A stretch of DNA of 64,000 bases from an uncultured Bdellovibrionales bacterium (GTDB taxonomy: Bacteria > Patescibacteriota > Minisyncoccia > Moranbacterales > UBA1568), in assembly GCA_964624415.1 (NCBI GenBank), contig CAZUWR010000001.1, positions 74,114 through 138,113 on the forward strand, in the 5' to 3' direction. Shown here one piece after another: positions 1 through 64,000 of this stretch. Within the stretch, counting starts at the first letter, position 1; the number at the start of each line of letters is the position of its first letter. Under the pieces are notes generated by a model. The model searched no databases. It was not told where the DNA came from and saw only the letters and a program-made list of their open reading frames with translations. The position numbers and the translations under genes were made by a program.

Positions 1-782
1 ATCAGGGTGTTTTGGTATCCTGTGGTGACAGCGCATCCGTGGTGACTCTTGCCAAAGATGCCAGGTGCACGCGATTGAGTTACGGATTTTTGGAGGAGAA
101 TGATTTTCGTATAATCAGCTATGCTCCTATGGAACGTTTTGATCCTGAGTCTGTCGGGTTATCGCTCAAGCAAACATTTGAGGTAGTCTATCAAGGAGAA
201 TCATTGGGAACATTCGCTTTGCAGCTTGCTGGTAAGCACAATGCCCTCAATGCCGCTTCTGTCATAGCGCTGTGCGAGTACCTGAAGCTTGATAGGGAAA
301 AAGTGCGTGAGGCACTGAAACGGTTTGCCGGTACATCGCGCCGTTTCGAGTATATCGGGGAGTATAAAGATGCTTTGCTGTATGATGATTACGCGCATCA
401 TCCCGAAGAAATCAAAGTGACACTCAAGGCCTTTCGGGATCTGTATCCCACGCGTCGCATCGTGGCAGTCTTTCATCCGCATACCTATACGCGCACGAAG
501 GCATTGCTCGCCGAATTCGCGCAGAGTTTCGATGATGCTGATCTGGTGTATATTTTGGATATTTATGGCAGCGCTCGAGAAACCCAAGGAGGAGTGTCTT
601 CCCGTCAAATCGTAGACCTCGTCAATACATATACCCGTGGCAAGGCTGTGCATATAGAGACTGTGACGGACACCATCGCCGAACTTCAGGAAAAAACACT
701 CGAGGGAGATGTTGTTGTTACGCTTGGCGCCGGCAATGTGTGGGAAGTCGTGCATACTTTGTCAAAAACAGTCAACAATTAA
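1..782 (+). CDS. murC: UDP-N-acetylmuramate--L-alanine ligase MurC, C-terminal portion; the 5' end lies outside the window
   Basis: Mur ligase C-terminal motifs in the translation (GKHNALNAAS, TSRRFE, DDYAHHPEEI). Stop codon TAA at 780-782. Directly followed by murB, a conserved gene order. Confidence 0.85.
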   Translation, partial: QGVLVSCGDSASVVTLAKDARCTRLSYGFLEENDFRIISYAPMERFDPESVGLSLKQTFEVVYQGESLGTFALQLAGKHNALNAASVIALCEYLKLDREKVREALKRFAGTSRRFEYIGEYKDALLYDDYAHHPEEIKVTLKAFRDLYPTRRIVAVFHPHTYTRTKALLAEFAQSFDDADLVYILDIYGSARETQGGVSSRQIVDLVNTYTRGKAVHIETVTDTIAELQEKTLEGDVVVTLGAGNVWEVVHTLSKTVNN

Positions 783-833
783 CAGTTAACAAAAAGTAAC
801 TAACAATGTAAAGCACTAAGCGACTATTGATCT

Positions 834-1763
834 ATGATTACCGTACAAGAAAATATCCCCCTGGCGCCGTTTTCCACTTTCAAAATCGGTGGCCCGGCGA
901 AATATTTTGCCGCAGTTACTTCCGATGCGGAGGTTGTCGAGGCCTTGCAGTATGCGAAGGAGCATCAATTGCGTGTTTTTGTGTTGGGAGGCGGGAGTAA
1001 TGTTTTGTTTGCTGACAGAGGCTTTGACGGCTTGGTGATGCAGCTCGGGAATCGGGATATCGCCGTGGAGGACACTCTCGTTACGGCAGGCGCGGGTGCG
1101 AAACTTTCAGAAGTGATTGATTGTGCTATCGGGCATTCTTTGGCTGGCATGGAACATATGGCTGGCATCCCCGGGAGCGTCGGCGGTGCAGTGCGGGGCA
1201 ATGCGGGCGCTTTTGGAGTGGAGATCGGTTCGTTGGTAACCCAGGTGACTTTTATAGACACCGAAACGATGGAAGTACATACGATAGAGAAAGATGCGTG
1301 CGAATTTTCTTACCGACAAAGTGTGTTCAAAAAAAATCCGAAATGGCTGGTGCTCTCTGTAAAGCTTATGCTAGCGAACGGTGACCAGAATTCTCTGAGA
1401 CATATCGCAGAGGAAACCATCGCTACGCGCGAATCCAAGCATCCGCAACAGGTAGCGTGCGCGGGTTCATTCTTTATGAATCCGACGGTTACGGATGAGA
1501 AAGTGCTGGATGAATTTTTTCATGATACGGGTGTTCGTGCACGGATGCAGGTGCTTCCGGCAGGGTGGCTGATCGATCATGCCGGTTTGCGGGGAAAAAA
1601 GGTGGGCGGCGCACAAGTGAGCGATATTCATCCCAATTATCTCCTTAATACCGGCACCGCTACCGCTGAGGATGTGCTTATCCTGTCCAGCCTTATCAAG
1701 CAGCGCGTCCGCACGCAATTCGGTGTCCAGCTCAAGGAGGAACCGCAACTGGTCGGTTTTTGA
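834..1763 (+). CDS. murB: UDP-N-acetylenolpyruvoylglucosamine reductase MurB
   Basis: 309 aa. FAD-binding N-terminus (FKIGGPAKYF, VLGGGSNVLF) and a typical MurB C-terminal domain. Adjacent to murC. Confidence 0.9.
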   Translation: MITVQENIPLAPFSTFKIGGPAKYFAAVTSDAEVVEALQYAKEHQLRVFVLGGGSNVLFADRGFDGLVMQLGNRDIAVEDTLVTAGAGAKLSEVIDCAIGHSLAGMEHMAGIPGSVGGAVRGNAGAFGVEIGSLVTQVTFIDTETMEVHTIEKDACEFSYRQSVFKKNPKWLVLSVKLMLANGDQNSLRHIAEETIATRESKHPQQVACAGSFFMNPTVTDEKVLDEFFHDTGVRARMQVLPAGWLIDHAGLRGKKVGGAQVSDIHPNYLLNTGTATAEDVLILSSLIKQRVRTQFGVQLKEEPQLVGF

Positions 1764-1842
1764 TATTCCAATACCCTTCCTTTTCTTTTTACCGGTAACG
1801 TGTTATAATAAAAAAGTCTAATTTATATCTATCTCAAAAACT

Positions 1843-2817
1843 ATGAAAGGAAACGTTAGCACCGGGTTCGCCCTCACCCTCATCGCGCTCTTCGCCCTGG
1901 TTTTTGGCACGGTGTTTTGGTTGATGGGAAAGCGGACTATCACCGAGGCACCGGTGACACAAACGACACAAGTAACGAGCCGTGAAAAACAGGCGGAGAA
2001 CGCGAAAACGCAAAAGTATGTAGAGGTTAAAGAATTAGGATTTAAAATTCCCGTGGATGATGCGATGGCGGATGATCTGACGTATACCATAGTCAAGCCG
2101 GACGGTGTTCCTTTTTCTTCTGCGAATTTTTCATCCAAGACACTAAACGCCGTGGATAAAGACTGTAGCACGCTATCGGGAATGCAAATACAAAAAATAT
2201 CAGGTACGCCTGCAAAAAATCCTACAGGGGAATCGGATTTTTATTCAGCTCGGACGGATTATATCAAACAATTTGACGGTTTTTTCCTTCTTTATCAAAG
2301 TCCTCAAGCATCCTGTACAATGGGTAAGAATGTCGATTTGGAAAGTAGGGTCGCACAGGCTGTTTCCGAAGGATTTAAAAATGTTACTTTGTTAGATGCT
2401 CACAATACTATCATTATCCCCACACAATCACCTGATGGCACTATGCTCGGGAATATATCTTTCACCATGCCGAGCGGATGGGTAAAAAAAGGAGAGCGAG
2501 TGGCCTCGGAAAATACCGATGCACCAGAGACTATTGAGCAGAAATATGCCGGAAAAGAGGGTGAATTGACTTTGACCAATCTGTATCAAGGCGGCGCATG
2601 TCCGACCGATGGCGGATATGTCACAGTGAAGAGCGATGGAGGAGTTACATTCAATGTCTGCTATAGCAGGGAAGGAGCTGTTTTCAATAGTGTGGAAATT
2701 AACGGAAAGGATAATACGGATGTTTTCGGAGGGGTGCAGTTTAATCCCGGTATAGACGTAGCGCAGCAGAAGGATTTCATTCAAAAATTGTTGCTCACCG
2801 CAGTGAAGGGAAAATAG
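1843..2817 (+). CDS. Hypothetical membrane-anchored or secreted protein (paralog A of a tandem family)
   Basis: 324 aa. N-terminal signal anchor ISTGFALTLIALFALVFGTVFWLMGKR followed by a Thr/Gln-rich linker. No recognised catalytic motif. Confidence 0.6.
   Translation: MKGNVSTGFALTLIALFALVFGTVFWLMGKRTITEAPVTQTTQVTSREKQAENAKTQKYVEVKELGFKIPVDDAMADDLTYTIVKPDGVPFSSANFSSKTLNAVDKDCSTLSGMQIQKISGTPAKNPTGESDFYSARTDYIKQFDGFFLLYQSPQASCTMGKNVDLESRVAQAVSEGFKNVTLLDAHNTIIIPTQSPDGTMLGNISFTMPSGWVKKGERVASENTDAPETIEQKYAGKEGELTLTNLYQGGACPTDGGYVTVKSDGGVTFNVCYSREGAVFNSVEINGKDNTDVFGGVQFNPGIDVAQQKDFIQKLLLTAVKGK
1861..1935. repeat. About 75 bp near-identical DNA segment encoding the signal-anchor region, copy 1 (partner at about 2914-2988)
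   Basis: accgggttcgccctcaccctcatcgcgctcttcgccct...ggtgttttggttgatgggaaa is nearly identical between the two paralogs, while the rest of the genes has diverged. Confidence 0.7.
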
Positions 2818-2896
2818 CACAGTGTTTTTGGGTAGTGATTCCTTAAACCCTTTCCTTTGACGAGATGGTTTCTAATTTTTTATTTCATTCGCATCT

Positions 2897-3556
2897 ATGT
2901 CCAAGCATATCAGCACCGGGTTCGCCCTCACCCTCATCGCGCTCTTCGCCCTTGTCTTCGGAACGGTGTTTTGGTTGATGGGAAAACGGGATATCACCGA
3001 TGTACCGGTGGTACAGACAACGCAACCGATTTCGAGTGCGGTACAGCAAACCGACAAAGTCGTCTACGAAAACAAAGAGTTCGGATTTTCTCTGGAACTG
3101 CCGGCGAGTTGGACGGGGTATAAGATTTTTGAAGGAAAATCATTTGATTTGTATGACAAAAAACGATACGATAATAAACATTTTACTTTTCTCTTGCCAA
3201 CAACGGAAAAAGATTCAGGAGCATGGTTTTTTGGAAAGGATCTAAAAGAGTACGCATACTTTGCGCCTGTTATTTCTATCGATGTTATTCCCAAGGAGTA
3301 TTTTTTGAAAAATGAAAAAACCTGTGAAACGAATTTTGATCCTAAAAATATACAATTAAAACAATCTTATCCTGACTGCCTGCGATGGAAGTTGATTGGA
3401 GAGACTGAAAATTTCGTAGTACTTGCCGATAGAGTTGATGGCGGTCTTGCCGGAGATGAAAAATATGCGGACAAAATGCTAGCGATAAAGTCGACAAACG
3501 AAGATCCTTATGGATTTTTAGACTTTTTCAAAAAAAGTTTCAAGTTGCTCGGTTAG
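2897..3556 (+). CDS. Hypothetical membrane-anchored or secreted protein (paralog B)
   Basis: 219 aa. Same N-terminal anchor as 1843..2817 (ISTGFALTLIALFALVFGTVFWLMGKRDIT). Ends at TAG 3554-3556. Confidence 0.6.
   Translation: MSKHISTGFALTLIALFALVFGTVFWLMGKRDITDVPVVQTTQPISSAVQQTDKVVYENKEFGFSLELPASWTGYKIFEGKSFDLYDKKRYDNKHFTFLLPTTEKDSGAWFFGKDLKEYAYFAPVISIDVIPKEYFLKNEKTCETNFDPKNIQLKQSYPDCLRWKLIGETENFVVLADRVDGGLAGDEKYADKMLAIKSTNEDPYGFLDFFKKSFKLLG
2914..2988. repeat. About 75 bp signal-anchor repeat, copy 2
   Basis: See copy 1. Only a few mismatches over about 75 bp. Confidence 0.7.
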
Positions 3557-4000
3557 ACGTCTATCGATACCTCCGACTGGCAAACCTATCGCAATGACCA
3601 GTACGGGTTTGAGTTCAAATATCCGAAAGAATGGTTTGAGCAGAAACCGATAGACGGCATAAATGTATAATACAATGTGTACATTACCAACAAAGATATT
3701 GCCGATGATTATAACAAACTTGGAAAGGACGATGTGCAATTGAGCGTCATAAGAGTGAAAGATGAATTACAGGTTGGTAATGATATAGCCCTTAAAAATT
3801 TGGAAAAAAATCGACAACAATTTTCAACGTTTCAACCTTTTATGACCGATGACGAAAGAAATCATGAAGTTTTATTCGGCAATTCTCATAAGTGTTCACT
3901 AGCAGTATACACCAAACCTGATAAGGTTTCGTATCAGATTTACATGACAAGCACCGGTGGTTGCGATACATTGAGTCATTTTGAAAGAGAGTTTGAGTAA
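3557..4000 (+). pseudogene. Decayed third paralog of the Y-G-F-E-F-K-Y-P secreted-protein family: no start codon or signal anchor, and an in-frame TAA at 3668-3670
   Basis: The reading frame runs on directly from the TAG of the previous gene. It encodes TSIDTSDWQTYRNDQYGFEFKYPKEWFEQKPIDGINV, then an in-frame TAA, then MYITNKDIADD... (ORF 3677..4000) in the same frame. The motif and the downstream region resemble the intact protein at 55973..56515. Confidence 0.4.
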
Positions 4001-4098
4001 ATAACGGAAAGCTTCAAAGTGCTTCCATAAGCCACTATACAGTTCTTTCCCGTATGGGTGTATAATACAGAGGGGGAGTAATCCATAAGCGTAACGCT

Positions 4099-4446
4099 AT
4101 GAATACACGATTTTTGTTCAAGGGTGTGGAAGTGAATGCCTTGGCGCGGGAATATATGCTGAAGCGATTGGAGCGGGTGGAAAAACTGGTGGATCCGGTG
4201 TCAAAATTTGAAATCGAAGTGGGTTTGAGTGAACAGAAAAAGTTTCGCGTGGAAGTGATGGTGCGCACGCCGCATCATTTGTATCGCGCCGAAGAGGTGA
4301 CGGAAACTGCGGAGGGCTCGATGGATATCGTGGTGGACAAGCTGGAGCATCAGATCGTTTCGGACAAGGAAAAGCAGAAGGATCTGAAGCGCGATGGCGG
4401 ACGGGAAATCAAGGAAATGCTTCATACGGATGTGACGGAAGAATAG
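4099..4446 (+). CDS. hpf: Ribosome hibernation promoting factor / ribosome-associated inhibitor (HPF/RaiA family)
   Basis: 115 aa. Sigma-54 modulation protein / S30EA fold signature (KFEIEVGL..., HHLYRAEE..., SMDIVVDKLEHQI). Confidence 0.8.
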   Translation: MNTRFLFKGVEVNALAREYMLKRLERVEKLVDPVSKFEIEVGLSEQKKFRVEVMVRTPHHLYRAEEVTETAEGSMDIVVDKLEHQIVSDKEKQKDLKRDGGREIKEMLHTDVTEE

Positions 4447-4487
4447 ATCGGGACGCGAAAAAATAACGGAATCAAAAGAAAAACATA

Positions 4488-5678
4488 ATGCGAGTTGCGC
4501 GAAGGCTGTTTCAGGGAGCGGTGTATATATTTGCGGCCGTAGGATTTATTTTTACGGGGGTGTTTTTTGCTATCCGTTTTCACCTGACCGATGTCTCGGG
4601 GACGGTGGATGCTCGCAGTGTCGAGTTTGAAGAAACAAGTGTCGCGGCATCGCAACAGGTCTTGGGTGTTTCGGATACGCATCGATCGAATGATACGGAT
4701 TTTTCGCAGATCGATACGGAAGTGGAGCGTTTGACGGGTATACGGAAAATACAACAAAACAATATATGCTCGCTTGCGGCACTGAAAGAGAAAGCGCCGA
4801 AAGATGTCGCCGATATCGCCAGGGTTCAAGCGATGGGCAATGCGGATGCGGTGGTTTCTAAGATGATTTTTGCGTTGGAAAATGACTTGGGAAATCAGGA
4901 TACGATACGCGCGCAAGCACAAGACTGTGTGGAACAAGGAAAATACAGAAGTGTTTCCACTGAGGCACTGACAATGGGTACGGATAGTCCGAGCGTATTC
5001 GCTTGGTCTGCCGACGAGGAGTGGCAGTCTATCTCTACGGCGGTAGTGAAGGACAAAGACGCTATCGATCGCGCGGCGCAGGCTTCCGATATCGAGCCGC
5101 GATTGATTGTGTCGAGTCTTATCGTTGAGCAGATTAGACTTTTTCATTCGCAGCGGGAACTGTTTAAGAAGTTTTTCGAGCCGCTGAAAATTCTTGGAAA
5201 TTCAACCACTATTTCATTGGGTGTGATGGGCATCAAGCCACCCACCGCCCAAACGGTCGAGGAGTATCTGAAGGATACATCGTCACCGTTTTATTTGGGT
5301 GAAAAATACGCACACTTGCTGGACTATCCGGCAGGAGTGGATGTGGAAAAAGAACGTTTCGCACGATTGACTGATGAACACAATCATTACTGGTCGTATT
5401 TGTACGGTGCGCTCTACCTGAAGCAGATGATGAAACAATGGACTGACGCCGGATACGATATCACGTATCGCCCGGAGATAGTTGGCACGCTTTTCAATGT
5501 CGGATTCCCCCAGTCGCATCCGAACGCGCATCCGCAAGTCGGGGGATCGACTATTCATCTCAATGATACGCATGAGTACTCTTTCGGCCGTCTGTCGTAT
5601 GAATTCTACTATTCCGGGCAATTGCTTGATGTGTTCCCTTATGCATTGCATGAGAAAGATGGCGATACAATGCCTTGA
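4488..5678 (+). CDS. Membrane-anchored hypothetical protein; possible lytic-transglycosylase-like motif
   Basis: 396 aa. N-terminal TM helix. The internal segment SLIVEQ...SLGVMGIKPPTAQ resembles the SLT catalytic-Glu and GLMQIMPxTA region. The assignment is weak. Confidence 0.45.
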   Translation: MRVARRLFQGAVYIFAAVGFIFTGVFFAIRFHLTDVSGTVDARSVEFEETSVAASQQVLGVSDTHRSNDTDFSQIDTEVERLTGIRKIQQNNICSLAALKEKAPKDVADIARVQAMGNADAVVSKMIFALENDLGNQDTIRAQAQDCVEQGKYRSVSTEALTMGTDSPSVFAWSADEEWQSISTAVVKDKDAIDRAAQASDIEPRLIVSSLIVEQIRLFHSQRELFKKFFEPLKILGNSTTISLGVMGIKPPTAQTVEEYLKDTSSPFYLGEKYAHLLDYPAGVDVEKERFARLTDEHNHYWSYLYGALYLKQMMKQWTDAGYDITYRPEIVGTLFNVGFPQSHPNAHPQVGGSTIHLNDTHEYSFGRLSYEFYYSGQLLDVFPYALHEKDGDTMP

Positions 5679-5775
5679 GTATGTGCTTTTTATGCTATGT
5701 AGTGATTTTTTATATCTTTGTATGGAGAGCCCTTTTCTTGTATACTGAGGATAGATTATTCTTAAATTCAATCCT

Positions 5776-6333
5776 ATGGCAGAAAAATTCGACATCATTC
5801 TTATTGATGATGATGTTGAGCTCCGTAGTTTGTATGCGGAAGTATTTCGTAATGACGGGTTTGAAGTGCGCGAGGCGAATGATGGTCTGCAGGGTCTGGA
5901 AATGATCAATGACAAAACGCCCGACGTTATTTTTACGGGTATTATGATGCCGCGTATGGATGGTTTCACATTGGTGGAAACACTGAAAAAAAATGTTGCG
6001 ACCGCTTCGGTTCCGGTGGTACTGTTTTCTCACTTGGGACGCGAAGAAGATGAGAAACGTGCGGAGACGCTCGGGGTAAAGAAATTTATCGTCAAAGGGA
6101 TGGTATCGGTAAAGGATGTCGTCCGTATCGTCAAATCATTGTTAGTAAAGACTGTGGTCGAATACCATGTGTTTCTCGATCCACTTTCTTTGGATGCTCA
6201 GAAATTAGTTTTGGATTTCGGCCTCAATACGGACTTTTCGTGTGTCGAGAACGGAGGGAAAAAATGGGCACTCACGTTGACGGTCAAGGATACACATGCC
6301 CGTACGTTCGAGGCAAAGTTTACCTGCGTGTAG
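5776..6333 (+). CDS. Single-domain response regulator (CheY-like receiver) with a short C-terminal extension
   Basis: 185 aa. Receiver-domain pattern: acidic pocket DDD, phosphoacceptor Asp in DVIFTGIMMPRMDG, conserved K in KKFIVKG. No DNA-binding output domain recognised. Confidence 0.7.
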   Translation: MAEKFDIILIDDDVELRSLYAEVFRNDGFEVREANDGLQGLEMINDKTPDVIFTGIMMPRMDGFTLVETLKKNVATASVPVVLFSHLGREEDEKRAETLGVKKFIVKGMVSVKDVVRIVKSLLVKTVVEYHVFLDPLSLDAQKLVLDFGLNTDFSCVENGGKKWALTLTVKDTHARTFEAKFTCV

Positions 6334-6462
6334 CAACTGTTTAAAATATTTTTGTTTTTGGTTTTTGATAGTGTTTTTCGAACTGCCGGGTCAAAGACGA
6401 AAGGCGAGAAGAAATGCTATCAAAAGCCAAAAAAAAGAGTAAAAAAGATTTTAGACAATTGC
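6334..6462. repeat. Conserved intergenic module, copy 1 (about 90% identical to 25151-25278)
   Basis: aactgtttaaaa, then a T-rich stretch, then agtgtttttcgaactgccgggtcaaagacgaaaggcgagaagaaatgctatcaaaagccaaaaaaaagagtaaaaaagattttagacaatt. It lies between a + strand gene stop and the next + strand gene start. Confidence 0.65.
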
Positions 6463-6495
6463 TTAGCACCTTCTATTTTTTAAAGAAATGTGTGT

Positions 6496-8211
6496 ATGGC
6501 TGTATGGAAAGTGCAATCTGAGGCGGATGTGGAACATGAATCGGTAGGCGAGGGCAAGTTGCATCCTATTACCGCGGCCTTGCTGATGAAGCGCGGAGTG
6601 AAAGATGATGATTTAATGCAACGGTTTTTTACACCTGATTACGATAAAGATCTTCATGACCCATTTTTGTTTGTGCAGATGCCGATGGTTATCGAGCGTC
6701 TCCGCAAGGCCAAGGAAAACGACGAGCGCGTCGGCGTGTTTGGCGATTTTGACGTGGATGGGGTAACATCTTCAGCCTTGCTTCGGATGGTGCTTGGAGC
6801 ACTGGATATTCCTTGCTCTATCTATATTCCCGACAAAAATACCGAAGGGCACGGTTTGCATCTCAATGCGATCGAAGTATTCGCGCAAGAGGGCGTGACA
6901 CTTGTGATGACCACGGACTGCGGTATGACCAATGTCGAGCAAGTCGATGCCGCCAATGCGCGCGGGATGGATGTGATTATCATCGATCACCATCATGTCC
7001 CGGAAGTATTGCCAAAAGCGCACGCCATCATCAATGCGCAGATGAGTGATTCGGGCTACCCGTTCAAGGGACTGTGTGCCGTGGGGACGGTATTTAAGGT
7101 GGCGCAGGCCGTATACCATACCTTTTTGCCGGGTAAACTTGATCAATTGAAGTGGTTTTTGGATGTGGTTGCGGTTGGAACGGTAGCAGACTGTATGCCG
7201 CTCATCGATGAGAATCGCGTGATGGTGAAGTATGGATTGATTGTACTTTCCAAAACTCGTCGCATCGGTTTTCAGGAGATGTTTGCTGTCGGGAGGATTC
7301 CTATCGATGAAAATAACGTGCCCGATTCCCGGATGATCGGTTTTCAGATTGCGCCCCGTATCAATGCGGCGGGACGAATGGCACACGCCCAGGCGGCGCA
7401 TGAGCTTTTGATGTGTGAGGATCATTCTATCGCTCGCGGTCTGGCACTCGATATCGAGGCCAACAACGTCGCGCGTCAAAAAATTAGCACTCAGACGACC
7501 GACCAGGTGCGCAAGGTTGCCCAGCTGCAGTATGCTGACAAAAAATTCATCTTCGCGGTGAGCGAGCACTACCCGCTCGGCATTGTGGGACTGGTGGCGG
7601 GGCGTATCGCGCATGAGCTCAACAAACCGACGGCAGTCTTCCAGAAAGGCGAGCACGAAAGCCAAGGCTCATTCCGTAGTATTCCGTCTATCAATATCAT
7701 CGAGGCAATCGAGGAATGCGGAGATTTACTGGTGAAATTTGGCGGCCATGCGATGGCAGCGGGGTTGACGGTAAAGAATGAGCATATTGAAGCATTCTAT
7801 GAAAAGCTCAATGGCATTATCGAGAAAAAATTGGAGGGTATCGTCGTGGAGCCGGAAATCCTGATCGATATGAAACTCTCACCCTATCACATTACGCCGC
7901 AATTGGTGAGTGAGATCGGCAAAATGGCACCGTTCGGAGAAGGGAATCGCGAACCCGTCTTTTTACTGGAGAATATGAGCGTGCAGTCTGTACGGATGGT
8001 GGGTAATGGCAGCAAGCACCTCAAGCTCGCTTTGCGATCCGACGATGCCGAAGGGAGGACATTCGATGCTATCGGTTTCAGTCTCGGCGCGAAATTTCCT
8101 GATCTCGCTATCGGACAAAAACTCGATGTCGTCTTCGGTCTCGAAGCCAATGTTTGGAATGGCCGCACGACGACGCAGCTGAAACTGATCGATATGCGAT
8201 TGCGGGAGTAA
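6496..8211 (+). CDS. recJ: Single-stranded-DNA-specific exonuclease RecJ
   Basis: DHH family motifs (GDFDVDGVTS, IIIDHHH), DHHA1 region (GGHAMAAG) and a C-terminal OB-fold. Start placed at ATG 6496; the ORF track begins at a GTG at 6490. Confidence 0.9.
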   Translation: MAVWKVQSEADVEHESVGEGKLHPITAALLMKRGVKDDDLMQRFFTPDYDKDLHDPFLFVQMPMVIERLRKAKENDERVGVFGDFDVDGVTSSALLRMVLGALDIPCSIYIPDKNTEGHGLHLNAIEVFAQEGVTLVMTTDCGMTNVEQVDAANARGMDVIIIDHHHVPEVLPKAHAIINAQMSDSGYPFKGLCAVGTVFKVAQAVYHTFLPGKLDQLKWFLDVVAVGTVADCMPLIDENRVMVKYGLIVLSKTRRIGFQEMFAVGRIPIDENNVPDSRMIGFQIAPRINAAGRMAHAQAAHELLMCEDHSIARGLALDIEANNVARQKISTQTTDQVRKVAQLQYADKKFIFAVSEHYPLGIVGLVAGRIAHELNKPTAVFQKGEHESQGSFRSIPSINIIEAIEECGDLLVKFGGHAMAAGLTVKNEHIEAFYEKLNGIIEKKLEGIVVEPEILIDMKLSPYHITPQLVSEIGKMAPFGEGNREPVFLLENMSVQSVRMVGNGSKHLKLALRSDDAEGRTFDAIGFSLGAKFPDLAIGQKLDVVFGLEANVWNGRTTTQLKLIDMRLRE

Positions 8212-8261
8212 GCAGGATTTATGTATACTGTAATCAAATATAATTTTTTATCATAAAGACT

Positions 8262-8576
8262 ATGAAGCCAGGCGAATACAATCAGATACCAAGCAATGAA
8301 ATGCCGAAGGCGGCAGAAGACACTATGAAAGCACCTTTTGAGATAGAGGACAGAGAGGCCGAAATTGCCTTGGCCAAGAAAGAATTTGACGATTATATGC
8401 AAAAGTTATGCGCTGCGGAAGATGACCCCGAGGTAATAGTGGATTGTTTGCGTGAAGCGAAAGACGCGGCTTTTCAGATAGGAAAATATAAGCTGATGGC
8501 GATGTTTGATGACGAAATAGAAAAACGGGAAACGACGGATGAGGATGAAGAAGATCTTGAAGAGGCTGTAGCTTGA
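8262..8576 (+). CDS. Hypothetical acidic protein
   Basis: 104 aa, very acidic C-terminus. No recognised domain. Confidence 0.4.
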   Translation: MKPGEYNQIPSNEMPKAAEDTMKAPFEIEDREAEIALAKKEFDDYMQKLCAAEDDPEVIVDCLREAKDAAFQIGKYKLMAMFDDEIEKRETTDEDEEDLEEAVA

Positions 8577-8619
8577 AAACGCTCATAATCATGAAGCTGA
8601 ATTTAGTAAAAAAATCAGT

Positions 8620-8982
8620 ATGCTAGGACATGAATCACCATTTGAAACACAGGAAATGCTGGAACAGAAGCAAGAACAGCAGTTGGCCTTGCTTTTAAAA
8701 GAAAAAGGATTGGATGATCCCGAGGCGCACACAGCTCTTAACGAGTGGATTGCCCAACAGGAGCAGTGGGCTGATAATTCCGAGAATTCTTTAGACGCAC
8801 GTATAGAAGTGGATCTCCGGACGGCACGATTATATCTGAAAGCCGGTCTTTTGGATGATGTGTGGGACAACTTCGAATATGCCAAAGCACAAGCATGGAG
8901 TCGGCACAATTTAAGGGAGCGAGATTCTCTTTATCAAGCCATTGTAAAGGAAGTGGAACAAATAGAGGAATTTTTTCAGTAG
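8620..8982 (+). CDS. Hypothetical protein
   Basis: 120 aa, Gln/Glu-rich. No recognised domain. Confidence 0.4.
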   Translation: MLGHESPFETQEMLEQKQEQQLALLLKEKGLDDPEAHTALNEWIAQQEQWADNSENSLDARIEVDLRTARLYLKAGLLDDVWDNFEYAKAQAWSRHNLRERDSLYQAIVKEVEQIEEFFQ

Positions 8983-9000
8983 GAGTATATTTTATATTTT

Positions 9001-9576
9001 ATGAAAACACGAAAATGTATCATCATTCATGGGTGTTTTCCGGATGCAAAGCAGGTGATGGATCCACAAGGAGAGTTGTATCAGAGATACTGGGCATCCT
9101 GGATCGAAAAAGAACTCGTTGCAAAAGGTGTCGAGACTTGTGTGCCTCGGATGCCTGAGCCGTCGCAACCTAACTACGAACGCTTCAAAGCGGATTTCGA
9201 AAAGCTGACCGTCGATGATGATACTGTGCTTGTGGGTCATAGCTGTGGCTGCGCTTTCTTGACGCGCTGGCTCGGTGAAACCAAACAGAAAGTAGCGAAA
9301 CTCGTTTTTGTCGCGCCATGGAATGTTGCCAAGGAAGATGATACAGTGAGGCAGGCATTTTATCAGTATACGATCGACACAAATATCAAAGACCGGGTCA
9401 GCGAAATCGTTATGTTTACCGCGGATAATGAATCAAAGCCCGGCAAGAAAAGCCTCCAAATACTCCATGATGCGCTCGGTGGCGAAATCATTGATCTTTC
9501 TGGCCGAGGCCACTACCTGATAGACGATATGAAAACCGCGGAGTTTCCCGAATTGCTAGAGGTGATTGTGCGCTAA
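9001..9576 (+). CDS. Alpha/beta serine hydrolase, YdeN/RBBP9-like (Ser_hydrolase family)
   Basis: 191 aa. Nucleophile elbow GHSCG, about 190 aa, with downstream Asp/His positions typical of the family. Confidence 0.65.
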   Translation: MKTRKCIIIHGCFPDAKQVMDPQGELYQRYWASWIEKELVAKGVETCVPRMPEPSQPNYERFKADFEKLTVDDDTVLVGHSCGCAFLTRWLGETKQKVAKLVFVAPWNVAKEDDTVRQAFYQYTIDTNIKDRVSEIVMFTADNESKPGKKSLQILHDALGGEIIDLSGRGHYLIDDMKTAEFPELLEVIVR

Positions 9577-9666
9577 CCGCACAGCGATATTTCGGTGATG
9601 AAAAAACGTGTTTACTTCGTATTCACTCTTTGGTATACTGAAAGAGTAAACCATTTTTCAAACTCT

Positions 9667-10521
9667 ATGGACAATGAAGCATCACTGGCTATTTTTGAAA
9701 ACTTTAAAATACGCAGGCATTACGACGAAACATCGGAAACGTGGTTTTTTTCGGTGATAGATATCGTGGCGGTTCTAACTGAACAAGAGGATTATGCCAA
9801 AGCAAAAAGCTACTGGACAACGTTGAAAAATCGCTTAAAAAATGAAGGCAGTGAAGTGGTCACAAAATGTGACCGGTTGAAAGTGCTGGCAGTAGACGGA
9901 AAAATGCGTGAAACAGATATGGCGAATGTGGAGGTTTTGTTGCGTCTTATCCAATCCGTACCGAGTAAGAAAGCCGAACCGATAAAGCTCTGGTTGGCAA
10001 AAGTCGGATATGAGCGGATGCAAGAGATGTCCGACCCGGAAAGAGCCCTGAACCGATCGAGGGAATACTGGCAGAAGCAAGGACGGAGCGAAAAGTGGAT
10101 ACAACAAAGAATGACCGGGCAAGAAACCAGAAATAAACTGACGGATTATTGGAGCGAACACAATGTCAAAAAAGGTGATGAGTTTGCTATCCTGACTAAT
10201 ATCATCCACGAGGAATGGAGTGATTTGTCTATCAAAAATCATAAAAACCTCAAGGGGCTCAAAACGCAGAATCTCCGCGATCATATGAGCGAAGAAGAGC
10301 TCATCTTTACCGCGTTAGCGGAAGTATCGACACGCCGGATCGCCGAGATGGACAAAGCGGTCGGTTTGGAGGAAAATAAAGTGCCGGCAAAGAAAGGCGG
10401 AAAAATCGCGAGGGACGCTCGTATCGCCCTTGAGGAAAGGTTGGGGAAAAGCGTGATTACGGGGGATAATTTTTTATTGAAAGCGAAAGGTGAGAATAAG
10501 AAACTCAGAAATATACAATAA
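9667..10521 (+). CDS. DNA-damage-inducible protein D-like (Bro-N domain plus DinD-like C-terminal region)
   Basis: N-terminal FENFKIRRHYDETSETWFFSVIDIVAVL fits the Bro-N pattern, as in E. coli DinD (EEIRHYGTEGQEFWSARELA). The start is placed at Met25 of the track ORF (MDNEAS...). Confidence 0.55.
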   Translation: MDNEASLAIFENFKIRRHYDETSETWFFSVIDIVAVLTEQEDYAKAKSYWTTLKNRLKNEGSEVVTKCDRLKVLAVDGKMRETDMANVEVLLRLIQSVPSKKAEPIKLWLAKVGYERMQEMSDPERALNRSREYWQKQGRSEKWIQQRMTGQETRNKLTDYWSEHNVKKGDEFAILTNIIHEEWSDLSIKNHKNLKGLKTQNLRDHMSEEELIFTALAEVSTRRIAEMDKAVGLEENKVPAKKGGKIARDARIALEERLGKSVITGDNFLLKAKGENKKLRNIQ

Positions 10522-10537
10522 ATTATTAGCATACGCT

Positions 10538-11065
10538 ATGTCAAAAGAACTGAATATACTATTTGAAGAAGCAGTGCGTCTCTTGGTTGAACATATGCCG
10601 ATTTCGCAAGATGATAGCAGGAAGCCAATTTTATTTCACGATATTCGCGTCGGCGTGTATTTGTATGAGCATGGCTATGCGCAGGACATTGTGCTGGCAG
10701 GAGTACTGCATGATGCCTTGGAGTGGTCTGGAATGACCGAGCAGATGTTACAAGAAACATTTGGCGATAACGTAGTCAGATTGGTTTTGGCGAGCACAAA
10801 AGACGATTCGATTGAAGACAAGATTGAAAAAACAAACGAACTTATCAAGCGTTGTATTCAAAACGGACAGGATGCTTTGATTGTGAAAGTCGCTGATATA
10901 CTCGATAGTTTCAAGTGGTATTCGAGTCAAAACAATGAGGGTGAACTTCGATACTGTATGAGGAATGCCAATGCTATTTTTACATTCAAGCCGGATGAGT
11001 TTGAGGATAAGATATTCGATGAATTAAAAAGTTGGCAGGATACATATTCGCACTTGACTGATTAG
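10538..11065 (+). CDS. HD-domain metal-dependent phosphohydrolase
   Basis: HD motif residues (LFHDIRV ... VLHDALEW ... KVADIL). 176 aa. The start is the ATG 17 bp after the stop of the previous gene. Confidence 0.65.
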   Translation: MSKELNILFEEAVRLLVEHMPISQDDSRKPILFHDIRVGVYLYEHGYAQDIVLAGVLHDALEWSGMTEQMLQETFGDNVVRLVLASTKDDSIEDKIEKTNELIKRCIQNGQDALIVKVADILDSFKWYSSQNNEGELRYCMRNANAIFTFKPDEFEDKIFDELKSWQDTYSHLTD

Positions 11066-11068
11066 ATC

Positions 11069-12682
11069 ATGACCCAAAAAGAAGCACTCGACATTTTGAA
11101 GACGGGCGTCAATGTTTTTTTGACGGGAGAGCCTGGCGCAGGGAAGACGCATACCATCAATCAGTATGTGGCATATTTGCGTTCGCATGGCATCGAGCCA
11201 GCCATTACCGCATCGACCGGCATCGCAGCGACGCATATCCATGGGATGACACTGCATTCGTGGAGTGGAGTGGGTGTGGCGCGCGATTTGAGCGATGATG
11301 ATGTGGCGGATATCGCCAAGAGCCGATATATCTCCGGCCGTATCAAAAAAACCAAAGTCCTGATACTTGACGAGGTCTCGATGATCGATAGCGAGACGCT
11401 TTCCAATGTTGAGCGTATCTGTCGCCGGGTTAAAAAATCCGCACAGCCTTTCGGTGGGATGCAGGTGGTTTTCGTGGGGGATTTTTTTCAGTTGCCTCCG
11501 GTGAGTAAGGGCGGCGCTCAGTCGGTCTTTTCGTTTTCGTCCGCAGCGTGGCGGATGATGCGACCGACCGTGTGCTATCTGACCGAGCAGCATCGACAGG
11601 AAGACGCGAAGTTTTTGAGTATTCTTTCAGCGATGCGTCGGGATGAATTTGGCGAGCAGCACTTTGAGCAAATGCGTTCGTGTCTGCTTACGGTAGATGA
11701 GTTGCCCAACGATGTGACGAGGCTTTTCTCCCACAATGCCGATGTCGATACTATCAATACGAAAGAGCTGCGGAAGCTCGAGGGTAAGACGCGTTCGTTT
11801 CTGATGGCGGATAGGGGTCCTGAGAGGCTGGTGGAGGCGCTCAAGCGCGGCTGCCTTTCTCCGGAGCGCCTCGAGCTCAAGGAGGGCTCTGCGGTGATGT
11901 TTACCAAGAATAATCCCAATGCGGGATTTGTGAACGGGACGCTGGGCACGGTTATCGGATTCGATGATGAGAGCCGCTGCCCGGTGGTGATGCTGCGCGA
12001 TGAGACGGTACTGGTGGTCAAGCCGATGGAGTGGGCGATAGAAGAGCAGGGCGAAGTGTTGGCACGCATTATGCAGATACCTTTGCGCTTGGCATGGGCG
12101 ATCACTATTCACAAGAGCCAGGGGATGAGTATGGATGCGGCGGTGATGGATCTGTCCAAGACCTTCGAATTCGGGCAGGGCTATGTGGCGCTTTCCCGGG
12201 TGCGGACTTTGGCGGGCGTGCACCTCTTGGGTGTAAGCGAGCAAGCCTTTCGAGTCAGTCCGGAAATACTGGAGCAAGACATCTCTTTTCGCGAGCAATC
12301 GCTGATGATAGAGGATGAGTACGCGCACTTGGCACAGAAGGATCTTTTGAAACGGCAGAAGGATTTCGTGAAACTGTGCGGTGGTCGATGGGAGGATGTA
12401 CACGATGTTTTGGCTGGAAAAGTAAAAAAAGAGGAGCATCCTCTCAAAAAAGCAAAAAAATCCGCGAGGACCACAGAGGAAAAAGAAGCGTATATGAAAT
12501 CCATAGAAGATCTTCGTATCAAACACGCCCAAGCGTACAAGAAGTGGGACGCGCCGGAAGAAAAACGCCTCACCGCATTGTTTCACGAAAACATCCCGCT
12601 TCCGGAAATCGCAGAAACGCTCGGCCGTCAGATAGGCGGTATCCGATCACGATTGAAAAAGCTCGGACTTTTGGGAGAGTGA
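11069..12682 (+). CDS. pif1: Pif1/RecD-family ATP-dependent DNA helicase with a C-terminal HTH
   Basis: Walker A GEPGAGKTH, Pif1 signature region, helicase motifs (DEVSMID, QSQG-like HKSQGMS), and a C-terminal sigma-70 region-4-like HTH (LPEIAETLGRQIGGIRSRLKKLG). Starts 4 bp after the HD gene. Confidence 0.85.
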   Translation: MTQKEALDILKTGVNVFLTGEPGAGKTHTINQYVAYLRSHGIEPAITASTGIAATHIHGMTLHSWSGVGVARDLSDDDVADIAKSRYISGRIKKTKVLILDEVSMIDSETLSNVERICRRVKKSAQPFGGMQVVFVGDFFQLPPVSKGGAQSVFSFSSAAWRMMRPTVCYLTEQHRQEDAKFLSILSAMRRDEFGEQHFEQMRSCLLTVDELPNDVTRLFSHNADVDTINTKELRKLEGKTRSFLMADRGPERLVEALKRGCLSPERLELKEGSAVMFTKNNPNAGFVNGTLGTVIGFDDESRCPVVMLRDETVLVVKPMEWAIEEQGEVLARIMQIPLRLAWAITIHKSQGMSMDAAVMDLSKTFEFGQGYVALSRVRTLAGVHLLGVSEQAFRVSPEILEQDISFREQSLMIEDEYAHLAQKDLLKRQKDFVKLCGGRWEDVHDVLAGKVKKEEHPLKKAKKSARTTEEKEAYMKSIEDLRIKHAQAYKKWDAPEEKRLTALFHENIPLPEIAETLGRQIGGIRSRLKKLGLLGE

Positions 12683-12706
12683 TATAAAATTTTTTATGGA
12701 TATGAA

Positions 12707-12741
12707 ATAAGCCCGACAAATTCTATTTGCAGGGCTTATTA
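12707..12741. terminator. Probable bidirectional terminator hairpin between convergent genes
   Basis: taagccc ... gggctta stem of 7 bp with a 17 nt loop, AT-rich flanks. Lies between the pif1 stop and the stop of 12766..13233 (-). Coordinates approximate. Confidence 0.4.
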
Positions 12742-12765
12742 AAAACTATTTTTATGGAACATCTT

Positions 12766-13233
12766 TTATGTTGTCGCCTCGGTATTTTTCGCGATCTCTT
12801 TGAGTACTCCGATCATTTCCCTGAGAATAATACTGAAATTATTCATGGGAGCTAACGAAACTTTATCCGCTGCGGCTATTTTCAATCCCAGTGGTGTTAT
12901 AAAGGGAGCCGGAGTCGCTGAAAAAATTTGTATCGGTTGTGTTACCCAAATGTGCCATTCGGGTGATTTGGTACTCCTGTGATCAATAATAAACTCTCGC
13001 AAGAATTCCTCGAATCTTCTTTGATAATTTTCCGCTTCATTCAGAGTGCTGAAGTATTGGATGCGAAAAATTTTTCCGAATCTCCGGAAGGAATCATTTT
13101 TGGTGTAGGCCATACTTATTTGTATCGTATAGGGCGGGTCATCTTCATTATGCGGTACGAGTGATGGCCAGGTATCATCTGTATTGTTTTGTGTGTGCAT
13201 GATAGCACCTCTTTGCAGTATTGTTAAAGACAT
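12766..13233 (-). CDS. Hypothetical protein
   Basis: 155 aa, no recognised domain. An alternative start is at the internal MHTQNN. Confidence 0.4.
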   Translation of the reverse strand: MSLTILQRGAIMHTQNNTDDTWPSLVPHNEDDPPYTIQISMAYTKNDSFRRFGKIFRIQYFSTLNEAENYQRRFEEFLREFIIDHRSTKSPEWHIWVTQPIQIFSATPAPFITPLGLKIAAADKVSLAPMNNFSIILREMIGVLKEIAKNTEATT

Positions 13234-13292
13234 CCCTATTCAAACACGCTTTTCGAGAAGTGTCAAATTTGGCAGACACTTTTGTCTTAAGG

Positions 13293-14141
13293 CTACTTTT
13301 CTACTCCGAATCCTTTGCTTTTCCAGTCTGCGAAACCGCCTTTAAGGACTTCTGTTGAGAGAAATCCGAGGTCGAATAATCTGACCCCTGATTGGAAGTC
13401 TTCGAGCTCGGAATCTCCATAGGTCACAATGCGCACACCCTTGGGTATTTTGTCGAAATGATGTTCCAATTGGTCTAAGGGCAGGTTGACGGCATTTGGT
13501 ACATGTCCTTGGGCGTAGGCATCGTGTGAACGCATATCGATAACAGCGTAGGCCTGCTTGGTATCCAGGCGCTTTTTGTATTCTTCCGGCGTGATGTATT
13601 TTACTTTGACTTGATCGGTAATGAGAGATGGATCGCCGATAGAAATGGTCGCTCCACCGGATTGCTTCCATCCTTCGAAGCCGCCGCGCAGTATGAAAAT
13701 CGGAGCTTTGTCGTTTTTGGTATGGAGCGCCTGCATAGCCATAGCGCCGAAGCCTTGCTCATTGCCCACAGTGGTGACAATAACGAAGGTGAAGCCGTCT
13801 TTTATCTCAAGGTTGCTTATGACCTCGAAAGGAATATTGGTCGATCGCGGGATATGTTCGTTTGCAAAGAGGACATTGGAACGGATATCGATCAGAACGA
13901 TTTGCGAGGGATTTTCTTGCTGTTTGCGTATTACCGTATCGTAATCGGTAAACGCATCATCGCTGAGGGATGGTTGCTGCTCCTGAGTCGTATTCTGATC
14001 CGAAGTGTGATTTCTTTGGATATAGGCGTGCGTATAGAAAGCGATGATACCGACAATGCCAGCAAACCCGACAGAGAGGACAACGGTTTCTTTGCGTAAA
14101 CGAAAGAGTGACATAATTTTGTTTTTTAAAAGAGGCTGCAA
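13293..14141 (-). CDS. Membrane-anchored tandem rhodanese-domain sulfurtransferase-like protein
   Basis: N-terminal TM helix and two rhodanese-like modules (VLIDIRSNVLFANEHIPRSTNIP...; AVIDMRSHDAYAQGHVPNAVNLP). The second-module loop reads TYGDSE and no catalytic Cys was confidently identified, so both modules may be catalytically inactive. An alternative start is at MSLFRL. Confidence 0.7.
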   Translation of the reverse strand: MQPLLKNKIMSLFRLRKETVVLSVGFAGIVGIIAFYTHAYIQRNHTSDQNTTQEQQPSLSDDAFTDYDTVIRKQQENPSQIVLIDIRSNVLFANEHIPRSTNIPFEVISNLEIKDGFTFVIVTTVGNEQGFGAMAMQALHTKNDKAPIFILRGGFEGWKQSGGATISIGDPSLITDQVKVKYITPEEYKKRLDTKQAYAVIDMRSHDAYAQGHVPNAVNLPLDQLEHHFDKIPKGVRIVTYGDSELEDFQSGVRLFDLGFLSTEVLKGGFADWKSKGFGVEK

Positions 14142-14142
14142 T

Positions 14143-15129
14143 CTACTGTAGGATACTGCCGACGCATTGAGGATAGCCTTTGATAAACTCCGCTATCGGC
14201 ATAGGATTTTTTCCTTCAGGCTGGATTTCTTCGAGAAAAATGACGCCCTCGCTGCACTGGACCCCGATCTTTTCCCCGAGTTCAAAAATCTCTCCCAAAT
14301 GATGAGGGGTTTGAGGGCTATGCTTTTGATAGGTAATGTGTGTTAGTTTCAACCTGATGAGCCGGTTGTCGTTTCGGCGCCAAAAACTATAGATACCGGG
14401 CCACGGAGTGAGTGCACGAAACGTATTGTATATCGAAGAAGCGTCATTTGACCACAGGATATGTCCGTCCTCGCGCTCTATGAGTTGGCAGAGCGTGACA
14501 CGCGAAACATCTTGTTTTTGCGGGGTTATTGCACCATCAACCCATGCAGGAAGTGTCTGTAGCAAAAGATTGGCGCTGCAAAGAGAGAGCTTATCGGAAA
14601 GGGTGGGATAGGTGTCACTCGGATCGATAGCGATGGTTTCCTGCGCGAGAATATCGCCACTGTCCATACCTTCGTCCATCAGCATAATGGTCGTGCCCGT
14701 TTCTTGTTCTCCGGAAAGCAAGGCATTTTGAATCGGGGATGGTCCGCGATATTTGGGGAGGAGTGATGGATGGATATTGATACAACCGAATTCAGGAATC
14801 TTCAGTACCGCCTCCGGGAGCATTTTCCCGTAGGCTATCACCACGATCAAATCCGGTTTATAGCTTTTGAGTTTTTTGATGGTGTCGGCATCGAATCGAT
14901 CAGGTTGTTCGATAGGAAGCGTATGCTGTGATGCGCGTTGTTTGACAGGGCTTTCCTGTACTTCTTGTTTGCGCCCCACGGCTTTGTCCGGGCGGGTATA
15001 GACCGCGACCAGGTTATATCGTTTTTCAATGAGTGCTGCCAACACCGGTTCGGCGAAAGAGGGTGTTCCCATGAAAATGACACGGATTGTCGGGACGAGC
15101 ATTTCTTTTCGAGTTGTCTGCGTATCCAT
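14143..15129 (-). CDS. fmt: Methionyl-tRNA formyltransferase
   Basis: IRVIFMGTPSFA N-terminus. Formyltransferase core (NIHPSLLPKYRG, C-terminal domain). Lies immediately downstream of def, the conserved def-fmt order. The start is chosen at the MDTQ codon to avoid overlapping def. Confidence 0.85.
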   Translation of the reverse strand: MDTQTTRKEMLVPTIRVIFMGTPSFAEPVLAALIEKRYNLVAVYTRPDKAVGRKQEVQESPVKQRASQHTLPIEQPDRFDADTIKKLKSYKPDLIVVIAYGKMLPEAVLKIPEFGCINIHPSLLPKYRGPSPIQNALLSGEQETGTTIMLMDEGMDSGDILAQETIAIDPSDTYPTLSDKLSLCSANLLLQTLPAWVDGAITPQKQDVSRVTLCQLIEREDGHILWSNDASSIYNTFRALTPWPGIYSFWRRNDNRLIRLKLTHITYQKHSPQTPHHLGEIFELGEKIGVQCSEGVIFLEEIQPEGKNPMPIAEFIKGYPQCVGSILQ

Positions 15130-15151
15130 ACTTTTGTATTTGAGTGAGAGA

Positions 15152-15634
15152 TTAGCGCCAGATCGGCGTATGGGGATTAACCTTTTGTTTCTTGTAGCGA
15201 TCAATAATCAAAGTGCCTTCGAGGTGGTCGATTTCGTGCTGGATGGCGATGGCCATAATACCATGGAGCTTTTCTTTTACATCCTCTCCTTTTTCATTTT
15301 GGTACCGGATAGTGGCTTGCTCAGAGCGTTCGATCCAGAAGAATTGCCCTGGGAGACTCAGGCAGCCTTCTTCAAAAAGGACTTTTTCTTTGGAGAGGGA
15401 AGTGAGGGTTGGGTTGATATAGACGCTGCGCACCCCTTCGTATTCTATCACAGCCAAACGGACAGAATGGTTGATCTGAGGTGCGGCAAGACCCATACCA
15501 TCGGCGGCATGCATCGAGTCAAACATATCCGCGATGAGTTGCTGTATCTCGGGACTGGTCGGATCTTTGACCTTTTGAGCCTTTTGATGGAGTATTTCGG
15601 TCTGTGCTCCGGTAATGATAGGAATAATAGCCAT
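15152..15634 (-). CDS. def: Peptide deformylase
   Basis: The three PDF motifs: GxGxAAxQ (GMGLAAPQI), EGCLS (EGCLSLPG) and HEIDH (QHEIDHLEG). Confidence 0.9.
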   Translation of the reverse strand: MAIIPIITGAQTEILHQKAQKVKDPTSPEIQQLIADMFDSMHAADGMGLAAPQINHSVRLAVIEYEGVRSVYINPTLTSLSKEKVLFEEGCLSLPGQFFWIERSEQATIRYQNEKGEDVKEKLHGIMAIAIQHEIDHLEGTLIIDRYKKQKVNPHTPIWR

Positions 15635-15669
15635 AGAGAATCAGTTTAAAAATGGTGCTGTCAGTATCA

Positions 15670-17700
15670 TCAGACGAGACTGACAGGATCGATGTCGATA
15701 ATACAGTCTTTGGAAATTTTGAGGAGAAAAGCCGTCAAATCGTCGGGGAACTCTGCATTCTTGCAACGGATGATAATCTGTTTGCGAAAATTGTTTCGGA
15801 CTTTGGCGATAAGCGGGTGCTGAGGTTCGGATATGCGCAGACTCCTTTCGTATTCTGCTAGAGCTGCCAGTTTGGTATAGAATTTCTGCGTTTCTTTTTC
15901 AACCTTCTTACTCTCCTCATTTTGAACGATGATTTTGATGAGTCGTCCGAAGGGAGGATAGAAAAGTGGTTCCCTTTGATCGACTATCTCTCGATAAAAA
16001 GAAAGGTAATCCTTAGTCTGAATTTTTTGCAAAGTCGGATTTTCGGGGTAGAAGGTCTGTATCAAGGCTGTGCCTTCACCGACACTTCCGATACGAGCCA
16101 TCCGACCCGCCGCTTGCAGGATATGCTGGAAGGCATTTTCATCGGTCTTAAAATCGGCCCAAGTGAACAAACTGTCCGCATCAATCATACCAACAAGTGC
16201 CACATTTGGCAAGTCCCAGCCTTTTGTAGCCATCTGCGTCCCGATGAGGATATCGATCTTTCCCGAGGCAAAATCGTGGAATACTTTTTCTTGCGCACCC
16301 TTTTTTTGCATCGTTGTCCGGTCGATACGCGCTACCTTGGAGTAGGGGAACCGTTTCATGATATCGCGCTCTATTTTCTGCGTCCCGGTGCCGACATTTT
16401 TGAACTGCAATCCGCCGCACGATACGCATTTGGGAAAGGCTGAACTTTTGTGCGTGCAGTGTAGACAACGGTATATCCCCAGCGGCGCATCATAGACTAA
16501 GGCGCGTTCGCAGGACGGGCAGCGCAGGATGGTTTTGCAGCTCTCGCATACCGAAAACGAGCTAGCTCCCTGACGATTGATAAAAAGAAATGTCTGCTTC
16601 TTGTTTTTAAGAGTCGCCGTGATTGCGTTGGTTAGCTCTTCGGAGAGCGAAGAGAAATTTTTGTTGTGGCGTTCGAAACGAAGATTGACGAGCCTTATAT
16701 CATAGCGCGGTTGCATCGGAAGAGGCGAAAGCGTGACAAGTGTGGAAGCGCCGGTTTTCGCTCGGTAAAAGCGCTCGATGGAGGGAGTGGCCGATCCGAA
16801 GACGACGGTTGCGCTGTGGATGCGCGCGAGTTCTTCGGCGACACTGCGCCCGTCATAGCGCGGACTCATATCCCACTGTTTGTAAGCATCGTCTTGCTCT
16901 TCGTCCACCACCACGAGTTTCAGGTCTTTGAATGGAGCGAAGAGAGCCTGTCGCGTACCGATAACTATGCTCGCTTCACCGCTGGCGATTTTTTTCCAGG
17001 TTTCATAGAAAGTTCCGGGAGCGATATGGCTGTGCAAAAGAGTGATATGTTCTTTGCCGAAAGCCTCGCTGTAACGATCGATTTCCTGTGGGATGAGGGT
17101 AAGCTCGGGGACAAGGACGAGCGCTTGGCCGCCTTTCCTGATGATTTTTTTGATGGAGCGGATATACACTTCGGTTTTGCCGGACGAAGCGGGACCAAAG
17201 AGGTAGACTTCTTTCGCCTTTCTCTCACTTATTGTTTGGATCGCATGTTGCTGTTCTTTGGTCGGATGAATCGTTTTTGATGGCGCAGCTACGGTTGATA
17301 CGATAGGTAGAGCCGATTTCGTTCTCGATGTGGCGGTCTGCGGAGCAAAGTGGACGAGGCATCGACCCAATGAGGTGAAGTAGCGTTTGGAAATAAAGAG
17401 AGCGAGCTGTAGTTGTTCGGGTGTTAGGAAATCGTCCTGTAGCACAGAGATAATAGGCTTCACTTTGAAAGGGGGCATTTTTCTGTCACCGCTACTCATA
17501 TTGTACGAAGCGAAGACTACGCCCTTGAGGGTACGGGTCGTCACGGGGATGGATACAAGCGTGCCTGGTCGCACTTCGATACCGGAGGCATACGTAAAAA
17601 ACTGCCCACGGGTGAGCGGGAGACTGGTGAGCGGTGCGACTTCTATATGCCACAAAGGCGCTTTGGTCTGCTTTTTCAGAGGTGTTTTCAGTGGATCCAT
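15670..17700 (-). CDS. priA: Primosomal protein N' (replication restart helicase PriA)
   Basis: 676 aa. Walker A GPASSGKTE, DEEQD box, Cys4-Cys4 zinc-binding insertion (CESCKTILRCPSCERALVY...CLHC...CVSCGG), helicase C-terminal domain. Confidence 0.9.
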   Translation of the reverse strand: MDPLKTPLKKQTKAPLWHIEVAPLTSLPLTRGQFFTYASGIEVRPGTLVSIPVTTRTLKGVVFASYNMSSGDRKMPPFKVKPIISVLQDDFLTPEQLQLALFISKRYFTSLGRCLVHFAPQTATSRTKSALPIVSTVAAPSKTIHPTKEQQHAIQTISERKAKEVYLFGPASSGKTEVYIRSIKKIIRKGGQALVLVPELTLIPQEIDRYSEAFGKEHITLLHSHIAPGTFYETWKKIASGEASIVIGTRQALFAPFKDLKLVVVDEEQDDAYKQWDMSPRYDGRSVAEELARIHSATVVFGSATPSIERFYRAKTGASTLVTLSPLPMQPRYDIRLVNLRFERHNKNFSSLSEELTNAITATLKNKKQTFLFINRQGASSFSVCESCKTILRCPSCERALVYDAPLGIYRCLHCTHKSSAFPKCVSCGGLQFKNVGTGTQKIERDIMKRFPYSKVARIDRTTMQKKGAQEKVFHDFASGKIDILIGTQMATKGWDLPNVALVGMIDADSLFTWADFKTDENAFQHILQAAGRMARIGSVGEGTALIQTFYPENPTLQKIQTKDYLSFYREIVDQREPLFYPPFGRLIKIIVQNEESKKVEKETQKFYTKLAALAEYERSLRISEPQHPLIAKVRNNFRKQIIIRCKNAEFPDDLTAFLLKISKDCIIDIDPVSLV

Positions 17701-17747
17701 ACCTTCATTGTACCAGTCTCTTCTGATTTACGGAAAGAGGTATTTTA

Positions 17748-17775
17748 AGATATGTCATAAAGCATTGACATATCT
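17748..17775. promoter_or_regulatory. Perfect 10 bp inverted repeat AGATATGTCA-N8-TGACATATCT in the divergent intergenic region
   Basis: Seen directly in the sequence between the priA start (17700, -) and the start of 17875..18273 (+). A candidate operator for a dimeric regulator. Coordinates approximate to within 2 bp. Confidence 0.45.
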
Positions 17776-17874
17776 CTTCTTTTGTACTAGAGTGTAGAGG
17801 TCGGAATGCGTGAGTCGGTCATACCCGCCAGCATTTCAGACACAATTTCGTATGGTAAATTAACAACAAAATAA

Positions 17875-18273
17875 ATGGTGAAAGCAATGGCTGGAACAGA
17901 AGAAAGTGTGAAGGGTCTGAGTCAAGAACAAATAAATGACATAGAGAGTCTTCATCAAAGACTCGTGGATGCAGGTTGCGCTATCAAGTTTGAAGAGCTG
18001 GTAATAATGGTTGTAAACCTTTTGGAATTAGGCTTTGATGAAAACGTTGCGCAAAGTCTAATTCTGAGTGAGAATTTTATAAGCTGGGACGATTTAAGAG
18101 AGGCTCAGTATGGATTTGATGATTACCGCTTAATACCAGACATCTCAGTTGAACAAGCAAGACATCTCTTTGAGAAGGTGAACCCTGGTATGCGCGTGCG
18201 AATAGCACCTACAAAAAAAGTAACCGAAAAAAAAGATGATGGGGTCATTGCTGGAAATCTGGCAACGGCGTAA
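17875..18273 (+). CDS. Hypothetical protein
   Basis: 132 aa, no recognised domain. Confidence 0.45.
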   Translation: MVKAMAGTEESVKGLSQEQINDIESLHQRLVDAGCAIKFEELVIMVVNLLELGFDENVAQSLILSENFISWDDLREAQYGFDDYRLIPDISVEQARHLFEKVNPGMRVRIAPTKKVTEKKDDGVIAGNLATA

Positions 18274-18402
18274 ATGGCAGTCTGCATAGGCGGTGAGGTA
18301 GTGAAAAAAATACCCCCGCCTTTTATACTACCCAAAATAGCGAATGGTGTTTGAAAAAGTGATTCCGATACGCTAGTATAGGAGTAGAAACAAGATTCCC
18401 TT

Positions 18403-18756
18403 ATGCTATCCGACCCTATGGCTACACAGTCATCTACCATCAATTATCTTCTTGATCAACTCGCAAGTGTCTCTGGAGTGCGGGTGCGAAAGATGTTTGG
18501 CGAGTACGCGCTTTACTGCAATGACAAAGTGGTGGCGCTGGTTTGTGATGATGAGCTCTTTGTCAAAATCACTCAGTCAGGCAAGGAATTTGTCGGCGAC
18601 CAGTACCAAGAAGGCACTGCGTATCCGGGTGCCAAGCCTTCGATGCGCATCGATATGGATATGGCTGAAAATCGCGATTGGTTGTGCGAGTTGATAGCTA
18701 TCACGGAAGCAGCTTTACCGGAACCTGCACCAAAGAAAAAGAAAATACGATTGTAA
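18403..18756 (+). CDS. TfoX/Sxy N-terminal-domain-like protein
   Basis: 117 aa. Pattern L..L......VR.MFGEYALYCNDKVVALVCDDELFVK matches the TfoX_N fold signature (R-K-M-F-G). Confidence 0.55.
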   Translation: MLSDPMATQSSTINYLLDQLASVSGVRVRKMFGEYALYCNDKVVALVCDDELFVKITQSGKEFVGDQYQEGTAYPGAKPSMRIDMDMAENRDWLCELIAITEAALPEPAPKKKKIRL

Positions 18757-18760
18757 TTGT

Positions 18761-19438
18761 ATGGCCACTCTCAAAAATATGCATAAAGTCGATATGCCTC
18801 GGGAAAAACTCGAGAAATACGGCGTTGCGAAATTGGCGGACTATGAATTGCTCGCCATCCTCTTGGGCTCCGGTATCAAAGGACTCAATGTAGTGGAGCT
18901 CTCCAAAAAAATCTTGAAAAAAATCCGTACATCAGGCCACGATATGCTGACACTCGACACACTCCTGGAAGAGAGGGGACTGGGAAAAGCGAAGGCTTTG
19001 CAGGTCATCGCGCTGCTTGAGCTCGGACAGCGATTGCAAGAACAGGAAAAACCGGAGATCCTCTCACCGCAAGATGCCTGGAAATTGTGCGCGGATATCC
19101 GCAGCTCCAAGCGAGAGCATCTCATCGCTTTTTACCTCGATACGCAGAACCGCCTCATCGAGCGCCAAATCATCTCCATCGGCATACTCAATGCTAGTCT
19201 GGTCCACCCAAGAGAGGTCTTCGAGCCCGCCATTGCGCTTCATGCTGCAAGCATCATCATCGCGCACAATCATCCTTCCGGAAGCCTACAACCGTCGCAG
19301 GAAGACATCAATATCACCGAGCGCCTTGTCCATGCCGGGAAAATCCTCGGCATCGCCGTGCTTGATCATATCATACTGACATCGGTTGGGTGGAAAGCGA
19401 TTGACGTTACTGAAAAGCACAGAAGTGATCAATACTAA
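18761..19438 (+). CDS. radC: RadC-like JAB-domain protein (UPF0758)
   Basis: JAMM motif HNHPSG (IIAHNHPSGSLQPSQEDINIT) and an N-terminal helix-hairpin-helix-like region. Confidence 0.85.
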   Translation: MATLKNMHKVDMPREKLEKYGVAKLADYELLAILLGSGIKGLNVVELSKKILKKIRTSGHDMLTLDTLLEERGLGKAKALQVIALLELGQRLQEQEKPEILSPQDAWKLCADIRSSKREHLIAFYLDTQNRLIERQIISIGILNASLVHPREVFEPAIALHAASIIIAHNHPSGSLQPSQEDINITERLVHAGKILGIAVLDHIILTSVGWKAIDVTEKHRSDQY

Positions 19439-19529
19439 TTCCAAACCCTGTACAAGAACGTGAAAGTAGTGTATGGTGAAGTATACTAAAGAAAGGGCAC
19501 CCAAGATATTTTTAAATACTTCATCTATT

Positions 19530-19829
19530 ATGCCCAAAACATTCGATTTCAAAGGAAGAGTATGGAAGCACGATGGCCCTGCCGGGTGGCTTTTTGTGTA
19601 TGTCGAGAAGTTTATTTCCACTGAAATCCTCGCCCTGACCAAAGGGAAGAAAAAGGTTGGCTTCGGCTTTATACCAATACAAGCCACACTCGGCAGAAGC
19701 ACTTGGGATACGGCCATTTTCCCGAATAAAGAGCGCAAATACCTCCTGGCTATCAAGCGATCCATCGGACGGGTGGAGAATACCAAGGAAGGTGATATTG
19801 TGGATGTGCGTCTCACGATCCCGGAGTAA
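19530..19829 (+). CDS. DUF1905-family protein
   Basis: Approximately 100 aa. Pattern FKGRVWKHDGPAGWLFVYVEK...GFGFIPIQATLGRSTWDTAIFPNKERKYLLAIKRSIGRVENTKEGDIVDVRL fits DUF1905. The start is at Met20 of the track ORF. Confidence 0.55.
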   Translation: MPKTFDFKGRVWKHDGPAGWLFVYVEKFISTEILALTKGKKKVGFGFIPIQATLGRSTWDTAIFPNKERKYLLAIKRSIGRVENTKEGDIVDVRLTIPE

Positions 19830-19943
19830 AGACAGTGTTTGACAAAAACGCAGTATAGAGCGATACTATTTTCGCGAGGAAGTGATGATAATCAAAAACT
19901 TCTTGATCGTGGATGGTGATAAACGAAAAAGGTAGGTGATATT

Positions 19944-20105
19944 ATGCCGCACGCACATAAAGGTATTTGGGGATATATGTTTGCGCAAAAAATAGATGCA
20001 AAGGGGATGCTCATACATCCTGATAACTGGATTGAGATTAAAAAAATTGAGAAACATACAGGCATCCCGATGGAGCGTTGGGGGAAGCTCTCGCAATCGG
20101 CTTGA
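19944..20105 (+). CDS. Candidate small protein gene (53 aa) below the ORF-track cutoff
   Basis: ATG preceded by a good SD (AAAAAGGTAGGTGAtatt ATG), ends TGA 20103-20105, and is followed about 20 nt later by a strong terminator. Translation: MPHAHKGIWGYMFAQKIDAKGMLIHPDNWIEIKKIEKHTGIPMERWGKLSQSA. Confidence 0.35.
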   Translation: MPHAHKGIWGYMFAQKIDAKGMLIHPDNWIEIKKIEKHTGIPMERWGKLSQSA

Positions 20106-20123
20106 CTGTCTCACTCATACATA

Positions 20124-20159
20124 GGGTGGAGGAAACAACCTCCACCCCTTATTTTTTTG
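20124..20159 (+). terminator. Rho-independent terminator
   Basis: GGTGGAGG-aaacaa-CCTCCACC stem followed by CCTTATTTTTTTG. Confidence 0.7.
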
Positions 20160-20189
20160 TACGCTATAATCTATCGAGGTGTAAAAATA

Positions 20190-20222
20190 AAGGCGGTCAG
20201 TATTGCACTGTCCGCCTCTTCT
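20190..20222 (-). terminator. Probable terminator hairpin for the minus-strand gene 20236..20718
   Basis: aggcggtcag ... ctgtccgcct imperfect 10 bp stem. On the minus strand it is followed by ttatttttac. Confidence 0.45.
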
Positions 20223-20235
20223 TTGATAGCCTGAT

Positions 20236-20718
20236 CTATTTTTGCTTCAGTGTATTCTCTACGTGAATCAGATCGCACGTACTGCTATTGAGTAATATAC
20301 TCATACAAGATGCTATATGCAGTAAGTTTTGTTGTGATGAACGTAGGAAAGGCACTATTTTACGGCGTATTTTTTCCGTATTGACGTCCGCTATCTTTTT
20401 TATGGTTGCAATTTTTCGGGCTTCGATATGAGAAAATTTTCTTGGTTTACGTTTGCACAATTTATGCGTGCACTCTGCGGAAAATCTGAATTCCCCTCTA
20501 TTGAATGGTTCATTCAATAATTCTAGCAACGTCCCGATACTTTGTAATAATGTTTTTTCTATATTTTCTATGTTATTTTGATGTATATAGCCGATGAACT
20601 GTTCAACACATGGGTTTGCCTCAGAAAAACCGCCATTGAGACCAATGTTGAATTTAATGACTATACAGAGGGAATATGTATGCGAACATATTTTTGATTT
20701 TGTCATTTTTACCTCCAA
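20236..20718 (-). CDS. Hypothetical protein encoded in an AT-rich segment
   Basis: 160 aa, low GC relative to neighbours, own terminator, no recognised domain. Confidence 0.4.
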   Translation of the reverse strand: MEVKMTKSKICSHTYSLCIVIKFNIGLNGGFSEANPCVEQFIGYIHQNNIENIEKTLLQSIGTLLELLNEPFNRGEFRFSAECTHKLCKRKPRKFSHIEARKIATIKKIADVNTEKIRRKIVPFLRSSQQNLLHIASCMSILLNSSTCDLIHVENTLKQK

Positions 20719-20799
20719 ACACGTATCACTCTATCACCATGATAGGACTCAAGAGTAGCATACTGGCAATTGCCCGTCAATCTACGTTTTTAACCGCTT

Positions 20800-21324
20800 A
20801 TGTTGTATACTTATCATATGAATATCGAAGTAATCGTCTCGGACACGATACAGAAACAGTACCGTTATATACGAAGCGCAAAGATGGGCGAGGATTTCGA
20901 CGTGCGCTTCAAGCCGGATGTGACCCCGCAGGAAATGCTGGCACTCGGGGTATTCGGCGGCAAATACATGACTGATTGCCGGGACGAATTCCCCAAGGAA
21001 TGGTTCGTATCAGCGAAGCTTTGTCATGAGCGACACGATTCTGACCTTAATTGTTTCAGTGTTAACGCCAGTCAGCCTCTTCGCGTGTGGCGGGCCAAGG
21101 GATGGCTGCATCCCGATGATCCAAGAGGGTGGTTTCAGTGGTACTGCCGGTACTATATGGGCCGCCGTATGGAGCAAGAAGATGATCGGCAGATCAAGCG
21201 TTGGATCGCTGTGCAAAGACATATCGCTCAATTGCGAAAGAACTGCCGCAGAGGCGATGTATTTTGTCGGCCGCGCCAAAGACAAGCTTTACTGCACTGG
21301 GCATATGACAGCCGAAAATTGTAA
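20800..21324 (+). CDS. Conserved hypothetical protein (Trp/Arg-rich; GWLHPDDPRGWFQWYCRYYMGRR motif)
   Basis: 174 aa. Looks like a conserved family but I cannot place it. An alternative start is ATG 20818 (MNIEV). Confidence 0.45.
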   Translation: MLYTYHMNIEVIVSDTIQKQYRYIRSAKMGEDFDVRFKPDVTPQEMLALGVFGGKYMTDCRDEFPKEWFVSAKLCHERHDSDLNCFSVNASQPLRVWRAKGWLHPDDPRGWFQWYCRYYMGRRMEQEDDRQIKRWIAVQRHIAQLRKNCRRGDVFCRPRQRQALLHWAYDSRKL

Positions 21325-21333
21325 CATGAATAT

Positions 21334-22032
21334 ATGGTAAAGTCGATACAATCAGCATTGCGAAAAATAAGTACTCCGGCAAAAGCGGAAGCATCGAAAA
21401 GATTTTTCAAAACCGGTCCCGGCCAGTATGGCGAGGACGATGTGTTTCTTGGGGTGACGATACCGGAGCAGCGGCGCATTGCCAAAGAGTACCGCGCACT
21501 CTCACTCAAAGAAATCGAACAATTACTGAAGTCTAAAGAACACGAATTCCGTATGACAGCGCTTCTGATTATGACGTATCAGTACCCGAAGGCATCAGAG
21601 GTGGAAAAGAAGCGGCTCTATGATTCGTATCTCGCGCATACAAAGTGGATCAATAATTGGGATTTGGTCGATGTATCGGCTCCTCGGATTGTTGGTATGT
21701 ATCTGCAGGACAAAGATCCTTCCGTATTGTTTGACCTGGCCCGATCCGGATTCTTATGGGAAAGACGTATCGCTATTATCGCTACGCTTGCTTTCATCGC
21801 GTCGGGAAAATCTGAGACGACTCTTTCTATCGCAGAATTGCTTTTGCAGGATAAGCATGATTTGATTCATAAAGCGGTCGGGTGGATGCTTCGTGAGGTA
21901 GGCAAGCGCTGTGGGGAGGGTGTGGAGCGAAACTTCCTGGATCAGTACACGAGCCGTATGCCGCGTACGATGCTCCGCTATGCTATCGAGCGCTTTGACG
22001 CCGATACCCGTGCTCATTATTTGAAACAGTAA
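21334..22032 (+). CDS. DNA alkylation repair enzyme (AlkC/AlkD-like HEAT-repeat glycosylase family)
   Basis: 232 aa. Signature FFKTGPGQYGEDDVFLGVTIPEQRRIAK ... NNWDLVD ... W..RRIAII typical of PF08713. Confidence 0.75.
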   Translation: MVKSIQSALRKISTPAKAEASKRFFKTGPGQYGEDDVFLGVTIPEQRRIAKEYRALSLKEIEQLLKSKEHEFRMTALLIMTYQYPKASEVEKKRLYDSYLAHTKWINNWDLVDVSAPRIVGMYLQDKDPSVLFDLARSGFLWERRIAIIATLAFIASGKSETTLSIAELLLQDKHDLIHKAVGWMLREVGKRCGEGVERNFLDQYTSRMPRTMLRYAIERFDADTRAHYLKQ

Positions 22033-22038
22033 AAACAT

Positions 22039-22677
22039 ATGAACGAAAAGGTAGTAATAAAGCCTAGTCAGATTTCTTTGATAGTCGCCAACCTGATACC
22101 GCTTATTGGAGTACTATTTTTTGATTGGAAACTCTACCCGATCATTCTCTTATATTGGTGCGAAAATCTCGTTATCGGAGTGTTCAATATCGCTAAGATG
22201 GCTCGGGCGACAGGAGTCGCTTCTTCTGGTTTTACGATGAATGATAAACCGTACACTCCGGATATGAAAACCGGGCTCATTGTATTCTTTGTGCTGCATT
22301 ATGGTATTTTTCTCGTGGTACACGGCGCGTTCGTATCTATTTTGTTCGGTTCGGATGGTGATATCCGAGGTGGGTTTTCCATTGCTTTGCTAGGACTTTT
22401 TATCAGTCACGGCATTTCTTACGTCACCAATTATATCAAGACCAAAGAATATGAGCGTGTTTCCGCGCCGGATCTTTTTATAGAGCCGTACAGGCGTGTC
22501 ATCATACTGCATGTAGTCATCTTGTTTGGTGGTATGATCGCGAAACTGCTCGGAGCGCCAATAGGAGCATTGATTATACTTATCGCAATAAAGATATGGG
22601 TCGATCTGAAGAAACATACCTGGGAACACAGCACATTCTTGTTGACGAAAGAACAAATGATAAAGGAAATTGTATGA
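22039..22677 (+). CDS. Integral membrane protein (5-6 TM), unknown function
   Basis: 212 aa, hydrophobic. Its stop TGA overlaps the queH ATG in an ATGA. Confidence 0.5.
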   Translation: MNEKVVIKPSQISLIVANLIPLIGVLFFDWKLYPIILLYWCENLVIGVFNIAKMARATGVASSGFTMNDKPYTPDMKTGLIVFFVLHYGIFLVVHGAFVSILFGSDGDIRGGFSIALLGLFISHGISYVTNYIKTKEYERVSAPDLFIEPYRRVIILHVVILFGGMIAKLLGAPIGALIILIAIKIWVDLKKHTWEHSTFLLTKEQMIKEIV

Positions 22678-23276
22678 TGGAAAAATTTCTTCTCCATGTC
22701 TGTTGCGCGCCATGCAGTATCGCGGTCATCGATGAATTGCGGAAGCAGTACGATCTGTCGGTGCTTTTTTTCAATCCCAATATCCATCCGGAAGAAGAAT
22801 ATCTCAGACGAAAACACGAGGTGATTCGTATCTGTGAGGAATGGACTATTCCAATGATCGATCAGGATTATGATACCTTAAAATGGGACGCGGCGACCAA
22901 GGGTTTGGAAATGCAACCCGAGGGAGGTTTTCGGTGCAATGCTTGTTTCCGTGTACGACTATCGCGGACGGCGCAAGTGGCTGCTGATGGAGGCTTTGCG
23001 CGATTCGGATCGACGCTCACGACAGGGCGGTACAAAAAAGCAGCCATCATCAATCCTATCGGCGAAGCGGCGGCCACTCGATTTGGAAGCATGTTTCATG
23101 CCAAGGACTGGAAGAAGCAAGGCCGGGAAGCTTTGTCGCGAAAGATGGTCAAAGAGCGCGGTATGTATGAGCAGGATTACTGTGGGTGCCGGTACTCATT
23201 GCGGGACAAGAAAGAGCGCGAGGAACGGAAACGAGCCCAGGGAATACAAAATATGCGGAGCGCGATCCCTCAGTAA
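22674..23276 (+). CDS. queH: Epoxyqueuosine reductase QueH (DUF208)
   Basis: N-terminal LLHVCCAPCS motif and Cys-rich C-terminal region (CNACF ... CGCRYS). The start at ATG 22674 overlaps the upstream stop by 4 bp. Confidence 0.8.
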   Translation: MMEKFLLHVCCAPCSIAVIDELRKQYDLSVLFFNPNIHPEEEYLRRKHEVIRICEEWTIPMIDQDYDTLKWDAATKGLEMQPEGGFRCNACFRVRLSRTAQVAADGGFARFGSTLTTGRYKKAAIINPIGEAAATRFGSMFHAKDWKKQGREALSRKMVKERGMYEQDYCGCRYSLRDKKEREERKRAQGIQNMRSAIPQ

Positions 23277-23297
23277 AGCTACGTTTGTCATAAATAA

Positions 23298-23326
23298 TTG
23301 ACAAAAAATAGAAAGTATGCTAAGAT
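23298..23326 (+). promoter_or_regulatory. Sigma-70-like promoter TTGACA-N17-TAAGAT with an overlapping TTGTCA-N8-TGACAA inverted repeat
   Basis: Seen directly upstream of the small gene 23409..23696. The IR overlaps the -35 element and is a candidate operator. Confidence 0.45.
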
Positions 23327-23408
23327 GGGGTGTTGATTTGAGCAAAGGCGATTCTCTATCGCGGCCTTATCAGCAGTTCATTTTTTTAGAGACAGCAAGG
23401 GGAATAAA

Positions 23409-23696
23409 ATGACTTTATTTATAGACGATGTAAAAAAAATTATAGAACAGCAAGGCTGGCCGAAAAAAAGAATACCAGGGCAATCAATAACTTTGGTATA
23501 CGGGTTGCCAATAATAAAAACGCCAAACTTTGTAAAAAAAGAAAGATTGCCTGATACTGCTTCAGTAACAGCGAAACGAAAAAAAGGTACGAAAGGCACC
23601 TTTCAACAAAGTAACAAAAGACGGGGTGATGGTCGGCGTATGAAAAATCGCGTGAAATCTCAATATAGTTGCCGCAATTGCAGCGGTTATTTATAA
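23409..23696 (+). CDS. Small basic hypothetical protein
   Basis: 95 aa. SD AAGGGGA 7 nt upstream of the ATG. Lys/Arg-rich C-terminus with CRNC. Bracketed by the promoter above and the terminator below. Confidence 0.45.
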   Translation: MTLFIDDVKKIIEQQGWPKKRIPGQSITLVYGLPIIKTPNFVKKERLPDTASVTAKRKKGTKGTFQQSNKRRGDGRRMKNRVKSQYSCRNCSGYL

Positions 23697-23713
23697 CAGT
23701 ATCAATGCCACGC

Positions 23714-23757
23714 AAAAAAGCCTCGATAGATTCATAAGGATTTGTCGAGGCTTTTAT
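23714..23757. terminator. Bidirectional rho-independent terminator hairpin
   Basis: aaaaaAGCCTCGA-18 nt-TCGAGGCTtttat, a perfect 9 bp stem with an A-run 5' and a T-run 3'. Confidence 0.65.
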
Positions 23758-23834
23758 ACTACCTATCTTTACAAAATGTCTTAAGAGGCAGAGAATAAAG
23801 AATACTAAAGAGTATCATTTACTACGACATATTT

Positions 23835-24557
23835 ATGCCATACACAGTATACAAAGCAGAAGAAAGAGGCAGGGCGGAACACGGCTGGCTTCATTCGAAA
23901 TTCAGTTTCAGTTTTGCGGAGTGGTATGACCCGGAACGTATGGGATTTGGAGCACTGCGCGTTATCAATGACGATGTGATCGATGCTGACTCCGGCTTTG
24001 ATCTGCATCCGCACAACAATATGGAGATCATTACCATCGTGACGGAGGGTGCCGTTACGCATGGGGACAGTATGGGCAATCAGGAGGTCGTCCCAGCCGG
24101 TGATGTGCAGGTGATGTCTGCGGGGACGGGCGTGGTACACTCAGAACACAACAACTCTCTTGATGAAACGCTCAAACTTTTTCAAATATGGATTTTACCG
24201 AAAAGCCGAAACATTGAGCCTCGCTATGGACAGAAATCTTTTGGGACGCAGTGGAAGCGTGATGCTTTGGATCTCCTCGTTTCACCCGATGGTCGTGATG
24301 AGTCGCTCTCGATACATCAGGATGCTTTCGTGTTGCGAGGTGCTCTTGAAAAAGGGCAATCGCAGACGTATAAGCTATATGATGCAGAAAAGAATGGCGT
24401 CTATGTCTTTGTGGTTGATGGCAGCATAACGATAGACGGGAATACTTTAACAGAACGGGATGCTCTCGGTACCGACAAGGCCATGACTCTCGATATTGTA
24501 ATTGTAGCCAATGAAGATTCCCGCTACCTTATTTTTGAAGTCCCTATGACAGTATAG
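23835..24557 (+). CDS. Pirin-family bicupin protein (YhhW/quercetinase-like)
   Basis: 240 aa. Pirin N-terminal cupin with metal-binding His residues (HPH..MEIITIV..G...H.D..G), and a C-terminal cupin. Confidence 0.85.
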   Translation: MPYTVYKAEERGRAEHGWLHSKFSFSFAEWYDPERMGFGALRVINDDVIDADSGFDLHPHNNMEIITIVTEGAVTHGDSMGNQEVVPAGDVQVMSAGTGVVHSEHNNSLDETLKLFQIWILPKSRNIEPRYGQKSFGTQWKRDALDLLVSPDGRDESLSIHQDAFVLRGALEKGQSQTYKLYDAEKNGVYVFVVDGSITIDGNTLTERDALGTDKAMTLDIVIVANEDSRYLIFEVPMTV

Positions 24558-24595
24558 TTGACTCTTTGGCTTATTTCGGGCTATACTGAATACAT

Positions 24596-25150
24596 ATGAA
24601 ACAACGAAAGATATTTTTAGGCGTGTCGATTCCGCGGGATGTCTCGAAGCGGTTGGCACGAAAGATGGAGCAGTGGCAGGATTTGCCATTTCGTTTCACC
24701 AAAGAAGGTAATATGCATATTACCTTGCTTTTTTTGGGGCACGTGCTGGATGAATCGGTTGCCAAAATCTGTTTGCAGGTAGAGGAAGTTTGTCGGAATA
24801 TACAGGCTTTCGATGTTGACCTCAATACAATCACGCTCGTACCGGAGCAGGGGATGAACGCTAAGCAATTGTGGTTTATGGGCGAGGCAAATGAAGAGTT
24901 GCGGCAGCTTCGCGTCGCACTGGAAAAAGAGCTCTCTATGTTCAGCTCCGAGAAGAAAGTATTCCGCCCTCATGTGACACTTGGCCGCGTACGGCAAAAC
25001 CTCTGGCAGGAGCTGCCGCAGATTCCGGAAATGAATGACAGTCTTTCGGTATTCCTTCCGATCGATAGTGTCATTGTCTATGAAAGCGTCTTTCAAAAAG
25101 GGGAGGGCCTAGCCTATGAAGTGCTTGCCGAATGCCCCCTTGTTTATTAG
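24596..25150 (+). CDS. thpR: RNA 2',3'-cyclic phosphodiesterase (2'-5' RNA ligase family, ThpR/LigT)
   Basis: Two H-x-T-x motifs (HITLLFLG and HVTLGRV) in a protein of about 180 aa. Confidence 0.8.
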   Translation: MKQRKIFLGVSIPRDVSKRLARKMEQWQDLPFRFTKEGNMHITLLFLGHVLDESVAKICLQVEEVCRNIQAFDVDLNTITLVPEQGMNAKQLWFMGEANEELRQLRVALEKELSMFSSEKKVFRPHVTLGRVRQNLWQELPQIPEMNDSLSVFLPIDSVIVYESVFQKGEGLAYEVLAECPLVY

Positions 25151-25278
25151 TAACTGTTTAAAAGCTTTTCGTTTTTTGCTTTTGTATAGTGTTTTTTCGA
25201 ACTGCCGGGTCAAAGACGAAAGGCGAGAAAAAATACTATCAAAAGCCAAAAAACAAGAGTAAAAAGATTTTAAACAGT
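25151..25278. repeat. Conserved intergenic module, copy 2
   Basis: taactgtttaaaa, T-rich stretch, agtgttttttcgaactgccgggtcaaagacgaaaggcgagaaaaaatactatcaaaagccaaaaaacaagagtaaaaagattttaaacagtt. Lies between the thpR stop and the glycosyltransferase start. Confidence 0.65.
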
Positions 25279-25290
25279 TATTTGGGAGCT

Positions 25291-26061
25291 ATGATTTCAA
25301 GTAGCCTTATTTTCAATACGCGTGTGGATAATCTTGCCAAGCAGGATATTTTTCATACCGTTGATACTTTTTTAACAAGCGAGCAATTTCATCAGATCGC
25401 GACGGTCAATCCGGAGTTTCTTTTACTGGCTCGAAAAGACGCTGCCTTTCGAGCGGTTCTAAATGCCTGTGAATTGAATGTGGCGGACGGGGTCGGCATA
25501 CACCTCGCTTTGTGGCGGCAAGGAAAACGCTTGCGCGCTCGTGTGACGGGCGTGGATCTAATGGCATATATTTTACAACAGGCGGAGCGTAACGATCTGA
25601 CCGTGATGTGTGTGCTGCGCAAAGATGGTTTGAGTGTATGGAAAGATGTCCGTCGTGCGATCAAACAGCAGTATCCGAAACTGCGTGTCGAGGGTATCAA
25701 TAGCGATCCCTCTCTGTGTCATCCCGCACTTACTTATACAAGTCATCCTGAGCTTGCCGAAGGATCCCGTACTTTTACGGATGCATTACACAACTCACAC
25801 ATAGTCCTCTGTAATTTCGGTGCGCCACACCAAGAGTTTTTCCTAGCCGGATTGCGGAACCATACAGGTGCTCTTCGAGTAGCGATGGGTGTTGGCGGAA
25901 GCTTTGATTTCTTGACGGGAAAAATAAAGCGCGCACCGAAGTGGATGCGTGCGGCGGGATTGGAGTGGCTCTGGCGATTGCTTCTGCAACCCAGGCGATT
26001 CAAGAGAATATGGAATGCTGTTATCGTCTTTCCTTTACGAGTGATCCTTGGAATACAATAA
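25291..26061 (+). CDS. WecB/TagA/CpsF-family glycosyltransferase (N-acetylmannosaminyltransferase-like)
   Basis: Family signature (IATVNPEFLL, LNACELNVADGVGI, C-terminal WLWRLLLQPRRFKRIW). The start is at ATG 25291; the track ORF begins earlier at a GTG inside the repeat. Confidence 0.8.
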   Translation: MISSSLIFNTRVDNLAKQDIFHTVDTFLTSEQFHQIATVNPEFLLLARKDAAFRAVLNACELNVADGVGIHLALWRQGKRLRARVTGVDLMAYILQQAERNDLTVMCVLRKDGLSVWKDVRRAIKQQYPKLRVEGINSDPSLCHPALTYTSHPELAEGSRTFTDALHNSHIVLCNFGAPHQEFFLAGLRNHTGALRVAMGVGGSFDFLTGKIKRAPKWMRAAGLEWLWRLLLQPRRFKRIWNAVIVFPLRVILGIQ

Positions 26062-26064
26062 AAA

Positions 26065-26096
26065 ACAAAAGTCCCAATTATTCAATCAGGACTTTC
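26065..26096. terminator. Bidirectional terminator hairpin between convergent genes
   Basis: AAAGTCC-14 nt-GGACTTT, preceded by an A-run and followed by cttgtt. Confidence 0.45.
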
Positions 26097-26109
26097 TTGT
26101 TCGTTTACT

Positions 26110-26535
26110 TCACGGGTTTGTCGATAGAGCAGACACTTCTTCATTTGCTTGCATCAACGTCATAATAACCTGGGTGGTATAGTGCTCAATGCTCACGGGC
26201 ACCGACCGTTGACTTTCTTTCCCGGTCGTGAGATTCTTGCAGGTTATTTTTGTATTTCCATCGGTGACAGCATCAATCGTACATTCGTTTTGCGCCGACC
26301 AATCAGACTTGGCCTTTTTTTCAAATCCGTATTTCTTGAATTCATCCACAAAACCTAGATATTCCGTTCCAGAAAGGCTAAATACTTTCACAATCGATGT
26401 GTCACTTGTCACAGCAAAATCTACCCGATCGACCTTTTTCCATTTATTAATTTCTATAACATATAATCCCGACATAATTACCAGGATTAGTGTCATAGGA
26501 ATCAATACGCACTCTAGAAACGTTGGTTTTTTCAT
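26110..26535 (-). CDS. Hypothetical membrane-anchored protein
   Basis: 141 aa, N-terminal TM helix, no recognised domain. Confidence 0.4.
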   Translation of the reverse strand: MKKPTFLECVLIPMTLILVIMSGLYVIEINKWKKVDRVDFAVTSDTSIVKVFSLSGTEYLGFVDEFKKYGFEKKAKSDWSAQNECTIDAVTDGNTKITCKNLTTGKESQRSVPVSIEHYTTQVIMTLMQANEEVSALSTNP

Positions 26536-26706
26536 GTCTATTTCCTCCGCAGAAATATAAAAAAATTAAGGTACAACATTACCATAAACAAGACGTTTAA
26601 GCACTTGTATGGATGTTCTATCCTAACATATCGTCTGTATTTCGTCAAGGCTTTTCAAAACGGATGAAAACGGCTACAATAAAGGCAATTAAACAAGTAT
26701 ATATTT

Positions 26707-28260
26707 ATGAAATCATCCTCACATATTCGTGTCCGTTTCGCGCCGTCACCGACGGGCTATGTACATATCGGCGGTCTGCGGACGGCTCTGTACAACTATC
26801 TCTTCGCCGCAAAACAGGGCGGGGCGTATTTGCTTCGTCTTGAGGATACCGATCAGAAGCGTTTTGTTCCCGGTGCGGCTGAAAATCTCATTTTGGTATT
26901 GCAATCGATGGGACTTTCTCACAGTGAAGGACCTTTTGTTAAAGATTCATCGATAAACGGTAGCAATCAACAATCGGCAATCAGCGATTCCGAAAAGTAT
27001 CCGGGTATCGTAGAGGTTGGAGATTTTGGTCCGTATATCCAGTCCGAACGATTGGATTTGTACCGCACCTACGCGCAGCAGCTTATTGATGAGAAAAAAG
27101 CCTACTATTGCTTCTGCTCACCCGAACGACTCGATGCAATGCGCAAAGAACAGATGGCCAATAAACAGATGCCCAAATACGATCGTTTGTGCTGTCAGCT
27201 TTCTTCGGAAGAAATCCAAAAAAATTTGGATGCCAAACTCCCTAATACGACGGTCCGTTTCAAACTACCCGACCATGAAACCGTACGGTTCACCGATATG
27301 GTGCGCGGAGAGGTTTCTTTCAACACGGCTTCGATGGCGGATGCCGTGCTTCTCAAATCGGACGGGTATCCGACCTATCATCTAGCTATGGCGGTGGATG
27401 ATCATCTGATGCAGATTAGCCATGTGATACGTTCCGAGGAATGGCTTCCGAGTTTGCCCTTGCACGTATTGCTCTACCGAGCCTTCGGTTGGGAGGCTCC
27501 GCAATTCGCGCATTTGCCGCTCATCATCAATACCGATAAGAGCAAGCTCTCCAAGCGTCAGGGTGATGTGGCCGTGGAGGATTACCTTAAGAAAGGCTAT
27601 CTCAAAGAAGCCTTGATCAATTTCGTGGCGCTCTTGGGATGGAATCCTGGTGAAGGGAGTACGCAAGAATTGTTTTCGATGGAAGAATTGATCGAGCAAT
27701 TTGACTTCGCACACGTCCATAAGGCAGGCGCGGTCTTTGATATGAAAAAGCTCGATTGGATCAACGCGCAGTATATCAAGAAGCTTTCTTTGGAAGAATT
27801 GTATCAGAAATCGTTGCCGTTCTTTCAAGAAAAATCGTTCTATACAGGAACGAAACCGGAGCGTCAATCCGAAGAGTATCTGAAGAAAGTCCTCACCATC
27901 GAGCAAGAGCGCCTGAATCGTTTGGACGAGGTGGGGGAGCATAACACCTTCTTTTTTGCCGATACCCTACAGTATGACAAAGAACTTCTCCGATGGAAGA
28001 AAAATACGGACGATGAAACCCTCGCCGCTCTTACGAAAGCCAGAGAAGTTTTAGTATCCATCGACGACCAAGAGTGGACACGGGAAATGCTCTCGGAAAA
28101 ACTTATGACGGCAGCAGGGGAGAAGCGAGGCGATCTGCTCTGGCCTTTGCGCGTCGCCCTCACAGGGGCGAAGCAATCCCCATCTCCCTTCGACGTGGCA
28201 TGGGTGCTTGGTAAAGCAGAAACGCTAAGCCGTGTAGAGAAAGCTTTGAATGACAAATGA
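26707..28260 (+). CDS. gltX: Glutamyl-tRNA synthetase
   Basis: Class I HIGH-type motif (PSPTGYVHIGGLRTALYNY), KMSKS-type motif (KLSKRQG), and a GluRS anticodon-binding C-terminus. An insertion in the catalytic domain makes the protein 517 aa. Confidence 0.9.
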   Translation: MKSSSHIRVRFAPSPTGYVHIGGLRTALYNYLFAAKQGGAYLLRLEDTDQKRFVPGAAENLILVLQSMGLSHSEGPFVKDSSINGSNQQSAISDSEKYPGIVEVGDFGPYIQSERLDLYRTYAQQLIDEKKAYYCFCSPERLDAMRKEQMANKQMPKYDRLCCQLSSEEIQKNLDAKLPNTTVRFKLPDHETVRFTDMVRGEVSFNTASMADAVLLKSDGYPTYHLAMAVDDHLMQISHVIRSEEWLPSLPLHVLLYRAFGWEAPQFAHLPLIINTDKSKLSKRQGDVAVEDYLKKGYLKEALINFVALLGWNPGEGSTQELFSMEELIEQFDFAHVHKAGAVFDMKKLDWINAQYIKKLSLEELYQKSLPFFQEKSFYTGTKPERQSEEYLKKVLTIEQERLNRLDEVGEHNTFFFADTLQYDKELLRWKKNTDDETLAALTKAREVLVSIDDQEWTREMLSEKLMTAAGEKRGDLLWPLRVALTGAKQSPSPFDVAWVLGKAETLSRVEKALNDK

Positions 28261-28325
28261 GTCGTTTCGGGGTATACTGTATAAAGAGAAACGTTCTTAA
28301 GTAAGGACACTTTTACACGTATGCG

Positions 28326-29579
28326 ATGTCTATAAATACAAATCAACACAAAATATACCGATCCGTATTTTCGGCATTCACTAAAGGCCTTATTTTGAGC
28401 GCGCTTGTTTTTGGGTATGGAGTATATCCGTTGAGTGTGACAGCTGATAGTGCCGATACGCTGCAATCACAACTGGACGCTATCAATAAGAAAATAAAGT
28501 CATATAGCAGTCTAGTTAATCAGACCCAGCAACAACGAACAATGCTCTCCGGCGAAATCAAATCGCTCGAATCGAATGCTGCTATTTTGGAACAAAAAAT
28601 AGCCGACAGTAAAGAGCAACTCCAAAGTTTGGATGGAGAGATTGGCGGATTGGAAGGAAAAATTAGCGACAAGGAACAGCTTATTATAGCGCAAAAAAAC
28701 CTTCTAAAGGAATTGATGCGTTCATATTATGCCACCACCGGACGGACACGTTTGCAATTCGTACTTTCGACGCAAGAATCCGCTCAATTGCTCAACAAAA
28801 GCGATTGGACTACTGAAACAAGCGTCAAGGTAAAAGAATTGCTCGACAGCATCCAATCCGTAAAAGCCGGCCTTGCCGTGCAGCACGAGAGCCTGCAAGG
28901 TAAAAAGAACGAGGCTGATGCCTTGCGTGCCCAGCTCGAACAGCGTTCCGGATACATAGCCACCACCAAACAGTTTAAGGAATTTTTGGTCACGAAGACG
29001 CAACAACAAGAAAAACAGTACAACAATATCATCGATGATCTTGAAGAAAAGCGTAACGAAATCGAAGATGAATTGAATCAATTGGATGCCGCTAAGACCG
29101 ATCAGCTCGATTTGAGCAAACTTCCCGCATTCAATAAGAGCACGCTGTATTTTCCGGTGGCCAGCCCTCACAGAAGTCAGGGATATGGAAAGGCGACTTG
29201 GACCAAACAATATTCTTTCCACAACGGTGTCGATTTTGCTGATAAAGTCGGTACACCGATTATCGCAGCAGCAGATGGAAGGGTTTTGGCGACAGGGAAT
29301 AACGGAAAGTACGCCTATGGGAAGTGGATTGCCATCGACCATGGTAACGGTTTAGTCACTTTGTATGGGCATTTGAGTTCCCAAAAAGTTTCGAAAGGGA
29401 GTAGTGTGAAAAGAGGGGATATTATAGGCTTAATGGGAAGTACGGGATTCTCAACTGGACCGCATGTTCACTTCACCGTTTTTGCAAAAAATTCATTTGA
29501 CATAGTCCCCTCCACCAAAGTCAGCGGATTAATGCTTCCGACCGGAGCACATGTCAATCCAAATAACTACCTTCCGTAA
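28326..29579 (+). CDS. M23-family peptidoglycan metalloendopeptidase with N-terminal coiled-coil (EnvC/NlpD-like)
   Basis: Signal anchor, long coiled-coil, C-terminal LytM domain (GVDFADKVGTPIIAAADGRV ... GNGLVTLYGHLS ... GFSTGPHVHFTV). Confidence 0.8.
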   Translation: MSINTNQHKIYRSVFSAFTKGLILSALVFGYGVYPLSVTADSADTLQSQLDAINKKIKSYSSLVNQTQQQRTMLSGEIKSLESNAAILEQKIADSKEQLQSLDGEIGGLEGKISDKEQLIIAQKNLLKELMRSYYATTGRTRLQFVLSTQESAQLLNKSDWTTETSVKVKELLDSIQSVKAGLAVQHESLQGKKNEADALRAQLEQRSGYIATTKQFKEFLVTKTQQQEKQYNNIIDDLEEKRNEIEDELNQLDAAKTDQLDLSKLPAFNKSTLYFPVASPHRSQGYGKATWTKQYSFHNGVDFADKVGTPIIAAADGRVLATGNNGKYAYGKWIAIDHGNGLVTLYGHLSSQKVSKGSSVKRGDIIGLMGSTGFSTGPHVHFTVFAKNSFDIVPSTKVSGLMLPTGAHVNPNNYLP

Positions 29580-30268
29580 AAAACATAGACTGTCTCGATT
29601 TCTTTCTCACTCCCTTACATCAAGTGAATCTTTAGGGAGTCTCCTCTGTGCTTTTGCGCCAGCATAAGCAGACCTTCTGTTCTTCGATTGCTCTCTGCGT
29701 GATTTGCTTCATCTTTCAATCCATTGTCATGATTTAAGGCTTATAAGAGGCATAAAAGAGCCAAAAAACGCTCGGGAAACGACCCATTTTAATGGCTTGT
29801 TTAAGCCTCAATATGACGCTTAAAATTGACTTGTGCGGGGCTTTATATTCAAAATGGTATAGGTATACCATCGATATGGCTACAAATTGATGTACATGAA
29901 AGGATGCAGCGCATATTAAAAGTTGAGACCCTATTTTTATGGCACAATAGGAGAGACGATTTCTAGGAGTGGAGGATAGTTATTTCATGTATCACAATTT
30001 CTTTGATAAGAATTAAGCATCAGTACGAATGTGTATTGTATGTAAACAGAAACGTTCAAAAGTACACATACAAAATAAATCTTTTTTAGGCGCATTTATA
30101 TAAGGCAAGGAGAAGGAAGTCCTGAGAAGATACTATGCTTATCATCGAGCATATCTTCAGGCGGTCTGTACAAAATACTATCAGTATAAAGTATCCAAAG
30201 GACTTATTTTCTTGTGTTATGTCGCATAAGTTACATTATGCGACACTGTAAATAAATCCATTTGAAGC

Positions 30269-30310
30269 AAATAATAGACCTAGCAAAAAGATTATATTTG
30301 CTAGGTCTTT
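30269..30310. terminator. Perfect 12 bp palindromic hairpin AGACCTAGCAAA-9 nt-TTTGCTAGGTCT followed by a T-rich tract
   Basis: Seen directly in the sequence. Lies in the ORF-free 1 kb region. Could terminate a + strand sRNA or the minus-strand small ORF upstream of it. Confidence 0.45.
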
Positions 30311-30349
30311 CTTATGCGTATGCTTTATCCTCAACTTTCTATAATGATT

Positions 30350-30472
30350 TTACCAAATTCCAGCAGGAATATCTGTTGTAATATTTGCCAATGCGTTAGG
30401 AAAAAACATTGCAACAAAAATCAAACCCGCCGTTAACCACTCGTACACTTTATACAAAAATTGTACTGACAT
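30350..30472 (-). CDS. Candidate 40 aa hydrophobic small protein
   Basis: AGGAG-N6-ATG ribosome-binding site on the minus strand. Translation: MSVQFLYKVYEWLTAGLIFVAMFFPNALANITTDIPAGIW. Coordinates approximate to within 2 bp. Confidence 0.3.
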   Translation of the reverse strand: MSVQFLYKVYEWLTAGLIFVAMFFPNALANITTDIPAGIW

Positions 30473-30636
30473 TTTTAACTCCTATCTTTATACATTGTCG
30501 TTAAGTCATCCTGTATCGGACACGTGTATCATACACCTATTCTATAAGATTGTCCAGTCTTTCTTGTCATTACTTTCAAAAGCGAAGAATTTACGAAAAA
30601 TCCACTACACTGTTTTGATAAGTAAATTAAATTTTA

Positions 30637-30987
30637 CTAAGCCTTCTTAAATTTGACCGAGAAGAGGGGTTCGTAACGGTTTTGGTACTCATCCATCACT
30701 TCGACCGTCTTGCCGTCCATAAGGGTCGTCATGGCGATATCATTGAGCATCTGTTGCTCGCTTTCCACTTCGTCCTTAAGCTCCTCCAATTCCGCGTAGC
30801 GCTTCCCCATCTGTTCCTGCACGCGGATCTCAATCTGCCTTTTGCGCTCCTTGAGTTTCTTGAGTTCTTCGAGGATCAATTCAAGGTCGTCAGCATTGGC
30901 CAAAGTATCGGCATACTCGCGCTTGATAGTCTTCATATCCTTCTTCATCTCCTGGATGTGATTGAAAATCGATTGCAAATCCTTCAT
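30637..30987 (-). CDS. Coiled-coil hypothetical protein
   Basis: Charged heptad-rich sequence (KDLQSIFNHIQEMKKDMKTIKREYADTL...). The start is at MKDLQS because the upstream ATG at 31080 lies inside the msrAB terminator hairpin. Confidence 0.4.
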   Translation of the reverse strand: MKDLQSIFNHIQEMKKDMKTIKREYADTLANADDLELILEELKKLKERKRQIEIRVQEQMGKRYAELEELKDEVESEQQMLNDIAMTTLMDGKTVEVMDEYQNRYEPLFSVKFKKA

Positions 30988-31039
30988 GGCTTTTTCTTTA
31001 TTATATGGCTTAATTGTCCCCCACCCTTTTGTTTCAAAC

Positions 31040-31097
31040 AAAAAACAGCGGTAAACAACATAACTTTTACAGTATAGCATAACCGCTGTTTTCGTGG
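31040..31097 (-). terminator. Terminator hairpin downstream of msrAB
   Basis: AAAACAGCGG ... CCGCTGTTTT 10 bp inverted repeat. On the minus strand it is followed by ttgtttg. Coordinates approximate. Confidence 0.45.
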
Positions 31098-31104
31098 AAA
31101 TATT

Positions 31105-32280
31105 CTACTCAAACAAAGCAAGATATTTCCCATACCCTTTGGCCTCCATTTGTTCTTTTGGGATGAAGAGGAGGGCGGCGGAATTCATACAGTAGCGCTT
31201 GCCTCCCTGCTCCTTGGGACCATCGTCAAAGACGTGTCCGAGGTGCGAATCGGCATAATGCGAGCGGACTTCCGTACGTGTGGAGAAAAGCCCTTCATCT
31301 TCGTGCAGTGTCACATCATCGGGTTCTATCGGTTTGACGAATGATGGCCATCCGGTACCGGAGTCATACTTGTCGCGCGAGGAAAAAAGCGGTTCACCGG
31401 AAATGCGGTCGACGTAAATGCCATCCGCTTTATTGGTATCGTATTCGTTATTGAAATTCGGTTCCGTACCTTCCTGTTGAGTCACTTTGTACTGCAACGG
31501 GGAGAGTGTTTCTTTGATCACTTCATCGGATGGCTTTTGAAAATGCGTGAAATCGGCGTTCCCGGATGCATCTTTGGTTACCTGCGCGACCGGAGCCTCG
31601 TCATCTTTTGGGACTTTATCGATATGCTTGCTGATAAAAGCATCGCGTCCGGAACCGCCTCGATAGAACTTGTACCGAATCGGGTTTTTTGCGGCGTAGC
31701 CCTGATGATACTCTTCTGCCGGCCAAAATTTGACGCGTGGCAAAACGGGTATGGTAATGGGTTTATCGTATATTCCCTCCGCATTCATTTTTGTGATAGC
31801 GCCTTCTGCGATGGTTTTTTCTTCATCGGTATCGTAGTAGATGGCTGGGGTGTACTGCGCTCCGCGATCATGAAACGATCCTGTGGCATCGGTCGGATCG
31901 CTGTAAAGAAGGATATGCTCGACCAAATGCAGATAGCTGGTTTTGGTTGGATCATAGGTCACCTCGACCACTTCTCGATGACCGCCTTGTGCGTAATTCT
32001 CATAGGTGGGGTTGTCCGTAGTACCACCAGCATAGCCTGAAACGACACTCACGATGCCGGTGAGTTTTTCAAAGTCGGCCTCGACGCACCAGAAGCATCC
32101 TCCGGCAAACATGGCTGTCTTTGTGGTCACGGTAGCAGATGATGACATAGGCGTAGTGTTAGATGATTGATGACGAACCGATACTATTTCTAGCGCGATG
32201 ATAACGAGAGTGATAATGATTCCGAGAACTACCATGCTGCTTTGTTTATATATACGCATAGGCATTGTCTTTATTTCCAC
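31105..32280 (-). CDS. msrAB: Bifunctional peptide methionine sulfoxide reductase MsrA-MsrB with N-terminal membrane anchor
   Basis: MsrA GCFWC motif ([13 protein letters not shown]). MsrB motifs (GTGWPSF, HLGHVF, RYCMNS). N-terminal TM helix suggests an extracytoplasmic enzyme. Confidence 0.85.
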
Positions 32281-32639
32281 AAATGAAGCCAGACTCCCGC
32301 ATAATGTACGACGACGTAAAGGAAAAATATATAACCAAAAACGCCGGCGATCAGTGTGATGGCGACGGTATTGATGATTTCATTGTGCCTGCGCTTCACG
32401 GCATCGAGCGTGCAGATATTTTTGGTGTGACGGAAATACAGCGCAAGCGCGATGGAGATAGCGATCAGTCCTGCGATGCGGAAGTACCACTTATAGTCGC
32501 CGTACAGCGTGTCAGCGAGCGATGAGGCGAAGCTGACGGTTCCGATACCGAAGACAACAAGAATGACCGGCGATAAACAGCATAGCGATGCTATCACTAC
32601 TGGTATACCGCTTATTTTAAAGATTTCTTTTATATTCAT
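32271..32639 (-). CDS. Small MerT-like membrane protein with a TM1 Cys-Cys pair
   Basis: 122 aa, 3-4 [17 protein letters not shown] resembles MerT TM1 (ASACCLGPLVLIALG). A single Cys lies in the following loop. Overlaps the msrAB start by 10 bp. Confidence 0.5.
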
Positions 32640-32728
32640 AGGATGGTTTTTTGCTGATATATCATATCAGTATACCACCCGTGAGAAAGAAGTGCTAATG
32701 GAGGTTTCCAAGAATCTGTCGACGGGCT

Positions 32729-34186
32729 CTAAAGACTTCCGAGATCCAAAGACTCATCGATACGGATCTGCGACCAGAAATCCGGGACGTGGCTGACGAG
32801 TATCATCGTGCCCTGGTATTGGTCGAGTGCTTCCGCGATAACCGGGATGTGACGGAAATTGATATGGTTGGTCGGTTCATCGAGAATCAAAAGCCCCGGT
32901 TTTTCGAGGACGAGCCGCGCGAAAGCAAGCAGTCCTTTTTGTCCTTCGGAGAGGCTTCCGACAGTCTTGGCCAAGAGGTCTCCGGTGAGGAGGAATTGTG
33001 CGGCCGTTTTGCGGATTTCTTCTTCCGCTCCGAAATTGGATGCTTTCTTCAAAACATCGTACGCCGTTTCATCAAAATCGAAGTTGGAAAAATCCTGGCG
33101 ATAGTATCCGATAATCGTGTCGGGAGTGATGATGGTGCGCTCGGAATTACCAGAAGTCAGAGATTCAAGGAAAGTAGTTTTGCCGATACCGTTTGGTCCG
33201 GAAATGAGGAGATGCTGATTTTTTTTGAGCGTCATATTGACCGGGCAGACGGTTGGTTTGTGATCTTTCATAATTTCGACCGTCTTAATCTGCAGGACCG
33301 GTCCGACAATCACCTGTGCCGGTATGGTGAATGGGCGGATAGTTTTGTCTTCGCGCCTCACATCCGCCTTGTTTTCTTCGAGGTCTTCGATGGTGTCGCG
33401 CATCTTCTTGGCGACATTGCGCAGTTTGCCTCCCTTTTGGGCGAAAAAGTTCGCCTGCTCTTTGCGGTGCTTGATGTCTTTTTCCAGACGAGCGTTCTTG
33501 CGCTCCTCCTGCTCGATGCGACGCGCCACTTCTTCCATCACGTCGTAGTAGTTGCCGCTGTACTGGTCGGTCTTATGCGTGAAAATATCCAGATAGACGA
33601 CGCCGTCCGTGAAGGAATTGAGAAAGTCCGCATCGTGGGAAATGACGATACAGGTATTGGGATAATTGAGGATGAATTGGGTGAGGTGTGCGATGCCTTC
33701 GTGATCGAGGTTGTTGGTCGGTTCATCGAGCAAGAGAATATCCGGGTTTTGAATGAGAGCATAAGCCAAAAGCAATCGGGCTTGCTGTCCGCCGGAAAAC
33801 GACCCGATCTTTTTTTCAAGCGGATCTTTTACGGTCAGATTGACCACGTCGAGGGTGTTTTTGATCAGAGCGACGATATTACCGGGAACTTCCGGAAAGG
33901 CGGTCTCAAAAAATTCGCGTACGGTCAATTCGAGTTGTTCTCGTGCGAAGACCTGCTTGGCGATAGCGACGGTCTCATCGGTCGCGATGGAAATCCGTCC
34001 CCCTTCGGGCTTATTTTCACCGGTGATGAGCTTGAACAAAGAGCTCTTCCCTGCCCCATTTTGTCCCATCAGGGTTATTTTTGCCCCGCGACGAACGGAA
34101 AAACTCGCCTCATCCAAGATGGGCTTCTTATGGTCGTATTCAAAGGAGACCTCGTCGAACCGTACAATAGTGGTATCTTTCGCCAT
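32729..34186 (-). CDS. ABC-F family ATPase (two ABC cassettes, no TM domain)
   Basis: Two Walker A sites (GQNGAGKSS, GPNGIGKTT), two LSGGQ signatures, and an interdomain linker of about 70-80 aa. 485 aa. Confidence 0.85.
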   Translation of the reverse strand: MAKDTTIVRFDEVSFEYDHKKPILDEASFSVRRGAKITLMGQNGAGKSSLFKLITGENKPEGGRISIATDETVAIAKQVFAREQLELTVREFFETAFPEVPGNIVALIKNTLDVVNLTVKDPLEKKIGSFSGGQQARLLLAYALIQNPDILLLDEPTNNLDHEGIAHLTQFILNYPNTCIVISHDADFLNSFTDGVVYLDIFTHKTDQYSGNYYDVMEEVARRIEQEERKNARLEKDIKHRKEQANFFAQKGGKLRNVAKKMRDTIEDLEENKADVRREDKTIRPFTIPAQVIVGPVLQIKTVEIMKDHKPTVCPVNMTLKKNQHLLISGPNGIGKTTFLESLTSGNSERTIITPDTIIGYYRQDFSNFDFDETAYDVLKKASNFGAEEEIRKTAAQFLLTGDLLAKTVGSLSEGQKGLLAFARLVLEKPGLLILDEPTNHINFRHIPVIAEALDQYQGTMILVSHVPDFWSQIRIDESLDLGSL

Positions 34187-34272
34187 GACTGTTTCACATT
34201 ATCTAATAGAGTACTCCTCATTATTACACAAAACCCCCTCTTTTGCAACTAAGCGTGGTTGTTTCGGGTAGT

Positions 34273-34310
34273 TTAAAGAGTCTCCTACATTATTGTAGCG
34301 AGACTCTTTA
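34273..34310. promoter_or_regulatory. Perfect 10-11 bp inverted repeat tAAAGAGTCTC-15 nt-GAGACTCTTTa upstream of the ABC-F gene
   Basis: Seen directly, about 90-125 nt upstream of the ABC-F start codon. The 15 nt loop is itself palindromic (ctacattattgtagc). No U-tract follows on either strand, so it is not a classical terminator. Confidence 0.4.
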
Positions 34311-34316
34311 GTGTGG

Positions 34317-34907
34317 TTACTTCGTTGCGTTTTCGATGCGGAGTTCTTTCTCAAAAACTCGCACTGTTTTAAATACCGGTTCGAGCGACCTTTCTTTGTA
34401 GGTCAGAAAAAGAAATCGAACATCGCTTTTAGGAACAATCACTAGATGAAGCGGGATTTCCTGCACTGTATAATTGCCATCAGTGTATCGAGAAATCTGA
34501 TCTTCACTACCATAAAGCGTCAGATCGCCAAGCTTCGGTTGGAAGACTTCGGAGCTGCGAGCTCTTATCTCCCGCTTCGCTTCCAGAGGAAGTAAATCGC
34601 GAGTCCAGATGCTGATCGGTATAGAGATTATTTTATCAGTCATACCTCCCGTAATGGTGAAACCCTCAAAAAGAAATAGGCATGAGTGATCTACTTGTTT
34701 ATCAAGATTAGTATATTCAAATGAAATGAAGGTGTTACTTGTTGGCCTTGCAATTTCAATTTGGTATTGACAAAGACCTTCATTGGTAAGTTTTGCTCGG
34801 TAGCGTTGTAAAACATTTGCTCCATGCAGATAGGTGTAAATAGGTATGTCCATGAGAAATTCTCCTGTACTGTGGTAAAAAGGACTGGGTGCCATGGCAA
34901 AATGCAT
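34317..34907 (-). CDS. Hypothetical protein
   Basis: 196 aa, no recognised domain. An alternative start is at MDIPIY. Confidence 0.4.
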   Translation of the reverse strand: MHFAMAPSPFYHSTGEFLMDIPIYTYLHGANVLQRYRAKLTNEGLCQYQIEIARPTSNTFISFEYTNLDKQVDHSCLFLFEGFTITGGMTDKIISIPISIWTRDLLPLEAKREIRARSSEVFQPKLGDLTLYGSEDQISRYTDGNYTVQEIPLHLVIVPKSDVRFLFLTYKERSLEPVFKTVRVFEKELRIENATK

Positions 34908-35039
34908 GACACTCTATTGAAGCATGCATTGTGTTGTCTGTCAAGAACAGAAAAGAGCCTCCTGGCTATGCTAGGGAGGCTCTTCTGCATAAAGACTGCG
35001 CAACGATACTCGATAGTGTTATGCGACACTGAAAGAGTT

Positions 35040-35453
35040 TTATTTCTTCTTCGCCACTTTCTTGGCAATCTTTTTAGCGATATGCTCAATTGGCGCTTTC
35101 ACTTTTTTGACCGCACGTTTAACGGGTTTCTTGGTTGATTTGACGACGCTTCCCCATTGTTTTTTCAAGAGCTCGGCATACACGGCAATTTCTTCCTTGC
35201 TCACTTTACCGGTTTTGACATAGGCAGCGGATACTTCATCGATAATTTTGTGATACACCGCTTCGGTTACTTCGCCGGCTTCTTCGATTTTTTCAACGAT
35301 GTCAGCCTTCATTTTGATCATCCAGCCCTTGAAATTCTTCTGATGCTTTTTGCCTTCGGGACCGAAGAAATAGTACGTAGCTGCTCCGAGTGCCGCAACC
35401 GATGCTCCCAGCGCGACCATTTTCCCTACCGTGCCTTTGTCTTGCTTTTTCAT
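35040..35453 (-). CDS. YtxH-like protein with Lys-rich tail (paralog 1)
   Basis: N-terminal Gly-zipper TM (ALGASVAALGAATYYFFGPEGKKHQK) as in YtxH (LLAPKSGKETR). Lys-rich C-terminus. Confidence 0.5.
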   Translation of the reverse strand: MKKQDKGTVGKMVALGASVAALGAATYYFFGPEGKKHQKNFKGWMIKMKADIVEKIEEAGEVTEAVYHKIIDEVSAAYVKTGKVSKEEIAVYAELLKKQWGSVVKSTKKPVKRAVKKVKAPIEHIAKKIAKKVAKKK

Positions 35454-35651
35454 ATGTGTATGATTAATTACTTAGTTTCAGAATGCTCTACTAGCAGAGC
35501 ATTCTTCATTATCGCATATAACGTCACATAAAACCAGGATTTGTGCAAGATATCCGAAAAATTGAAGGTTGCGTAGTTGCGTACAGGTACAAAAAATCCC
35601 GATGGAAATACCGGGATTTTTTGAATAGAGTACAGGAAAATAATAATCGCA

Positions 35652-36083
35652 CTACTTCCTCTTCGTCACTTTCTTGACGATTTTTTTAGCGCTTTTCTGA
35701 AGCGGTTTCGCGTTGGATTTAACGGTCTTCTCGACGCTCTTCCACTGGGACTTGAGTTTCTTGGCGAATTGCTTCACTTCTTTTTCTCCGTGTTTGGCAT
35801 AAGACTTGGCGACACTATCGACGATTTCATGATAGGTTTTTGTTGTCATTTTCTCCGCTTTGGAAAGTTTCTTGGTTACATCGGATTTCATTCGCAACAT
35901 CCATTCTTTGGTATCTTTCTGATGCTTCTCACCTTTTGGTCCGAAAAAATAGTATGCACCGGCGCCGAGAGCTGCCACACCCGCACCGAGCGCAACAATA
36001 CTTCCGGTTATGATCCCTTTTTTCTTTGGAGCGGCTTTTTTGGTTGAAACCGCTTTCTTCGTTGCGACTTTGTGTGCTGCCAT
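35652..36083 (-). CDS. YtxH-like protein with Lys-rich tail (paralog 2)
   Basis: ALGAGVAALGAGAYYFFGPKGEKHQK. Clearly paralogous to 35040..35453. Confidence 0.5.
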   Translation of the reverse strand: MAAHKVATKKAVSTKKAAPKKKGIITGSIVALGAGVAALGAGAYYFFGPKGEKHQKDTKEWMLRMKSDVTKKLSKAEKMTTKTYHEIVDSVAKSYAKHGEKEVKQFAKKLKSQWKSVEKTVKSNAKPLQKSAKKIVKKVTKRK

Positions 36084-36132
36084 AATATTATTTATTTTTA
36101 TTTTTTACTTCTGATACTACTAGTATACCACA

Positions 36133-36396
36133 TTATTTTTCTGTTGTTTTTTTGTGTTTCCTTCCGCCGAATATCATTTTAAATATCATACTTTCTCGTA
36201 AGTCAGAGACGAGTTCTTTCGTATCTTCGCTCACGGTATCGATGCCCTGTTCAATTTTTTCGGTAATGCTTCTGACCCTGTGTAAAATCCTGATAATATA
36301 TATCAATCCAATAGCGATAAGCAATGTCAGCACAGTGAACCCGATGGACGAGATGAAAAAAAATATATCCGCGTGTATGAGTGTTTGCGCCTGCAT
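36133..36396 (-). CDS. Small membrane protein, DUF948/YtxG-like
   Basis: 87 aa with an N-terminal TM helix then charged coiled-coil. Sits upstream of the YtxH-like genes, as in the ytxGH arrangement. Confidence 0.4.
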   Translation of the reverse strand: MQAQTLIHADIFFFISSIGFTVLTLLIAIGLIYIIRILHRVRSITEKIEQGIDTVSEDTKELVSDLRESMIFKMIFGGRKHKKTTEK

Positions 36397-36476
36397 AAAA
36401 GAAAATATGAAAGATGATTCTTGCTTTCAGTATAGCAGATAACGGCAATACTGCACAAGACACGCCGTCCATCGAT

Positions 36477-36929
36477 TTATTTTTCTTCGAAGTGTCGCAC
36501 GAATCTGAAAGTCACATACGGGAGTATCGCCATCTGCAGCACCGGCCAAAGACCTGCCTTAGTCCAGAGGAATATCGGCATCATCGGAGTATACGCCCAT
36601 CTGCCGACTGAAAGAGCGGTATATTCTATGAGGATAGCCATTACTATTCCGACAATAACGAGAAAGGTTATTGACATCGCAGTCCACGATCGTATCCAGT
36701 ACGCATTGGAAAAACGCCATGCGCATATTACATAAAGAAGCGCGATAATCAATACATCACCCAAAGCCCCTCTGAAACACGGGATAAAGTGCTGCCAGAA
36801 ACCGGCGTACCCGGCGTAGAACGGCGCTTGCGCATTTTCCCATACGAGATTGAGAAGAAAGCTCGAAACGATAGTGCGGAGTATCAGTGTAACATATTTG
36901 TTTTTCCTATAATTCCAAATAGTATGCAT
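36477..36929 (-). CDS. Integral membrane protein, unknown function
   Basis: 150 aa, about 4 TM helices, Trp-rich. Confidence 0.45.
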   Translation of the reverse strand: MHTIWNYRKNKYVTLILRTIVSSFLLNLVWENAQAPFYAGYAGFWQHFIPCFRGALGDVLIIALLYVICAWRFSNAYWIRSWTAMSITFLVIVGIVMAILIEYTALSVGRWAYTPMMPIFLWTKAGLWPVLQMAILPYVTFRFVRHFEEK

Positions 36930-36956
36930 GGGAGTTTCTGAGCCAAAGGTAATTTT

Positions 36957-37385
36957 TTACTCGAACTTGATGGCGAAATTATACATACCCATCGAACATG
37001 TTCCATTTATGGTTGTACCTGCTGTTTGCGTCGGCACATCGATAAGGGTCTCACCGGTTTGCGGAAGATTTTTTTGGTATTTGATACTCGGGATGCTTAC
37101 TGCTGAAGAGCAATCGAATGTTCCATTGGTGACGACCTTGATAACAGTGGGCATACCCGCCTTGGCCGTAGTAGTTTTTGGCAGATAGCCCCCTTTGGCA
37201 GTGATGGTGATGATTTGCTTGCCATCCACGACGCTCACATTGCTCGGCGCTACAGATACCGAGGTTATCGGTGTTTCCGACGGCGTCAAATCGGATCGCT
37301 TGATATTATCGTGCGAAACAAGAAAGATATTGATCGCGGCGGCGATGATAATGAGTATCACCGCTATCTTAAGAGATTTTGACAT
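36957..37385 (-). CDS. Secreted cupredoxin-like protein (putative copper-binding)
   Basis: Signal anchor, then TFDCSSAVSIPSIKYQKNLPQTGETLIDVP...GTCSMGMYNFAIKF, matching the Cupredoxin_1 pattern (fdCs ... C..MGM). Part of the copper cluster. Start at MSKSLK. Confidence 0.55.
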   Translation of the reverse strand: MSKSLKIAVILIIIAAAINIFLVSHDNIKRSDLTPSETPITSVSVAPSNVSVVDGKQIITITAKGGYLPKTTTAKAGMPTVIKVVTNGTFDCSSAVSIPSIKYQKNLPQTGETLIDVPTQTAGTTINGTCSMGMYNFAIKFE

Positions 37386-37395
37386 AGTATACAGT

Positions 37396-38427
37396 TTAAA
37401 AATTGAAAATCGGAGCGAGCCATCCGATAGCCACGAAACTATTGAGGATATTGAAGAGCGCGAACAAAATAACAATGAGTCCCGCCGTCTTGAAGAACAC
37501 ACCGGAGTTAGCTTTGGTGTGGATACTCAAAGAACTGAAACTGATGAGCGCGAGCACGGGAAAAGTACCGAGTGCGAAAGAGAGCATCGTCAGTCCTCCA
37601 TGCAAGAAGCTTCCCGTCGTCAGCGAATACAACTGCATTGATTGCGTGAAACCGCACGGGAGGAAGAATGTGGTCATACCGACCAACGCCGGCGTGAGCG
37701 TATGATTCATCTTGGTCACATCGGTCACTTTCTTGGAAAAAAACTTCGGCATCGTGAATTGGAAACGCTTGGTAAAGTGAAAGACATCAAGCAGATTGAT
37801 ACCGAGGATAAGCATCACCATACCCACCAGAAAGCTCATCACGAATATCCCGTTCTGTCCCAACTGAAACACCGCTCCCACTGACCCAATTATACCACCC
37901 AGCACGAAAAATGAAACGATACGTCCGATATGGAACAAGACTTGTGGCTTTACCTTGTCCCCTTCTCTTGCAAAGGTGGCCGACATCGAAAGCACCAGTC
38001 CACCCACCATCGCCATGCAGGTCGAAAGCGAGGCAATGATACCGATGACAAAGGCCGTGCCATAGGTCACCTGCGAGGTATCCACCATATTGATGATACC
38101 AATTTTTTGGAGCAGGATGAAAAGCAGAACAAAGGCTACTACGAAAGGAAGAGCTGTGACAAATTCTTTCCAATCGATTACTTTTTTCACCTTTTCGACC
38201 GAGAGAGCATAACCATGTTTCTCGAGTAGTTTCGTCAGTGCTTCGGCGAGACTCTCGGGTGTCGCATCACCGAAAGTACCCGTAACGGTAACGGATTGCG
38301 TCCGCAGACTCGTCGTCGCGCTCGTCACCAGCGGATGCTCTTTGATTTCTTCCTCAGTCAGCATCACGCAGGCTTTGCAGTGCATACCCGTCACATGAAA
38401 AACATAATTTTTTTGTTCTTGGTTCAT
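37396..38427 (-). CDS. HMA (heavy-metal-associated) domain fused to a DsbD_2-like multi-TM domain
   Basis: N-terminal GMHCKAC metal-binding motif. A membrane domain of about 8 TM with Cys residues inside TM helices (LSTCMAMVGG, FFLPCGFTQ). Confidence 0.6.
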   Translation of the reverse strand: MNQEQKNYVFHVTGMHCKACVMLTEEEIKEHPLVTSATTSLRTQSVTVTGTFGDATPESLAEALTKLLEKHGYALSVEKVKKVIDWKEFVTALPFVVAFVLLFILLQKIGIINMVDTSQVTYGTAFVIGIIASLSTCMAMVGGLVLSMSATFAREGDKVKPQVLFHIGRIVSFFVLGGIIGSVGAVFQLGQNGIFVMSFLVGMVMLILGINLLDVFHFTKRFQFTMPKFFSKKVTDVTKMNHTLTPALVGMTTFFLPCGFTQSMQLYSLTTGSFLHGGLTMLSFALGTFPVLALISFSSLSIHTKANSGVFFKTAGLIVILFALFNILNSFVAIGWLAPIFNF

Positions 38428-38431
38428 AGGG

Positions 38432-40759
38432 TTAGAGTTTTTGTATCTTAATGCGTAGTGAATTGGAAATGACCGAAACGCTCGAGAGTCCCATAGCCAG
38501 ACCAGCGAATACCGGATTAAGCAACCATCCGAAAATCGGGTAGAAGACGCCGGCTGCCAAAGGGATGCCGATGATATTATACACGAAGGCGAAGAAGAGG
38601 TTTTGTTTGATACCTCGCATGGTTATCTTCGAAAGCCTAATCGCCTTGACGATTTTGGAAATATCTCCGCCAAGCAGTGTGATGCCAGCAGACTCGATCG
38701 CCACATCCGTCCCGGTGCTCATCGCAATACCGATGTCGGCCCGTGCCAATGCCGGCGCATCGTTGATACCATCTCCTGTCATCGCCACGATTTCCCCTTG
38801 TGCTTGGAGCTCCTGTATCTTTTCCATCTTGCTTTGCGGCGAGACTTCTGCCACCACCTCATCGATACCCACTTGACTGGCTATAAATCGTGCCGTATGA
38901 GCATTATCTCCCGTAAGCATGATGACCTTCACGCCGAGCTTATGCAGTTTTGCTATTGCATCTTTCGCTTCAGGCTTCACCACATCCGCCACCATCACCA
39001 CTCCGAGCACCTGCTGCTGGGTTGCCAGTATGATAGGCGTCTTGCCCTCACCCATTTCTTTTTCTATCGAAGCCTCATCAAACACGATGCCAAGGTCGCG
39101 GATGAGTTTGAGATTGCCGGCATAATACACGGTGTCACCTATCACTCCCTGCACTCCCTTGCCCTGTATTGCCTCAAACTTTTCTACGGAAAGTTTTGCT
39201 ATAGTATTCTGCGCCTGTGCATAGGAGACAAGCGCGTGTGCGATCGGATGCTCCGAGCGTGACTCGAGGGCCGAGAGTTTCGCGAGGATATCTTCTTTAG
39301 AAGATATATCGCTCAGAGGATGAATGGCAATGAGTTCCGGTTTGCCTTTAGTGATAGTCCCCGTCTTGTCGACCACCACAACCGTTACCTTGTGCAGTTT
39401 TTCCAGTGTAGCAGCGTCTTTGACCAGTATCCCCTCACGCGCTCCTTTGCCCACACCCACGATAATAGCGGTTGGTGTCGCTAATCCAAGCGCGCAAGGA
39501 CACGCAATGACGAGCACGCCCACAAATGACACCAGTCCAAATGAAAGCGATTGCGCGAATCCAAGGTACGATGTGCCGATAACCATCCATCCACTCAGTG
39601 CGAGAAATGCGATAGCAATCACGACCGGAATAAATACGGCGGAAATTCTATCGGCCAAAGCCTGTATCGGCGCTTTGCTTCCCTGTGCGTCCTCGACCAT
39701 ACGGATGATGCCCGCAAGCATCGTCTCACTCCCGACTTTGGTAGCCTGGAATGTGAATGCTCCGGTGGTATTGAGCGTGCCGGCCACCACCTTCATACCG
39801 GCCGTTTTCTCAACCGGAATCGGTTCGCCCGTAATCATTGATTCATCTACATACGATACCCCGTCGAGAACAACACCATCCACCGGAAGTTTCGAAGCCG
39901 GCTTGATGATAATAGTATCTCCGTGCACCACTTCGCTCACGGGTATTTCCGTTTCCTTCCCGTCGCGGATCACCAGCGCGGTCTTGGCTTGAAGATTGAG
40001 GAGCTTCTCGATAGCGTCGCCCGTTTTTATTTTCGATCGTGCCTCAAGGTATTTGCCGAAAGTGATGAATGCGATCACGACGATGGTGACGTCGTAGTAT
40101 GTCTGCTCGACATCAAGAAACGGCGTGAGAGGCTCTTCAAAAGAGGTTACAATCAGACTGTATACGAATGCGGTCAGCGTGCCGATACCGATAAGCGTAT
40201 CCATATTGGCATTACCGAAACGCAGGAATCGGAAGAGCCCTTGTAAGTAAGGCTTGCCGATAACAAACAAGGCGTAGGTCGCCAGCACTGGCAGCAAGTG
40301 ATGAAAAAACTCGCTCGTCACATATGGCATCTTTTCGATAACTCCAAACTGCGCCAGGCTATCCCACCCCATCACAAACAGACTGATGAGTGTCAGAGGA
40401 ATAGCCGTCAGCACTTTGGTTTTCATTGCGACCAGTTCCTGCAGCTTCTCTTGCTTGGATGAGCTCATTCCCAGATGAGCGCTGTGATCGGCGGCCGACA
40501 TACCTATTGTTTGTGCTGTTTGTGCTTGCCCGCCTCGGAGGGTTTCCGGCATAACCAAAGAGTAGCCAAGGGGTTTGATGGTCTCGGATAAAAGCTCGGG
40601 ATTTACCTTCTCACTATCAAAAACTACTTTGGTGCTTTCCGTACCATAATTAACCTCCGCTGATTCAATGCCTTCTATTTTCCCCAGCTTCTTTTCGATG
40701 ATGCTTGCGCACGAAGCGCAATGCATCCCTTTGATTTTGAATGTTTGTTTGGTCTGCAT
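38432..40759 (-). CDS. copA: Copper-translocating P1B-type ATPase
   Basis: N-terminal HMA GMHCASCA, CPC motif (CPCALGLATP), DKTGTIT phosphorylation site, GDGINDAP, and the HP and TGES regions. Confidence 0.9.
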   Translation of the reverse strand: MQTKQTFKIKGMHCASCASIIEKKLGKIEGIESAEVNYGTESTKVVFDSEKVNPELLSETIKPLGYSLVMPETLRGGQAQTAQTIGMSAADHSAHLGMSSSKQEKLQELVAMKTKVLTAIPLTLISLFVMGWDSLAQFGVIEKMPYVTSEFFHHLLPVLATYALFVIGKPYLQGLFRFLRFGNANMDTLIGIGTLTAFVYSLIVTSFEEPLTPFLDVEQTYYDVTIVVIAFITFGKYLEARSKIKTGDAIEKLLNLQAKTALVIRDGKETEIPVSEVVHGDTIIIKPASKLPVDGVVLDGVSYVDESMITGEPIPVEKTAGMKVVAGTLNTTGAFTFQATKVGSETMLAGIIRMVEDAQGSKAPIQALADRISAVFIPVVIAIAFLALSGWMVIGTSYLGFAQSLSFGLVSFVGVLVIACPCALGLATPTAIIVGVGKGAREGILVKDAATLEKLHKVTVVVVDKTGTITKGKPELIAIHPLSDISSKEDILAKLSALESRSEHPIAHALVSYAQAQNTIAKLSVEKFEAIQGKGVQGVIGDTVYYAGNLKLIRDLGIVFDEASIEKEMGEGKTPIILATQQQVLGVVMVADVVKPEAKDAIAKLHKLGVKVIMLTGDNAHTARFIASQVGIDEVVAEVSPQSKMEKIQELQAQGEIVAMTGDGINDAPALARADIGIAMSTGTDVAIESAGITLLGGDISKIVKAIRLSKITMRGIKQNLFFAFVYNIIGIPLAAGVFYPIFGWLLNPVFAGLAMGLSSVSVISNSLRIKIQKL

Positions 40760-40923
40760 GCTCTTGGTATTAATAAATAATACGAACACTCTCTTTATGT
40801 CATCCCGAGCTTGTCGACCGCGTGTCGCCCTTAGCTTTAGCGGTGGCACAGGGATCTGCTTTACAATGAGAAGATTTCTCGACTACGCTCGAAATAACAT
40901 GCTATTCTTGCAATTTTCGTAAT

Positions 40924-41241
40924 CTAATTCGACAAATTATATATCTTCAAAAGCTCCTCTATGGCCTTGTCTTTATCCTCGGCCATCTGGTGCGCGACGC
41001 AGGTGTCGAGGTGTCCTGCGAGCAATTCCCTTTTCGTCGTCTTAAGCAAACCAATGACACTGTCGATTTGCTGGATGACTTCCGGACAGTAGCGGCCGCC
41101 CTCGATCATCGCTGTCACCTTGAGCAGTGTCCCCTGCGCCTGCTTCGCACATTTCTGCGCTTTCAACTTTTTCTCGGACAGTGCTTTTTTCGCATTGTCA
41201 TCCTGAGTGAAGCGAAGGATCTCTTTATTTTTTATCGCCAT
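40924..41241 (-). CDS. csoR: CsoR/RcnR-family metal-sensing transcriptional repressor
   Basis: 105 aa, DUF156 fold. Metal-ligand pattern C...H...C (RYCPEVIQQ ... HLDTCVAHQ). Directly upstream of copA. Confidence 0.8.
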   Translation of the reverse strand: MAIKNKEILRFTQDDNAKKALSEKKLKAQKCAKQAQGTLLKVTAMIEGGRYCPEVIQQIDSVIGLLKTTKRELLAGHLDTCVAHQMAEDKDKAIEELLKIYNLSN

Positions 41242-41260
41242 ATAAGTGTATAAAAATTAC

Positions 41261-41286
41261 TAACCTACTACCTACAGTATAGGTTA
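41261..41286. promoter_or_regulatory. Candidate CsoR operator: TAACCTA-N12-TAGGTTA inverted repeat
   Basis: Seen about 20-45 nt upstream of the csoR start codon. Coordinates approximate. Confidence 0.35.
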
Positions 41287-41390
41287 TATAAAACTACTGT
41301 CAAATGTTTGTAAAAAATGCAAAAAGAAAAGTGGTAAAGAATATTATTCCGTACCACTTGACTAGACTAGGTTGATTGCTGTCAAACTTA

Positions 41391-41849
41391 CTATGGCCGC
41401 ACATTATCCCTAAGAAAAGTTTCTATTTGATAAGGAATAGTCGCTTTTTCAAGGATCATTTGCTTGAACGCTGGTATTTTAGCATGAATGGACTGCGGAA
41501 TCTCGTCTTCTGCAATATCAGACTCCATCTCTTGCAGTTTTTCCTCCAAAAATACCTCTCGGACTTCGTATCCCTTCAGATCACCCATGCTATCTTGAAG
41601 CCATTCTAAATCAATATCGCGGAAATTATTTTTAAGATCAATTACTTCGCCAAGATAATCTACCACCACCGAACATAAGCTCCATGATGGCACGAAATCT
41701 TCATCGAGATGCCCGCCCTTAGCCAGCATATTGATGTGAGCCTCCGTGCATTCATTACAAACGCAGGCCGCAGCGCTCACGATGATTTTTTTCACCTCTT
41801 CCGAAGTTTTACCGCAAAACGAACATGTTTTAATCTCTGATTCTGCCAT
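41391..41849 (-). CDS. Stand-alone ClpX-type C4 zinc-finger domain protein
   Basis: N-terminus CSFCGKTSEEVKKIIVSAAACVCNECTE matches the ClpX zinc-binding domain. There is no AAA+ module. The C-terminal ~100 aa are acidic and of unknown function. Confidence 0.6.
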   Translation of the reverse strand: MAESEIKTCSFCGKTSEEVKKIIVSAAACVCNECTEAHINMLAKGGHLDEDFVPSWSLCSVVVDYLGEVIDLKNNFRDIDLEWLQDSMGDLKGYEVREVFLEEKLQEMESDIAEDEIPQSIHAKIPAFKQMILEKATIPYQIETFLRDNVRP

Positions 41850-41998
41850 TACCGTACCCTCTTTTAAATTGATGAGAAAATGACCGCTTGTCACAGCCAT
41901 CTTCTCAAAGAACAAAACCACACTATATCAAGCCAAAACTTGACTCTCTATTGTAGCATACTGTCAGCACTTTGTCAATCCCTGTGACACGAATATAC

Positions 41999-42964
41999 TC
42001 ACCCAATCCCCAAGGAAATCAAGAACTCGGTGAGGGTTTTGCCGCGCAGCTCCTTGTACTGGCCTGGCTTGAGGAGGCCGATGCGCAGATCCATAATACG
42101 AATACGCTTCAGGTCGCGCACTTCATAGCCGAGCGCGGTGCACATACGGCGAATCTGATGCTTCTTGCCTTCTGTGAGGATGATTTTAAAGACCTGGTCA
42201 TCGACAGCGGTCACGATACACGGTTTAGTCTTAAAATCCTCGAGTTGGATACCCTCGCTCATCCAGCGGATGAAAAAGGTGTTGACTTTTTTGTTGACTT
42301 TCACGACATACTCTTTTTCGTGAGCATACTCGGGGTTGAGCACCTTGTCGGTGATACGGCCGTCATTGGTCATCAGCATCAGCCCCTGCGAGGCGCGATC
42401 GAGCCTGCCTACCGGAAACACATCCGCCGGAAGCCCCGAGACATCTTTGATGCTTTTTTGTCCGAGAAGCGAGGTGTGCGTCGCTATCTTGGCCTGCTTG
42501 TAGTACAGGAAGTAGCGATACTTTTTCCAGGCTTGCTTGAGCTTGCCATCCACCTCGACCTTGTCGGTTTCTTTGACCTTGTCCCCCACCTTGGCACGCA
42601 CACCGTTGATAGTCACGAGTCCTTTTTCGATCAGCTTATCGGCCTCGCGACGGCTAGAAAAGTTTTTGATAGCGAGGTGCCGATTGAGACGCATCGGGTA
42701 GACGGGTGTGTCTAAGACACTTGGCTGAACTTTCTTGACTTTAGGGAAGTAGCTTGCCTTGGGCTTTGGCGCATACTCGGGTCGCTCATAGGAAGAAAAG
42801 ACGTCCTTTGCATTCGCATGCTCTTTCACGAATGGCTTGGCGGATCCGGGCGCTCGCTTGGGCTGCGGATTCTGGCGAAGGTTGTTGCCCTTGCGCTTCG
42901 AAGCAGGACGATAGGATGTATCGAGCTTCTTGCCTTTATAGGTTGTTTTCTTACTTGTCTGCAT
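41999..42964 (-). CDS. rluB: RluB/RsuA-family pseudouridine synthase with a Lys/Arg-rich N-terminal extension
   Basis: S4 domain (LNRHLAIKNFSSRREADKLIEKGLVTING), catalytic Asp region (GRLDRASQGLMLMTNDG), and a basic N-terminal tail of about 100 aa. Confidence 0.8.
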   Translation of the reverse strand: MQTSKKTTYKGKKLDTSYRPASKRKGNNLRQNPQPKRAPGSAKPFVKEHANAKDVFSSYERPEYAPKPKASYFPKVKKVQPSVLDTPVYPMRLNRHLAIKNFSSRREADKLIEKGLVTINGVRAKVGDKVKETDKVEVDGKLKQAWKKYRYFLYYKQAKIATHTSLLGQKSIKDVSGLPADVFPVGRLDRASQGLMLMTNDGRITDKVLNPEYAHEKEYVVKVNKKVNTFFIRWMSEGIQLEDFKTKPCIVTAVDDQVFKIILTEGKKHQIRRMCTALGYEVRDLKRIRIMDLRIGLLKPGQYKELRGKTLTEFLISLGIG

Positions 42965-43153
42965 AGATATATTGTTACTGATGTAAAGTATGTATCTTCA
43001 CGAGCTGAAAAAGTAGGTTCAAGAATTTTTCATAACCATATGCGTACTCGCATCGGTTTTGAAAAATTACTTGGACATGCTTTTTGTTATAGATTCTTGT
43101 GTCATTCCTCAAACTAAAGCGACCCGCGGTTGCCATGCTTATAAAATAGCGCC

Positions 43154-44857
43154 TTACTTCTTTACCGCTACACTAGCCAGGCGTCTCACCATAAACTGCG
43201 CCTCCTTGGCCAATCCGGCAGCATACGCCTCGTAGTCGCCCATATGAGTAAGCTTGCCATCTGCCAAAAGCGAGGTGTCGAGTTTCGGTATGCGCTCGAG
43301 GAAATAGCGGTCGTGAGTCACCAGTATCACCGTACCCTCATACTTCTCCAGGATTTCTTCCATCGCTTCGATAGCCTCGATATCCAAGTGATTGGTCGGC
43401 TCGTCCAGTACCAATACATTGACATTCATCTCGGAATAGACCGCCAAAAGCAAACGCGCCCGTTCTCCAGGACTGAGCTCGCCAATAGTATCGCGGCTGG
43501 CATCCATCGCGCTAATATGGAATCGGTGTAAAAGAAGAGCGATATGATTGGTATCATAGATACCTGCCATCTCACCGAAAAGCCACTTGATAGTCTGATA
43601 CTTCGGGAGGTTTTCGTGTTCTTGCGTGAAGTTGCCGACACGCAAAGCATCACCCCTCGCCACCATACCCGACAGCGGCGGTAAATCGCCCGTAATGGTT
43701 TTGAGCAGCGTCGATTTTCCCGAACCATTGGCACCGACGATACCGATACGTGAACCGAACGGGATATTCATCGAGAATGGTCCGAATTGAAAATGATCCG
43801 CATAACCTGCGACGACATCCGTCAAGATGATAGCCTGACGTTCTTCTTCGGGAATAGCGGTAAAACGAATCTGCAGCGGCGCACGCTCCTCGAGTTTTTC
43901 CACTCGCTCTATATTGTCCATACGCGTCGTGATGGCATTGCCGGTCACGCTGAGTTTCTTGGATCGATCACGAGCAAAGTTGCGACCCATCTTGTCATTG
44001 TCATCCCAAGGCTGTATAGCACCCTTGGCCGCCCAATCGTGTTTTTCCAATGCGGTCGTCTTGAGCCGCTTGATTTCTTCTTGTTGCAATCGATACGCCT
44101 CGCGCAATCGACGAATCTCGAGCGCTTTTCTATTAGCATAATCAGTATAGTTGCCGGTATGCAAAAACGCATCGCGCTTGAACCAATCGATTTCCAAGAT
44201 TTTCGTCACCACGCGATCAAGAAATCGCCTATCGTGAGATGCAATGACACAAATAGCCGGAGATGCGATCAAGTATTCCTCAAGCCAAATCAAAGCGGGC
44301 AGATCAAGGTTGTTGGTCGGCTCGTCCAAAAACAGCATATCAACTCCCTTGAGAAGTATGGCCGTAAGAGAGATTTTTGTCTTCTGTCCCCCGCTCAACT
44401 GTGCAACCGGGTGGTTAAGTTCGATAGCATTCATTTGGAATCCATCGAGCACAGCACGGATGCGACGCTCGAAATCATACCCGCCTGCACGCTGGTAAAG
44501 CTCTGTGATCTCCGTATATTCTTCCAAGACAGCTTCCTCGTCCAAACGAGGTTCCAGAGCTGTCATCTGCTTTTCGATTTCGATAATACCCGAGACGCGG
44601 CGGATAAACTGTTCTACCGTCTCGTGCGGCAAGGCATCGACTTCCTGCGCGAGGTATCCGACACCGATATGGCGCGCGATGCTCACCTCACCCTTATTGG
44701 GCGTTTCGATACCCGCCAAAATCTTGAGCAAAGTAGACTTCCCTACTCCGTTTGGCCCGACCAAAGCGGCCTTTTGACCCGGCCCTAAGGCAAAGGTAAT
44801 ACCCGACAAAATGGTGCGAATACCGTATATTTTCGAGACTTTCTTTACGACGAGCAT
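43154..44857 (-). CDS. ABC-F family ATPase (second copy)
   Basis: 567 aa. Walker A sites GPNGVGKST and GANGSGKST, two LSGGQ signatures, no TM domain. Confidence 0.85.
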   Translation of the reverse strand: MLVVKKVSKIYGIRTILSGITFALGPGQKAALVGPNGVGKSTLLKILAGIETPNKGEVSIARHIGVGYLAQEVDALPHETVEQFIRRVSGIIEIEKQMTALEPRLDEEAVLEEYTEITELYQRAGGYDFERRIRAVLDGFQMNAIELNHPVAQLSGGQKTKISLTAILLKGVDMLFLDEPTNNLDLPALIWLEEYLIASPAICVIASHDRRFLDRVVTKILEIDWFKRDAFLHTGNYTDYANRKALEIRRLREAYRLQQEEIKRLKTTALEKHDWAAKGAIQPWDDNDKMGRNFARDRSKKLSVTGNAITTRMDNIERVEKLEERAPLQIRFTAIPEEERQAIILTDVVAGYADHFQFGPFSMNIPFGSRIGIVGANGSGKSTLLKTITGDLPPLSGMVARGDALRVGNFTQEHENLPKYQTIKWLFGEMAGIYDTNHIALLLHRFHISAMDASRDTIGELSPGERARLLLAVYSEMNVNVLVLDEPTNHLDIEAIEAMEEILEKYEGTVILVTHDRYFLERIPKLDTSLLADGKLTHMGDYEAYAAGLAKEAQFMVRRLASVAVKK

Positions 44858-44997
44858 AGAATTGTAGGTTAGGCTGTTATCTCAACAGTGCTGATAAATA
44901 GTTGCGAATACTGCATTGTATCATATTTCCATAAAAAAAGCAAGAAAAACACTCATTTCTAATAGAATGAGTGTTTTTCTTTGATACGTTCCGTTCC

Positions 44998-46890
44998 CTA
45001 CACATCCATCGCCTTGAGGATACGGTCGAGCTTGGCGGTGGCGACACCTACCACACTGTCTCCTCCGCCGTAGTACATATAGATTGTACCACCGCGATTG
45101 ACGACGCCGCATGGGAACACCACTTTGTTCACCTGTCCCATTTTTTCGTACTCCATCTCTGGTTCGAAGATAGCATCCGTAGTACGCGCGAGGATAATAG
45201 TAGGGTCTTTGAGCTGCAAGAGCACCGCGCCTACCCGGTAAGTGCTGTTGTCTGAAACACCATGATAGAACAGGAGCCAGCCTTTTTTGGTTTTAATAGG
45301 AGGGGCGGCGATGCCGACTTTGGCACTGTCCCACATCCCGTGTCGTGGTCCGACGATCGGCGTGAAACTTTCCACCTTGTCCACGGCGAAGTTGAGCGAT
45401 TTGACCGCGTCAAGGCAAATATGATTGTGAGCGCGATGAAAAACTAAGTAGTGTCCATGGATTTTCTCGGGAAAAAGACAGGCGTCTTTGTTGTCGATAC
45501 CCTCGGGCGTCACCAGTTTCGGCTCCGTCCAATTCCAGTCCAATCGCAAGAAATCCTTGACCGCGATACTGGTCGCAGCGACCACTGGTGGGTTATTCCC
45601 ATCGTAAGCGGTATAGAACATGTACAGTGTATCGTCTATCTGCGTGATACGAGGATCCTCGCATCCTGAATTGCCCGGGTGCGATTTCATCTCAAATCCC
45701 TGGCGGGGGGTGTAGATCGGTTGATTGAGTCTTTCGGTAATATCAAGACCGTTTTTGGAAACCGCATAGCCCATCACCGAAGTGTCATCCGTACCCATCG
45801 CGCGGTACACGATATATATCTTCCCTTTGATTTCCACTGCGGCCGGATTAAAAACCGCCTTATTCTCCCAGGCATTCGCTTCGAGAGGCAATAGAATAGG
45901 ATTGTTGCGGCTGCGCGTGAATATCGGTTCTTTGTGGATGCTATAGAGCAGATCATCCAGATCGACACTGGCTCGACAGCCAGTCGTATCCGTCGCTCCA
46001 TAATAGATAAACAATTTTTTGCCGGCGATAAAAGCACCTGAAGGGAAAATGACATTTGGTACCTGTCCGAATTCCTCATACGTTTCCTCGGGCACCAAGA
46101 GCGGTCCGGATGTGCGAGCGATGATTTTTTTTGGATCATTCAGATCCAAGAGCAGTGCCTCAATACCAAAAATCTTGTGCTCACTGAAATAGTTTTGGAT
46201 ATGCGAATATACCAAGAGCCAACCGTCTTTGGTTTTGATCGGTGCGGCGCCTATCTCCACATGATCGCTGTCACAGCGGCGCAAATCGATACGATGATCA
46301 TCGATGTGCTCATGCCACTTCTGCCAGTACTCGGGTGACCACATTTCTTCGAGCGTGTCGAAATAAGCGAACGCAGTGACAACCGGCGGCTCATCTGTAT
46401 GCGCGCTCAGCATCGCCACATATTTCCCGTTAATCTTCTCCGGGAACAAAGTCATGGCCTTAGCATTGAACGGCGTGACCAAGTGTTTTTCGTCTATCTT
46501 CTTAAAATCCTTGGTCGTAGCTACAGCAATTTTGATGCCGGGAGCCGCAAACGGAAAAACGGAAAGTGCGGTATAGAAAATATAGTAGGTGTCCCCTATC
46601 TTGGTGACACGAGGATCCTCACAGCCAAACTGCTCCCATTCGAATTCCGGCGCGATGAGTTGTCGGCGCTTTTCATAATGATGCCCGTCGATACTCTCGG
46701 TGTAGCCGATAGAGGAAATGCGAAGCTCTTGTTTGTGAACATACTTCACATCCGAAACCGCTCGATACACGGAGTGCACTTTGTTCTTATCCTGTATCGG
46801 GCACCAGTTGAAGGCTCCGAACGACTCCCAAGCGTGATCAGAAATAGGCTTGAGAAGCGGATTGTGAGTGGATCGTCGTATAACCAGCAT
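44998..46890 (-). CDS. Tandem GH130-domain protein (two beta-mannoside phosphorylase/glycosidase-like modules)
   Basis: Two repeats of the GH130 (formerly DUF377) signature (GCEDPRVTKIGDTYYIFYTA, GCEDPRITQIDDTLYMFYTAYDG). 630 aa. Confidence 0.7.
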   Translation of the reverse strand: MLVIRRSTHNPLLKPISDHAWESFGAFNWCPIQDKNKVHSVYRAVSDVKYVHKQELRISSIGYTESIDGHHYEKRRQLIAPEFEWEQFGCEDPRVTKIGDTYYIFYTALSVFPFAAPGIKIAVATTKDFKKIDEKHLVTPFNAKAMTLFPEKINGKYVAMLSAHTDEPPVVTAFAYFDTLEEMWSPEYWQKWHEHIDDHRIDLRRCDSDHVEIGAAPIKTKDGWLLVYSHIQNYFSEHKIFGIEALLLDLNDPKKIIARTSGPLLVPEETYEEFGQVPNVIFPSGAFIAGKKLFIYYGATDTTGCRASVDLDDLLYSIHKEPIFTRSRNNPILLPLEANAWENKAVFNPAAVEIKGKIYIVYRAMGTDDTSVMGYAVSKNGLDITERLNQPIYTPRQGFEMKSHPGNSGCEDPRITQIDDTLYMFYTAYDGNNPPVVAATSIAVKDFLRLDWNWTEPKLVTPEGIDNKDACLFPEKIHGHYLVFHRAHNHICLDAVKSLNFAVDKVESFTPIVGPRHGMWDSAKVGIAAPPIKTKKGWLLFYHGVSDNSTYRVGAVLLQLKDPTIILARTTDAIFEPEMEYEKMGQVNKVVFPCGVVNRGGTIYMYYGGGDSVVGVATAKLDRILKAMDV

Positions 46891-46891
46891 A

Positions 46892-48754
46892 TTATTGATG
46901 TTTTGGTATATTAATTTTTTTCACGCGTGCAGGCTTATTGGCCTGATGCTCGATATGCGTGGTCACATCCCCGAGGAATTCATCAATATTCTCCGTCGCG
47001 ACGCACACCACACTATCGGCTCCGCCGTAGTATACGAACAAGGTATCCTCTTTGATGACCGCTCCGCACACATACACCACGCCGGATTTGGCACCGTGAT
47101 TCTCGTAGTGAGCGTTCGGCTCCAAGATAGGATAATTGCAGCGGTGCAAAATCTTGGTCGGATCGTTTTGATCCAAAATCATCGCACCCACTTTGTACTT
47201 ATTCGGATCACGCTTATCCATCGCATGATACAGCACCAGCCAACCGTATTTAGTCTTGATCGGCGGCGCACCTGCTCCGCGCATAATATTGTCCCAGCGA
47301 TGATCATCTTTGCCTGGCATCTTCATACTTTCGATGACTATCTTTTCATCATCCAAAGTGTCGAGGTATTCGATGGAAATCTTCGGCGTGATACTGTGCA
47401 AAACAGCGTACTTGCCATTCACCTTCTCCGGGAAAATCATCCAGTTCTTTTGGATTTCCCCGGGTTTGGAAATGAGCACCGGCTTTTTCCAATTCCATTC
47501 TTTATTCAAAAAATCCTCCACGCTAATCGAGGTCAATGCCACGCCCGGTGCATTGTATCCGTCGAAAAGCACATAGGTCATATAGATACGATCACCGATA
47601 TGCGTGATACGCGGATCCTCGCACCCTGCCCAGCTGCCGCCCGATACATACGGCGAGTTCTTAGCGCCTTCGCGATTGCTCTTGGTTGGATTCCACAACG
47701 TAAACACCGGCTGATCCAATCGCTCATCGATAGTCACACCGTCACGCGACGAGGCATAGCCAAGCACTGACACACCGTTTTCCCCGATGGCGCGATAGAG
47801 CAAGTGAATCTTGCCATCCAGATGCAGTGCGGCCGGATTGAAGGTGGCCTCTTTCTCCCACTGGCTCTCTATCTTCGGTTCGATGATCGGATTGCTGTGA
47901 TGCCGCTTGAGCTGCTTGATGATTTTGGCGCGTACCAATCCCGATGAAACGAGATGTATAGTCTTGAGGAATATCTCGTTGTCAGCATTCGCCCAATAGA
48001 TATGCAAAGAATGCTCAACGATAACCGCTCCCAAGAATCGATCCGGGATATGCGTTTCATCCACCACCTCTTCCCAAATAGGATCGTCCGATCGCCACAG
48101 AGGCGCGAGATACGGCTTGTCCATAGAAAACAACGCGGCTCCAACAACGATGTCCGCCCCGCCTTTTTTGCCGCGTCCCGAAGTATACAACACCAAAATT
48201 CCCTGCTCAATGATAAGCGTTCCGATGACGTGCAGTGCGCCTGCATCGAAATGCCCCTTGCGTGGCGACAGCACTTCACCGGAAGCATGCCAAGAAGTAA
48301 GATCGCTCGAAGCAGCCACAAATACATCGGTATCGCCATAGTAGGAAAGAAATCTTTTTTTGTGTTTGTAACTGGAAACAATAAGCGAGGCCTTATGCGA
48401 TAGATCGATATCGTTTTCCACGACGGTGAAATGGATCATATCCTCCGAATGCGCCATTATCGTACACTTTTTTCCACGCACCGTGCGCACGTACATCACA
48501 TAGTAGTCTTTGTTATGCGTAAAAAAAGACAGAGCATCGCATCCTGCGAGTGACTCCGCCTTGCCGTCTTTCCCTAAAATCTCAAGCTCATACCCCTGGG
48601 CGAATGCTACTCCATCCGTGCTCTGCGAGACAAACAAGCGCATCTTTCTGGCAATTTTGACGCCATACACCACCAAGACGCGCTTATTGTGCGTCGTCAC
48701 CGAAAGTGGGTATACGATCGCGTCTTCGTGTGTCAATGTCGTCTTGCTTGCCAT
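46892..48754 (-). CDS. Tandem GH130-domain protein, paralog of 44998..46890
   Basis: GCEDPRITHIGDRIYMTYVLFDG and a second GH130-like module. 620 aa. Its stop is 2 bp from the start of the next gene. Confidence 0.7.
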   Translation of the reverse strand: MASKTTLTHEDAIVYPLSVTTHNKRVLVVYGVKIARKMRLFVSQSTDGVAFAQGYELEILGKDGKAESLAGCDALSFFTHNKDYYVMYVRTVRGKKCTIMAHSEDMIHFTVVENDIDLSHKASLIVSSYKHKKRFLSYYGDTDVFVAASSDLTSWHASGEVLSPRKGHFDAGALHVIGTLIIEQGILVLYTSGRGKKGGADIVVGAALFSMDKPYLAPLWRSDDPIWEEVVDETHIPDRFLGAVIVEHSLHIYWANADNEIFLKTIHLVSSGLVRAKIIKQLKRHHSNPIIEPKIESQWEKEATFNPAALHLDGKIHLLYRAIGENGVSVLGYASSRDGVTIDERLDQPVFTLWNPTKSNREGAKNSPYVSGGSWAGCEDPRITHIGDRIYMTYVLFDGYNAPGVALTSISVEDFLNKEWNWKKPVLISKPGEIQKNWMIFPEKVNGKYAVLHSITPKISIEYLDTLDDEKIVIESMKMPGKDDHRWDNIMRGAGAPPIKTKYGWLVLYHAMDKRDPNKYKVGAMILDQNDPTKILHRCNYPILEPNAHYENHGAKSGVVYVCGAVIKEDTLFVYYGGADSVVCVATENIDEFLGDVTTHIEHQANKPARVKKINIPKHQ

Positions 48755-48774
48755 ACCTTTTTTGTTTTACCTGT

Positions 48775-49119
48775 TTAAGAAGTACGCCCGTAAGCGTCTT
48801 CGATCCTGACGATGTCGTTCTCATCAAAATCCCCGAAAGCGATCTCCAGTATCTCCACATCATCCGTTGGTGCGCCGATCCGATGCACTGCTTTGGCATC
48901 GATGTAGAATTCATCGCCTTGCTTTGCTATCCGTGTCTCTTCACCGATAGTGATACTCGGATTGCCGGAGAGCACGCGCCAGAACTCATTGCGTTTGTGA
49001 TGATACTGCAGGCTCAGTTTCTGTCCCGCCGTAACGCTCAGTATCTTGACTGTTGTCACCTCATTGCTCGTAAATTGCCGAAAAGACCCCCAGGGCCGTG
49101 TGTCGTTTTGTATGTTCAT
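48775..49119 (-). CDS. Cupin-fold mannose-6-phosphate isomerase-like protein (type II PMI C-terminal domain, stand-alone)
   Basis: RPWGSF...AGQKLSLQYHHKRNEFWRVLSGNPSITIGEETRI...DDVEILEIAFGDFDENDIVRIEDAYGR closely follows the PMI cupin signature. Confidence 0.65.
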   Translation of the reverse strand: MNIQNDTRPWGSFRQFTSNEVTTVKILSVTAGQKLSLQYHHKRNEFWRVLSGNPSITIGEETRIAKQGDEFYIDAKAVHRIGAPTDDVEILEIAFGDFDENDIVRIEDAYGRTS

Positions 49120-49279
49120 TTCTGTGCATCAATACGGAAAAAAGTATCCCCCTCTTTCTCTATTAAACCTCTTTGTCTGGCACTCGTCAAGCTCGGCTGA
49201 CGAATCCTTTCCGCAGGCATTGTATTGAAGGCGCTAGCGATCGCAAAGACACTCTATGTGAGCGAAACGACGACACAAA

Positions 49280-49525
49280 CTAGCTTATTCCATATGCGGA
49301 AGAGAGTGTCCCAAAAACCATCGGTAGGATGATCGCGATCGCTATGAGCGGCAAAACTACGGTCAGTACCGTGATGATAAGCGTCCATTTGAAATATGAG
49401 CGCAGCTTCTCCACGGACACATAAATAGCATCAAGCTTCTTCTCCTGTTCTTCTATTTTCCGCAGCAATTCTTCTTGCATAGGTTTTATATTGAAAAAAT
49501 TATCCCTTCGTATTCGTCGTCCCAA
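49280..49525 (-). CDS. Small membrane protein (hypothetical)
   Basis: 81 aa, coiled-coil plus C-terminal TM helix. Weak support. Confidence 0.3.
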   Translation of the reverse strand: MGRRIRRDNFFNIKPMQEELLRKIEEQEKKLDAIYVSVEKLRSYFKWTLIITVLTVVLPLIAIAIILPMVFGTLSSAYGIS

Positions 49526-49566
49526 TATGATACCAGTATATCACGCCACACCGCTCCCGACCGGAT

Positions 49567-50466
49567 TCAGCTGAGAATATATTTCAACAATGCCATCCTG
49601 ATGAGCAATCCATAGCGGGTTTGCTTGAAATACAGTGCCTTGGGCGAGGCATCGACTTCGGGCAAGATTTCGTCTATACGTGGCAACGGGTGCATAATGA
49701 TAGACTTCACTTTCATCGCCCTCACTGTCTTTCTGTTAATCTGATAACAGCCCTTGTATCGCCGGTATTCCTTATCGCTCTTGAAACGCTCCTGCTGAAT
49801 CCGTGTCTGATAGAGTACATCCACCAAAGAGACCACGCTATTCAAATCCTCCGTCTCCATAAAATCGACGCTGTGCTGCTGCAGATACGTCTTGATATCC
49901 TCCCCTACCCGCAAGGCTTTCGGTGAGACGAAGTATATCTTCACATCCTTGTACTTCCCCAAAAGATACGCGAGCGATCGGATGGTGCGGCCGTGCTTCA
50001 GATCGCCGACAAAAGCGATGTGTATCCCGTTTATTTTCTTCAATTCTTTGTGTATCGTGTACAGATCCAGCAGCGCCTGCGTCGGATGCTGTCCGGATCC
50101 GTCACCCGCATTGATGACCGGTATATCGGATACGAGTGAGGCTCTTTTGGAGGAACCTTCCTCATCATGACGAAGGACGATCACATCGACATAGCCATTG
50201 ACCACCCGGATCGAATCTTCCAGGGTCTCCCCTTTCGAAACGGAAGAGAATTCTTTGGCATTTTCCGTCGTAATAACACTCCCTCCAAGGCGGATCATCG
50301 CCGATTCAAAAGAAAACCGAGTACGAGTACTCGGTTCATAGAAAAGCGTCGCCATGATTTTTCCTTTCAGACACATATCCTTTTTCTTCCCCAAATTATC
50401 CGCCAAAGCGAAAATCTGCCTGATCACCTTTTGGTCGAACTGCTGCGACTCAATGACGTGTTTCAT
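49567..50466 (-). CDS. pyrB: Aspartate carbamoyltransferase catalytic subunit
   Basis: STRTR, HPTQALLD and HPLP motifs. The start is at MKHVIESQQF. Confidence 0.85.
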   Translation of the reverse strand: MKHVIESQQFDQKVIRQIFALADNLGKKKDMCLKGKIMATLFYEPSTRTRFSFESAMIRLGGSVITTENAKEFSSVSKGETLEDSIRVVNGYVDVIVLRHDEEGSSKRASLVSDIPVINAGDGSGQHPTQALLDLYTIHKELKKINGIHIAFVGDLKHGRTIRSLAYLLGKYKDVKIYFVSPKALRVGEDIKTYLQQHSVDFMETEDLNSVVSLVDVLYQTRIQQERFKSDKEYRRYKGCYQINRKTVRAMKVKSIIMHPLPRIDEILPEVDASPKALYFKQTRYGLLIRMALLKYILS

Positions 50467-50582
50467 AAGCGCATAGAGAATATGGATTAGCGAAAGTCTA
50501 CTGTGTACAGAATAAAAGAAAAACCCCACCCTCGCAAGGGATGGATTTTTGCATTGTTTCTCTTAATGCGATTTTAAATATT

Positions 50583-50626
50583 TGAAAAGCGGCAAGGTAA
50601 ATACTACTACCTTGCCGCTTATGTCA
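50583..50626. terminator. Perfect 13 bp stem hairpin AAGCGGCAAGGTA-8 nt-TACCTTGCCGCTT downstream of the gene 50627..51274
   Basis: Seen directly. On the minus strand it is followed by TTTCAAATATTT. Confidence 0.5.
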
Positions 50627-51274
50627 TTAAAAAACGCCGAATGGTTTTTTTGTCATTACCTTAACACTCAAATAGAGAAGATCACACCCTTTGAACCTAT
50701 TCAAATATTTCGGTTCGCTGAGTAAAGCGTTCAATTCATTGGTTATTCCAAGTGAAGCTAAGTATCCTGTCCTTTTGAGTAAGTTATCGAACCTTATAAC
50801 AGTGCCTTCAGAAAAATCGGACATACCATCAGGAAAGTCGCGCTTAAAATGAGGCGACCAGTGATCATAACGCTTATCACACACAATGATGTGCTCATTT
50901 TTAAAATACAGCATATTTTCATTGCGTAGTTCTGCAAGATGCTTTTGAATTTTTTCCATCAAATCCTTTTTTTGAATAACAACACTAATAATTGGATTAA
51001 GGGAAAGCATCTTCTCTTTTTTATCTCTACGAATGGTAGAAAAAGCGGTTATAAAAGAGATGAATTGACTTGGACTGTCAGGCATGACATGGAAACCCAA
51101 TATCTGCAACAATTTTTCATCCATAGCCAGATCATTGAATCTGATTCTAAAAAAAGTATCCGTTGATCCATCCATGCTAGTATCATCTTCAAGAAACATA
51201 ATACTAGCATTATCTCTCATGAAAAATATTTCTTTCACCACTTCATTGGTATCTATTTCTGCTAATTTATTCAC
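50627..51274 (-). CDS. Hypothetical protein (low-GC island)
   Basis: 215 aa, no recognised domain. Confidence 0.45.
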   Translation of the reverse strand: MNKLAEIDTNEVVKEIFFMRDNASIMFLEDDTSMDGSTDTFFRIRFNDLAMDEKLLQILGFHVMPDSPSQFISFITAFSTIRRDKKEKMLSLNPIISVVIQKKDLMEKIQKHLAELRNENMLYFKNEHIIVCDKRYDHWSPHFKRDFPDGMSDFSEGTVIRFDNLLKRTGYLASLGITNELNALLSEPKYLNRFKGCDLLYLSVKVMTKKPFGVF

Positions 51275-51545
51275 AACTGCCTCCTCTGAGCATTCATTTA
51301 TAAATAGCTAACTACGTTAGCTAAAAATATATAAAACACACTTTGTTAAGTAACTACCCCAGAAACCCATTTAGGGCATGACTAATTAAAGCATACTTTA
51401 AATAAAAAGTCAAGTATTTAATACTGCTTTAAACCCCATAGAAAAATAAGACTGGAAAAGCTTTGATAAAAGTTTTATTGCAGAACAGTTTAAACGCTGT
51501 GCTATAATCAGTTCATATATAAGAAGGTCGAACAAATTCATATCT

Positions 51546-52007
51546 ATGAACTACAAACACACGCAAATTGGTTACCTGATGCTGGTCGTCACGCTGGCTG
51601 TACTGGCGCTTTTCGTATGGGTGTATACCACAGCCTCCGCTGAGCCCCCTTCAGCAGATTCAGGACCGAATTTTGCCATCACTACTGTCATGGTATTGAT
51701 TCTGTTTACCCTTGCTTCCTTTTGGTCGCTTCAAATCAGTATCGATGAGAAATATATACACATCAAATTCGGCTATGGCATATATCAGAAAAAGCTTTCA
51801 CTCGATGATATACTCTCCGCCAAAACTGTCCGGAATCACTGGTATTACGGATGGGGAGTAAGAGTATGGCTCTGGCCAAAAATGTGGATCTACAATGTTT
51901 CCGGTTTTGATGCCGTCGAAGTGAAACTAAAAAATGGCAAGGTATACCGAATAGGCACAGACGAACCCAAGAAATTAGAACAGGCAATTCTGCGTTTGAT
52001 TAAATAA
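51546..52007 (+). CDS. Membrane protein with two N-terminal TM helices and a PH-like (DUF304/bPH_2-type) domain
   Basis: 153 aa. Two hydrophobic helices followed by a small beta-rich domain (IHIKFGYGIYQKKLSLDDI...VEVKLKNGKVYRIGTDEPKKL). Confidence 0.45.
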   Translation: MNYKHTQIGYLMLVVTLAVLALFVWVYTTASAEPPSADSGPNFAITTVMVLILFTLASFWSLQISIDEKYIHIKFGYGIYQKKLSLDDILSAKTVRNHWYYGWGVRVWLWPKMWIYNVSGFDAVEVKLKNGKVYRIGTDEPKKLEQAILRLIK

Positions 52008-52107
52008 CTCAGAGGCATTGTACGCGCGGGTGGAGGCGGTGATGAATCGTGGATAAGGAGTGAAAACAAATCGTTGTTTGTGCTTGTGTTTGTATTATTC
52101 AGAAAAA

Positions 52108-52152
52108 ATTTATAGAAAAAAACCGCCTTGCCATTATCGGGGGCGGTTTTTT
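52108..52152. terminator. Bidirectional rho-independent terminator (A-run, GC stem, T-run) between convergent genes
   Basis: aaaaaaACCGCC-ttgccattatcgg-GGGCGGTtttttgtttttt. Confidence 0.7.
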
Positions 52153-52170
52153 GTTTTTTGCGGTGAGATT

Positions 52171-52751
52171 TCACTTGGATATTATCCATGTGGTCTGAAT
52201 GATATAATTTCTATCACCCCATATATCACGTAGCAGTTTTGACTCCTCATCATTCAAGGATGCTCTTTCAACAAAAACATCTGAGACATCGTCTATCCTT
52301 CTAGACTGTATGCATTCAAAGTTGATCTGGTTATCTTTCATCCACGTTTCAACTTCTTTGCGTGATGAATAGAAATGTCCAGAGCGTTGAATTTTTGGAA
52401 TTGAACCGTCAAATGCCAGGTCTATATTTTGACGCCATCCATCCGGATCAGCATCATCTGCTCCCGCATTTTGTAAAACTACAAATTGTTTTGTCACTCT
52501 TGTAATTTCTTTTAAAATAGCGGCTTGTCTTTCCGGATCATTCCATATAAGCACATAGCGCATCATGCCTACATCAACAGTATCATCTTGCAATGGTATG
52601 CATTCTGACAAATCCGCTTCAATCGCCGTGCTGCAGATTTTCCGCACCTTCCGGAGCAGTTACCGCAGCGACCAGCGACTTCACTTACAGGGAGTGTGGT
52701 CTGAATAGCTTGAAAAGCTTCTTGACCTGGCACAACAAATGGCGTTTTCAT
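52171..52751 (-). pseudogene. Class I SAM-dependent methyltransferase, probably frameshifted (two overlapping ORFs in different frames)
   Basis: ORF 52171..52647 encodes a methyltransferase C-terminal half (IPLQDDTVDVGMMRYVLIWNDPE...ITRVTKQFVV). ORF 52569..52751 encodes an N-terminal piece in another frame, overlapping by about 79 nt. No intact motif I (GxGxG) is found in the downstream frame. Confidence 0.4.
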
Positions 52752-53449
52752 GAGATTTTCTCCAATGAGCCAAGTTTACCTAAATACTCGTCGACACCTG
52801 ACGAGGCCTGCCAGAGCTTGCGATATTTCGACAAACTTCTAGTGTGCATAGCATAGCCAAATTCTTCCTTTCCTGTCAAGTCCCTAAACGCCGGGAGGTT
52901 CAAGATGATGCGATTGAAAATTTCCGCCGCATCCCAGTCTTCACGCAATACATCCTGTTTTGTTTTCTTGAGATACGTATAATAATAAAAATGGAGAACC
53001 TCATGAGCTACATGACGACGCACTTCATCGGGCTCACTCTCCGTTTTATACCAAATCTGAAAACCTCGCATATTATCTTCGATAACGCCACACTTGAAAA
53101 TGGACAAGTGCGCCGTGATAGTCTTAGTGCGATAAAAAGAAAGTGGACCAAATATTTTCTCTATCTCATGAAAATATTGTTTGGCTATTTCATTCCATAT
53201 CGCTTGCATAGTAACGAGAGAAGCCTCAATTTCCGCCTTATGCTCACGATAATACTGATTGACATAAGGATTAACTTGCTTCCATAAATCTTCCTCGCTT
53301 AATTTTCGCCACGTTGAAAAGATAGGGTGCTCACTAATGATTCTGTCTTTACCAAAATCATATTTCCCAATCTTATTATTCAGAAAATATACCCCAATTT
53401 CTTTATCGAATTTTTTGCTTATTTTAAATTGGACGGTCGGATACGACAT
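52748..53449 (-). CDS. Putative zinc metallopeptidase-like protein (HExxH)
   Basis: 233 aa with a VAHEVLHFYY (HExxH) motif. No further domain assignment. Confidence 0.45.
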   Translation of the reverse strand: MSYPTVQFKISKKFDKEIGVYFLNNKIGKYDFGKDRIISEHPIFSTWRKLSEEDLWKQVNPYVNQYYREHKAEIEASLVTMQAIWNEIAKQYFHEIEKIFGPLSFYRTKTITAHLSIFKCGVIEDNMRGFQIWYKTESEPDEVRRHVAHEVLHFYYYTYLKKTKQDVLREDWDAAEIFNRIILNLPAFRDLTGKEEFGYAMHTRSLSKYRKLWQASSGVDEYLGKLGSLEKIS

Positions 53450-53582
53450 ATGAGAAGCTTATACTTAAAAACTTTTATTCATTAATGATAAGATTAAACT
53501 ATTCTACTGTCAATAAAAAGGCTTAGAAAAAGCCTCAAAAATACACAGGGTTCGAATCCTACTTAGAGATAACAAAAAACAA

Positions 53583-53608
53583 GGCCTGAATAAGCCTTAT
53601 TTTTTTCA
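53583..53608 (+). terminator. Rho-independent terminator-like hairpin on the + strand with no annotated + gene upstream
   Basis: AAGGC-ctgaataa-GCCTT followed by ATTTTTTT. About 40 nt downstream of a tRNA-like T-arm 12-mer (GGGTTCGAATCC, about 53548-53559). Confidence 0.4.
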
Positions 53609-53744
53609 ATGTTGGGGCTACGGGACGATTTTAGAACTCTTGATTGGCAAAGTTTGTCTGTTCAATTACAGCCGATGCCAACGTTTGAAATGGTTTGAGA
53701 TCACTACTTTTTTATTATACATCCCCCACTCAGAACAAGCCATA

Positions 53745-53785
53745 AAAAAACCGCTTCAATTATCACTAATCGAAGCGGGGTTCAT
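53745..53785 (-). terminator. Rho-independent terminator for the M23/CARDB gene
   Basis: On the minus strand: CCGCTTC-13 nt-GAAGCGG followed by TTTTTTTATGG. Coordinates approximate. Confidence 0.55.
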
Positions 53786-53822
53786 TTTCGAAACAATCAT
53801 TCGATCATCTCTTTCATTCCTG

Positions 53823-55886
53823 TCATTTCACCTTGAAACTTATCGTGGCACAGTTATTGCCTTCATTGGATTCGGCTACCTGACCTTGATAGTCTACACA
53901 ACAGGTATAGGTGCGATTGCCCTTGTCCCCGAGCTTAATATTGTCATTCTGTACATTCTCGGTCTTAGATTGACCGGGACCTATTTCAGACGCTTCGACC
54001 GTATCATTATCGCGGAAGACTCCGCTATTGATATAGTAGGCGATGAGTATGGATCTCGGAGGAGCTCCATTACCAATGTTTTGCACGGTGCAGTAGGGAT
54101 GGACGCGGGTATTTTTCTTGATACTCGTACCTTCTCTGAGCCACATCGCTGAGACAACAAAATCCGGATAAGCCTGTCTGACTTCAAAAGGAATTTCCGT
54201 GCAATTGTTAGTTTCATTCGTCTCATTGGCAAGATTGAGATAATCGGCACATCCCCTGAGGGTATACCAGCCCGGAACGGATGGTGCTTGGATAAGGGAG
54301 ATCATTTCTTCGTATTGATCCCTGTTGTGTGAAAAATTGGATGCTTCCGAACCGTCATCGGCAATCTGTGTCCACTGATCATTGGTACCGGGACCTTTGA
54401 TAGCGTACTGACTGCGAATGGTGGTTGCGGGTAAAACAGCCCCCGTATTGCGTATGGTCATAAATGCACCATACATTTCATTCGTGTACAGAAAAGACTT
54501 GCTTTTAATACCGATGCTCGAAACGACTAGATCCGTATCGGGCATATTGACCACACCCTCTACAACCTCAAAGACAGCTTCCGTCGAACAATTGTTACTC
54601 TCATGTTCTTCGGCATAGTCTCCTCCATTGTTATGGTCATCTTGAGGATGATCCATACAGTACACGATATTGTAGATACCGGGTTCTGTTATCCATTCCC
54701 ACAGATTGGTATTCTTAGTTTCCGTGTGAGTGGCGCCAGGATCAAGATTGCTACAGTGGGTATTGGTGCTGTCGAGTCGTCTCCAAGCACCATTTCCGCT
54801 GTGTGAGTCTTCTTTGTAGCCTTTTGACAGATAGAAATGTCCCGTAATATCTCCATTGCACATGCCTTCGCCGATGTTTTTGGCTTGAGCTGATGTATCG
54901 ATGGATTCATTGAGACCGTACTTGTAGGTTTCGACTCCCCAGGGAGTCTTAAGCCACGTTTTGACGGTAATGAAGTCGGGTAAGGTTTCCGGAATCGGTA
55001 TTTCAGCATCATCGATGTATGCATAACCGAAACCCTTGATGCCATATTCTCCGCTCACACCGTCAGCATGATCAATTGGAAGACTTGCATCTACCGAGAG
55101 ATCCTTCACAGCTACTTTTCCGATAAAATCATCGGGATTGAAATAGCCGCACTCTTTCGGGTCTTTTTGTGGAGAATAGCCGTAAGAAACTTCTCTGTAA
55201 GAGAATAAATGCCAAATTTTTCTGGTATTCATGCACTCATCTTTTGCTGCTGCTTCATACAATACCGGGGCTTGCTTCAGTTCAAGATGGAGATGTTCGG
55301 GCCATAATTTTTCTTTTCCCGTGTTTGAATCGATCACGCCACTCGTGCCGCCAATTACACCCAGTTTCTGACCCTGATAAACCCACATACCAATAGATAA
55401 GCCGGTGTCTATGCTTTTCATGTGAGCATAAAAGCTATACACTGTGCCCCCTGCCGAACATTCGCTCTTATTGACACAATAATGTTTTAGAATAACAAGG
55501 TTTCCAAAACCATGACTTTCAGCAGAACTATGAATAATACGAACTACTTTTCCTACAGCTACTGCCCTAACCTCGTCTGAGCCATTCTGACTTTGATAAT
55601 CCAAGCCCGTATGATAAGGCTGTGCATCCCAACCGTCGCAATAATCCCCAAATCGACATTTCTTCGTTTTACCTATAGCAACATCTCCCTTACAAGCAGC
55701 ACCACATAATGGCTTATAGCCCTCCTCATTTCTGTACACCTCGTCCGTATACTTCCAATCGGTTGGTTTTTGCATAATATCCGTTACGGCATATGCATAA
55801 CTTCCGACCACCAAATACAACATTGCGAATAACATGCTCGCAAAAACTTTCTTTGCTTTGTTCATTTTCTCACTCCAGGTTGTCAA
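53823..55886 (-). CDS. Secreted M23 (LytM) peptidase with two C-terminal CARDB domains
   Basis: Signal anchor. M23 motifs (HTGLDYQS ... HLHLELK). Two CARDB-like repeats, each ending in the E-x-NE-x-NN signature (ANETNETNNCTE and AESNEGNNCA). Confidence 0.8.
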   Translation of the reverse strand: MTTWSEKMNKAKKVFASMLFAMLYLVVGSYAYAVTDIMQKPTDWKYTDEVYRNEEGYKPLCGAACKGDVAIGKTKKCRFGDYCDGWDAQPYHTGLDYQSQNGSDEVRAVAVGKVVRIIHSSAESHGFGNLVILKHYCVNKSECSAGGTVYSFYAHMKSIDTGLSIGMWVYQGQKLGVIGGTSGVIDSNTGKEKLWPEHLHLELKQAPVLYEAAAKDECMNTRKIWHLFSYREVSYGYSPQKDPKECGYFNPDDFIGKVAVKDLSVDASLPIDHADGVSGEYGIKGFGYAYIDDAEIPIPETLPDFITVKTWLKTPWGVETYKYGLNESIDTSAQAKNIGEGMCNGDITGHFYLSKGYKEDSHSGNGAWRRLDSTNTHCSNLDPGATHTETKNTNLWEWITEPGIYNIVYCMDHPQDDHNNGGDYAEEHESNNCSTEAVFEVVEGVVNMPDTDLVVSSIGIKSKSFLYTNEMYGAFMTIRNTGAVLPATTIRSQYAIKGPGTNDQWTQIADDGSEASNFSHNRDQYEEMISLIQAPSVPGWYTLRGCADYLNLANETNETNNCTEIPFEVRQAYPDFVVSAMWLREGTSIKKNTRVHPYCTVQNIGNGAPPRSILIAYYINSGVFRDNDTVEASEIGPGQSKTENVQNDNIKLGDKGNRTYTCCVDYQGQVAESNEGNNCATISFKVK

Positions 55887-55972
55887 CGTGCTTCAGATTC
55901 ACTTGCGTAAATCCACCTTTGATATCTCCATAGTTTCATGAAGGTATCTTTTGGCGGATATACCGCCATGTA

Positions 55973-56515
55973 TTATCGGAAAAAATGGAAGGTTTGAAAA
56001 ATATCATGACCTGCCATTGCTTTTTGAAGTAGCCCCGAGTCCACGAAGAAATATGGGATTATAAAAGGAAACACGGTATCAGAAGAATTATCACTAAAAA
56101 TAAAGCGGTCTCCATTGTGCTGAAGAAGAGTGCGTTTAATCATATGATCCTCTTCCATAAATGGATTCCCTTGTGCTACTTTTATATATAAAATACTCGC
56201 CGCATGCCAATCAAGAATCGTCCAGAGCTTAAAAATGACATCTTCTTCATATGGAAGATTGGTTTTTTCTGGAACTATACTGATAGTAAAAATATCATCC
56301 GGAGAGACTGTTACGGATATATGATTATCATAATTCTCCGTTTTCACTCCATATCCTTCCGGATATTTAAACTCAAAACCATACTCATCATTACGATAAG
56401 TTTTCCAATCCTTCGTCCGCTCATAATGGGAATATGTCTGCCATACTAAAAACACCCCGATAAGAGCAATAATTGCTGTAATGGCTACAATAAGCCTCTT
56501 TGAGATGTTTTGCAT
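55973..56515 (-). CDS. Membrane-anchored hypothetical protein of the Y-G-F-E-F-K-Y-P family
   Basis: N-terminal TM helix followed by WKTYRNDEYGFEFKYPEGYGV. This is the same motif as the pseudogene fragment at 3557-3670. Confidence 0.5.
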   Translation of the reverse strand: MQNISKRLIVAITAIIALIGVFLVWQTYSHYERTKDWKTYRNDEYGFEFKYPEGYGVKTENYDNHISVTVSPDDIFTISIVPEKTNLPYEEDVIFKLWTILDWHAASILYIKVAQGNPFMEEDHMIKRTLLQHNGDRFIFSDNSSDTVFPFIIPYFFVDSGLLQKAMAGHDIFQTFHFFR

Positions 56516-56694
56516 ATAATATGAGTAAGTTTCTTAAAGCTATACTTGAGAATAGCAAATATAAGCATGCATGTCAAAACATTTTGAATGCTGAAAAATG
56601 CCGGGATCTCATGTGGTAACAAAAGATGTAAGGCTTAATATAAGTTATCTTTCTCTTTATTCAAAAGCAATTGTGTACTTTAATTAGCAAAGAC

Positions 56695-56723
56695 TTGACT
56701 ACTGTTAATACATGCCGTATACT
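56695..56723 (+). promoter_or_regulatory. Sigma-70 consensus-like promoter TTGACT-N17-TATACT for the XRE repressor gene
   Basis: Seen directly. Implies transcription starts after the ORF-track start at 56712 and supports the ATG at 56751. Confidence 0.5.
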
Positions 56724-56750
56724 GAAAGTGTGCTTAATGAATCAAAAATT

Positions 56751-57113
56751 ATGAAAACAAGAGACTTAGCGTCAGCAGTAAGAAACCTTCGAATAAAGTC
56801 TGGTATATCCCCTGCTAAATTGGCGGAGCGATCAGAACTTTCTTCGGCGTACATTTCCAAATTGGAAAGCGGTCAGTACAAAACAATCACATTGACTACT
56901 TCAAGAGCTCTTGCGGTAGGACTAGGACTCACTCTCAAGGATTTTCTTGAGAAGATTGGGTTTTTAGAAAAACAGGATACATATAATCCGTTAAACCAAA
57001 ATTCCGCCAACCAGTTGATCGCAAATGCCCTTCGGGGAAATGGCTACACCGACCAGCAAGCACGGGACATTGTGAATTATGCCAAATATATCAAATCCAC
57101 AGACAAGCGATAA
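56751..57113 (+). CDS. XRE-family HTH transcriptional regulator (ImmR/cI-like repressor)
   Basis: Cro/C1-type HTH (LRIKSGISPAKLAERSELSSAYISKLESGQ), about 120 aa. Paired with the ImmA-like protease downstream. Confidence 0.7.
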   Translation: MKTRDLASAVRNLRIKSGISPAKLAERSELSSAYISKLESGQYKTITLTTSRALAVGLGLTLKDFLEKIGFLEKQDTYNPLNQNSANQLIANALRGNGYTDQQARDIVNYAKYIKSTDKR

Positions 57114-57798
57114 CGACCTTGATCATGAAGATGTTTCTCTTGAGGTTCTTGAATTTCAACAGAAAAAAGGCTACGTAGCACTACTCGAACAACTTACGCT
57201 ACACTTTCAAAAACTTGTTTATGATATTTTCCAAAAATACCCTAGCGAAATAACATTCCCTATTGATACAATGCCAATGGAGCATTTTTTGCTCGGGTTT
57301 GAAATCGAGTATCTATCCATAGAGGAACTTATAGAAAATGATCTCATCCCGCACTTTTGCAATCCCTTTGATCTAAAGGGATCTCATTCAAGCCCTCATT
57401 CCATAGAGGGTTTTTGGTTTTCCGATGATAAAACAAATAAAGTTTATATTTTCATAAACACATCATCCAACGCCAAGCGTCAGATGTTTACTAAAATACA
57501 CGAGCTTTTTCACTTTTGCCAAAGTCTTGATCCAGCCTTTAATGACTTTCTCACTGAAATCATCAATGAATCAACACTCCCGAAAAAATACATAAGAAAT
57601 CTTATAGAAAGAAGTGCAAACAAGGCCACGGCCATGTACTTGATACCCGAAACACATTTGCAACAAGCGTATAAAGAGACTCAAGACATTGCGGAATTGG
57701 CGCTATTGTATGGTGTTTCGCAAGATACTCTCAGAATACGACTGGAAGAGTGCAATTTAATCCGTAATCAAAATGATATTTTTGATGTTCCATTTTAA
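57079..57798 (+). CDS. ImmA/IrrE-family zinc metallopeptidase (anti-repressor protease, DUF955/M78)
   Basis: HEXXH motif HELFHF in the context IFINTSSNAKRQMFTKIHELFHFCQ. Overlaps the XRE gene by 35 nt. This is the typical ImmR-ImmA pairing of mobile elements. Confidence 0.7.
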   Translation: MPNISNPQTSDNDLDHEDVSLEVLEFQQKKGYVALLEQLTLHFQKLVYDIFQKYPSEITFPIDTMPMEHFLLGFEIEYLSIEELIENDLIPHFCNPFDLKGSHSSPHSIEGFWFSDDKTNKVYIFINTSSNAKRQMFTKIHELFHFCQSLDPAFNDFLTEIINESTLPKKYIRNLIERSANKATAMYLIPETHLQQAYKETQDIAELALLYGVSQDTLRIRLEECNLIRNQNDIFDVPF

Positions 57799-57916
57799 AA
57801 AACACAAAAATCCTGCGCTTCAACACAGGACTTTTGGCTAAACCAACGCGAGTAAACACATTGATCAGGGCAATTTCAATGTAACATATCCGAAATCGTA
57901 AAGCAAGGATATTGGC

Positions 57917-57950
57917 TCGCGCATGGATAGACGCGAGCTTTTATGTATTC
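57917..57950. other. GC-rich hairpin GCTCGCG-N10-CGCGAGC upstream of rep: candidate nick site or double-strand origin, or a terminator
   Basis: Perfect 7 bp inverted repeat followed by TTTTATG, about 160 nt upstream of the Rep_trans start codon. Coordinates approximate. Confidence 0.3.
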
Positions 57951-58106
57951 ACCCGACATATCCACAAAAGGCCTCGCAAAGGCTCTCAATCTAGGCAAAG
58001 ATGAAGTTTTTGAAGCTAGCTTCAACTTGCTTACATTTTTTGAAACATTGCACAGAATTGACGAGCGCTTGCAAACGGAGAAAAACGGAAAGGAGGCTAA
58101 CTCTGT

Positions 58107-59258
58107 ATGATTGATAGCATTGTCCTTTCCATTCAAGAAAACGCTTACACGCTAACGGACGCGCGTTGTTTCGGGAATAAACACATCAAACAAATGGGAA
58201 GGCGTTTTTCAAATACAACTTCTTTCAGCGACATGGCACCGCAACTCAAAAAGCAAGGTGTCTATTTTCCGCATGTTGAGTTTCCTCAAAGAACAAGTGG
58301 GAGGGATAAAAACAAATCATCATCCCTTCAAATACAAGTATCGCTTCCAAAGCTTCTTTATGGTACTAATCTTTTTGAAATAGACGGCTCAGAACTTCCA
58401 GCTCTATGCGCAAAACTTTCTCAATGCTTGCAAAGACTCAATATCATCATCACGGAGGAAGCAGTTGCCAACGCTACTGTCAAAAGAGTTGATTTTTGCA
58501 AATCTATCACACTACCACCTTATCTTGGCACAGCCAAACAAGTGATCCATAAGCTTCAAAAATTCAACTACAAGGCCGGATCAGACTTCACGCGCAAGGA
58601 ATTTCGAGAAGGCTCAAAAGAATGCTTTATAAAGTATCACAGTAGCACGCAAGGTTATGTCGTGTATGACAAGGCCTCTGAATTACTCGCAAATGGCTTT
58701 ACAGAAATAGAAAAAACTATTGCACGCCACCTTCAACAAGGGAATGGCTACGGCCGAGTGATACGCTTTGAGCTTTCGCTTCAAAAAAAGCAATCCATGG
58801 ACGCTTTGCTTCGGCGACACATTGGAAAGCAAAAAAACTTTACCTTGAAAGACTTGCTTTCAAGTAAAATCGCCGTCAAAGATATTCTTTTGGAAGCTTT
58901 TGATCGTATTTACTCCCCCGCTCACACCCTCTTGATCACGCTCGCGGAAATGGACGAAAATGAAATCTCTCATCATCTAGAGAGCCTCGATCTTTCTTTT
59001 GCAAAAAAGGCGACGCTTGCGTATCTAGCGAATAAGACTGCCAAATATGGTTTACGGGCAACATTGGTCGAAATGAAAACCGAAATGTCGGCAAGCAACT
59101 ATAATCGATACAAGAATGATCTCAAAGAGATGTTTCAGAACTTGGACACACTGGGCTTGGAAAAGCCAAACCTTATAAAGTTTTTACGGGATGAGCATGT
59201 TGCATTCCAACTTCTCACACCGAACAAAAGCTTGTGCGGTATTGTCAATCATTGTTAA
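58107..59258 (+). CDS. Rep_trans-family rolling-circle replication initiator (pT181 RepC / CTXphi RstA / Tn916 Orf20-like)
   Basis: Matches the family landmarks: MIDSIVLSI (iDwlafTf), KRVDFCKSI (RlDlAiD), YHSSTQGYVVYDKASE (GsrsS..iRiYDKaaE), RVIRFELSLQ (WiRvElqlr). Strong SD AAGGAGG upstream. Confidence 0.65.
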   Translation: MIDSIVLSIQENAYTLTDARCFGNKHIKQMGRRFSNTTSFSDMAPQLKKQGVYFPHVEFPQRTSGRDKNKSSSLQIQVSLPKLLYGTNLFEIDGSELPALCAKLSQCLQRLNIIITEEAVANATVKRVDFCKSITLPPYLGTAKQVIHKLQKFNYKAGSDFTRKEFREGSKECFIKYHSSTQGYVVYDKASELLANGFTEIEKTIARHLQQGNGYGRVIRFELSLQKKQSMDALLRRHIGKQKNFTLKDLLSSKIAVKDILLEAFDRIYSPAHTLLITLAEMDENEISHHLESLDLSFAKKATLAYLANKTAKYGLRATLVEMKTEMSASNYNRYKNDLKEMFQNLDTLGLEKPNLIKFLRDEHVAFQLLTPNKSLCGIVNHC

Positions 59259-59318
59259 TCGAGATATGATGATATTGTATTACTCAAATATACCTCCCAA
59301 ATATGAACACCCATCATT

Positions 59319-59519
59319 ATGAAAAATAGCACAAGGAAACAAGGAGAAGAAAAAGAATTTTACCTCGTCGAAGAGGTTGCCGAAAAATTGAGGGTATCAA
59401 AAATGACCGTGTATCGATATATCAAGGCAAGTAAGCTCAATGCCTACAAAATCGGCAAAGAGTTTCGTATCAGAAAAAGCGACCTCGACAGTTTCCTTTC
59501 ACAAGTAAGTACACAATAA
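59319..59519 (+). CDS. Excisionase/MerR-like HTH_17 DNA-binding protein (Xis-like)
   Basis: 66 aa. LVEEVAEKLRVSKMTVYRYIKASKLNAYKIGKEFRIRKSDLDSFL matches the HTH_17 pattern. Confidence 0.6.
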   Translation: MKNSTRKQGEEKEFYLVEEVAEKLRVSKMTVYRYIKASKLNAYKIGKEFRIRKSDLDSFLSQVSTQ

Positions 59520-59523
59520 TTTT

Positions 59524-61647
59524 ATGCTCAATATACAAACCGAGAAAAACAAGATATTCTCCCCTATCCGCAATAAGTGGCTTATAAATACACCCGAAGA
59601 AGAAGTGCGTCAAAACTATATTTGCAAGCTCGTGAACGAATACGGGTATAGTTTGGATCAGATTGATGAAGAGCTACAAGTAAACAATAGTCAAAGAGGA
59701 CAAGGAAAATCAAGAGCGGATATTGTCGTGTGGAAATCAAAAGAAGAAAAGCTCAATAAAAGCAATGCCTTCATAGTGATTGAGTGCAAATCAGACAACG
59801 TCACTATACACCCCGAAGACTACTATCAAGGCAACAATTATGCTTCTTGGGCAAGAGCAAAGTTTTTTGTTACGCATAACAACGCCGAAACAAAATACTT
59901 CCAAATGCTTGAAGACAAACTTCCTGTCGACTTAAACGAGATCGTAAATATCCCAACCGCAAAAGAGGTCAATGACGTAAAGAAGCTTCAAGAACTTGTC
60001 GAGGAAACAAAGGTCTTCACCAGAGACGAATTTTCAAAATTGCTTTTCAAATGCCATAATATCATCCGCAACAACGACAAACTTTCTCCCGAAGGCGCTT
60101 TTGACGAAATAAGCAAAATTTTGTTTATCAAAATACGTTACGAAAGACAGCAAGGAAAAAAAGTCTTCTCGTCTTTCCGTTTCGACGAGCTCAAGAAGTC
60201 TTACGAGGAAACCGCTTCAAAAACATCAAAACCTTTTTATCAGGTACTTTTCGACAAGACGAAAGAAGATTTTGTGGAAGATGAACTTTTTGAACTCAAT
60301 GAGGAAATCAAGATCCGTGAAAATAGCTTTACACAGATAGTCAAAGAGTTGGAACGATACAATCTTTCCGATACGGGAGATGATGTCAAAGGTATCGCAT
60401 TTGAACAATTTCTCGGCAAGACATTTCGAGGTGAGCTCGGGCAATTCTTCACCCCGCGCACGATAGTCGATTTTATGGTGGATATTCTCGATCCCAAAGA
60501 AGGCGACCTTATTTGCGACCCGTGTTGCGGTTCGGGCGGTTTCCTTATCAAAGCTTTCGATTATGTGCGCGAGAAAATCGAAGCGGATATTTTGAGTCAA
60601 AAAGAGGCCGTTAAAAACAAGTATTTTGATGAGAATTACCAAAAGCTTGATGACGAAGGAAAAGAAAAGATCGATAAAATTGTTGAAAAAGAGTTTAAAA
60701 AGCTTAATAAAGAACTCGACAATTTCTCGGAAGGATCAAGACTCTACAAGCTTTCTCATGATTGTATCTACGGAGCAGATGCCAATCCTCGCATGGCGCG
60801 CACTAGCAAAATGAACATGATCATGCACGGAGACGGCCACGGCGGGGTGCATCATAATGACGGACTGCTCGACATTGGCGGTATCTTTGAAAATCGTTTT
60901 GACATTATCTTCACCAATCCCCCTTTCGGATCGCGAGTGAACAAGGGTCAAAAAATAACGGAAAATGACAACAAGTATGCGGGTAAAAAAGACTATATCG
61001 AAAAGAAATTCGGTAGAGCAGGCTTGGATGCTATCCATAACCTCGAAAACAATATCGGAAAAAATTTGATTGATACCTACGAAACAGGAAACTTTTCGAC
61101 GCTCACGGAAGTGCTTTTTATGGAGCGCTATTTGAGAATACTCAAGCAGGGCGGAAAAATGGCGGTTGTTTTGCCCGAAGGCTTCCTCAACAATCCGAAT
61201 TTGCAAAAGGTGCGCGAATACTTCGAAGGACGTGCAAAAATAGAACTCATTGTTTCCATTCCTCAAGATGTCTTTATTGCAAGCGGTGCCACAGTAAAGC
61301 CGAGCCTTGTTTTTCTCAAGAAGTTTACCGAAACGGAAAGTACGGAATACAAAGCACTTAAAGAGAAAATAACCCAATCCGTACAAACTCAATACGAAAC
61401 CCAAAAAAGCACACTTGAGAAAGAACTCAAAGAAGCGAAAGGCGAAACCAAGAAACTCAAAAAGAAAGAACTGGACGCTTTAAACATCACTATTGAAAAT
61501 CAGATCAAACAAGAAATCAAAACCGCTTTTGACTATCAAATCCCGATAGCCGAAGTCGAAAAAGCGGGCATCACCACTACGGGAGAAAAATGTGAAAACG
61601 AGCTCGTCGAAGTGGCGAAAGAATATCACCGATACAAAAGCAAATAA
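59524..61647 (+). CDS. hsdM: Type I-like N6-adenine DNA methyltransferase (HsdM-type) with an N-terminal HSDR_N PD-(D/E)xK nuclease-like domain
   Basis: 707 aa. N-terminal EEEVRQNYICKLVNEYGY...RADIVVWKS...FIVIECKSDN fits the HSDR_N/Mrr-like D...E.K core. Then the HsdM N-domain and the N6_Mtase catalytic domain with motif I (DPCCGSGGFL) and motif IV NPPF (IIFTNPPFGS). Confidence 0.85.
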   Translation: MLNIQTEKNKIFSPIRNKWLINTPEEEVRQNYICKLVNEYGYSLDQIDEELQVNNSQRGQGKSRADIVVWKSKEEKLNKSNAFIVIECKSDNVTIHPEDYYQGNNYASWARAKFFVTHNNAETKYFQMLEDKLPVDLNEIVNIPTAKEVNDVKKLQELVEETKVFTRDEFSKLLFKCHNIIRNNDKLSPEGAFDEISKILFIKIRYERQQGKKVFSSFRFDELKKSYEETASKTSKPFYQVLFDKTKEDFVEDELFELNEEIKIRENSFTQIVKELERYNLSDTGDDVKGIAFEQFLGKTFRGELGQFFTPRTIVDFMVDILDPKEGDLICDPCCGSGGFLIKAFDYVREKIEADILSQKEAVKNKYFDENYQKLDDEGKEKIDKIVEKEFKKLNKELDNFSEGSRLYKLSHDCIYGADANPRMARTSKMNMIMHGDGHGGVHHNDGLLDIGGIFENRFDIIFTNPPFGSRVNKGQKITENDNKYAGKKDYIEKKFGRAGLDAIHNLENNIGKNLIDTYETGNFSTLTEVLFMERYLRILKQGGKMAVVLPEGFLNNPNLQKVREYFEGRAKIELIVSIPQDVFIASGATVKPSLVFLKKFTETESTEYKALKEKITQSVQTQYETQKSTLEKELKEAKGETKKLKKKELDALNITIENQIKQEIKTAFDYQIPIAEVEKAGITTTGEKCENELVEVAKEYHRYKSK

Positions 61648-61648
61648 T

Positions 61649-63013
61649 ATGACAAATCTACTCGCTACAAATGAATATCGTTTCTTGCAACTTGTGCATT
61701 TTCGCAATTGGATCAACTGGGATGTCAAAAGTTATGCGATCAACACGTTGCAATCCGAATACACATTCGTCAAATTATCCGAAGTGTTGCAAGAGCAAAC
61801 CCAAAAAGTGAAACTCAAAGACTTTCCCGACACGGAGTTTGGCATTTTAGGCGTCAACAACAAAATCGGCATTTTTGACGCTTACCTTGAAAAGGGCGCA
61901 AAAATAAACCAGCCCTACAAGAAAATGCAAACCAACTGGATCGCCTACAATCCCTACCGTGTCAATGTAGGCTCTATCGGAATAAAAACGGAGAATGAAC
62001 ACTACGAATACATAAGCAATGCCTATGTCGTTTTCAGTTGCGATGAAAGCAAACTCGATACGGAGTTCTTTTTCAGACTTTTCAAAACCGCCACCTTCAA
62101 CAATCTTGTCAAAAAATCAACCAAAGGTTCGGTTCGTCAAAACCTTTCTTTCGAATTGTTAAGCAATATCTCAATCCCACTCCCACCACTTCATATCCAG
62201 AAAGCGCTTGTGAAAGCTTATGACGCCAAACTCGCAGAGGCCGAAGCTTTGAACAACGAAGCCGAAACAACAAACAAGCAGATTAAGAGCTATCTCATGC
62301 AAGAACTCGGCATCACGATTGAAGAAAAGCAAAAAAAGAAAGGCTTGCAAATGATACGGTTTAAGGATTTGGATCGTTGGGGTGTTGACTTTGCAATTTT
62401 TACGAGCATTCTCAATAAACTCTACAAAAATACTACATTTCCGATAGAAAGACTGGGTTCACGAATAGAATACCTACAATATGGTTTGTCCGAAAAAGCA
62501 AATAGAGATGCATCAGGGGTACCAATGATCAGAATGAATAATATACAAGATAGTGACATAAACTACCAAGATTTGAAGTATATAGAAAAATGTTCAGAAA
62601 GTTACTTGTTGCAAAAAGGAGATCTCCTTTTTAATCGAACAAACAGTAAAGAGCTTGTAGGAAAAACTGCTATTTTCAACAACAATGTTAGCGCTACATT
62701 TGCCTCTTACTTGATTAGAGTCAGGTTTGAAGAAAAAACAACAGATGTTCGTTATATCAACTTTTTAATGAATTCAATAATAGGAAGGGTTCAAATAAAC
62801 ACGATCAGTAGACAAGTTTTAGGACAAGCAAATATCAATAGTCGTGAGTTGCAAGATTTTACATTTCCATTTCCACCTCTCGAAATCCAAAACAAGATAG
62901 CCGACCAAATAGACGCATGGAAGAAAGAAATCAAAACCAAGAAAGAACAAGCCGAAGCAATCAAACAACAAGCGAAAGAAGTATTTGAAAAAAGCTTGTT
63001 TGAAACAAAATAA
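61649..63013 (+). CDS. hsdS: Type I restriction-modification specificity subunit (two target-recognition domains)
   Basis: Two TRDs separated by conserved HsdS central and C-terminal coiled-coil repeats (LPPLHIQKALVKAYDAKLAEAEAL ... FPPLEIQNKIADQIDAWKKEIKTKKEQAEAIKQQAKE). The start ATG is 2 bp after the hsdM stop. Confidence 0.85.
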   Translation: MTNLLATNEYRFLQLVHFRNWINWDVKSYAINTLQSEYTFVKLSEVLQEQTQKVKLKDFPDTEFGILGVNNKIGIFDAYLEKGAKINQPYKKMQTNWIAYNPYRVNVGSIGIKTENEHYEYISNAYVVFSCDESKLDTEFFFRLFKTATFNNLVKKSTKGSVRQNLSFELLSNISIPLPPLHIQKALVKAYDAKLAEAEALNNEAETTNKQIKSYLMQELGITIEEKQKKKGLQMIRFKDLDRWGVDFAIFTSILNKLYKNTTFPIERLGSRIEYLQYGLSEKANRDASGVPMIRMNNIQDSDINYQDLKYIEKCSESYLLQKGDLLFNRTNSKELVGKTAIFNNNVSATFASYLIRVRFEEKTTDVRYINFLMNSIIGRVQINTISRQVLGQANINSRELQDFTFPFPPLEIQNKIADQIDAWKKEIKTKKEQAEAIKQQAKEVFEKSLFETK

Positions 63014-63016
63014 CCT

Positions 63017-64000
63017 ATGAAAAAAGCGGTCGCCTACTTTCGCGTATCGTCGAAAGAACAAAAAGTCGAAGGGTACTCAATCCCCGCTCAAAAGCGGTTG
63101 ATTTTGGATTTCGCCAAGCGTCAAGGCATCAAAATCGTGCAAGAATTTGAAGACGACGAAACCGCCAAAAAATCGGGACGAAAAGGCTTTACTGAAATGA
63201 TCCAATACCTCAAAGATCACAAAGATGTCGATGCTATCGTGGTTGAAAAAACCGATCGTCTCTATCGCAACTTCAAAGACTATGTGATTGTAGATGATCT
63301 GAGTCTTACGGTATACTTGGTCAAAGAAAACGAGGTTATCGGTAAAAATGCCTCATCGCATCAAAAATTCATTCACGGGATCAAGGTGCTCATGGCCAAA
63401 AACTATGTCGACAATCTCAGTGAGGAATCTCGAAAAGGACTTGATCAAAAAGCGAGTGGCGGGGTGTATCCCAGCTCAAGCATCCCTCTCGGATACAAAT
63501 TCCGTAAGCAAGACGGCAAAACCATTCCCGTGATCGACGAGGTGCATCAGGATATACCCGTGCGTATGTTCAATCTCTATGCTACGGGACGGTATTCCCT
63601 GCTCTCACTCCTCAATCAACTCAAAGAAGAGGGCTTATTGCGATCAGAGCGTTTTGCCACGCATCCGAGAATCAAAACCATCACAAAGAGCTCGGCTCAA
63701 AGAATACTTCGGAATCCTTTCTATTACGGCGATTTTATGTGGCGGGAAAAACTGCATAAGGGAACGCATGATCCGATCATTACAAAGGCTTTATGGGATA
63801 AAGTGCAAACCGCTCTCAATCGTTTTGAGAATAAAGAACTGCTCTCAAAATATAATTCACTCCCCTTTGCTTTCAAAGGATTGTTTGTATGCGGTGAGTG
63901 CGGGCGTGCCATAACAGCGGAAAAGAAAGTGAAAAAATCGGGACTGGAATATACTTACTATCATTGCACGAAATTCAATACCAACTGCACGCAAAAAGCC
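63017..64000 (+). CDS. Large serine recombinase (N-terminal resolvase domain, recombinase domain, zinc-ribbon), 3' end outside the window
   Basis: AVAYFRVSSKEQ catalytic Ser motif. Recombinase-domain pattern. CGECGR...YYHC zinc ribbon beginning near the window end. Open to position 64000. Confidence 0.85.
   Translation, partial: MKKAVAYFRVSSKEQKVEGYSIPAQKRLILDFAKRQGIKIVQEFEDDETAKKSGRKGFTEMIQYLKDHKDVDAIVVEKTDRLYRNFKDYVIVDDLSLTVYLVKENEVIGKNASSHQKFIHGIKVLMAKNYVDNLSEESRKGLDQKASGGVYPSSSIPLGYKFRKQDGKTIPVIDEVHQDIPVRMFNLYATGRYSLLSLLNQLKEEGLLRSERFATHPRIKTITKSSAQRILRNPFYYGDFMWREKLHKGTHDPIITKALWDKVQTALNRFENKELLSKYNSLPFAFKGLFVCGECGRAITAEKKVKKSGLEYTYYHCTKFNTNCTQKA

Follow-up and report, generated by a model that had tools for sequence, protein, structure and literature searches.

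Why does the same sequence of about 130 bp stand, in almost identical form, before two unrelated genes of one bacterium? This question is raised by the window analysed here, i.e., the whole stretch of 64,000 nucleotides. The GltX, PriA and RecJ proteins encoded in the window assign it to Candidatus Moraniibacteriota (Patescibacteria/CPR). Among reference genomes, GCA_028711705.1 is the closest (82% identity for GltX, 77% for PriA and 84% for RecJ), and the organism of the window is also present in the Logan assemblies of run SRR12487045. The genomes of CPR/Patescibacteria are small and streamlined. To our knowledge, little has been reported about their mobile repeats, and text searches of the literature found no description of MITEs in this group.

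Extent, surroundings and ends of the two copies

Copy 1 of the element (6334..6461, 128 nt, + strand) lies between a response-regulator gene (5776..6333, + strand), whose orthologues have a PF00072 domain and adjoin recJ, and recJ itself (6496..8211, + strand; protein P0121, 571 aa, 100% identical). Copy 2 (25151..25280, 130 nt, + strand) is separated from it by 18.8 kb and lies between a LigT-like 2'-5' RNA ligase gene (24596..25150, + strand; orthologues with PF02834) and a WecG/TagA-type glycosyltransferase gene (25291..26061, + strand), the start codon of which is backed by homologues. The covariance-model scores of the two copies are 131.5 and 159.3 bits, respectively.

An earlier note, written from the letters of this DNA alone, had reported two near-identical copies with a shared core of about 95 nt at more than 90% identity. 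The copies are indeed found where it had placed them. They are identical at 116 of 131 positions (88.5%) in a global alignment of 6334-6461 with 25151-25280, and the inner core of about 95 nt (6368-6461 against 25185-25280) reaches 90.7%. A chance similarity is ruled out, since a 30-mer taken from the core has exactly two occurrences in the window versus none in 100 shuffles. A local segmental duplication that included coding sequence is also ruled out, since the flanking proteins are unrelated and the similarity stops at the inverted repeats described below. The upstream proteins, a response regulator and a LigT-like protein of about 185 aa each, show no similarity to each other (BLASTP E = 0.18), and the downstream ones are RecJ and a WecG-type glycosyltransferase, so that the coding flanks are as unrelated as had been stated. 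The earlier note had itself held out the alternative of a pair of copies, the only ones to exist, generated by a duplication that took in the coding flanks; this agrees neither with the unrelated flanks nor with the further copies found since.

In both copies, the left edge directly follows the TAG that ends the upstream gene (6331-6333 for copy 1 and 25148-25150 for copy 2). Both begin with (C/T)AACTGTTTAAAA, followed by a T-rich tract, which bears out the start immediately after a stop codon that had been noticed at first sight. The distance to the next gene of the + strand had been put at about 25 nt for both copies; it is actually 34 nt from copy 1 to the ATG of recJ (6496) and 10 nt from copy 2 to the ATG of the WecG-type gene (25291). 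A Shine-Dalgarno-like motif, GGGAG, is present between the right flank of copy 2 and this latter ATG.

Each of the window copies lies within an ORF of 48 codons. An encoded peptide is ruled out, since these ORFs start in the unrelated flanks and are absent from the other copies; besides, a 1-nt indel between the window copies shifts the reading frame. At copy 2, a mechanically called ORF with a GTG start (25189-26061) passes through the element and lengthens the glycosyltransferase gene by 34 false codons. The suspicion that the ORF caller had been misled at this place was correct, since the alignment with the orthologues of the glycosyltransferase (245-256 aa) begins no earlier than the ATG at 25291. 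Judged from its sequence, the element is a non-coding, hairpin-forming dispersed repeat.

The members of the family measure 128-131 bp, and each copy carries terminal inverted repeats of 13-14 bp with the general form (T/C)AACTGTYTAAAAT ... ATTTTARACARTT(A/G). The left end reads (T/C)AACTGTTTAAAA(T/G) and the right end is its reverse complement, ATTTTARACARTT(A/G). In copy 1, the left repeat is located at 6334..6347 (+ strand; CAACTGTTTAAAAT) and the right one at 6448..6461 (- strand; ATTTTAGACAATTG on the + strand). In the same way, copy 2 is bounded by repeats at 25151..25164 (+ strand; TAACTGTTTAAAAG) and 25267..25280 (- strand; ATTTTAAACAGTTA on the + strand). Ends of this type are found four times in the window versus 0.72 expected by chance. 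The first base of copy 1, a C, pairs with its last base, a G, which is a compensatory difference from the T...A found elsewhere in the family. The predicted hairpin has a GC-rich tip that contains a small nested stem-loop (6385..6405 in copy 1, + strand; GCCGGGTCAAAGACGAAAGGC) and that is identical in copy 2 (25204..25224, + strand).

A dispersed family and its empty sites

Copies in metagenomes were located with an exact 21-mer from the tip, a search by which more diverged copies would be missed and which makes the tip of all metagenome copies invariant by construction. This 21-mer matched six metagenome contigs. Five of them, all from sample Ga0265297 (L001, L002, L004, L005 and L006), carry full or partial copies with 83-92% identity, and the terminal inverted repeats are also conserved in L001, L004 and L006. 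The sixth contig, L003, was rejected as a copy, the 21-mer being here a chance match within unrelated GC-rich DNA. The Ga0265297 contigs share only the element with the window or with one another.

A third copy belonging to the organism of the window is found at the end of the Logan contig L099. The protein that flanks the element in L001 has an orthologue with 92% identity in the organism of the window, encoded by L099, and the insertion in L099 is at the same nucleotide as in L001; the contig ends 45 nt into the element (L099:10288-10332). Another Logan contig of the same organism, L087, ends about 17 nt past copy 1, at about position 6478 of the window. That L087 and L099 stop at or inside copies is the behaviour expected of a repeat in short-read assemblies. 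When L001 and L099 are counted as one, seven distinct sites are known (the two of the window, L001/L099, L002, L004, L005 and L006), all with different flanks. Three copies are thus present in the organism of the window and five in a relative seen in one metagenome (Ga0265297). The family is dispersed and not locally duplicated.

The copy of L005 (L005:2263-2383, - strand) is devoid of the right inverted repeat. The ATG of the downstream gene, which encodes a protein of 334 aa, is fused to the interior of the element (AAGAGTATG), so that the element is now the immediate 5' region of this gene.

Searches with an nhmmer profile and a covariance model revealed no further diverged copies in the window and no copy at all in about 1.6 Mb of related Moraniibacteriota/CPR DNA. 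An exact 23-mer from the core gave 0 matches in 185,579 species genomes and in IMG/VR, and blastn found no match to the element among plasmid and phage sequences.

At three sites, the element is absent from relatives that have the same gene order. At the first site, the adjacency of the response-regulator gene and recJ is kept in five related lineages (L092-L097; RecJ identity of 83-88%), where the spacers of 24, 46, 88 and 116 nt are unrelated to the element. The spacer of the window, once the element is subtracted, measures about 29-34 nt and falls within the range of these relatives. At the second site, between the LigT-like and the WecG-type genes, L007 and L089 read TAT TAG CTT ATG, i.e., a spacer of 3 nt, and L088 has an unrelated spacer of 82 nt. 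At the third site, downstream of a YgaP-like gene, an ordinary terminator stands in place of the element in L100, a more distant relative. These empty sites, joined to the lack of copies in the CPR DNA, genomes, IMG/VR, plasmids and phages searched, suggest that the family originated in a narrow lineage, or was acquired by it, and was inserted at these sites.

One spacer of the first site, in the relative whose RecJ is 88% identical (L092:3942-3987), contains CTTTTAAACAGAC; a run of 10 bases in it (TTTTAAACAG) is also found in the right inverted repeat of the element. This may be a chance match or the remnant of a lost copy.

Several of the characters by which MITEs are recognised are found in this family: it is small (below about 500 bp) and non-coding, it is bounded by terminal inverted repeats, its copies are dispersed, and relatives have empty sites. 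The element is therefore probably a lineage-restricted, MITE-like, non-autonomous mobile element of Candidatus Moraniibacteriota, with pairing along its whole length. The family itself is previously undescribed and the kind of element, a MITE, is familiar. Bacterial MITEs, such as Nezha from cyanobacteria or RUP from Streptococcus pneumoniae, are AT-rich elements of about 100-150 bp that depend on a transposase encoded elsewhere. The family described here resembles them by its small size, its non-coding and AT-rich sequence, its terminal inverted repeats, its long hairpin, its intergenic dispersal and its absence from orthologous sites. However, it shows no sequence similarity to any known element (in Rfam, plasmids, phages, species genomes and IMG/VR), its host is a CPR bacterium, and its flanks resemble nT(T/A)AG whereas TA-type families give TA.

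As for Nezha and RUP, a transposase encoded elsewhere would act on the inverted repeats and insert the copies. The targets would be short and AT-rich, following the pattern nT(T/A)AG, and in the window both of them would coincide in part with the TAG that ends the upstream gene. Each insertion would probably have duplicated 3-5 bp. The left flank of copy 1, TGTAG (6329..6333, + strand), contains the native TAG stop of the upstream gene; this flank may be the target or the duplication partner of the right flank, CTTAG (6462..6466, + strand), a candidate target-site duplication that matches the left flank at three of five bases. For copy 2, the left flank is ATTAG (25146..25150, + strand), in which the LigT-like gene has its native TAG stop, and the right flank is TTTGG (25281..25285, + strand), a candidate target-site duplication that would have decayed. 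The stop codons at the left ends of both window sites are native, as the relatives have them too; for example, the relatives end the response-regulator gene with ...GTGTAG.

A perfect direct repeat flanks the copy of L001 (ATAAG/TAAC...GTTA/ATAAG), whereas the flanks of the other copies match at two or three of five bases. On the whole, the two flanks of the same copy match at 3.2 of five bases versus 2.8 for flanks taken from different copies, and only L001 offers copy-specific evidence. On both sides, the flanks of the various copies follow a consensus like nT(T/A)AG; what is seen is thus a shared consensus, such as target-specific insertion would produce, rather than a clean copy-specific duplication. 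A model with a 3-bp T-W-A duplication and ends GYAAC...GTTRC fits about equally well. A duplication of TA only, of the IS630 type, is disfavoured: in copy 1, C...G replaces the outermost T...A on both sides, so that these outermost positions are to be counted with the inverted repeat rather than with a duplicated TA.

A Pfam scan of 47 window ORFs identified no transposase, no RAYT (Y1) and no integrase. Neither the window nor about 1.6 Mb of related loci yielded a longer element with the same (T/C)AACTGTCTAAAAT ends. Inverted pairs of repeat-like ends located 60-5000 bp apart correspond to the known copies and to two other pairs, which is about the level expected by chance.

As the evidence stands, the element is of a common kind, although its host is unusual. 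A MITE-like family located within operons has practical consequences, since it breaks short-read assemblies and misleads ORF callers; it also provides a ready marker for the tracking of strains or lineages.

A predicted RNA hairpin between co-oriented genes

The predicted fold runs from end to end: the T-rich 5' arm pairs with the A-rich 3' arm over about 47 bp, and the GC-rich tip closes the hairpin. For the + strand, the predicted RNA fold has an energy of -42.6 kcal/mol (z = -5.2) versus -29.1 kcal/mol (z = -2.8) for the - strand, and for copy 1 the minimum free energies are -46.8 and -31.6 kcal/mol, respectively. The fold of the - strand is weaker because many of the pairs are G.U on the + strand. 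The comparison of structure and covariation between copies that the earlier note had recommended supports a hairpin over the whole length. In the five full copies, standard pairs occupy 96.6% of the pair cells versus 47-57% when the partners are slid, and compensatory changes affect four pairs. The covariation score is 0.153 versus 0.121 in shuffles, the observed value being reached by 10 of the 500 shuffles.

Such a hairpin raises the possibility, although not a likely one, that the element, whatever its origin, is now a cis-acting RNA module retained by its host. Within a polycistronic mRNA, it would be a processing site for RNase III/E, a stabiliser of the mRNA or a means of uncoupling cistrons. 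The retention of the pairing, with its four compensatory pairs, is in keeping with this, as is the better folding of the + strand in five out of five full copies, by 2.5-15 kcal/mol. G.U pairs also exceed C.A mismatches (27 cells in 15 columns versus six cells in five columns; binomial P of about 0.02-0.08), but these G.U cells are not independent events, since much of the excess is inherited from the consensus of the family. Five of the seven copies lie between co-oriented genes and share their direction, and the next start codon follows after 0-34 nt. However, this bias is not significant (P = 0.23), the copies of L004 and L006 being antisense. Furthermore, at each of the three sites examined, close relatives lack the element.

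The insertion shared by L001 and L099 also bears on the matter. These two copies have a derived base in common (ACT-A-TCTA) and each is the nearest copy of the other (38/41), which indicates that they represent one inherited insertion. The visible part of the element and the 15-nt spacer are identical at 53 of 56 positions, whereas identity in the flanking genes ranges over 78-90% (82% overall; P of about 0.006); for the 41 bases of the element alone, the comparison is 38/41 with flanks at 82% (P of about 0.05). A copy that is better conserved than its coding flanks is not predicted for a purely selfish, decaying element and would rather be expected of a module kept by its host, but this test is based on 41-56 nt. 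No insertion polymorphism was seen within one species. As the L001/L099 insertion is, in addition, common to organisms whose flanks are 82% identical, the family may be old and no longer mobile.

A more far-reaching proposal can be made from these observations: the family would predate the split of two Moraniibacteriota species and purifying selection would since have maintained it as a strand-specific RNA hairpin located within operons, i.e., as a domesticated module for the processing or stability of mRNA in a reduced CPR genome. This proposal is put forward as a speculative one and is more doubtful than the simple retention of an RNA module. If the hint of constraint holds, a mobile hairpin would have been recruited for control at the mRNA level in an organism for which very few regulators are known, and a domesticated RNA module of this type would be the first such repeat family described in CPR.

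Under the preferred reading, i.e., a MITE-like mobile element, an RNA hairpin could still be formed. Most copies are embedded in series of genes that read the same way, with the next start 0-34 nt away, and are therefore probably co-transcribed with them. Once co-transcribed, they might fold as a long RNA hairpin that would be tolerated by the host or perhaps even used by it, e.g., as a site of processing or stability. The Correia elements of Neisseria (CREE/NEMIS) behave in a comparable manner: they are foldback elements adjacent to genes and co-transcribed with them, whose RNA hairpin can be processed and can alter the expression of neighbouring genes. Like them, the element is a small foldback with terminal inverted repeats beside genes, and they offer the best functional analogy for a reading at the RNA level. 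However, the sequence of the inverted repeats is unrelated, no sign of outward promoters or of an IHF site is seen in the present element, and the copy number seen here is far lower.

Other repeat types and other features of the window

Among its options, the earlier note had named a REP-like repeat and a miniature mobile element. A dispersed mobile repeat of this sort is supported by the further copies with unrelated flanks, the sharp ends and the empty sites. REP/REPIN elements, which are mobilised by RAYT, have several features in common with the family: they are extragenic, hairpin-forming and lineage-specific, and their folding is strand-asymmetric. If the element were REPIN-like, its two inverted halves would form a hairpin in single-stranded DNA and would be moved by a Y1 transposase (RAYT/IS200-type) without target duplication. 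The whole element is indeed a hairpin of about 130 nt, the strand asymmetry of its folding holds with DNA parameters too, every copy is strictly extragenic, and a clear copy-specific target duplication is absent in four of five copies. However, the arms, being T-rich or A-rich, cannot fold on themselves and pair only with each other, so that REP-type palindromic units, the defining feature of these elements, do not occur at the ends. In addition, there is no conserved GTAG-type head and no RAYT or other Y1 transposase among the window ORFs scanned, at least one copy (L001) has a perfect flanking direct repeat, and the density of copies is modest (three in about 75 kb of genome seen). A REPIN-like origin is therefore improbable.

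The attC sites of integrons, such as the Vibrio cholerae repeats, are also imperfect palindromes of about 60-140 bp that follow an ORF, occur as similar copies and have AAC...GTT near their ends. However, copy 2 has TAGTAAC at its left end and GTTATTT at its right end, to be compared with RYYYAAC and GTTRRRY, so that only AAC/GTT and one further position fit. Furthermore, the copies described here lie between housekeeping genes of conserved order and not in a cassette array, and no integrase is encoded by the scanned window ORFs. As the core motifs and the array context are missing, the identification as an attC site was rejected.

The weakest reading, a terminator plus promoter-leader cassette as in the earlier note, or an independent small-RNA gene, fits the strong predicted structure and the position of both window copies right after a stop codon and shortly before the next start, but it is very improbable: no U-tract or T-run follows the hairpin and neither copy contains a terminator-like site, the only promoter-like matches are weak ones that overlap the boundaries of copy 1 and have no counterpart in copy 2, two of the seven copies are antisense, the same junctions exist in relatives without the element, and no Rfam family is matched. 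A small-RNA element in general may still be envisaged, although the copies showed no signal of independent transcription. An intrinsic terminator was rejected in its own right, since the combination of a GC-rich stem and a U-tract is found in neither copy. As regards Rfam, the whole window gave 0 matches at gathering thresholds. The best matches below the thresholds are to generic miRNA hairpin models and score far too low (e.g., 35 bits versus a threshold of 83 bits), so that a known RNA family is ruled out at Rfam thresholds.

The window contains other repeated sequences. Two adjacent genes without Pfam match (1843-2817 and 2897-3556) carry, near their 5' ends, a repeat of 114 nt with 88% identity (1858-1971 and 2912-3025), and these genes are probably tandem paralogues. 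Two adjacent paralogues of the - strand (44998-46890 and 46892-48754) encode GH130 proteins of about 620-630 aa, similar to mannooligosaccharide phosphorylases, and this pair explains several families of short direct repeats in the window.

A region of about 1 kb (29580-30636) has neither an ORF of at least 70 aa nor an Rfam match at E <= 0.01. Within it, positions 30213-30254 are 93% identical to L007:13519-13561, in surroundings that cannot be aligned, and could correspond to a small conserved non-coding feature.

Downstream of copy 1, the region 6496-13233 differs in organisation from that of relatives (L088-L090 and L093-L097). The RecJ-PIF1 and PriA-Def-Fmt-rhodanese blocks adjoin in the window, in opposite orientation and with a junction at about 12.7-13.3 kb, whereas the relatives hold them at separate places or on different contigs, which suggests a rearrangement in the lineage of the window.

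Near the end of the window, a cluster (57079-63013) encodes an IrrE/Peptidase_M78-like protein (57079-57798), a Phage_CRI protein (G2P-like, rolling-circle replication; 58107-59258), a fusion protein with HSDR_N and N6_Mtase domains (59524-61647) and a Methylase_S specificity subunit (61592-63013). This cluster looks like an integrated mobile element or a defence islet.

Follow-up and report, generated by a model that had tools for sequence, protein, structure and literature searches.

We analyzed a window of 64,000 nt from a Patescibacteria (CPR; Minisyncoccia/Paceibacteria-like) chromosome. Near its right end, an earlier note had listed an XRE repressor, an ImmA/M78 protease, a Rep protein, an excisionase-like HTH_17 protein, a methylase with a specificity subunit, and a large serine recombinase (LSR), and every one of these genes is present. 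To their left is a divergent promoter region (56549..56723), recognized from a promoter scan and an imperfect repeat. By consensus match only, one predicted promoter lies on the minus strand (56577..56549, TTGACA-17-TATTCT), directed toward a gene for a 180-aa protein, and another on the plus strand (56695..56723, TTGACT-17-TATACT), directed toward the XRE gene. Both are overlaid by an imperfect 25-nt repeat (56572-56596 and 56703-56727), the copies of which are possible operators. The plus-strand XRE gene (56751..57113; HTH_3 1.5e-9, HTH_31 6.5e-9, PHROG transcriptional repressor) encodes a 120-aa ImmR-like HTH repressor; its start, taken from the gene call on contig L001 (see below), is downstream of the predicted promoter. 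Overlapping it by 35 nt is a plus-strand gene for an ImmA/IrrE-type metalloprotease (57079..57798; Peptidase_M78 2.6e-9, phrog_87 metallo-protease 3.9e-13, PADLOC capP 2.3e-11), in whose sequence we read a HELFH motif.

Three more plus-strand genes follow. The first (57943..58110) encodes a 55-aa protein without a family match in Pfam or PHROGs that is conserved beside Rep in the related elements L002, L003, L004, and L007 (41-61% identity), and its stop overlaps the start of Rep. Rep (58107..59258), a rolling-circle-type replication initiator, belongs by sequence to the Phage_CRI/G2P family, also matches a PHROG "replication protein" family, has a Rep_trans fold, and contains the invariant Tyr187 within a YDK motif; its family has no relative in IMG/VR. 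The third gene (59319..59519) encodes an HTH_17 protein of the excisionase family (HTH_17 3.8e-15; TIGR01764 56.6 bits against a cut-off of 28.8). After the LSR, it is the best-conserved backbone protein (58-72% identity in Patescibacteria-group relatives) and is kept whatever the cargo, directly preceding the LSR in L004 and L009. These features make it a candidate recombination directionality factor.

In this element, the slot between the excisionase-like gene and the LSR holds a restriction-modification (R-M) module. Its first gene (59524..61647, plus strand) encodes a fusion of a PD-(D/E)xK-like HSDR_N_2 domain (1.4e-23) with a gamma-class N6-adenine methyltransferase (N6_Mtase 5.9e-34), which matches PADLOC MTase_I PDLC03018 over its full length (1087 bits) and contains D...ECK and NPPF motifs, as read from the sequence. 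The second (61649..63013, plus strand) encodes a specificity (S) subunit with two target-recognition domains (Methylase_S 2.7e-18 in two stretches; PADLOC Specificity_I 2e-133). The slot is empty in L004 and L009; the other relatives examined have R-M genes there, and these differ in type. The LSR gene (63017..64000, plus strand; Resolvase, Recombinase, and Zn_ribbon_recom domains) is cut by the window end; the invariant residues R9-V10-S11-S12-Q15 are present. On the minus strand, left of the promoter region, are the gene for the 180-aa protein (55973..56515), an entry of the ORF list with a hydrophobic N-terminal segment and no significant family match in Pfam, PHROGs, or PADLOC, and a gene (53823..55886) for a predicted secreted protein of 680-687 aa with Peptidase_M23 (9.2e-12) and two CARDB domains (Pfam, 1.1e-18).

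The earlier note had proposed extending the contig rightward, and doing so brought both the end of the recombinase gene and an attachment site within reach. Logan contig L001 (8,036 bp) is 100% identical to the window over 7,473 bp (56,528-64,000) and adds 563 bp on the right. Translation of this extension gave an LSR of 507 aa in the integrated state, ending at extension coordinate 64,540. The gene enters a tRNA-Gln(CTG) gene from its 3′ side in antisense orientation, such that the last 12 LSR codons lie on the strand opposite the tRNA 3′ end; in the protein tail SDWLGKRDSNPRS, which precedes the stop codon, TGG corresponds to CCA read in antisense, and DSNP to the T-loop read in antisense. 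The identity of the tRNA was established from metagenome contigs L094 and L096, which carry the same 59 nt together with the rest of the gene. The right end of the element is at this tRNA gene, 513 bp past the window end, where the last 7 nt of the tRNA 3′ end (GTTGGGG; extension coordinates 64,507-64,513) form the attR core. A tRNA 3′ end is an unusual target among large serine integrases.

These seven bases recur 10.9 kb to the left as the plus-strand attL core (53611..53617), followed by a conserved right arm of attP. This P′ arm (53618..53650, plus strand; CTACGGGACGATTTTAGAACTCTTGATTGG) was recognized with a 20-mer from the circular relative L003, whose only match in the window, at 53,618, has 1 mismatch (chance expectation 0). 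We place the crossover, from the shared bases, within the 7-nt core. The earlier note had suggested looking for direct repeats flanking the element; no long ones exist, only this core. Directly left of the core is a hairpin (53574..53605, assigned to the minus strand) that is terminator-like on both strands. As this is the position expected for the downstream flank of a minus-strand tRNA, we read it as the native terminator of the tRNA-Gln gene, which the insertion parted from its tRNA and left on the host-facing side of attL. Both junctions are independently supported by Logan contigs: L130, identical to window 42,748-53,982, crosses attL, and L001 crosses attR.

The mobile element described in the earlier note is therefore real, but its left edge is at ~53.6 kb rather than 56.6 kb, with two more, leftward-oriented cargo genes inside: position 56,600 falls at the divergent promoter region in the interior, and the att junction is at 53,611-53,617. 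It is very improbable that the element instead spans only ~56.6 kb to the recombinase, with the genes at 53.8-56.5 kb belonging to the host or to an unrelated older insertion. L001 does begin shortly before the XRE gene, at 56,528, and the two leftward genes lack homologues in any related element. However, host-side contig L130 continues through 53,611 to 53,982, and thus the start of L001 is an assembly break and not a junction. Moreover, nothing att-like is found near 56.6 kb, the window's sole P′ arm begins at 53,618, after the tRNA core, the tRNA terminator lies immediately outside the P′/core junction, and the circular relative L012 likewise has leftward cargo in the slot between its P′ side and XRE, where the M23/CARDB gene sits here (between attL and XRE). 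Since the interval containing the two leftward genes (53,983-56,527) is missing from both L130 and L001, which derive from the same sample, its linkage to the backbone rests on the assembly of the window itself and on the position of the P′ arm.

Joining both ends in silico yielded an in-frame LSR of 525 aa ending in DWLGLRDDFRTLDWQSLSVQLQPMPTFEMV, in which the P′ arm encodes the C-terminal tail of the reconstructed excised form. This tail (LGLRDDFRTLDWQSLSVQLQPMP) matches that of P0002, which ends in DWRGLRDDFRTLDWHSLSLQLQPMPAL, and the tails of L003 and L012 are similar. The reconstructed attP contains GACTGGTTGGGGCTACGGGACGATTTTAGAAC and the reconstructed attB contains TTTTTTTCAATGTTGGGGAAGAGGGATTCGAACC. 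Because attP lies inside the 3′ coding end of the integrase's own gene, integration alters the LSR tail.

The same anatomy is found in relatives. L003 (30-nt end overlap) and L012 (55-nt end overlap) are circular contigs of 8.4 and 11.2 kb with the same backbone, in which P′ comes immediately after the LSR and XRE comes next. The backbone order XRE, ImmA, 55-aa protein, Rep, HTH_17, LSR recurs in relatives. The P′ motif left of the backbone is kept in L002, L004, L006, L007, L009, L011, and L013; in L002, L004, L007, L009, L011, and L013, it follows 3-7 nt of the element's own tRNA 3′ end, defining elements of 5.4-10.8 kb. The window and L004, L005, L008, L010, and L013 each have a predicted antisense terminator at the LSR gene end. 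More broadly, of 82 related LSR loci from many phyla, 63 have the 3′ end of a minus-strand tRNA within the final part of the LSR ORF, with 13 tRNA species involved; among the other 19 loci, 9 are cut by contig ends.

With a probability of roughly 0.8, we conclude that the region represents a plasmid-like element of ~10.9 kb, integrated site-specifically and extending from about window position 53,618 to extended-sequence coordinate 64,513. We infer that its insertion, into the terminal bases of the tRNA-Gln gene, was carried out by the large serine integrase. The element is a member of a little-described family of small, putatively self-replicating elements that carry R-M genes. The core of the earlier interpretation, a horizontally acquired, integrated element with an XRE/ImmA-type switch, a rolling-circle-type Rep, an excisionase-like protein, R-M genes, and an LSR at its edge, is thereby borne out, as circular relatives share the backbone. 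Its claim of a lower GC content also holds (0.407 for 53,611-64,513, compared to 0.465 for 1-49,500). Just outside the element, however, the 3 kb at 50.6-53.6 kb has a GC content of 0.381, below the element's own, and thus composition alone cannot mark the boundary.

The earlier note had suggested comparing related genomes for an empty site. We found no isogenic one, and an exact search of JGI metagenomes for the predicted attB junction gave no match. In L096, tRNA-Gln lies between ordinary genes with no adjoining element or LSR, and one of its genes has 66% nucleotide identity to window 48.2-49.2 kb; L096 is, however, only a distant relative of the host, and its synteny is partial. The element could be a fixed, immobile remnant, with the recombinase and its neighbors kept for the R-M system or another host function, since this exact element yielded neither an empty site nor a circular form or attP junction and is identical in both assemblies available. 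We consider this quite unlikely, as every backbone ORF is intact, the LSR catalytic residues and the Rep invariant tyrosine are present, and both att halves are intact, yielding in silico an in-frame attP that resembles the attP of the circular relatives. By analogy with relatives, whose LSRs are 58-73% identical, the integrated plasmid-like element is probably active.

The nature of Rep bears on how such an element would spread. Its fold matches the Rep_trans family, which includes the MOB_T relaxases of Tn916-/ICESt3-type elements and of streptococcal integrative mobilizable elements (IMEs) with serine integrases. The latter IMEs are the subject of a review (PMC5704250). Rep could thus act as a MOB_T-type relaxase, nicking an oriT for helper conjugation, rather than as a replication initiator, which would make this an IME. 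This is unlikely: in sequence, Rep matches filamentous-phage G2P initiators and the PHROG "replication protein" family, neither the element nor its relatives have a coupling protein or T4SS gene, and relatives assemble as free circles, which fits autonomous replication. Relaxase and replication-initiator roles are not mutually exclusive.

The G2P affinity of Rep also raises the possibility of a defective prophage or phage satellite (inovirus-like or PICI-like) that spreads in helper virus particles. The layout of repressor, protease, Xis, Rep, and integrase is satellite-like, the wider LSR clade is present on IMG/VR viral contigs, and phiRSM filamentous phages offer a precedent for a serine recombinase acting at tRNA-Ser. 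Yet Pfam and PHROGs revealed no capsid, coat, Zot-like morphogenesis, terminase, or packaging gene in the element, its complete circular relatives (8.4 and 11.2 kb) consist of backbone and cargo only, and the Rep family is absent from IMG/VR. A viral origin of this kind is therefore distinctly improbable.

A model for the integrated plasmid-like element starts with recombination by the LSR between attP and the final few nucleotides of the acceptor stem of the tRNA. This tRNA would be left intact, gaining a CCA and 3′ flank supplied by the element, and this flank would carry a terminator, antisense within the C-terminal codons of the integrase. The XRE repressor would silence the element until the ImmA-type protease, perhaps on an SOS signal as the earlier note supposed, inactivates it, whereupon the HTH_17 protein may steer the LSR to excision and Rep would replicate the excised circle by a rolling-circle mechanism. 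The R-M module may benefit or addict the host.

Parts of this arrangement resemble known systems. As in ICEBs1 ImmR/ImmA (Bacillus subtilis), CapH/CapP, and DdrO/IrrE, the XRE gene is directly followed by an overlapping HExxH M78 gene, and as in ICEBs1 the pair is at the regulatory end of an integrative element. Unlike in ICEBs1, the pair is co-directional with Rep, Xis, and the integrase rather than divergent from xis, and the integrase is a serine rather than a tyrosine recombinase; repressor cleavage here is putative.

The LSR shares its Resolvase, Recombinase, zinc ribbon, and coiled-coil architecture and RVS motif with phiC31, Bxb1, A118, SPbeta SprA, SCC CcrAB/CcrC, XisF, and TndX, none of which, to our knowledge, targets a tRNA. 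Like these integrases, it uses a very short crossover core and probably a small separate directionality protein, but attP lies within the 3′ coding end of the integrase gene, changing its tail on integration. The Tn5397- or SCC-like affinity suggested earlier fails, as the element has no conjugation genes, its target is a tRNA 3′ end, and LSR scores against the NCBIfam CcrA/B/C and XisF models are far under the cut-offs (Ccr equivalog 86.7 against 900). Other cases for comparison are islands found with TIGER, in which 14 of 297 serine-integrase (S-Int) islands were at t(m)RNA genes, a usage described there as previously unreported and needing proof (Mageeney et al., 2020; PMC7192596), and Paracoccus phage vB_PamS_Pami6, a single prediction at tRNA-Met (PMC6536676). 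In these, too, a serine integrase adjoins its tRNA target; the available portions of both accounts contained no description of the att anatomy, ORF/tRNA overlap, or clade breadth.

The element also resembles pSAM2-type actinomycete elements (pSAM2 is 10.9 kb; PMC2440964) and "Islander"-type islands in its small size, Int, Xis, and Rep module, and integration at a tRNA 3′ end that leaves the tRNA whole. However, those elements use tyrosine integrases, an unrelated recombinase family, and a different Rep family; the element described here has no transfer genes, and in it and its relatives only 3-7 nt of tRNA rather than tens of bases are duplicated.

The phiRSM filamentous phages of Ralstonia enter a tRNA-Ser gene with a serine recombinase and likewise combine this enzyme with a G2P-family Rep. 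The phiRSM integrase has been cited as site-specific (PMC7192596). It is small and resolvase-like, without Recombinase and zinc-ribbon domains, and phiRSM has the coat and morphogenesis genes that the element lacks. Finally, in the integration-dependent switches of mycobacteriophages such as BPs and Brujita, which use tyrosine integrases, attP is within a coding sequence, such that the proteins of the integrated and free forms differ at the C-terminus, and the altered tail bears a degradation tag whose role has been demonstrated. Our element is alike in that attP within a coding sequence specifies different C-termini, here those of the LSR.

The region at the right end of the window is an integrated mobile element, and the core interpretation of the earlier note holds. 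An exact-protein look-up recovered L001, a Logan contig (SRR12487045, 8,036 bp) that is identical to the window from 56,528 to 64,000 and continues for another 563 bp. This extension to the right, which the earlier note had recommended, gave both the end of the large serine recombinase (LSR) gene, which starts at 63,017 and runs off the window, and attR at the 3′ end of a tRNA gene. As read from L001, the recombinase in the integrated state has 507 amino acids and the C-terminus ...RASCSDWLGKRDSNPRS, followed by the stop. Its last codons are the antisense of the tRNA 3′ end, with TGG corresponding to CCA and GAT TCG AAC C to the T-loop; attR reads ...GACTGGTTGGGG running into AAGAGGGATTCGAACC. 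ARAGORN called no tRNA on the window or L001 because the tRNA gene is truncated there. On metagenome contigs with the same 59 nt, ARAGORN identified tRNA-Gln(CTG), ruling out the long-arm tRNA (Leu, Ser or Tyr) that had been read from the 59-nt fragment.

The 507-amino-acid LSR was itself absent from the homologue listing (best match 73% identity), unlike the Rep of the element and a copper ATPase of the host, which had 100% matches from an NCBI contig. In its source record, the LSR gene may have been given another annotation or be marked as a pseudogene. The host belongs to the Patescibacteria, and the closest proteins to its copper ATPase come from Minisyncoccia, Ryanbacteria, Kaiserbacteria and Pacebacteria. 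Exact-protein look-ups with a 473-amino-acid form of the specificity (S) subunit (GTG start), a 180-amino-acid protein, a 680-amino-acid protein and P0121, the NCBI form of Rep, gave no match.

The left end was established by comparison with relatives. Comparison of the right end with the whole window (blastn-short) revealed no long direct repeats, and a search of the window for an 18-nt copy of the tRNA end with up to 3 mismatches was also negative. The lack of long repeats is expected for a serine integrase, and the boundary was located via the P′ arm of related elements. Two of these are circular. In L003, a Logan contig of 8,462 bp whose LSR is 69% identical, the ends overlap by 30 nt, which makes a circular molecule of 8,432 bp on which the genes run 55-amino-acid ORF, Rep, HTH_17, M, S, LSR, 94-amino-acid ORF, XRE and ImmA; in L012, a 55-nt end overlap gives 11,194 bp. 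In both circles, the LSR reads past ...GAT TGG CGG GG into CTACGGGACGA(C/T)TTTAGAAC...TTGG. The corresponding 20-mer of L003 has a single match in the window (53,618-53,637; one mismatch), where chance alone would give none. It is preceded by GTTGGGG (53,611-53,617), and the same 7 nt end the tRNA-Gln gene at the right junction. The flanking direct repeats that the earlier note had anticipated thus come down to this 7-nt core common to attL and attR. Among the relatives, the att halves have 3-7 nt in common, the short core of a large serine recombinase.

When the right end was joined in silico to 53,618, the LSR continued in frame to 525 amino acids, ending ...DWLGLRDDFRTLDWQSLSVQLQPMPTFEMV. 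This tail is close to that of P0002, an LSR homologue (...DWRGLRDDFRTLDWHSLSLQLQPMPAL), and has similar counterparts in L003 and L012. In six integrated relatives (L002, L004, L007, L009, L011 and L013), the P′ arm lies at the far end of the backbone, after 3-7 nt of the element's own tRNA end. Together, the position of the P′ arm, the core, the joined tail and the pattern in integrated relatives place the element at 53,618-64,513, about 10.9 kb. Of the extent first proposed, from 56,600 to the right edge, the recombinase edge stands, and the true start lies 3 kb further left. The predicted attP is CGAAAGGGCTTCTTGTTCCGACTGGTTGGGG joined to CTACGGGACGATTTTAGAACTCTTGATTGG, and the predicted attB is AAGCCTTATTTTTTTCAATGTTGGGG joined to AAGAGGGATTCGAACCCCCGATC. 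Judged from these sequences, the crossover can be placed inside GTTGGGG, which would comprise the final bases of the acceptor stem, the discriminator and the C that comes next.

Directly left of the attL core, a hairpin followed by a T-run (53,574-53,605) looks like the tRNA's own terminator, left behind by integration. About 50 bp left of this apparent old terminator is a T-loop-like fragment, GGGTTCGAATCC, at 53,548-53,559 on the plus strand. No tRNA was called at this position; the fragment may be what is left of another tRNA or of a former att site. In integrated L002 (positions 11,490 and 12,319), the LSR has no adjoining tRNA. Instead, the LSR end meets a diverged P′-like arm, and a second copy of such an arm follows a Metallophos gene 0.8 kb further on, which suggests tandem or nested insertions at an att-like site.

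L001 begins at 56,528, where the earlier note had its left edge, and we considered this start as a boundary of the element. This was ruled out by L130, a host-side contig from the same sample, which equals window 42,748-53,982 and so crosses attL; L001 crosses attR. The start of L001 is an assembly break, with no junction there. Between the two contigs, 53,983-56,527 carries two leftward genes, one for a protein that combines Peptidase_M23 and CARDB domains and one for the 180-amino-acid protein. This interval contains no repeated 31-mers and is on neither contig, although both cover its flanks without mismatch; its absence could reflect a surface protein that varies between strains, or locally reduced coverage. 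In the same slot, circular L012 carries a leftward 7TM histidine kinase and two unknown proteins. Leftward cargo therefore belongs to the design of the family.

An unoccupied tRNA-Gln was present in L096, a metagenome contig from a distant relative of the host; one of its genes has a counterpart at window 48.2-49.2 kb (66% nucleotide identity). The tRNA-Gln of L096, identical in the 3′ part, lies between a kinase-like gene and the genes for FtsX, FtsE and PrfB, with no recombinase, making L096 the closest approach to an empty site. The predicted attB junction itself had no exact match in JGI metagenomes, and circular forms were seen for the relatives L003 and L012 and not for the exact element. 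Three JGI metagenome contigs with tRNA-Gln (L093, L094 and L097) were rejected as empty sites, as other, distant LSRs sit at their tRNA-Gln genes. These LSRs are about 36-46% identical over short segments, and their ORFs supply no CCA. Since other LSRs occupy the same gene, tRNA-Gln appears to be a recurrent target for several sub-lineages.

Every ORF in the gene list of the earlier note was present, with its family confirmed. The XRE HTH gene (56,751-57,113) overlaps by 35 nt the gene for a Peptidase_M78 (ImmA/IrrE-like) protein with the motif HELFH (57,079-57,798), so that a repressor gene adjoins an HExxH protease gene, as in ImmR/ImmA-type arrangements. A 55-amino-acid ORF follows, its stop overlapping the start of Rep (383 amino acids; 58,107-59,258), and then come a 66-amino-acid HTH_17 excisionase-family protein (59,319-59,519), a 707-amino-acid protein with an HSDR_N_2 domain before an N6-adenine methyltransferase (59,524-61,647), the S subunit (454 amino acids; 61,649-63,013) and the recombinase, with Resolvase, Recombinase and zinc-ribbon domains. 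The lower GC content also proved correct (0.407 versus 0.465 upstream), but it is 0.381 in the 3 kb directly outside the element. No part of the window is richer in AT than that stretch (50,600-53,610, outside attL), which contains four short genes, none with a confident family match. In L096, the interval from the cupin gene to tRNA-Gln contains a gene set wholly unlike that of the window. The stretch may be an older island or a variable hotspot beside the tRNA.

Two further features lie in the regulatory part of the element. Copies of an imperfect 25-nt repeat (72% identity) at 56,572-56,596 and 56,703-56,727 cover, respectively, the -35 element of a leftward promoter and the spacer and -10 element of the rightward XRE promoter, and are candidate operator sites for the XRE repressor. 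Within the 145-nt gap between the ImmA gene and the 55-amino-acid ORF/Rep genes, a 14-pair hairpin (57,805-57,836) could be a terminator insulating the regulatory operon or a double-strand origin nicked by Rep; L003 has a GC-rich hairpin at the matching position.

Examination of Rep revealed that the label Rep_trans is correct for the fold and not for the Pfam family. Rep has the Rep_trans fold of the RepSTK1 and RepDE crystal structures. However, it matches Phage_CRI/G2P (PF05144) with 30 bits against a gathering score of 21.7, and among 34 related sequences 18 matched Phage_CRI and none matched Rep_trans (PF02486) at E <= 0.1. Rep also matches phrog_702 ('replication protein'), and two tyrosines, Tyr53 and the Tyr187 of a YDK motif, are invariant across the 34 Rep sequences. 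No relative of the Rep family was found in IMG/VR, and no element protein had a structural PHROG or Pfam match to the capsid/coat, morphogenesis or packaging proteins of a prophage or inovirus.

For the restriction-modification (R-M) cargo, PADLOC identified type I M and S subunits (MTase_I, 1087 bits; Specificity_I, 443 bits), and no gene for an HsdR helicase-nuclease lies between 53.6 and 64.5 kb. The N-terminal HSDR_N_2 domain of the M protein has an intact D...ECK motif, the methyltransferase has NPPF, and the S gene is separate. Since D...ECK is retained, an enzyme with a built-in nuclease is possible, and the architecture would fit a type IIB enzyme like BcgI. NCBIfam matches to MAD1, MAD2 and MAD5 of the methylation-associated defence system (MADS) were also obtained for HTH_17, the methylase and the S protein (59,319-63,013). 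All were below the cut-offs (41.7 versus 80 bits, 288 versus 720 bits and 48 versus 400 bits, respectively), and no other genes of the MAD1-MAD8 set were found.

The backbone of XRE, ImmA, 55-amino-acid ORF, Rep, HTH_17 and LSR recurs in the relatives, with 34-72% identity for the proteins other than the LSR. What varies is the slot between HTH_17 and LSR. It contains a fused methylase and S subunit in the window, L003 and L008; a C5 methylase with an NgoFVII-family endonuclease in L002; a C5 methylase, R.HinP1I and Vsr in L007; a C5 methylase and an unknown protein in L006 and L012; and a type III Mod/Res pair in L011. In L004 and L009, the slot is empty. HTH_17 is kept irrespective of the cargo; it therefore counts as part of the backbone and is the leading candidate for the directionality factor. 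The weak MAD1 match had raised a role as R-M controller, which was ruled out as the main role because the gene is kept with unrelated R-M types and, in L004 and L009, without any R-M system. The family is apparently one of undescribed small integrating rolling-circle replicons of Patescibacteria with R-M systems.

The domain content of the integrase is that of a large serine recombinase: Resolvase (4.8e-22), Recombinase (1.9e-14), Zn_ribbon_recom (1.7e-8) and a coiled-coil-like stretch at residues 359-444, with a match to phrog_95 integrase (2.4e-74) and the residues R9-V10-S11-S12-Q15 invariant in 20 sequences. The likeness to Tn5397- or SCC-like elements proposed in the earlier note was not borne out, as the scores for CcrB (86.7 bits) and CcrC (68.8 bits) are far below the cut-off of 900, the target is a tRNA and not rlmH, and conjugation genes are absent. 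LSR homologues number in the thousands, the closest being in Patescibacteria. We scanned one genome from each GTDB species and obtained 80 LSR loci, which belong to Patescibacteria, Alphaproteobacteria (Bradyrhizobium, Rhodopseudomonas, Mesorhizobium), Acidobacteriota, Omnitrophota, Planctomycetota and others; L002 and L003 were added, and the window and L001 were excluded (82 loci). At 63 of the 82 loci, the terminal part of the LSR ORF contains the 3′ end of a minus-strand tRNA. Thirteen tRNA species are represented; the targets are Asn at 25 loci, Gln at 16, Asp at 9, Met and Glu at 3 each, His and Ser at 2 each, and Arg, Pro and Ile at 1 each. Of the remaining 19 loci, 9 are truncated at the end of a contig, and L003 and L012 are circular. 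Part of the conserved LSR C-terminus, ...SDW(R/L)G.RD(S/L)NPRP, is thus tRNA antisense. Members of the clade were also present on IMG/VR viral contigs, where a minus-strand tRNA was at or just past the end of the LSR match in 6/29 loci. We conclude that the family is driven by a widespread LSR clade that targets tRNA 3′ ends through an attP within its own coding sequence. In the Patescibacteria subgroup, integrated relatives with a callable target use tRNA-Asp with the core TGGCGGGG; the element in the window uses tRNA-Gln with the core TGGTTGGGG.

The LSR coding sequence also contains a potential terminator. The antisense of the conserved YKKPF(E/D)..RA codons forms a stem, then TTTTTTG, directly 3′ of the tRNA. 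In L001 this hairpin is at 7,962..7,939 (64,466-64,489 in the extension), on the minus strand, within the LSR codons KKPFEKILERA, and it is also found in L004, L005, L008, L010 and L013. The fold was more stable than its shuffles at z < -2 in 33/64 loci. Since integration strands the tRNA's own terminator at attL, the antisense hairpin looks like an element-supplied replacement terminator for tRNA-Gln.

A model that accommodates these data is that XRE/ImmA would induce the element, HTH_17 would direct its excision, Rep would replicate it by rolling circle, and the R-M module would restrict DNA. Even if these functional assignments should prove wrong, the region remains a genomic island with correctly drawn boundaries. 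Our broader reading is that a phylum-spanning LSR clade is specialised on the last bases of tRNAs, with attP in its own 3′ coding end, a tail swap, a dual-coded terminator and core retargeting, and that in Patescibacteria it serves small, mainly R-M-carrying replicons. As a whole this is tentative, and we give it a probability of about 0.3. If true, integration would swap the LSR tail from about 30 element-encoded amino acids to about 12 amino acids from tRNA antisense, a swap that could be a built-in sensor of the integrated versus the free state. The YKKPF..RA codons would be dual-coded as an antisense terminator replacing the one taken from the tRNA, and a few core-base changes, CGGGG to TTGGGG, would retarget an element from tRNA-Asp to tRNA-Gln. 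In Patescibacteria, the integrase would drive small rolling-circle replicons whose cargo is mainly R-M systems. Apart from this reading, the element suggests a way in which R-M systems may travel from one Patescibacteria genome to another. For annotation, the tail of the 507-amino-acid 'recombinase' and its overlap with the tRNA result from integration and should not be taken for errors.

When large pieces of DNA are to be inserted into genomes, large serine integrases are the principal tools, and protein-coding genes have been seen as most of their natural targets. The clade could supply integrases with landing sites already present in almost any bacterium. For Patescibacteria/CPR, known mobile elements are very few and genetic tools are lacking to our knowledge; a small, self-replicating and integrating element whose attP, attB and Rep are defined could plausibly serve as the basis of a vector. 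In the literature we covered, which was incomplete, we found no description of this element family, its att anatomy or such mobile elements in Patescibacteria. As for known systems, serine integrases were assigned to t(m)RNA genes in 14/297 cases in one survey, which termed this usage previously unreported and unproven (Mageeney et al., 2020; PMC7192596), and a Paracoccus phage at tRNA-Met is a single prediction (PMC6536676). In the relevant passages of a study of Mesorhizobium, IMEs lie beside tRNA-Asn and, separately, a few elements carry serine integrases, the two not being linked there (PMC8627217). Beside these reports, the loci described here show in concrete form how the att sites are built in a broad clade with tRNA 3′ ends as targets, at 63/82 loci, in 13 tRNA species and across many phyla.

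Follow-up and report, generated by a model that had tools for sequence, protein, structure and literature searches.

The locus raises the question of whether a methyltransferase gene and a specificity gene of Type I appearance, with no hsdR gene beside them, can form a complete restriction system. The original prediction, made on the window (the whole 64-kb stretch of DNA that we analyzed), offered three answers: an orphan pair that only methylates, an M2S complex in which M itself supplies the nuclease, or a Type I system whose hsdR gene lies beyond the window. The second is the best supported of the three. We consider that positions 59524 to 63013 hold a complete, HsdR-independent, two-subunit Type IIB (BcgI/BsaXI-like) restriction-modification (RM) enzyme, with a probability of about 0.68, cleavage being a part of this reading that we infer. 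What did not stand is the description of this arrangement as non-canonical, since it corresponds to the known Type IIB design. The genes and domains concerned are the following.

56712-57113, forward strand: XRE helix-turn-helix (HTH) protein, the first gene of the element backbone (56712-59258), assigned with Pfam
57079-57798, forward strand: ImmA/IrrE M78 peptidase, element backbone, assigned with Pfam
58107-59258, forward strand: Phage_CRI/G2P-like replication initiator, element backbone, assigned with Pfam
59319-59519, forward strand: HTH_17 (excisionase/MerR-like) protein of 66 aa (Pfam HTH_17, E 3.8e-15), ending 4 nt upstream of the RM gene
59524-61647, forward strand: RM subunit gene (707 aa), with nuclease, helical connector, gamma-class m6A methyltransferase and C-terminal helices
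59593-59955, forward strand: HSDR_N_2 PD-(D/E)xK nuclease domain (residues 24 to 144; Pfam PF13588)
59671-59673, 59719-59721, 59782-59784 and 59788-59790, forward strand: putative catalytic residues E50, D66, E87 and K89, respectively
60379-61323, forward strand: N6-adenine methyltransferase domain (about residues 286 to 600; Pfam N6_Mtase, E 5.9e-34)
60517-60543, forward strand: motif I, DPCCGSGGF (residue 332)
60916-60927, forward strand: motif IV, NPPF (residue 465), after motif I
61330-61644, forward strand: C-terminal region of RM (residues 603 to 707), delimited on AF2 secondary structure
61649-63013, forward strand: specificity subunit S (454 aa) with two target recognition domains (TRDs), matched by Pfam Methylase_S in two stretches
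63017-64000, forward strand, running off the window: large serine recombinase (507 aa), ending at window-equivalent position 64540

The list of open reading frames, Pfam and the gene call on Logan contig L001, whose sequence is identical to the window and reaches 563 bp past its end, agree on the order originally described, with the 707-aa M protein followed by S and then by the serine recombinase. The mechanical list places S at 61592-63013; the real start is the ATG at 61649, as in the gene call on L001. The stop codon of RM (TAA, 61645-61647) and this ATG are 1 nt apart; the two-TRD HsdS was correctly described downstream, and only the 2-bp gap needed correction. S is encoded by its own gene, matches the PADLOC Type I specificity model (Specificity_I) over its full length with 443 bits, and finds EcoKI S (2e-20) and S.BsaXI (1.5e-15) in the PDB.

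The N terminus of RM was predicted to be an HSDR_N module. It is indeed a PD-(D/E)xK domain, which belongs to PF13588 (HSDR_N_2; residues 24 to 144, E 1.4e-23, 83.5 bits against a cut-off of 25) and not to PF04313 or Mrr_cat. Its predicted model (pLDDT 86.8 for the domain alone) retrieves BsaXI first among PDB folds (E 1e-4), then BpuSI and the nuclease of EcoR124I HsdR; the domain is thus confidently predicted to adopt the PD-(D/E)xK fold, and the structures nearest to it are those of restriction nucleases. Further along the chain, the HsdM-type motifs DPCCGSGGF and NPPF are present as first described, and PDB sequence matches to this part include HsdM of StySJI, HsdM of EcoKI and the BsaXI methyltransferase. 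Pfam, motif order and fold concur that a single polypeptide carries an N-terminal PD-(D/E)xK domain and a gamma-class N6-adenine methyltransferase.

Alignment and structure also answer the question of whether the catalytic residues are intact. E50, D66, E87 and K89 of RM align with E73, D90, E105 and K107 of BsaXI, a tetrad that mutagenesis showed to be essential for cleavage and that is described as "absolutely conserved" among Type IIB enzymes (PMC11997821). The four residues are invariant in all 48 homologues with 60 to 84% identity to RM (the 84% homologue, P0002, is from Paceibacterota), which points to purifying selection on the active site. Among approximately 108 distant representatives that have the nuclease domain, D66 is retained in 105, K89 in 99, E87 in 91 (with D in 7 more) and E50 in 89 (with D in 8 more). 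The E-x-K residues are lost in a few related lineages (P0247, P0250, P0259, P0253 and P0254), so the nuclease domain can decay to a methylase-only form. A word-based homologue search restricted to the N-terminal 161 aa of RM returned truncated gene fragments as its sole matches.

These data bear directly on the view that the pair only methylates, in which an M2S complex would modify a bipartite site, the HSDR_N_2 domain would be silent or serve DNA binding or regulation, and the element would use the modification as an epigenetic means of protection or regulation. In general, M+S pairs are known to occur as orphans, the family is called simply methylase or Type I M by NCBI and PADLOC, and the five lineages devoid of E-x-K fit such a role. 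We keep this view as a rival and regard it as unlikely, since the tetrad is intact here and invariant throughout the 60-84% identity clade, the fold is confidently that of restriction nucleases, and proteins with the same Pfam architecture, namely BsaXI and the HsdRM protein of Anabaena variabilis, cleave or restrict. A putatively active nuclease domain, judged by its complete tetrad, fused to M sets the protein apart from orphan methylases.

The closest parallel is with the two-subunit Type IIB enzymes BcgI and BsaXI, an established design that acts as (RM)2S without ATP or a translocase (PMC11997821, PMC3874165). BsaXI (RM and S; PDB 8w0p, 8w2p and 8w2q; PMC11997821) shares with our protein the E...D...ExK nuclease, a multi-helical connector and the gamma-class m6A methyltransferase and, like our locus, has a separate two-TRD HsdS-like subunit and lacks a translocase. 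By sequence, the PDB protein that matches RM best is BsaXI RM (residues 166 to 615, with the N-terminal domain matching weakly), and chain A of 8w0p is the best PDB fold match of the full-length AF2 model (pLDDT 77.7), with E 7.6e-19 over approximately 860 columns. The two proteins are only ∼19 to 20% identical, and they differ at the C terminus: BsaXI RM has 916 aa, with a 117-aa "knob" (residues 626 to 742) after the methyltransferase core and a long "paddle," residues of which are also needed for cleavage by BsaXI, whereas the 707-aa protein has no knob and only a predicted helical hairpin of ∼65 residues. In the AF2 model, residues 603 to 637 and 641 to 668 form two long helices separated by a K/E-rich turn, followed by short strands and a terminal helix. 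This region (603 to 707) aligns weakly with the C terminus of A. variabilis HsdRM (E 0.008), including a DY-IP-AEV-KAGI motif, and may bind S or play a paddle-like role. BcgI and other two-subunit Type IIB enzymes, such as BaeI, NgoAVIII and BveI, follow the same logic of two RM to one S, a likeness drawn from their descriptions. We found no biochemically tested member of the clade of our protein in the literature.

A second parallel comes from plasmid D of Trichormus (Anabaena) variabilis (NC_021575.1), where an HsdRM protein with the same Pfam architecture (HSDR_N_2 plus N6_Mtase) is followed by HsdS. HsdRM aligns with RM over the full length (E 2e-41, 24% identity); it has the size of the BsaXI protein (917 aa) and resides on a plasmid, against an integrative element in our case, so that both belong to a mobile replicon or element. 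First annotated as Type I, the plasmid D pair prevents conjugation without HsdR, both in native hosts and in heterologous ones (bioRxiv 10.1101/2025.10.21.683720). The Anabaena plasmid was not among the matches of a tblastn search of plasmids at E<=1e-20; we retrieved it by its accession for direct comparison.

Other restriction systems resemble the locus less closely. The classical Type I enzyme EcoKI (HsdR, -M, and -S) has HsdM and HsdS subunits homologous to the M core and S, as well as tightly coupled hsdM and hsdS genes, a likeness from which a bipartite recognition site is expected here. In Type I systems, however, the nuclease domain sits at the N terminus of HsdR, whereas here it is fused to M and the HsdR motor subunit is lacking. 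Single-chain Type IIG enzymes (MmeI, BpuSI, and AloI) unite nuclease, methylase and TRD(s) in one chain, unlike our pair with its TRDs on a separate gene, which places it outside Type IIG; distant relatives of 800 to 1,186 aa do have fused TRDs.

We propose that two copies of the 707-aa RM protein and one copy of S would assemble into an (RM)2S complex, with the stoichiometry of BsaXI and BcgI. The two TRDs of S would read a bipartite target, at which the methyltransferase domains would use SAM to modify one adenine per half-site and so protect the host. Unmethylated DNA would be cut near the site by the N-terminal PD-(D/E)xK domains (E50, D66, E87, K89) with Mg2+ and, by analogy with BsaXI and BcgI, neither ATP nor a translocase would be required. 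Cleavage activity, its geometry and a role of the pair in defence or addiction are accordingly worded here as what these relatives lead us to infer. The architecture is already known, the locus brings no new mechanism, and as a case it is fairly ordinary.

A further possibility is that RM and S are only the core of a larger system, whose partner, an HsdR or a PtuA/MAD3-like ABC ATPase, would be encoded at another place in the genome. Of 83 related loci, 55 have an AAA_21/AAA_15 ATPase gene (PtuA/MAD3-like) immediately downstream of S, and in 19 of those 55 a PtuB/HNH gene comes next. For this ATPase we dropped an identity as an OLD-family nuclease: the closest PADLOC model is PtuA, and PtuB follows in some loci, as in Septu. 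Together, PtuA and PtuB make up Septu, which is known as a system in its own right, and clustering of defence genes is common. The ATPase of the relatives also matches mad3, and M matches the MADS MAD2 model from end to end, so the relatives may rely on partners that are missing from our element; in MADS, mad2, mad3 and mad5 interact genetically. MADS likewise discriminates self from non-self by methylation. The MAD2 match nevertheless reaches 288 bits against an NCBIfam equivalog cut-off of 720, S matches MAD5 weakly (48 bits against 400), and the other six mad genes are missing from the locus, whose flanks are element backbone and recombinase; these scores and this gene content rule out MADS membership. 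Moreover, two Paceibacterota elements, that of the window and that of its closest relative (L004), keep M and S without any ATPase, and RM plus S suffices for BcgI, BsaXI and the Anabaena HsdRMS system. A partner encoded in trans may lie elsewhere in the genome, beyond the 64.6 kb that we covered of a 272-kb contig, and we judge dependence on one to be quite improbable.

The prediction that the element has no HsdR holds wherever we looked. The window contains none, its ten largest other ORFs being housekeeping genes (RecJ, Pif1, PriA, GltX, a P-type ATPase, an ABC-F protein and GH130 among them), and a phmmer search with EcoKI HsdR gave no match. No HsdR is encoded in the 563 bp past the window on L001, and no HsdR-like ORF was found in 87 loci, 85 of them being either related to the window region or copies of it; the proposed survey of homologous loci thus gave the same answer. 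There is no ATP-dependent translocase subunit in any of these places, and of the hallmarks of Type I only the HsdM-type methyltransferase and the two-TRD HsdS are present, not HsdR. Such an absence is expected of an enzyme whose methylase protein has a DNA-cutting domain of its own. A classical Type I system with hsdR just outside the window, an idea that arises from the window ending within the recombinase gene, is extremely improbable and refuted for the neighbourhood, since on L001 the recombinase ends at 64540 overlapping a tRNA gene, L004 has a PLD-like protein and glutamine synthetase there, and neither the window nor the 87 loci hold an HsdR-like ORF.

The two-subunit enzyme that we favor is the sole cargo of an integrative element of ∼8 kb, inserted at a tRNA gene by the large serine recombinase, and carriage on a mobile element, as originally proposed, is borne out by the recombinase, the backbone genes and the tRNA-gene end. 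On L001 the recombinase has Resolvase, Recombinase and Zn_ribbon_recom domains in Pfam, with XisF/Ccr-like matches in NCBIfam, and its 3′ end overlaps the tRNA gene, at which the element ends. L001 is linear, without terminal overlap. The host is probably a member of the Paceibacterota, an assignment made through the 84%-identical protein P0002. The GC content of the element backbone is 0.375 to 0.41, against 0.44 to 0.51 for most other parts of the window. The replication initiator is among the backbone genes, and the element is possibly replicative too. The related element of L004 adjoins tRNA-Asn, with the PLD-like protein and glutamine synthetase genes beyond its recombinase and the tRNA gene. 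The HTH_17 protein could be the excision factor of the element or could control the RM gene; a 52%-identical ORF occupies the corresponding place in L004. A small HTH_3 ORF fills this slot in ∼30 of 83 other related loci, where it ends 1 to 8 nt before M and, abutting the RM start, resembles the controller proteins of RM systems. A phase-variable hsdS was rejected because a search for inverted repeats suited to recombinase-driven hsdS shuffling, and for att-like direct repeats, found only short, chance-level repeats; the recombinase is kept as the integrase of the element.

Genomes of at least 537 species contain relatives of RM, 795 clusters at 50% identity reach E<=1e-30, and the family is widespread in Bacteroidota, candidate phyla radiation (CPR) bacteria and other phyla. 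A broader and rather unlikely view is that they make up a very large unrecognized clade of knob-less Type IIB-like enzymes, most lineages of which would be hard-wired to a PtuA/MAD3-like ATPase, with a hint of MADS-like cooperation, while the CPR element would represent the autonomous, self-mobilizing core. If true, many apparent orphan M+S pairs, filed as "Type I M / N-6 DNA methylase," would be complete restriction systems. The main value of the finding lies in annotation, as standard tools take a fused nuclease-methylase with its S subunit for a solitary methylase or a Type I system with parts missing. If these pairs are tallied among the orphan methylases, the restriction capacity of the genomes concerned would be underestimated, and the locus offers a compact case in which a small integrative element, probably in a CPR bacterium, carries an RM system and no other cargo.

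The two open reading frames predicted at 59524-63013 are present, and we conclude that the pair is a real feature, a two-subunit Type IIB-like restriction-modification system carried by a small integrative element and typically misannotated.

59524-61647, + strand: RM (or M), nuclease-methylase, 707 aa
61649-63013, + strand: S, HsdS-type specificity subunit, 454 aa
from 63017: large serine recombinase, leaving the window at its end
56528-64000, extending to about 64563 on L001, a Logan contig: integrative element of ~8 kb, ending at a tRNA gene; gene order XRE HTH, ImmA/IrrE peptidase, 55-aa ORF, Phage_CRI/G2P-like replication initiator, HTH_17, RM, S, large serine recombinase

Pfam assigned to RM an HSDR_N_2 domain (residues 24 to 144, E = 1.4e-23) and an N6_Mtase domain (E = 5.9e-34); motifs I (DPCCGSGGF) and IV (NPPF) lie at residues 332 and 465, respectively. 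The HSDR_N-like nuclease domain of the original prediction therefore holds, but the matching family is PF13588 rather than PF04313 or Mrr_cat. S contains two Methylase_S stretches, is covered over its full length by the PADLOC Type I specificity model, and matched S.BsaXI and EcoKI S in a PDB sequence search. It lies downstream of RM and is followed by the serine recombinase, both as predicted, but its ATG is 1 nt, not 2 bp, past the RM stop codon.

RM is structurally akin to the RM chain of BsaXI, a Type IIB enzyme that cryo-EM showed to be (RM)2S and whose RM chain comprises an N-terminal PD-(D/E)xK nuclease (residues 1 to 192), a multihelical connector, the MTase, a knob, and a paddle (PMC11997821). 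Changing E73, D90, E105, or K107 of BsaXI to Ala abolished cleavage, and according to the authors these residues are absolutely conserved over Type IIB enzymes (PMC11997821). The PDB sequence search with RM retrieved BsaXI RM (8w0p_A), aligned with residues 166 to 615; the alignment of the N-terminal domain was weak, with the PD...ExK strands in register. BsaXI RM was also the best PDB match of an AlphaFold2 model of whole RM (pLDDT 77.7; E = 7.6e-19 over ~860 aligned columns), ahead of HsdM structures. Modeled separately (pLDDT 86.8, pTM 0.85), residues 1 to 165 formed the alpha-beta-beta-beta-alpha-beta core of a PD-(D/E)xK nuclease. The best match of this model was BsaXI (E = 1e-4); BpuSI (Type IIG) came next, followed by a putative restriction endonuclease and the nuclease domain of EcoR124I HsdR. 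RM is shorter than its BsaXI counterpart (707 versus 916 aa) and lacks the knob. Its residues 603 to 707 (window 61330-61644) begin with a predicted antiparallel helical hairpin of ~65 residues (603 to 668) with a Lys/Glu-rich turn (KEAKGETKK), reminiscent in the model of a short version of the paddle reported as unique to BsaXI relatives, so that it may serve as a paddle or instead bind the S coiled coil; a conserved DY-IP-AEV-KAGI segment (DYQIPIAEVEKAGITTTGE) and a terminal helix follow.

In the alignments, the four BsaXI residues correspond to E50, D66, E87, and K89 of RM, so that the putative catalytic residues of this domain are intact. None of the four varies among 48 homologues with 60 to 84% identity. 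Among ~108 distant representatives possessing the nuclease domain, D66 is kept in 105, K89 in 99, E87 in 91 (plus 7 with Asp), and E50 in 89 (plus 8 with Asp); the ExK residues are clearly gone in a handful of lineages. Seven homologous proteins (P0247, P0250, P0259, P0253, P0254, P0296, and P0301) have lost E-x-K, usually retaining the Asp (e.g., IAIVCHA and IIIICQT), and look from their sequences like decay to methylase-only forms; P0250 (976 aa) additionally ends in a fused TRD-like region. A methylation-only system, one of three readings originally proposed, is possible given such losses, but the invariance of the tetrad in the clade of the query argues against it. The second reading, a nuclease-bearing M2S complex that would restrict without HsdR, is the best supported, though as the known Type IIB design rather than a noncanonical architecture.

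The HSDR_N_2 plus N6_Mtase architecture is very common. It occurs in nearly all of the 120 proteins listed from a scoring of more than 8,000 homologues that share words with RM; an exhaustive search yielded 795 representatives at 50% identity with E ≤ 1e-30, and relatives are encoded by at least 537 species genomes. In 83 related loci with flanks of up to 10 kb, S lies 3' of RM wherever the contig continues; the exceptions are a few loci where an ORF intervenes, hsdS is split, or S cannot be recognized. Just upstream of RM, a small HTH_3/XRE ORF (62 to 100 aa, two sequence families) stops 1 to 8 nt before RM in about 30 loci (e.g., L002:9802-9999 and L003:9775-9999), a placement like that of the controller (C) proteins of RM systems; an HTH_17 ORF fills this slot in the window and in L004. 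Other neighbors include GIY-YIG plus DUF4357 proteins, FokI-cleavage-domain proteins, and GmrSD.

An AAA_21/AAA_15 ABC-type ATPase gene follows S in 55 of the 83 loci, in 19 of these with a ~215-aa protein behind it (examples of genes in this region are L007:11079-12701 and L020:7490-8137). PADLOC scored the ATPase best as PtuA-like, with a match also to mad3 of the methylation-associated defense system (MADS), and the ~215-aa protein as PtuB/HNH-like, i.e., Septu. Either Septu is habitually linked to the RM family, or RM and the ATPase form a functional module as in MADS, where cells survive mad5 deletion only if mad2 or mad3 is removed too. The frequency of this neighbor and a full-length but subthreshold match of the MAD2 model to RM (288 versus 720 bits) suggest that RM may need a partner ATPase. 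However, the PtuA-like gene is absent from the window's element, both elements from the candidate phyla radiation (CPR) retain RM and S alone, and RM plus S is enough in characterized systems.

The second CPR element, L004/L005, is the closest relative (a 332-kb contig of a "Candidatus Paceibacterota" MAG) and shares the order HTH_17, RM, S, serine recombinase. Its RM is 84% identical to that of the window, whereas HTH_17 and S reach 52% and 51%, the recombinase 34%, and the replication protein 24%. Conservation is therefore much stronger in RM than in the backbone genes, and the divergence of S suggests a different specificity. Beyond the CPR, the nearest RM relatives are ~60% identical and mostly from Bacteroidota. 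These comparisons suggest that the module moves among element backbones and across phyla.

Carriage on a mobile element was borne out by low GC (about 0.38 to 0.41 at 56.5 to 64 kb versus 0.44 to 0.51 for most of the window outside), replication-type and recombinase genes, and the site where the recombinase ends. L001 (8,036 bp), identical to window 56528-64000, reaches 563 bp further; there the recombinase (507 aa) overlaps at its 3' end an opposite-strand tRNA gene cut by the contig end (Rfam tRNA, 33 bits, E = 1.8e-5), a tRNA-Gln(CUG) by our reading of the anticodon loop. Since the element otherwise carries XRE/ImmA, Phage_CRI-like, and HTH_17 genes and the window outside it consists of ordinary chromosomal genes (RecJ, Pif1, PriA, GltX, P-type ATPase, ABC-F, and GH130), the RM pair is its sole cargo. 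Just upstream of the element, an unrelated 687-aa protein (53823-55886, - strand) has a signal-like N terminus, Peptidase_M23, and C-terminal CARDB repeats.

The third reading, a classical Type I system with hsdR just past the window, is refuted, as the L001 recombinase ends in a tRNA gene and that of L004 overlaps tRNA-Asn with unrelated genes beyond. As predicted, no hsdR was found inside or adjoining the element (window plus the 563 bp of L001). Nor was one found in the 83 loci, whether by Pfam on cluster representatives of neighboring genes, among the 25 most frequent Pfam families listed for 45 flanking ORFs of ≥700 aa (PtuA-like ATPases were scanned separately), or by phmmer with EcoKI HsdR (best E = 0.1 with filters off; self-control positive).

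We propose a Type IIB-like mechanism. Two RM subunits would assemble on one S, as in BcgI-like enzymes (2RM:1S, according to reviews); S would read a bipartite sequence, the MTase domains would methylate one adenine per half-site, and the nuclease domains may cleave unmodified DNA close to the site with no need for ATP. The system could serve defense or stabilization of the element. On plasmid D of Trichormus variabilis, hsdRM plus hsdS, first annotated as Type I and read as Type IIB by the authors, blocked conjugation in the native host and after transfer to Nostoc (bioRxiv 10.1101/2025.10.21.683720). This HsdRM (917 aa) has the query's Pfam architecture, HSDR_N_2 (E = 8.6e-24) plus N6_Mtase, and aligns with query residues 22 to 659, nuclease motifs included (24% identity, E = 2e-41).

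PADLOC calls this restricting protein "MTase_I," so the label is no argument against nuclease function in the query's family. The PADLOC models PDLC03018 and PDLC03034 ("Type I methyltransferase"), which also match this T. variabilis (Anabaena) HsdRM, span the nuclease domain too, and the NCBI name for the family is "N-6 DNA methylase." Because of such labels, defense-system finders would probably take these loci for Type I systems with parts missing or for orphan methylases.
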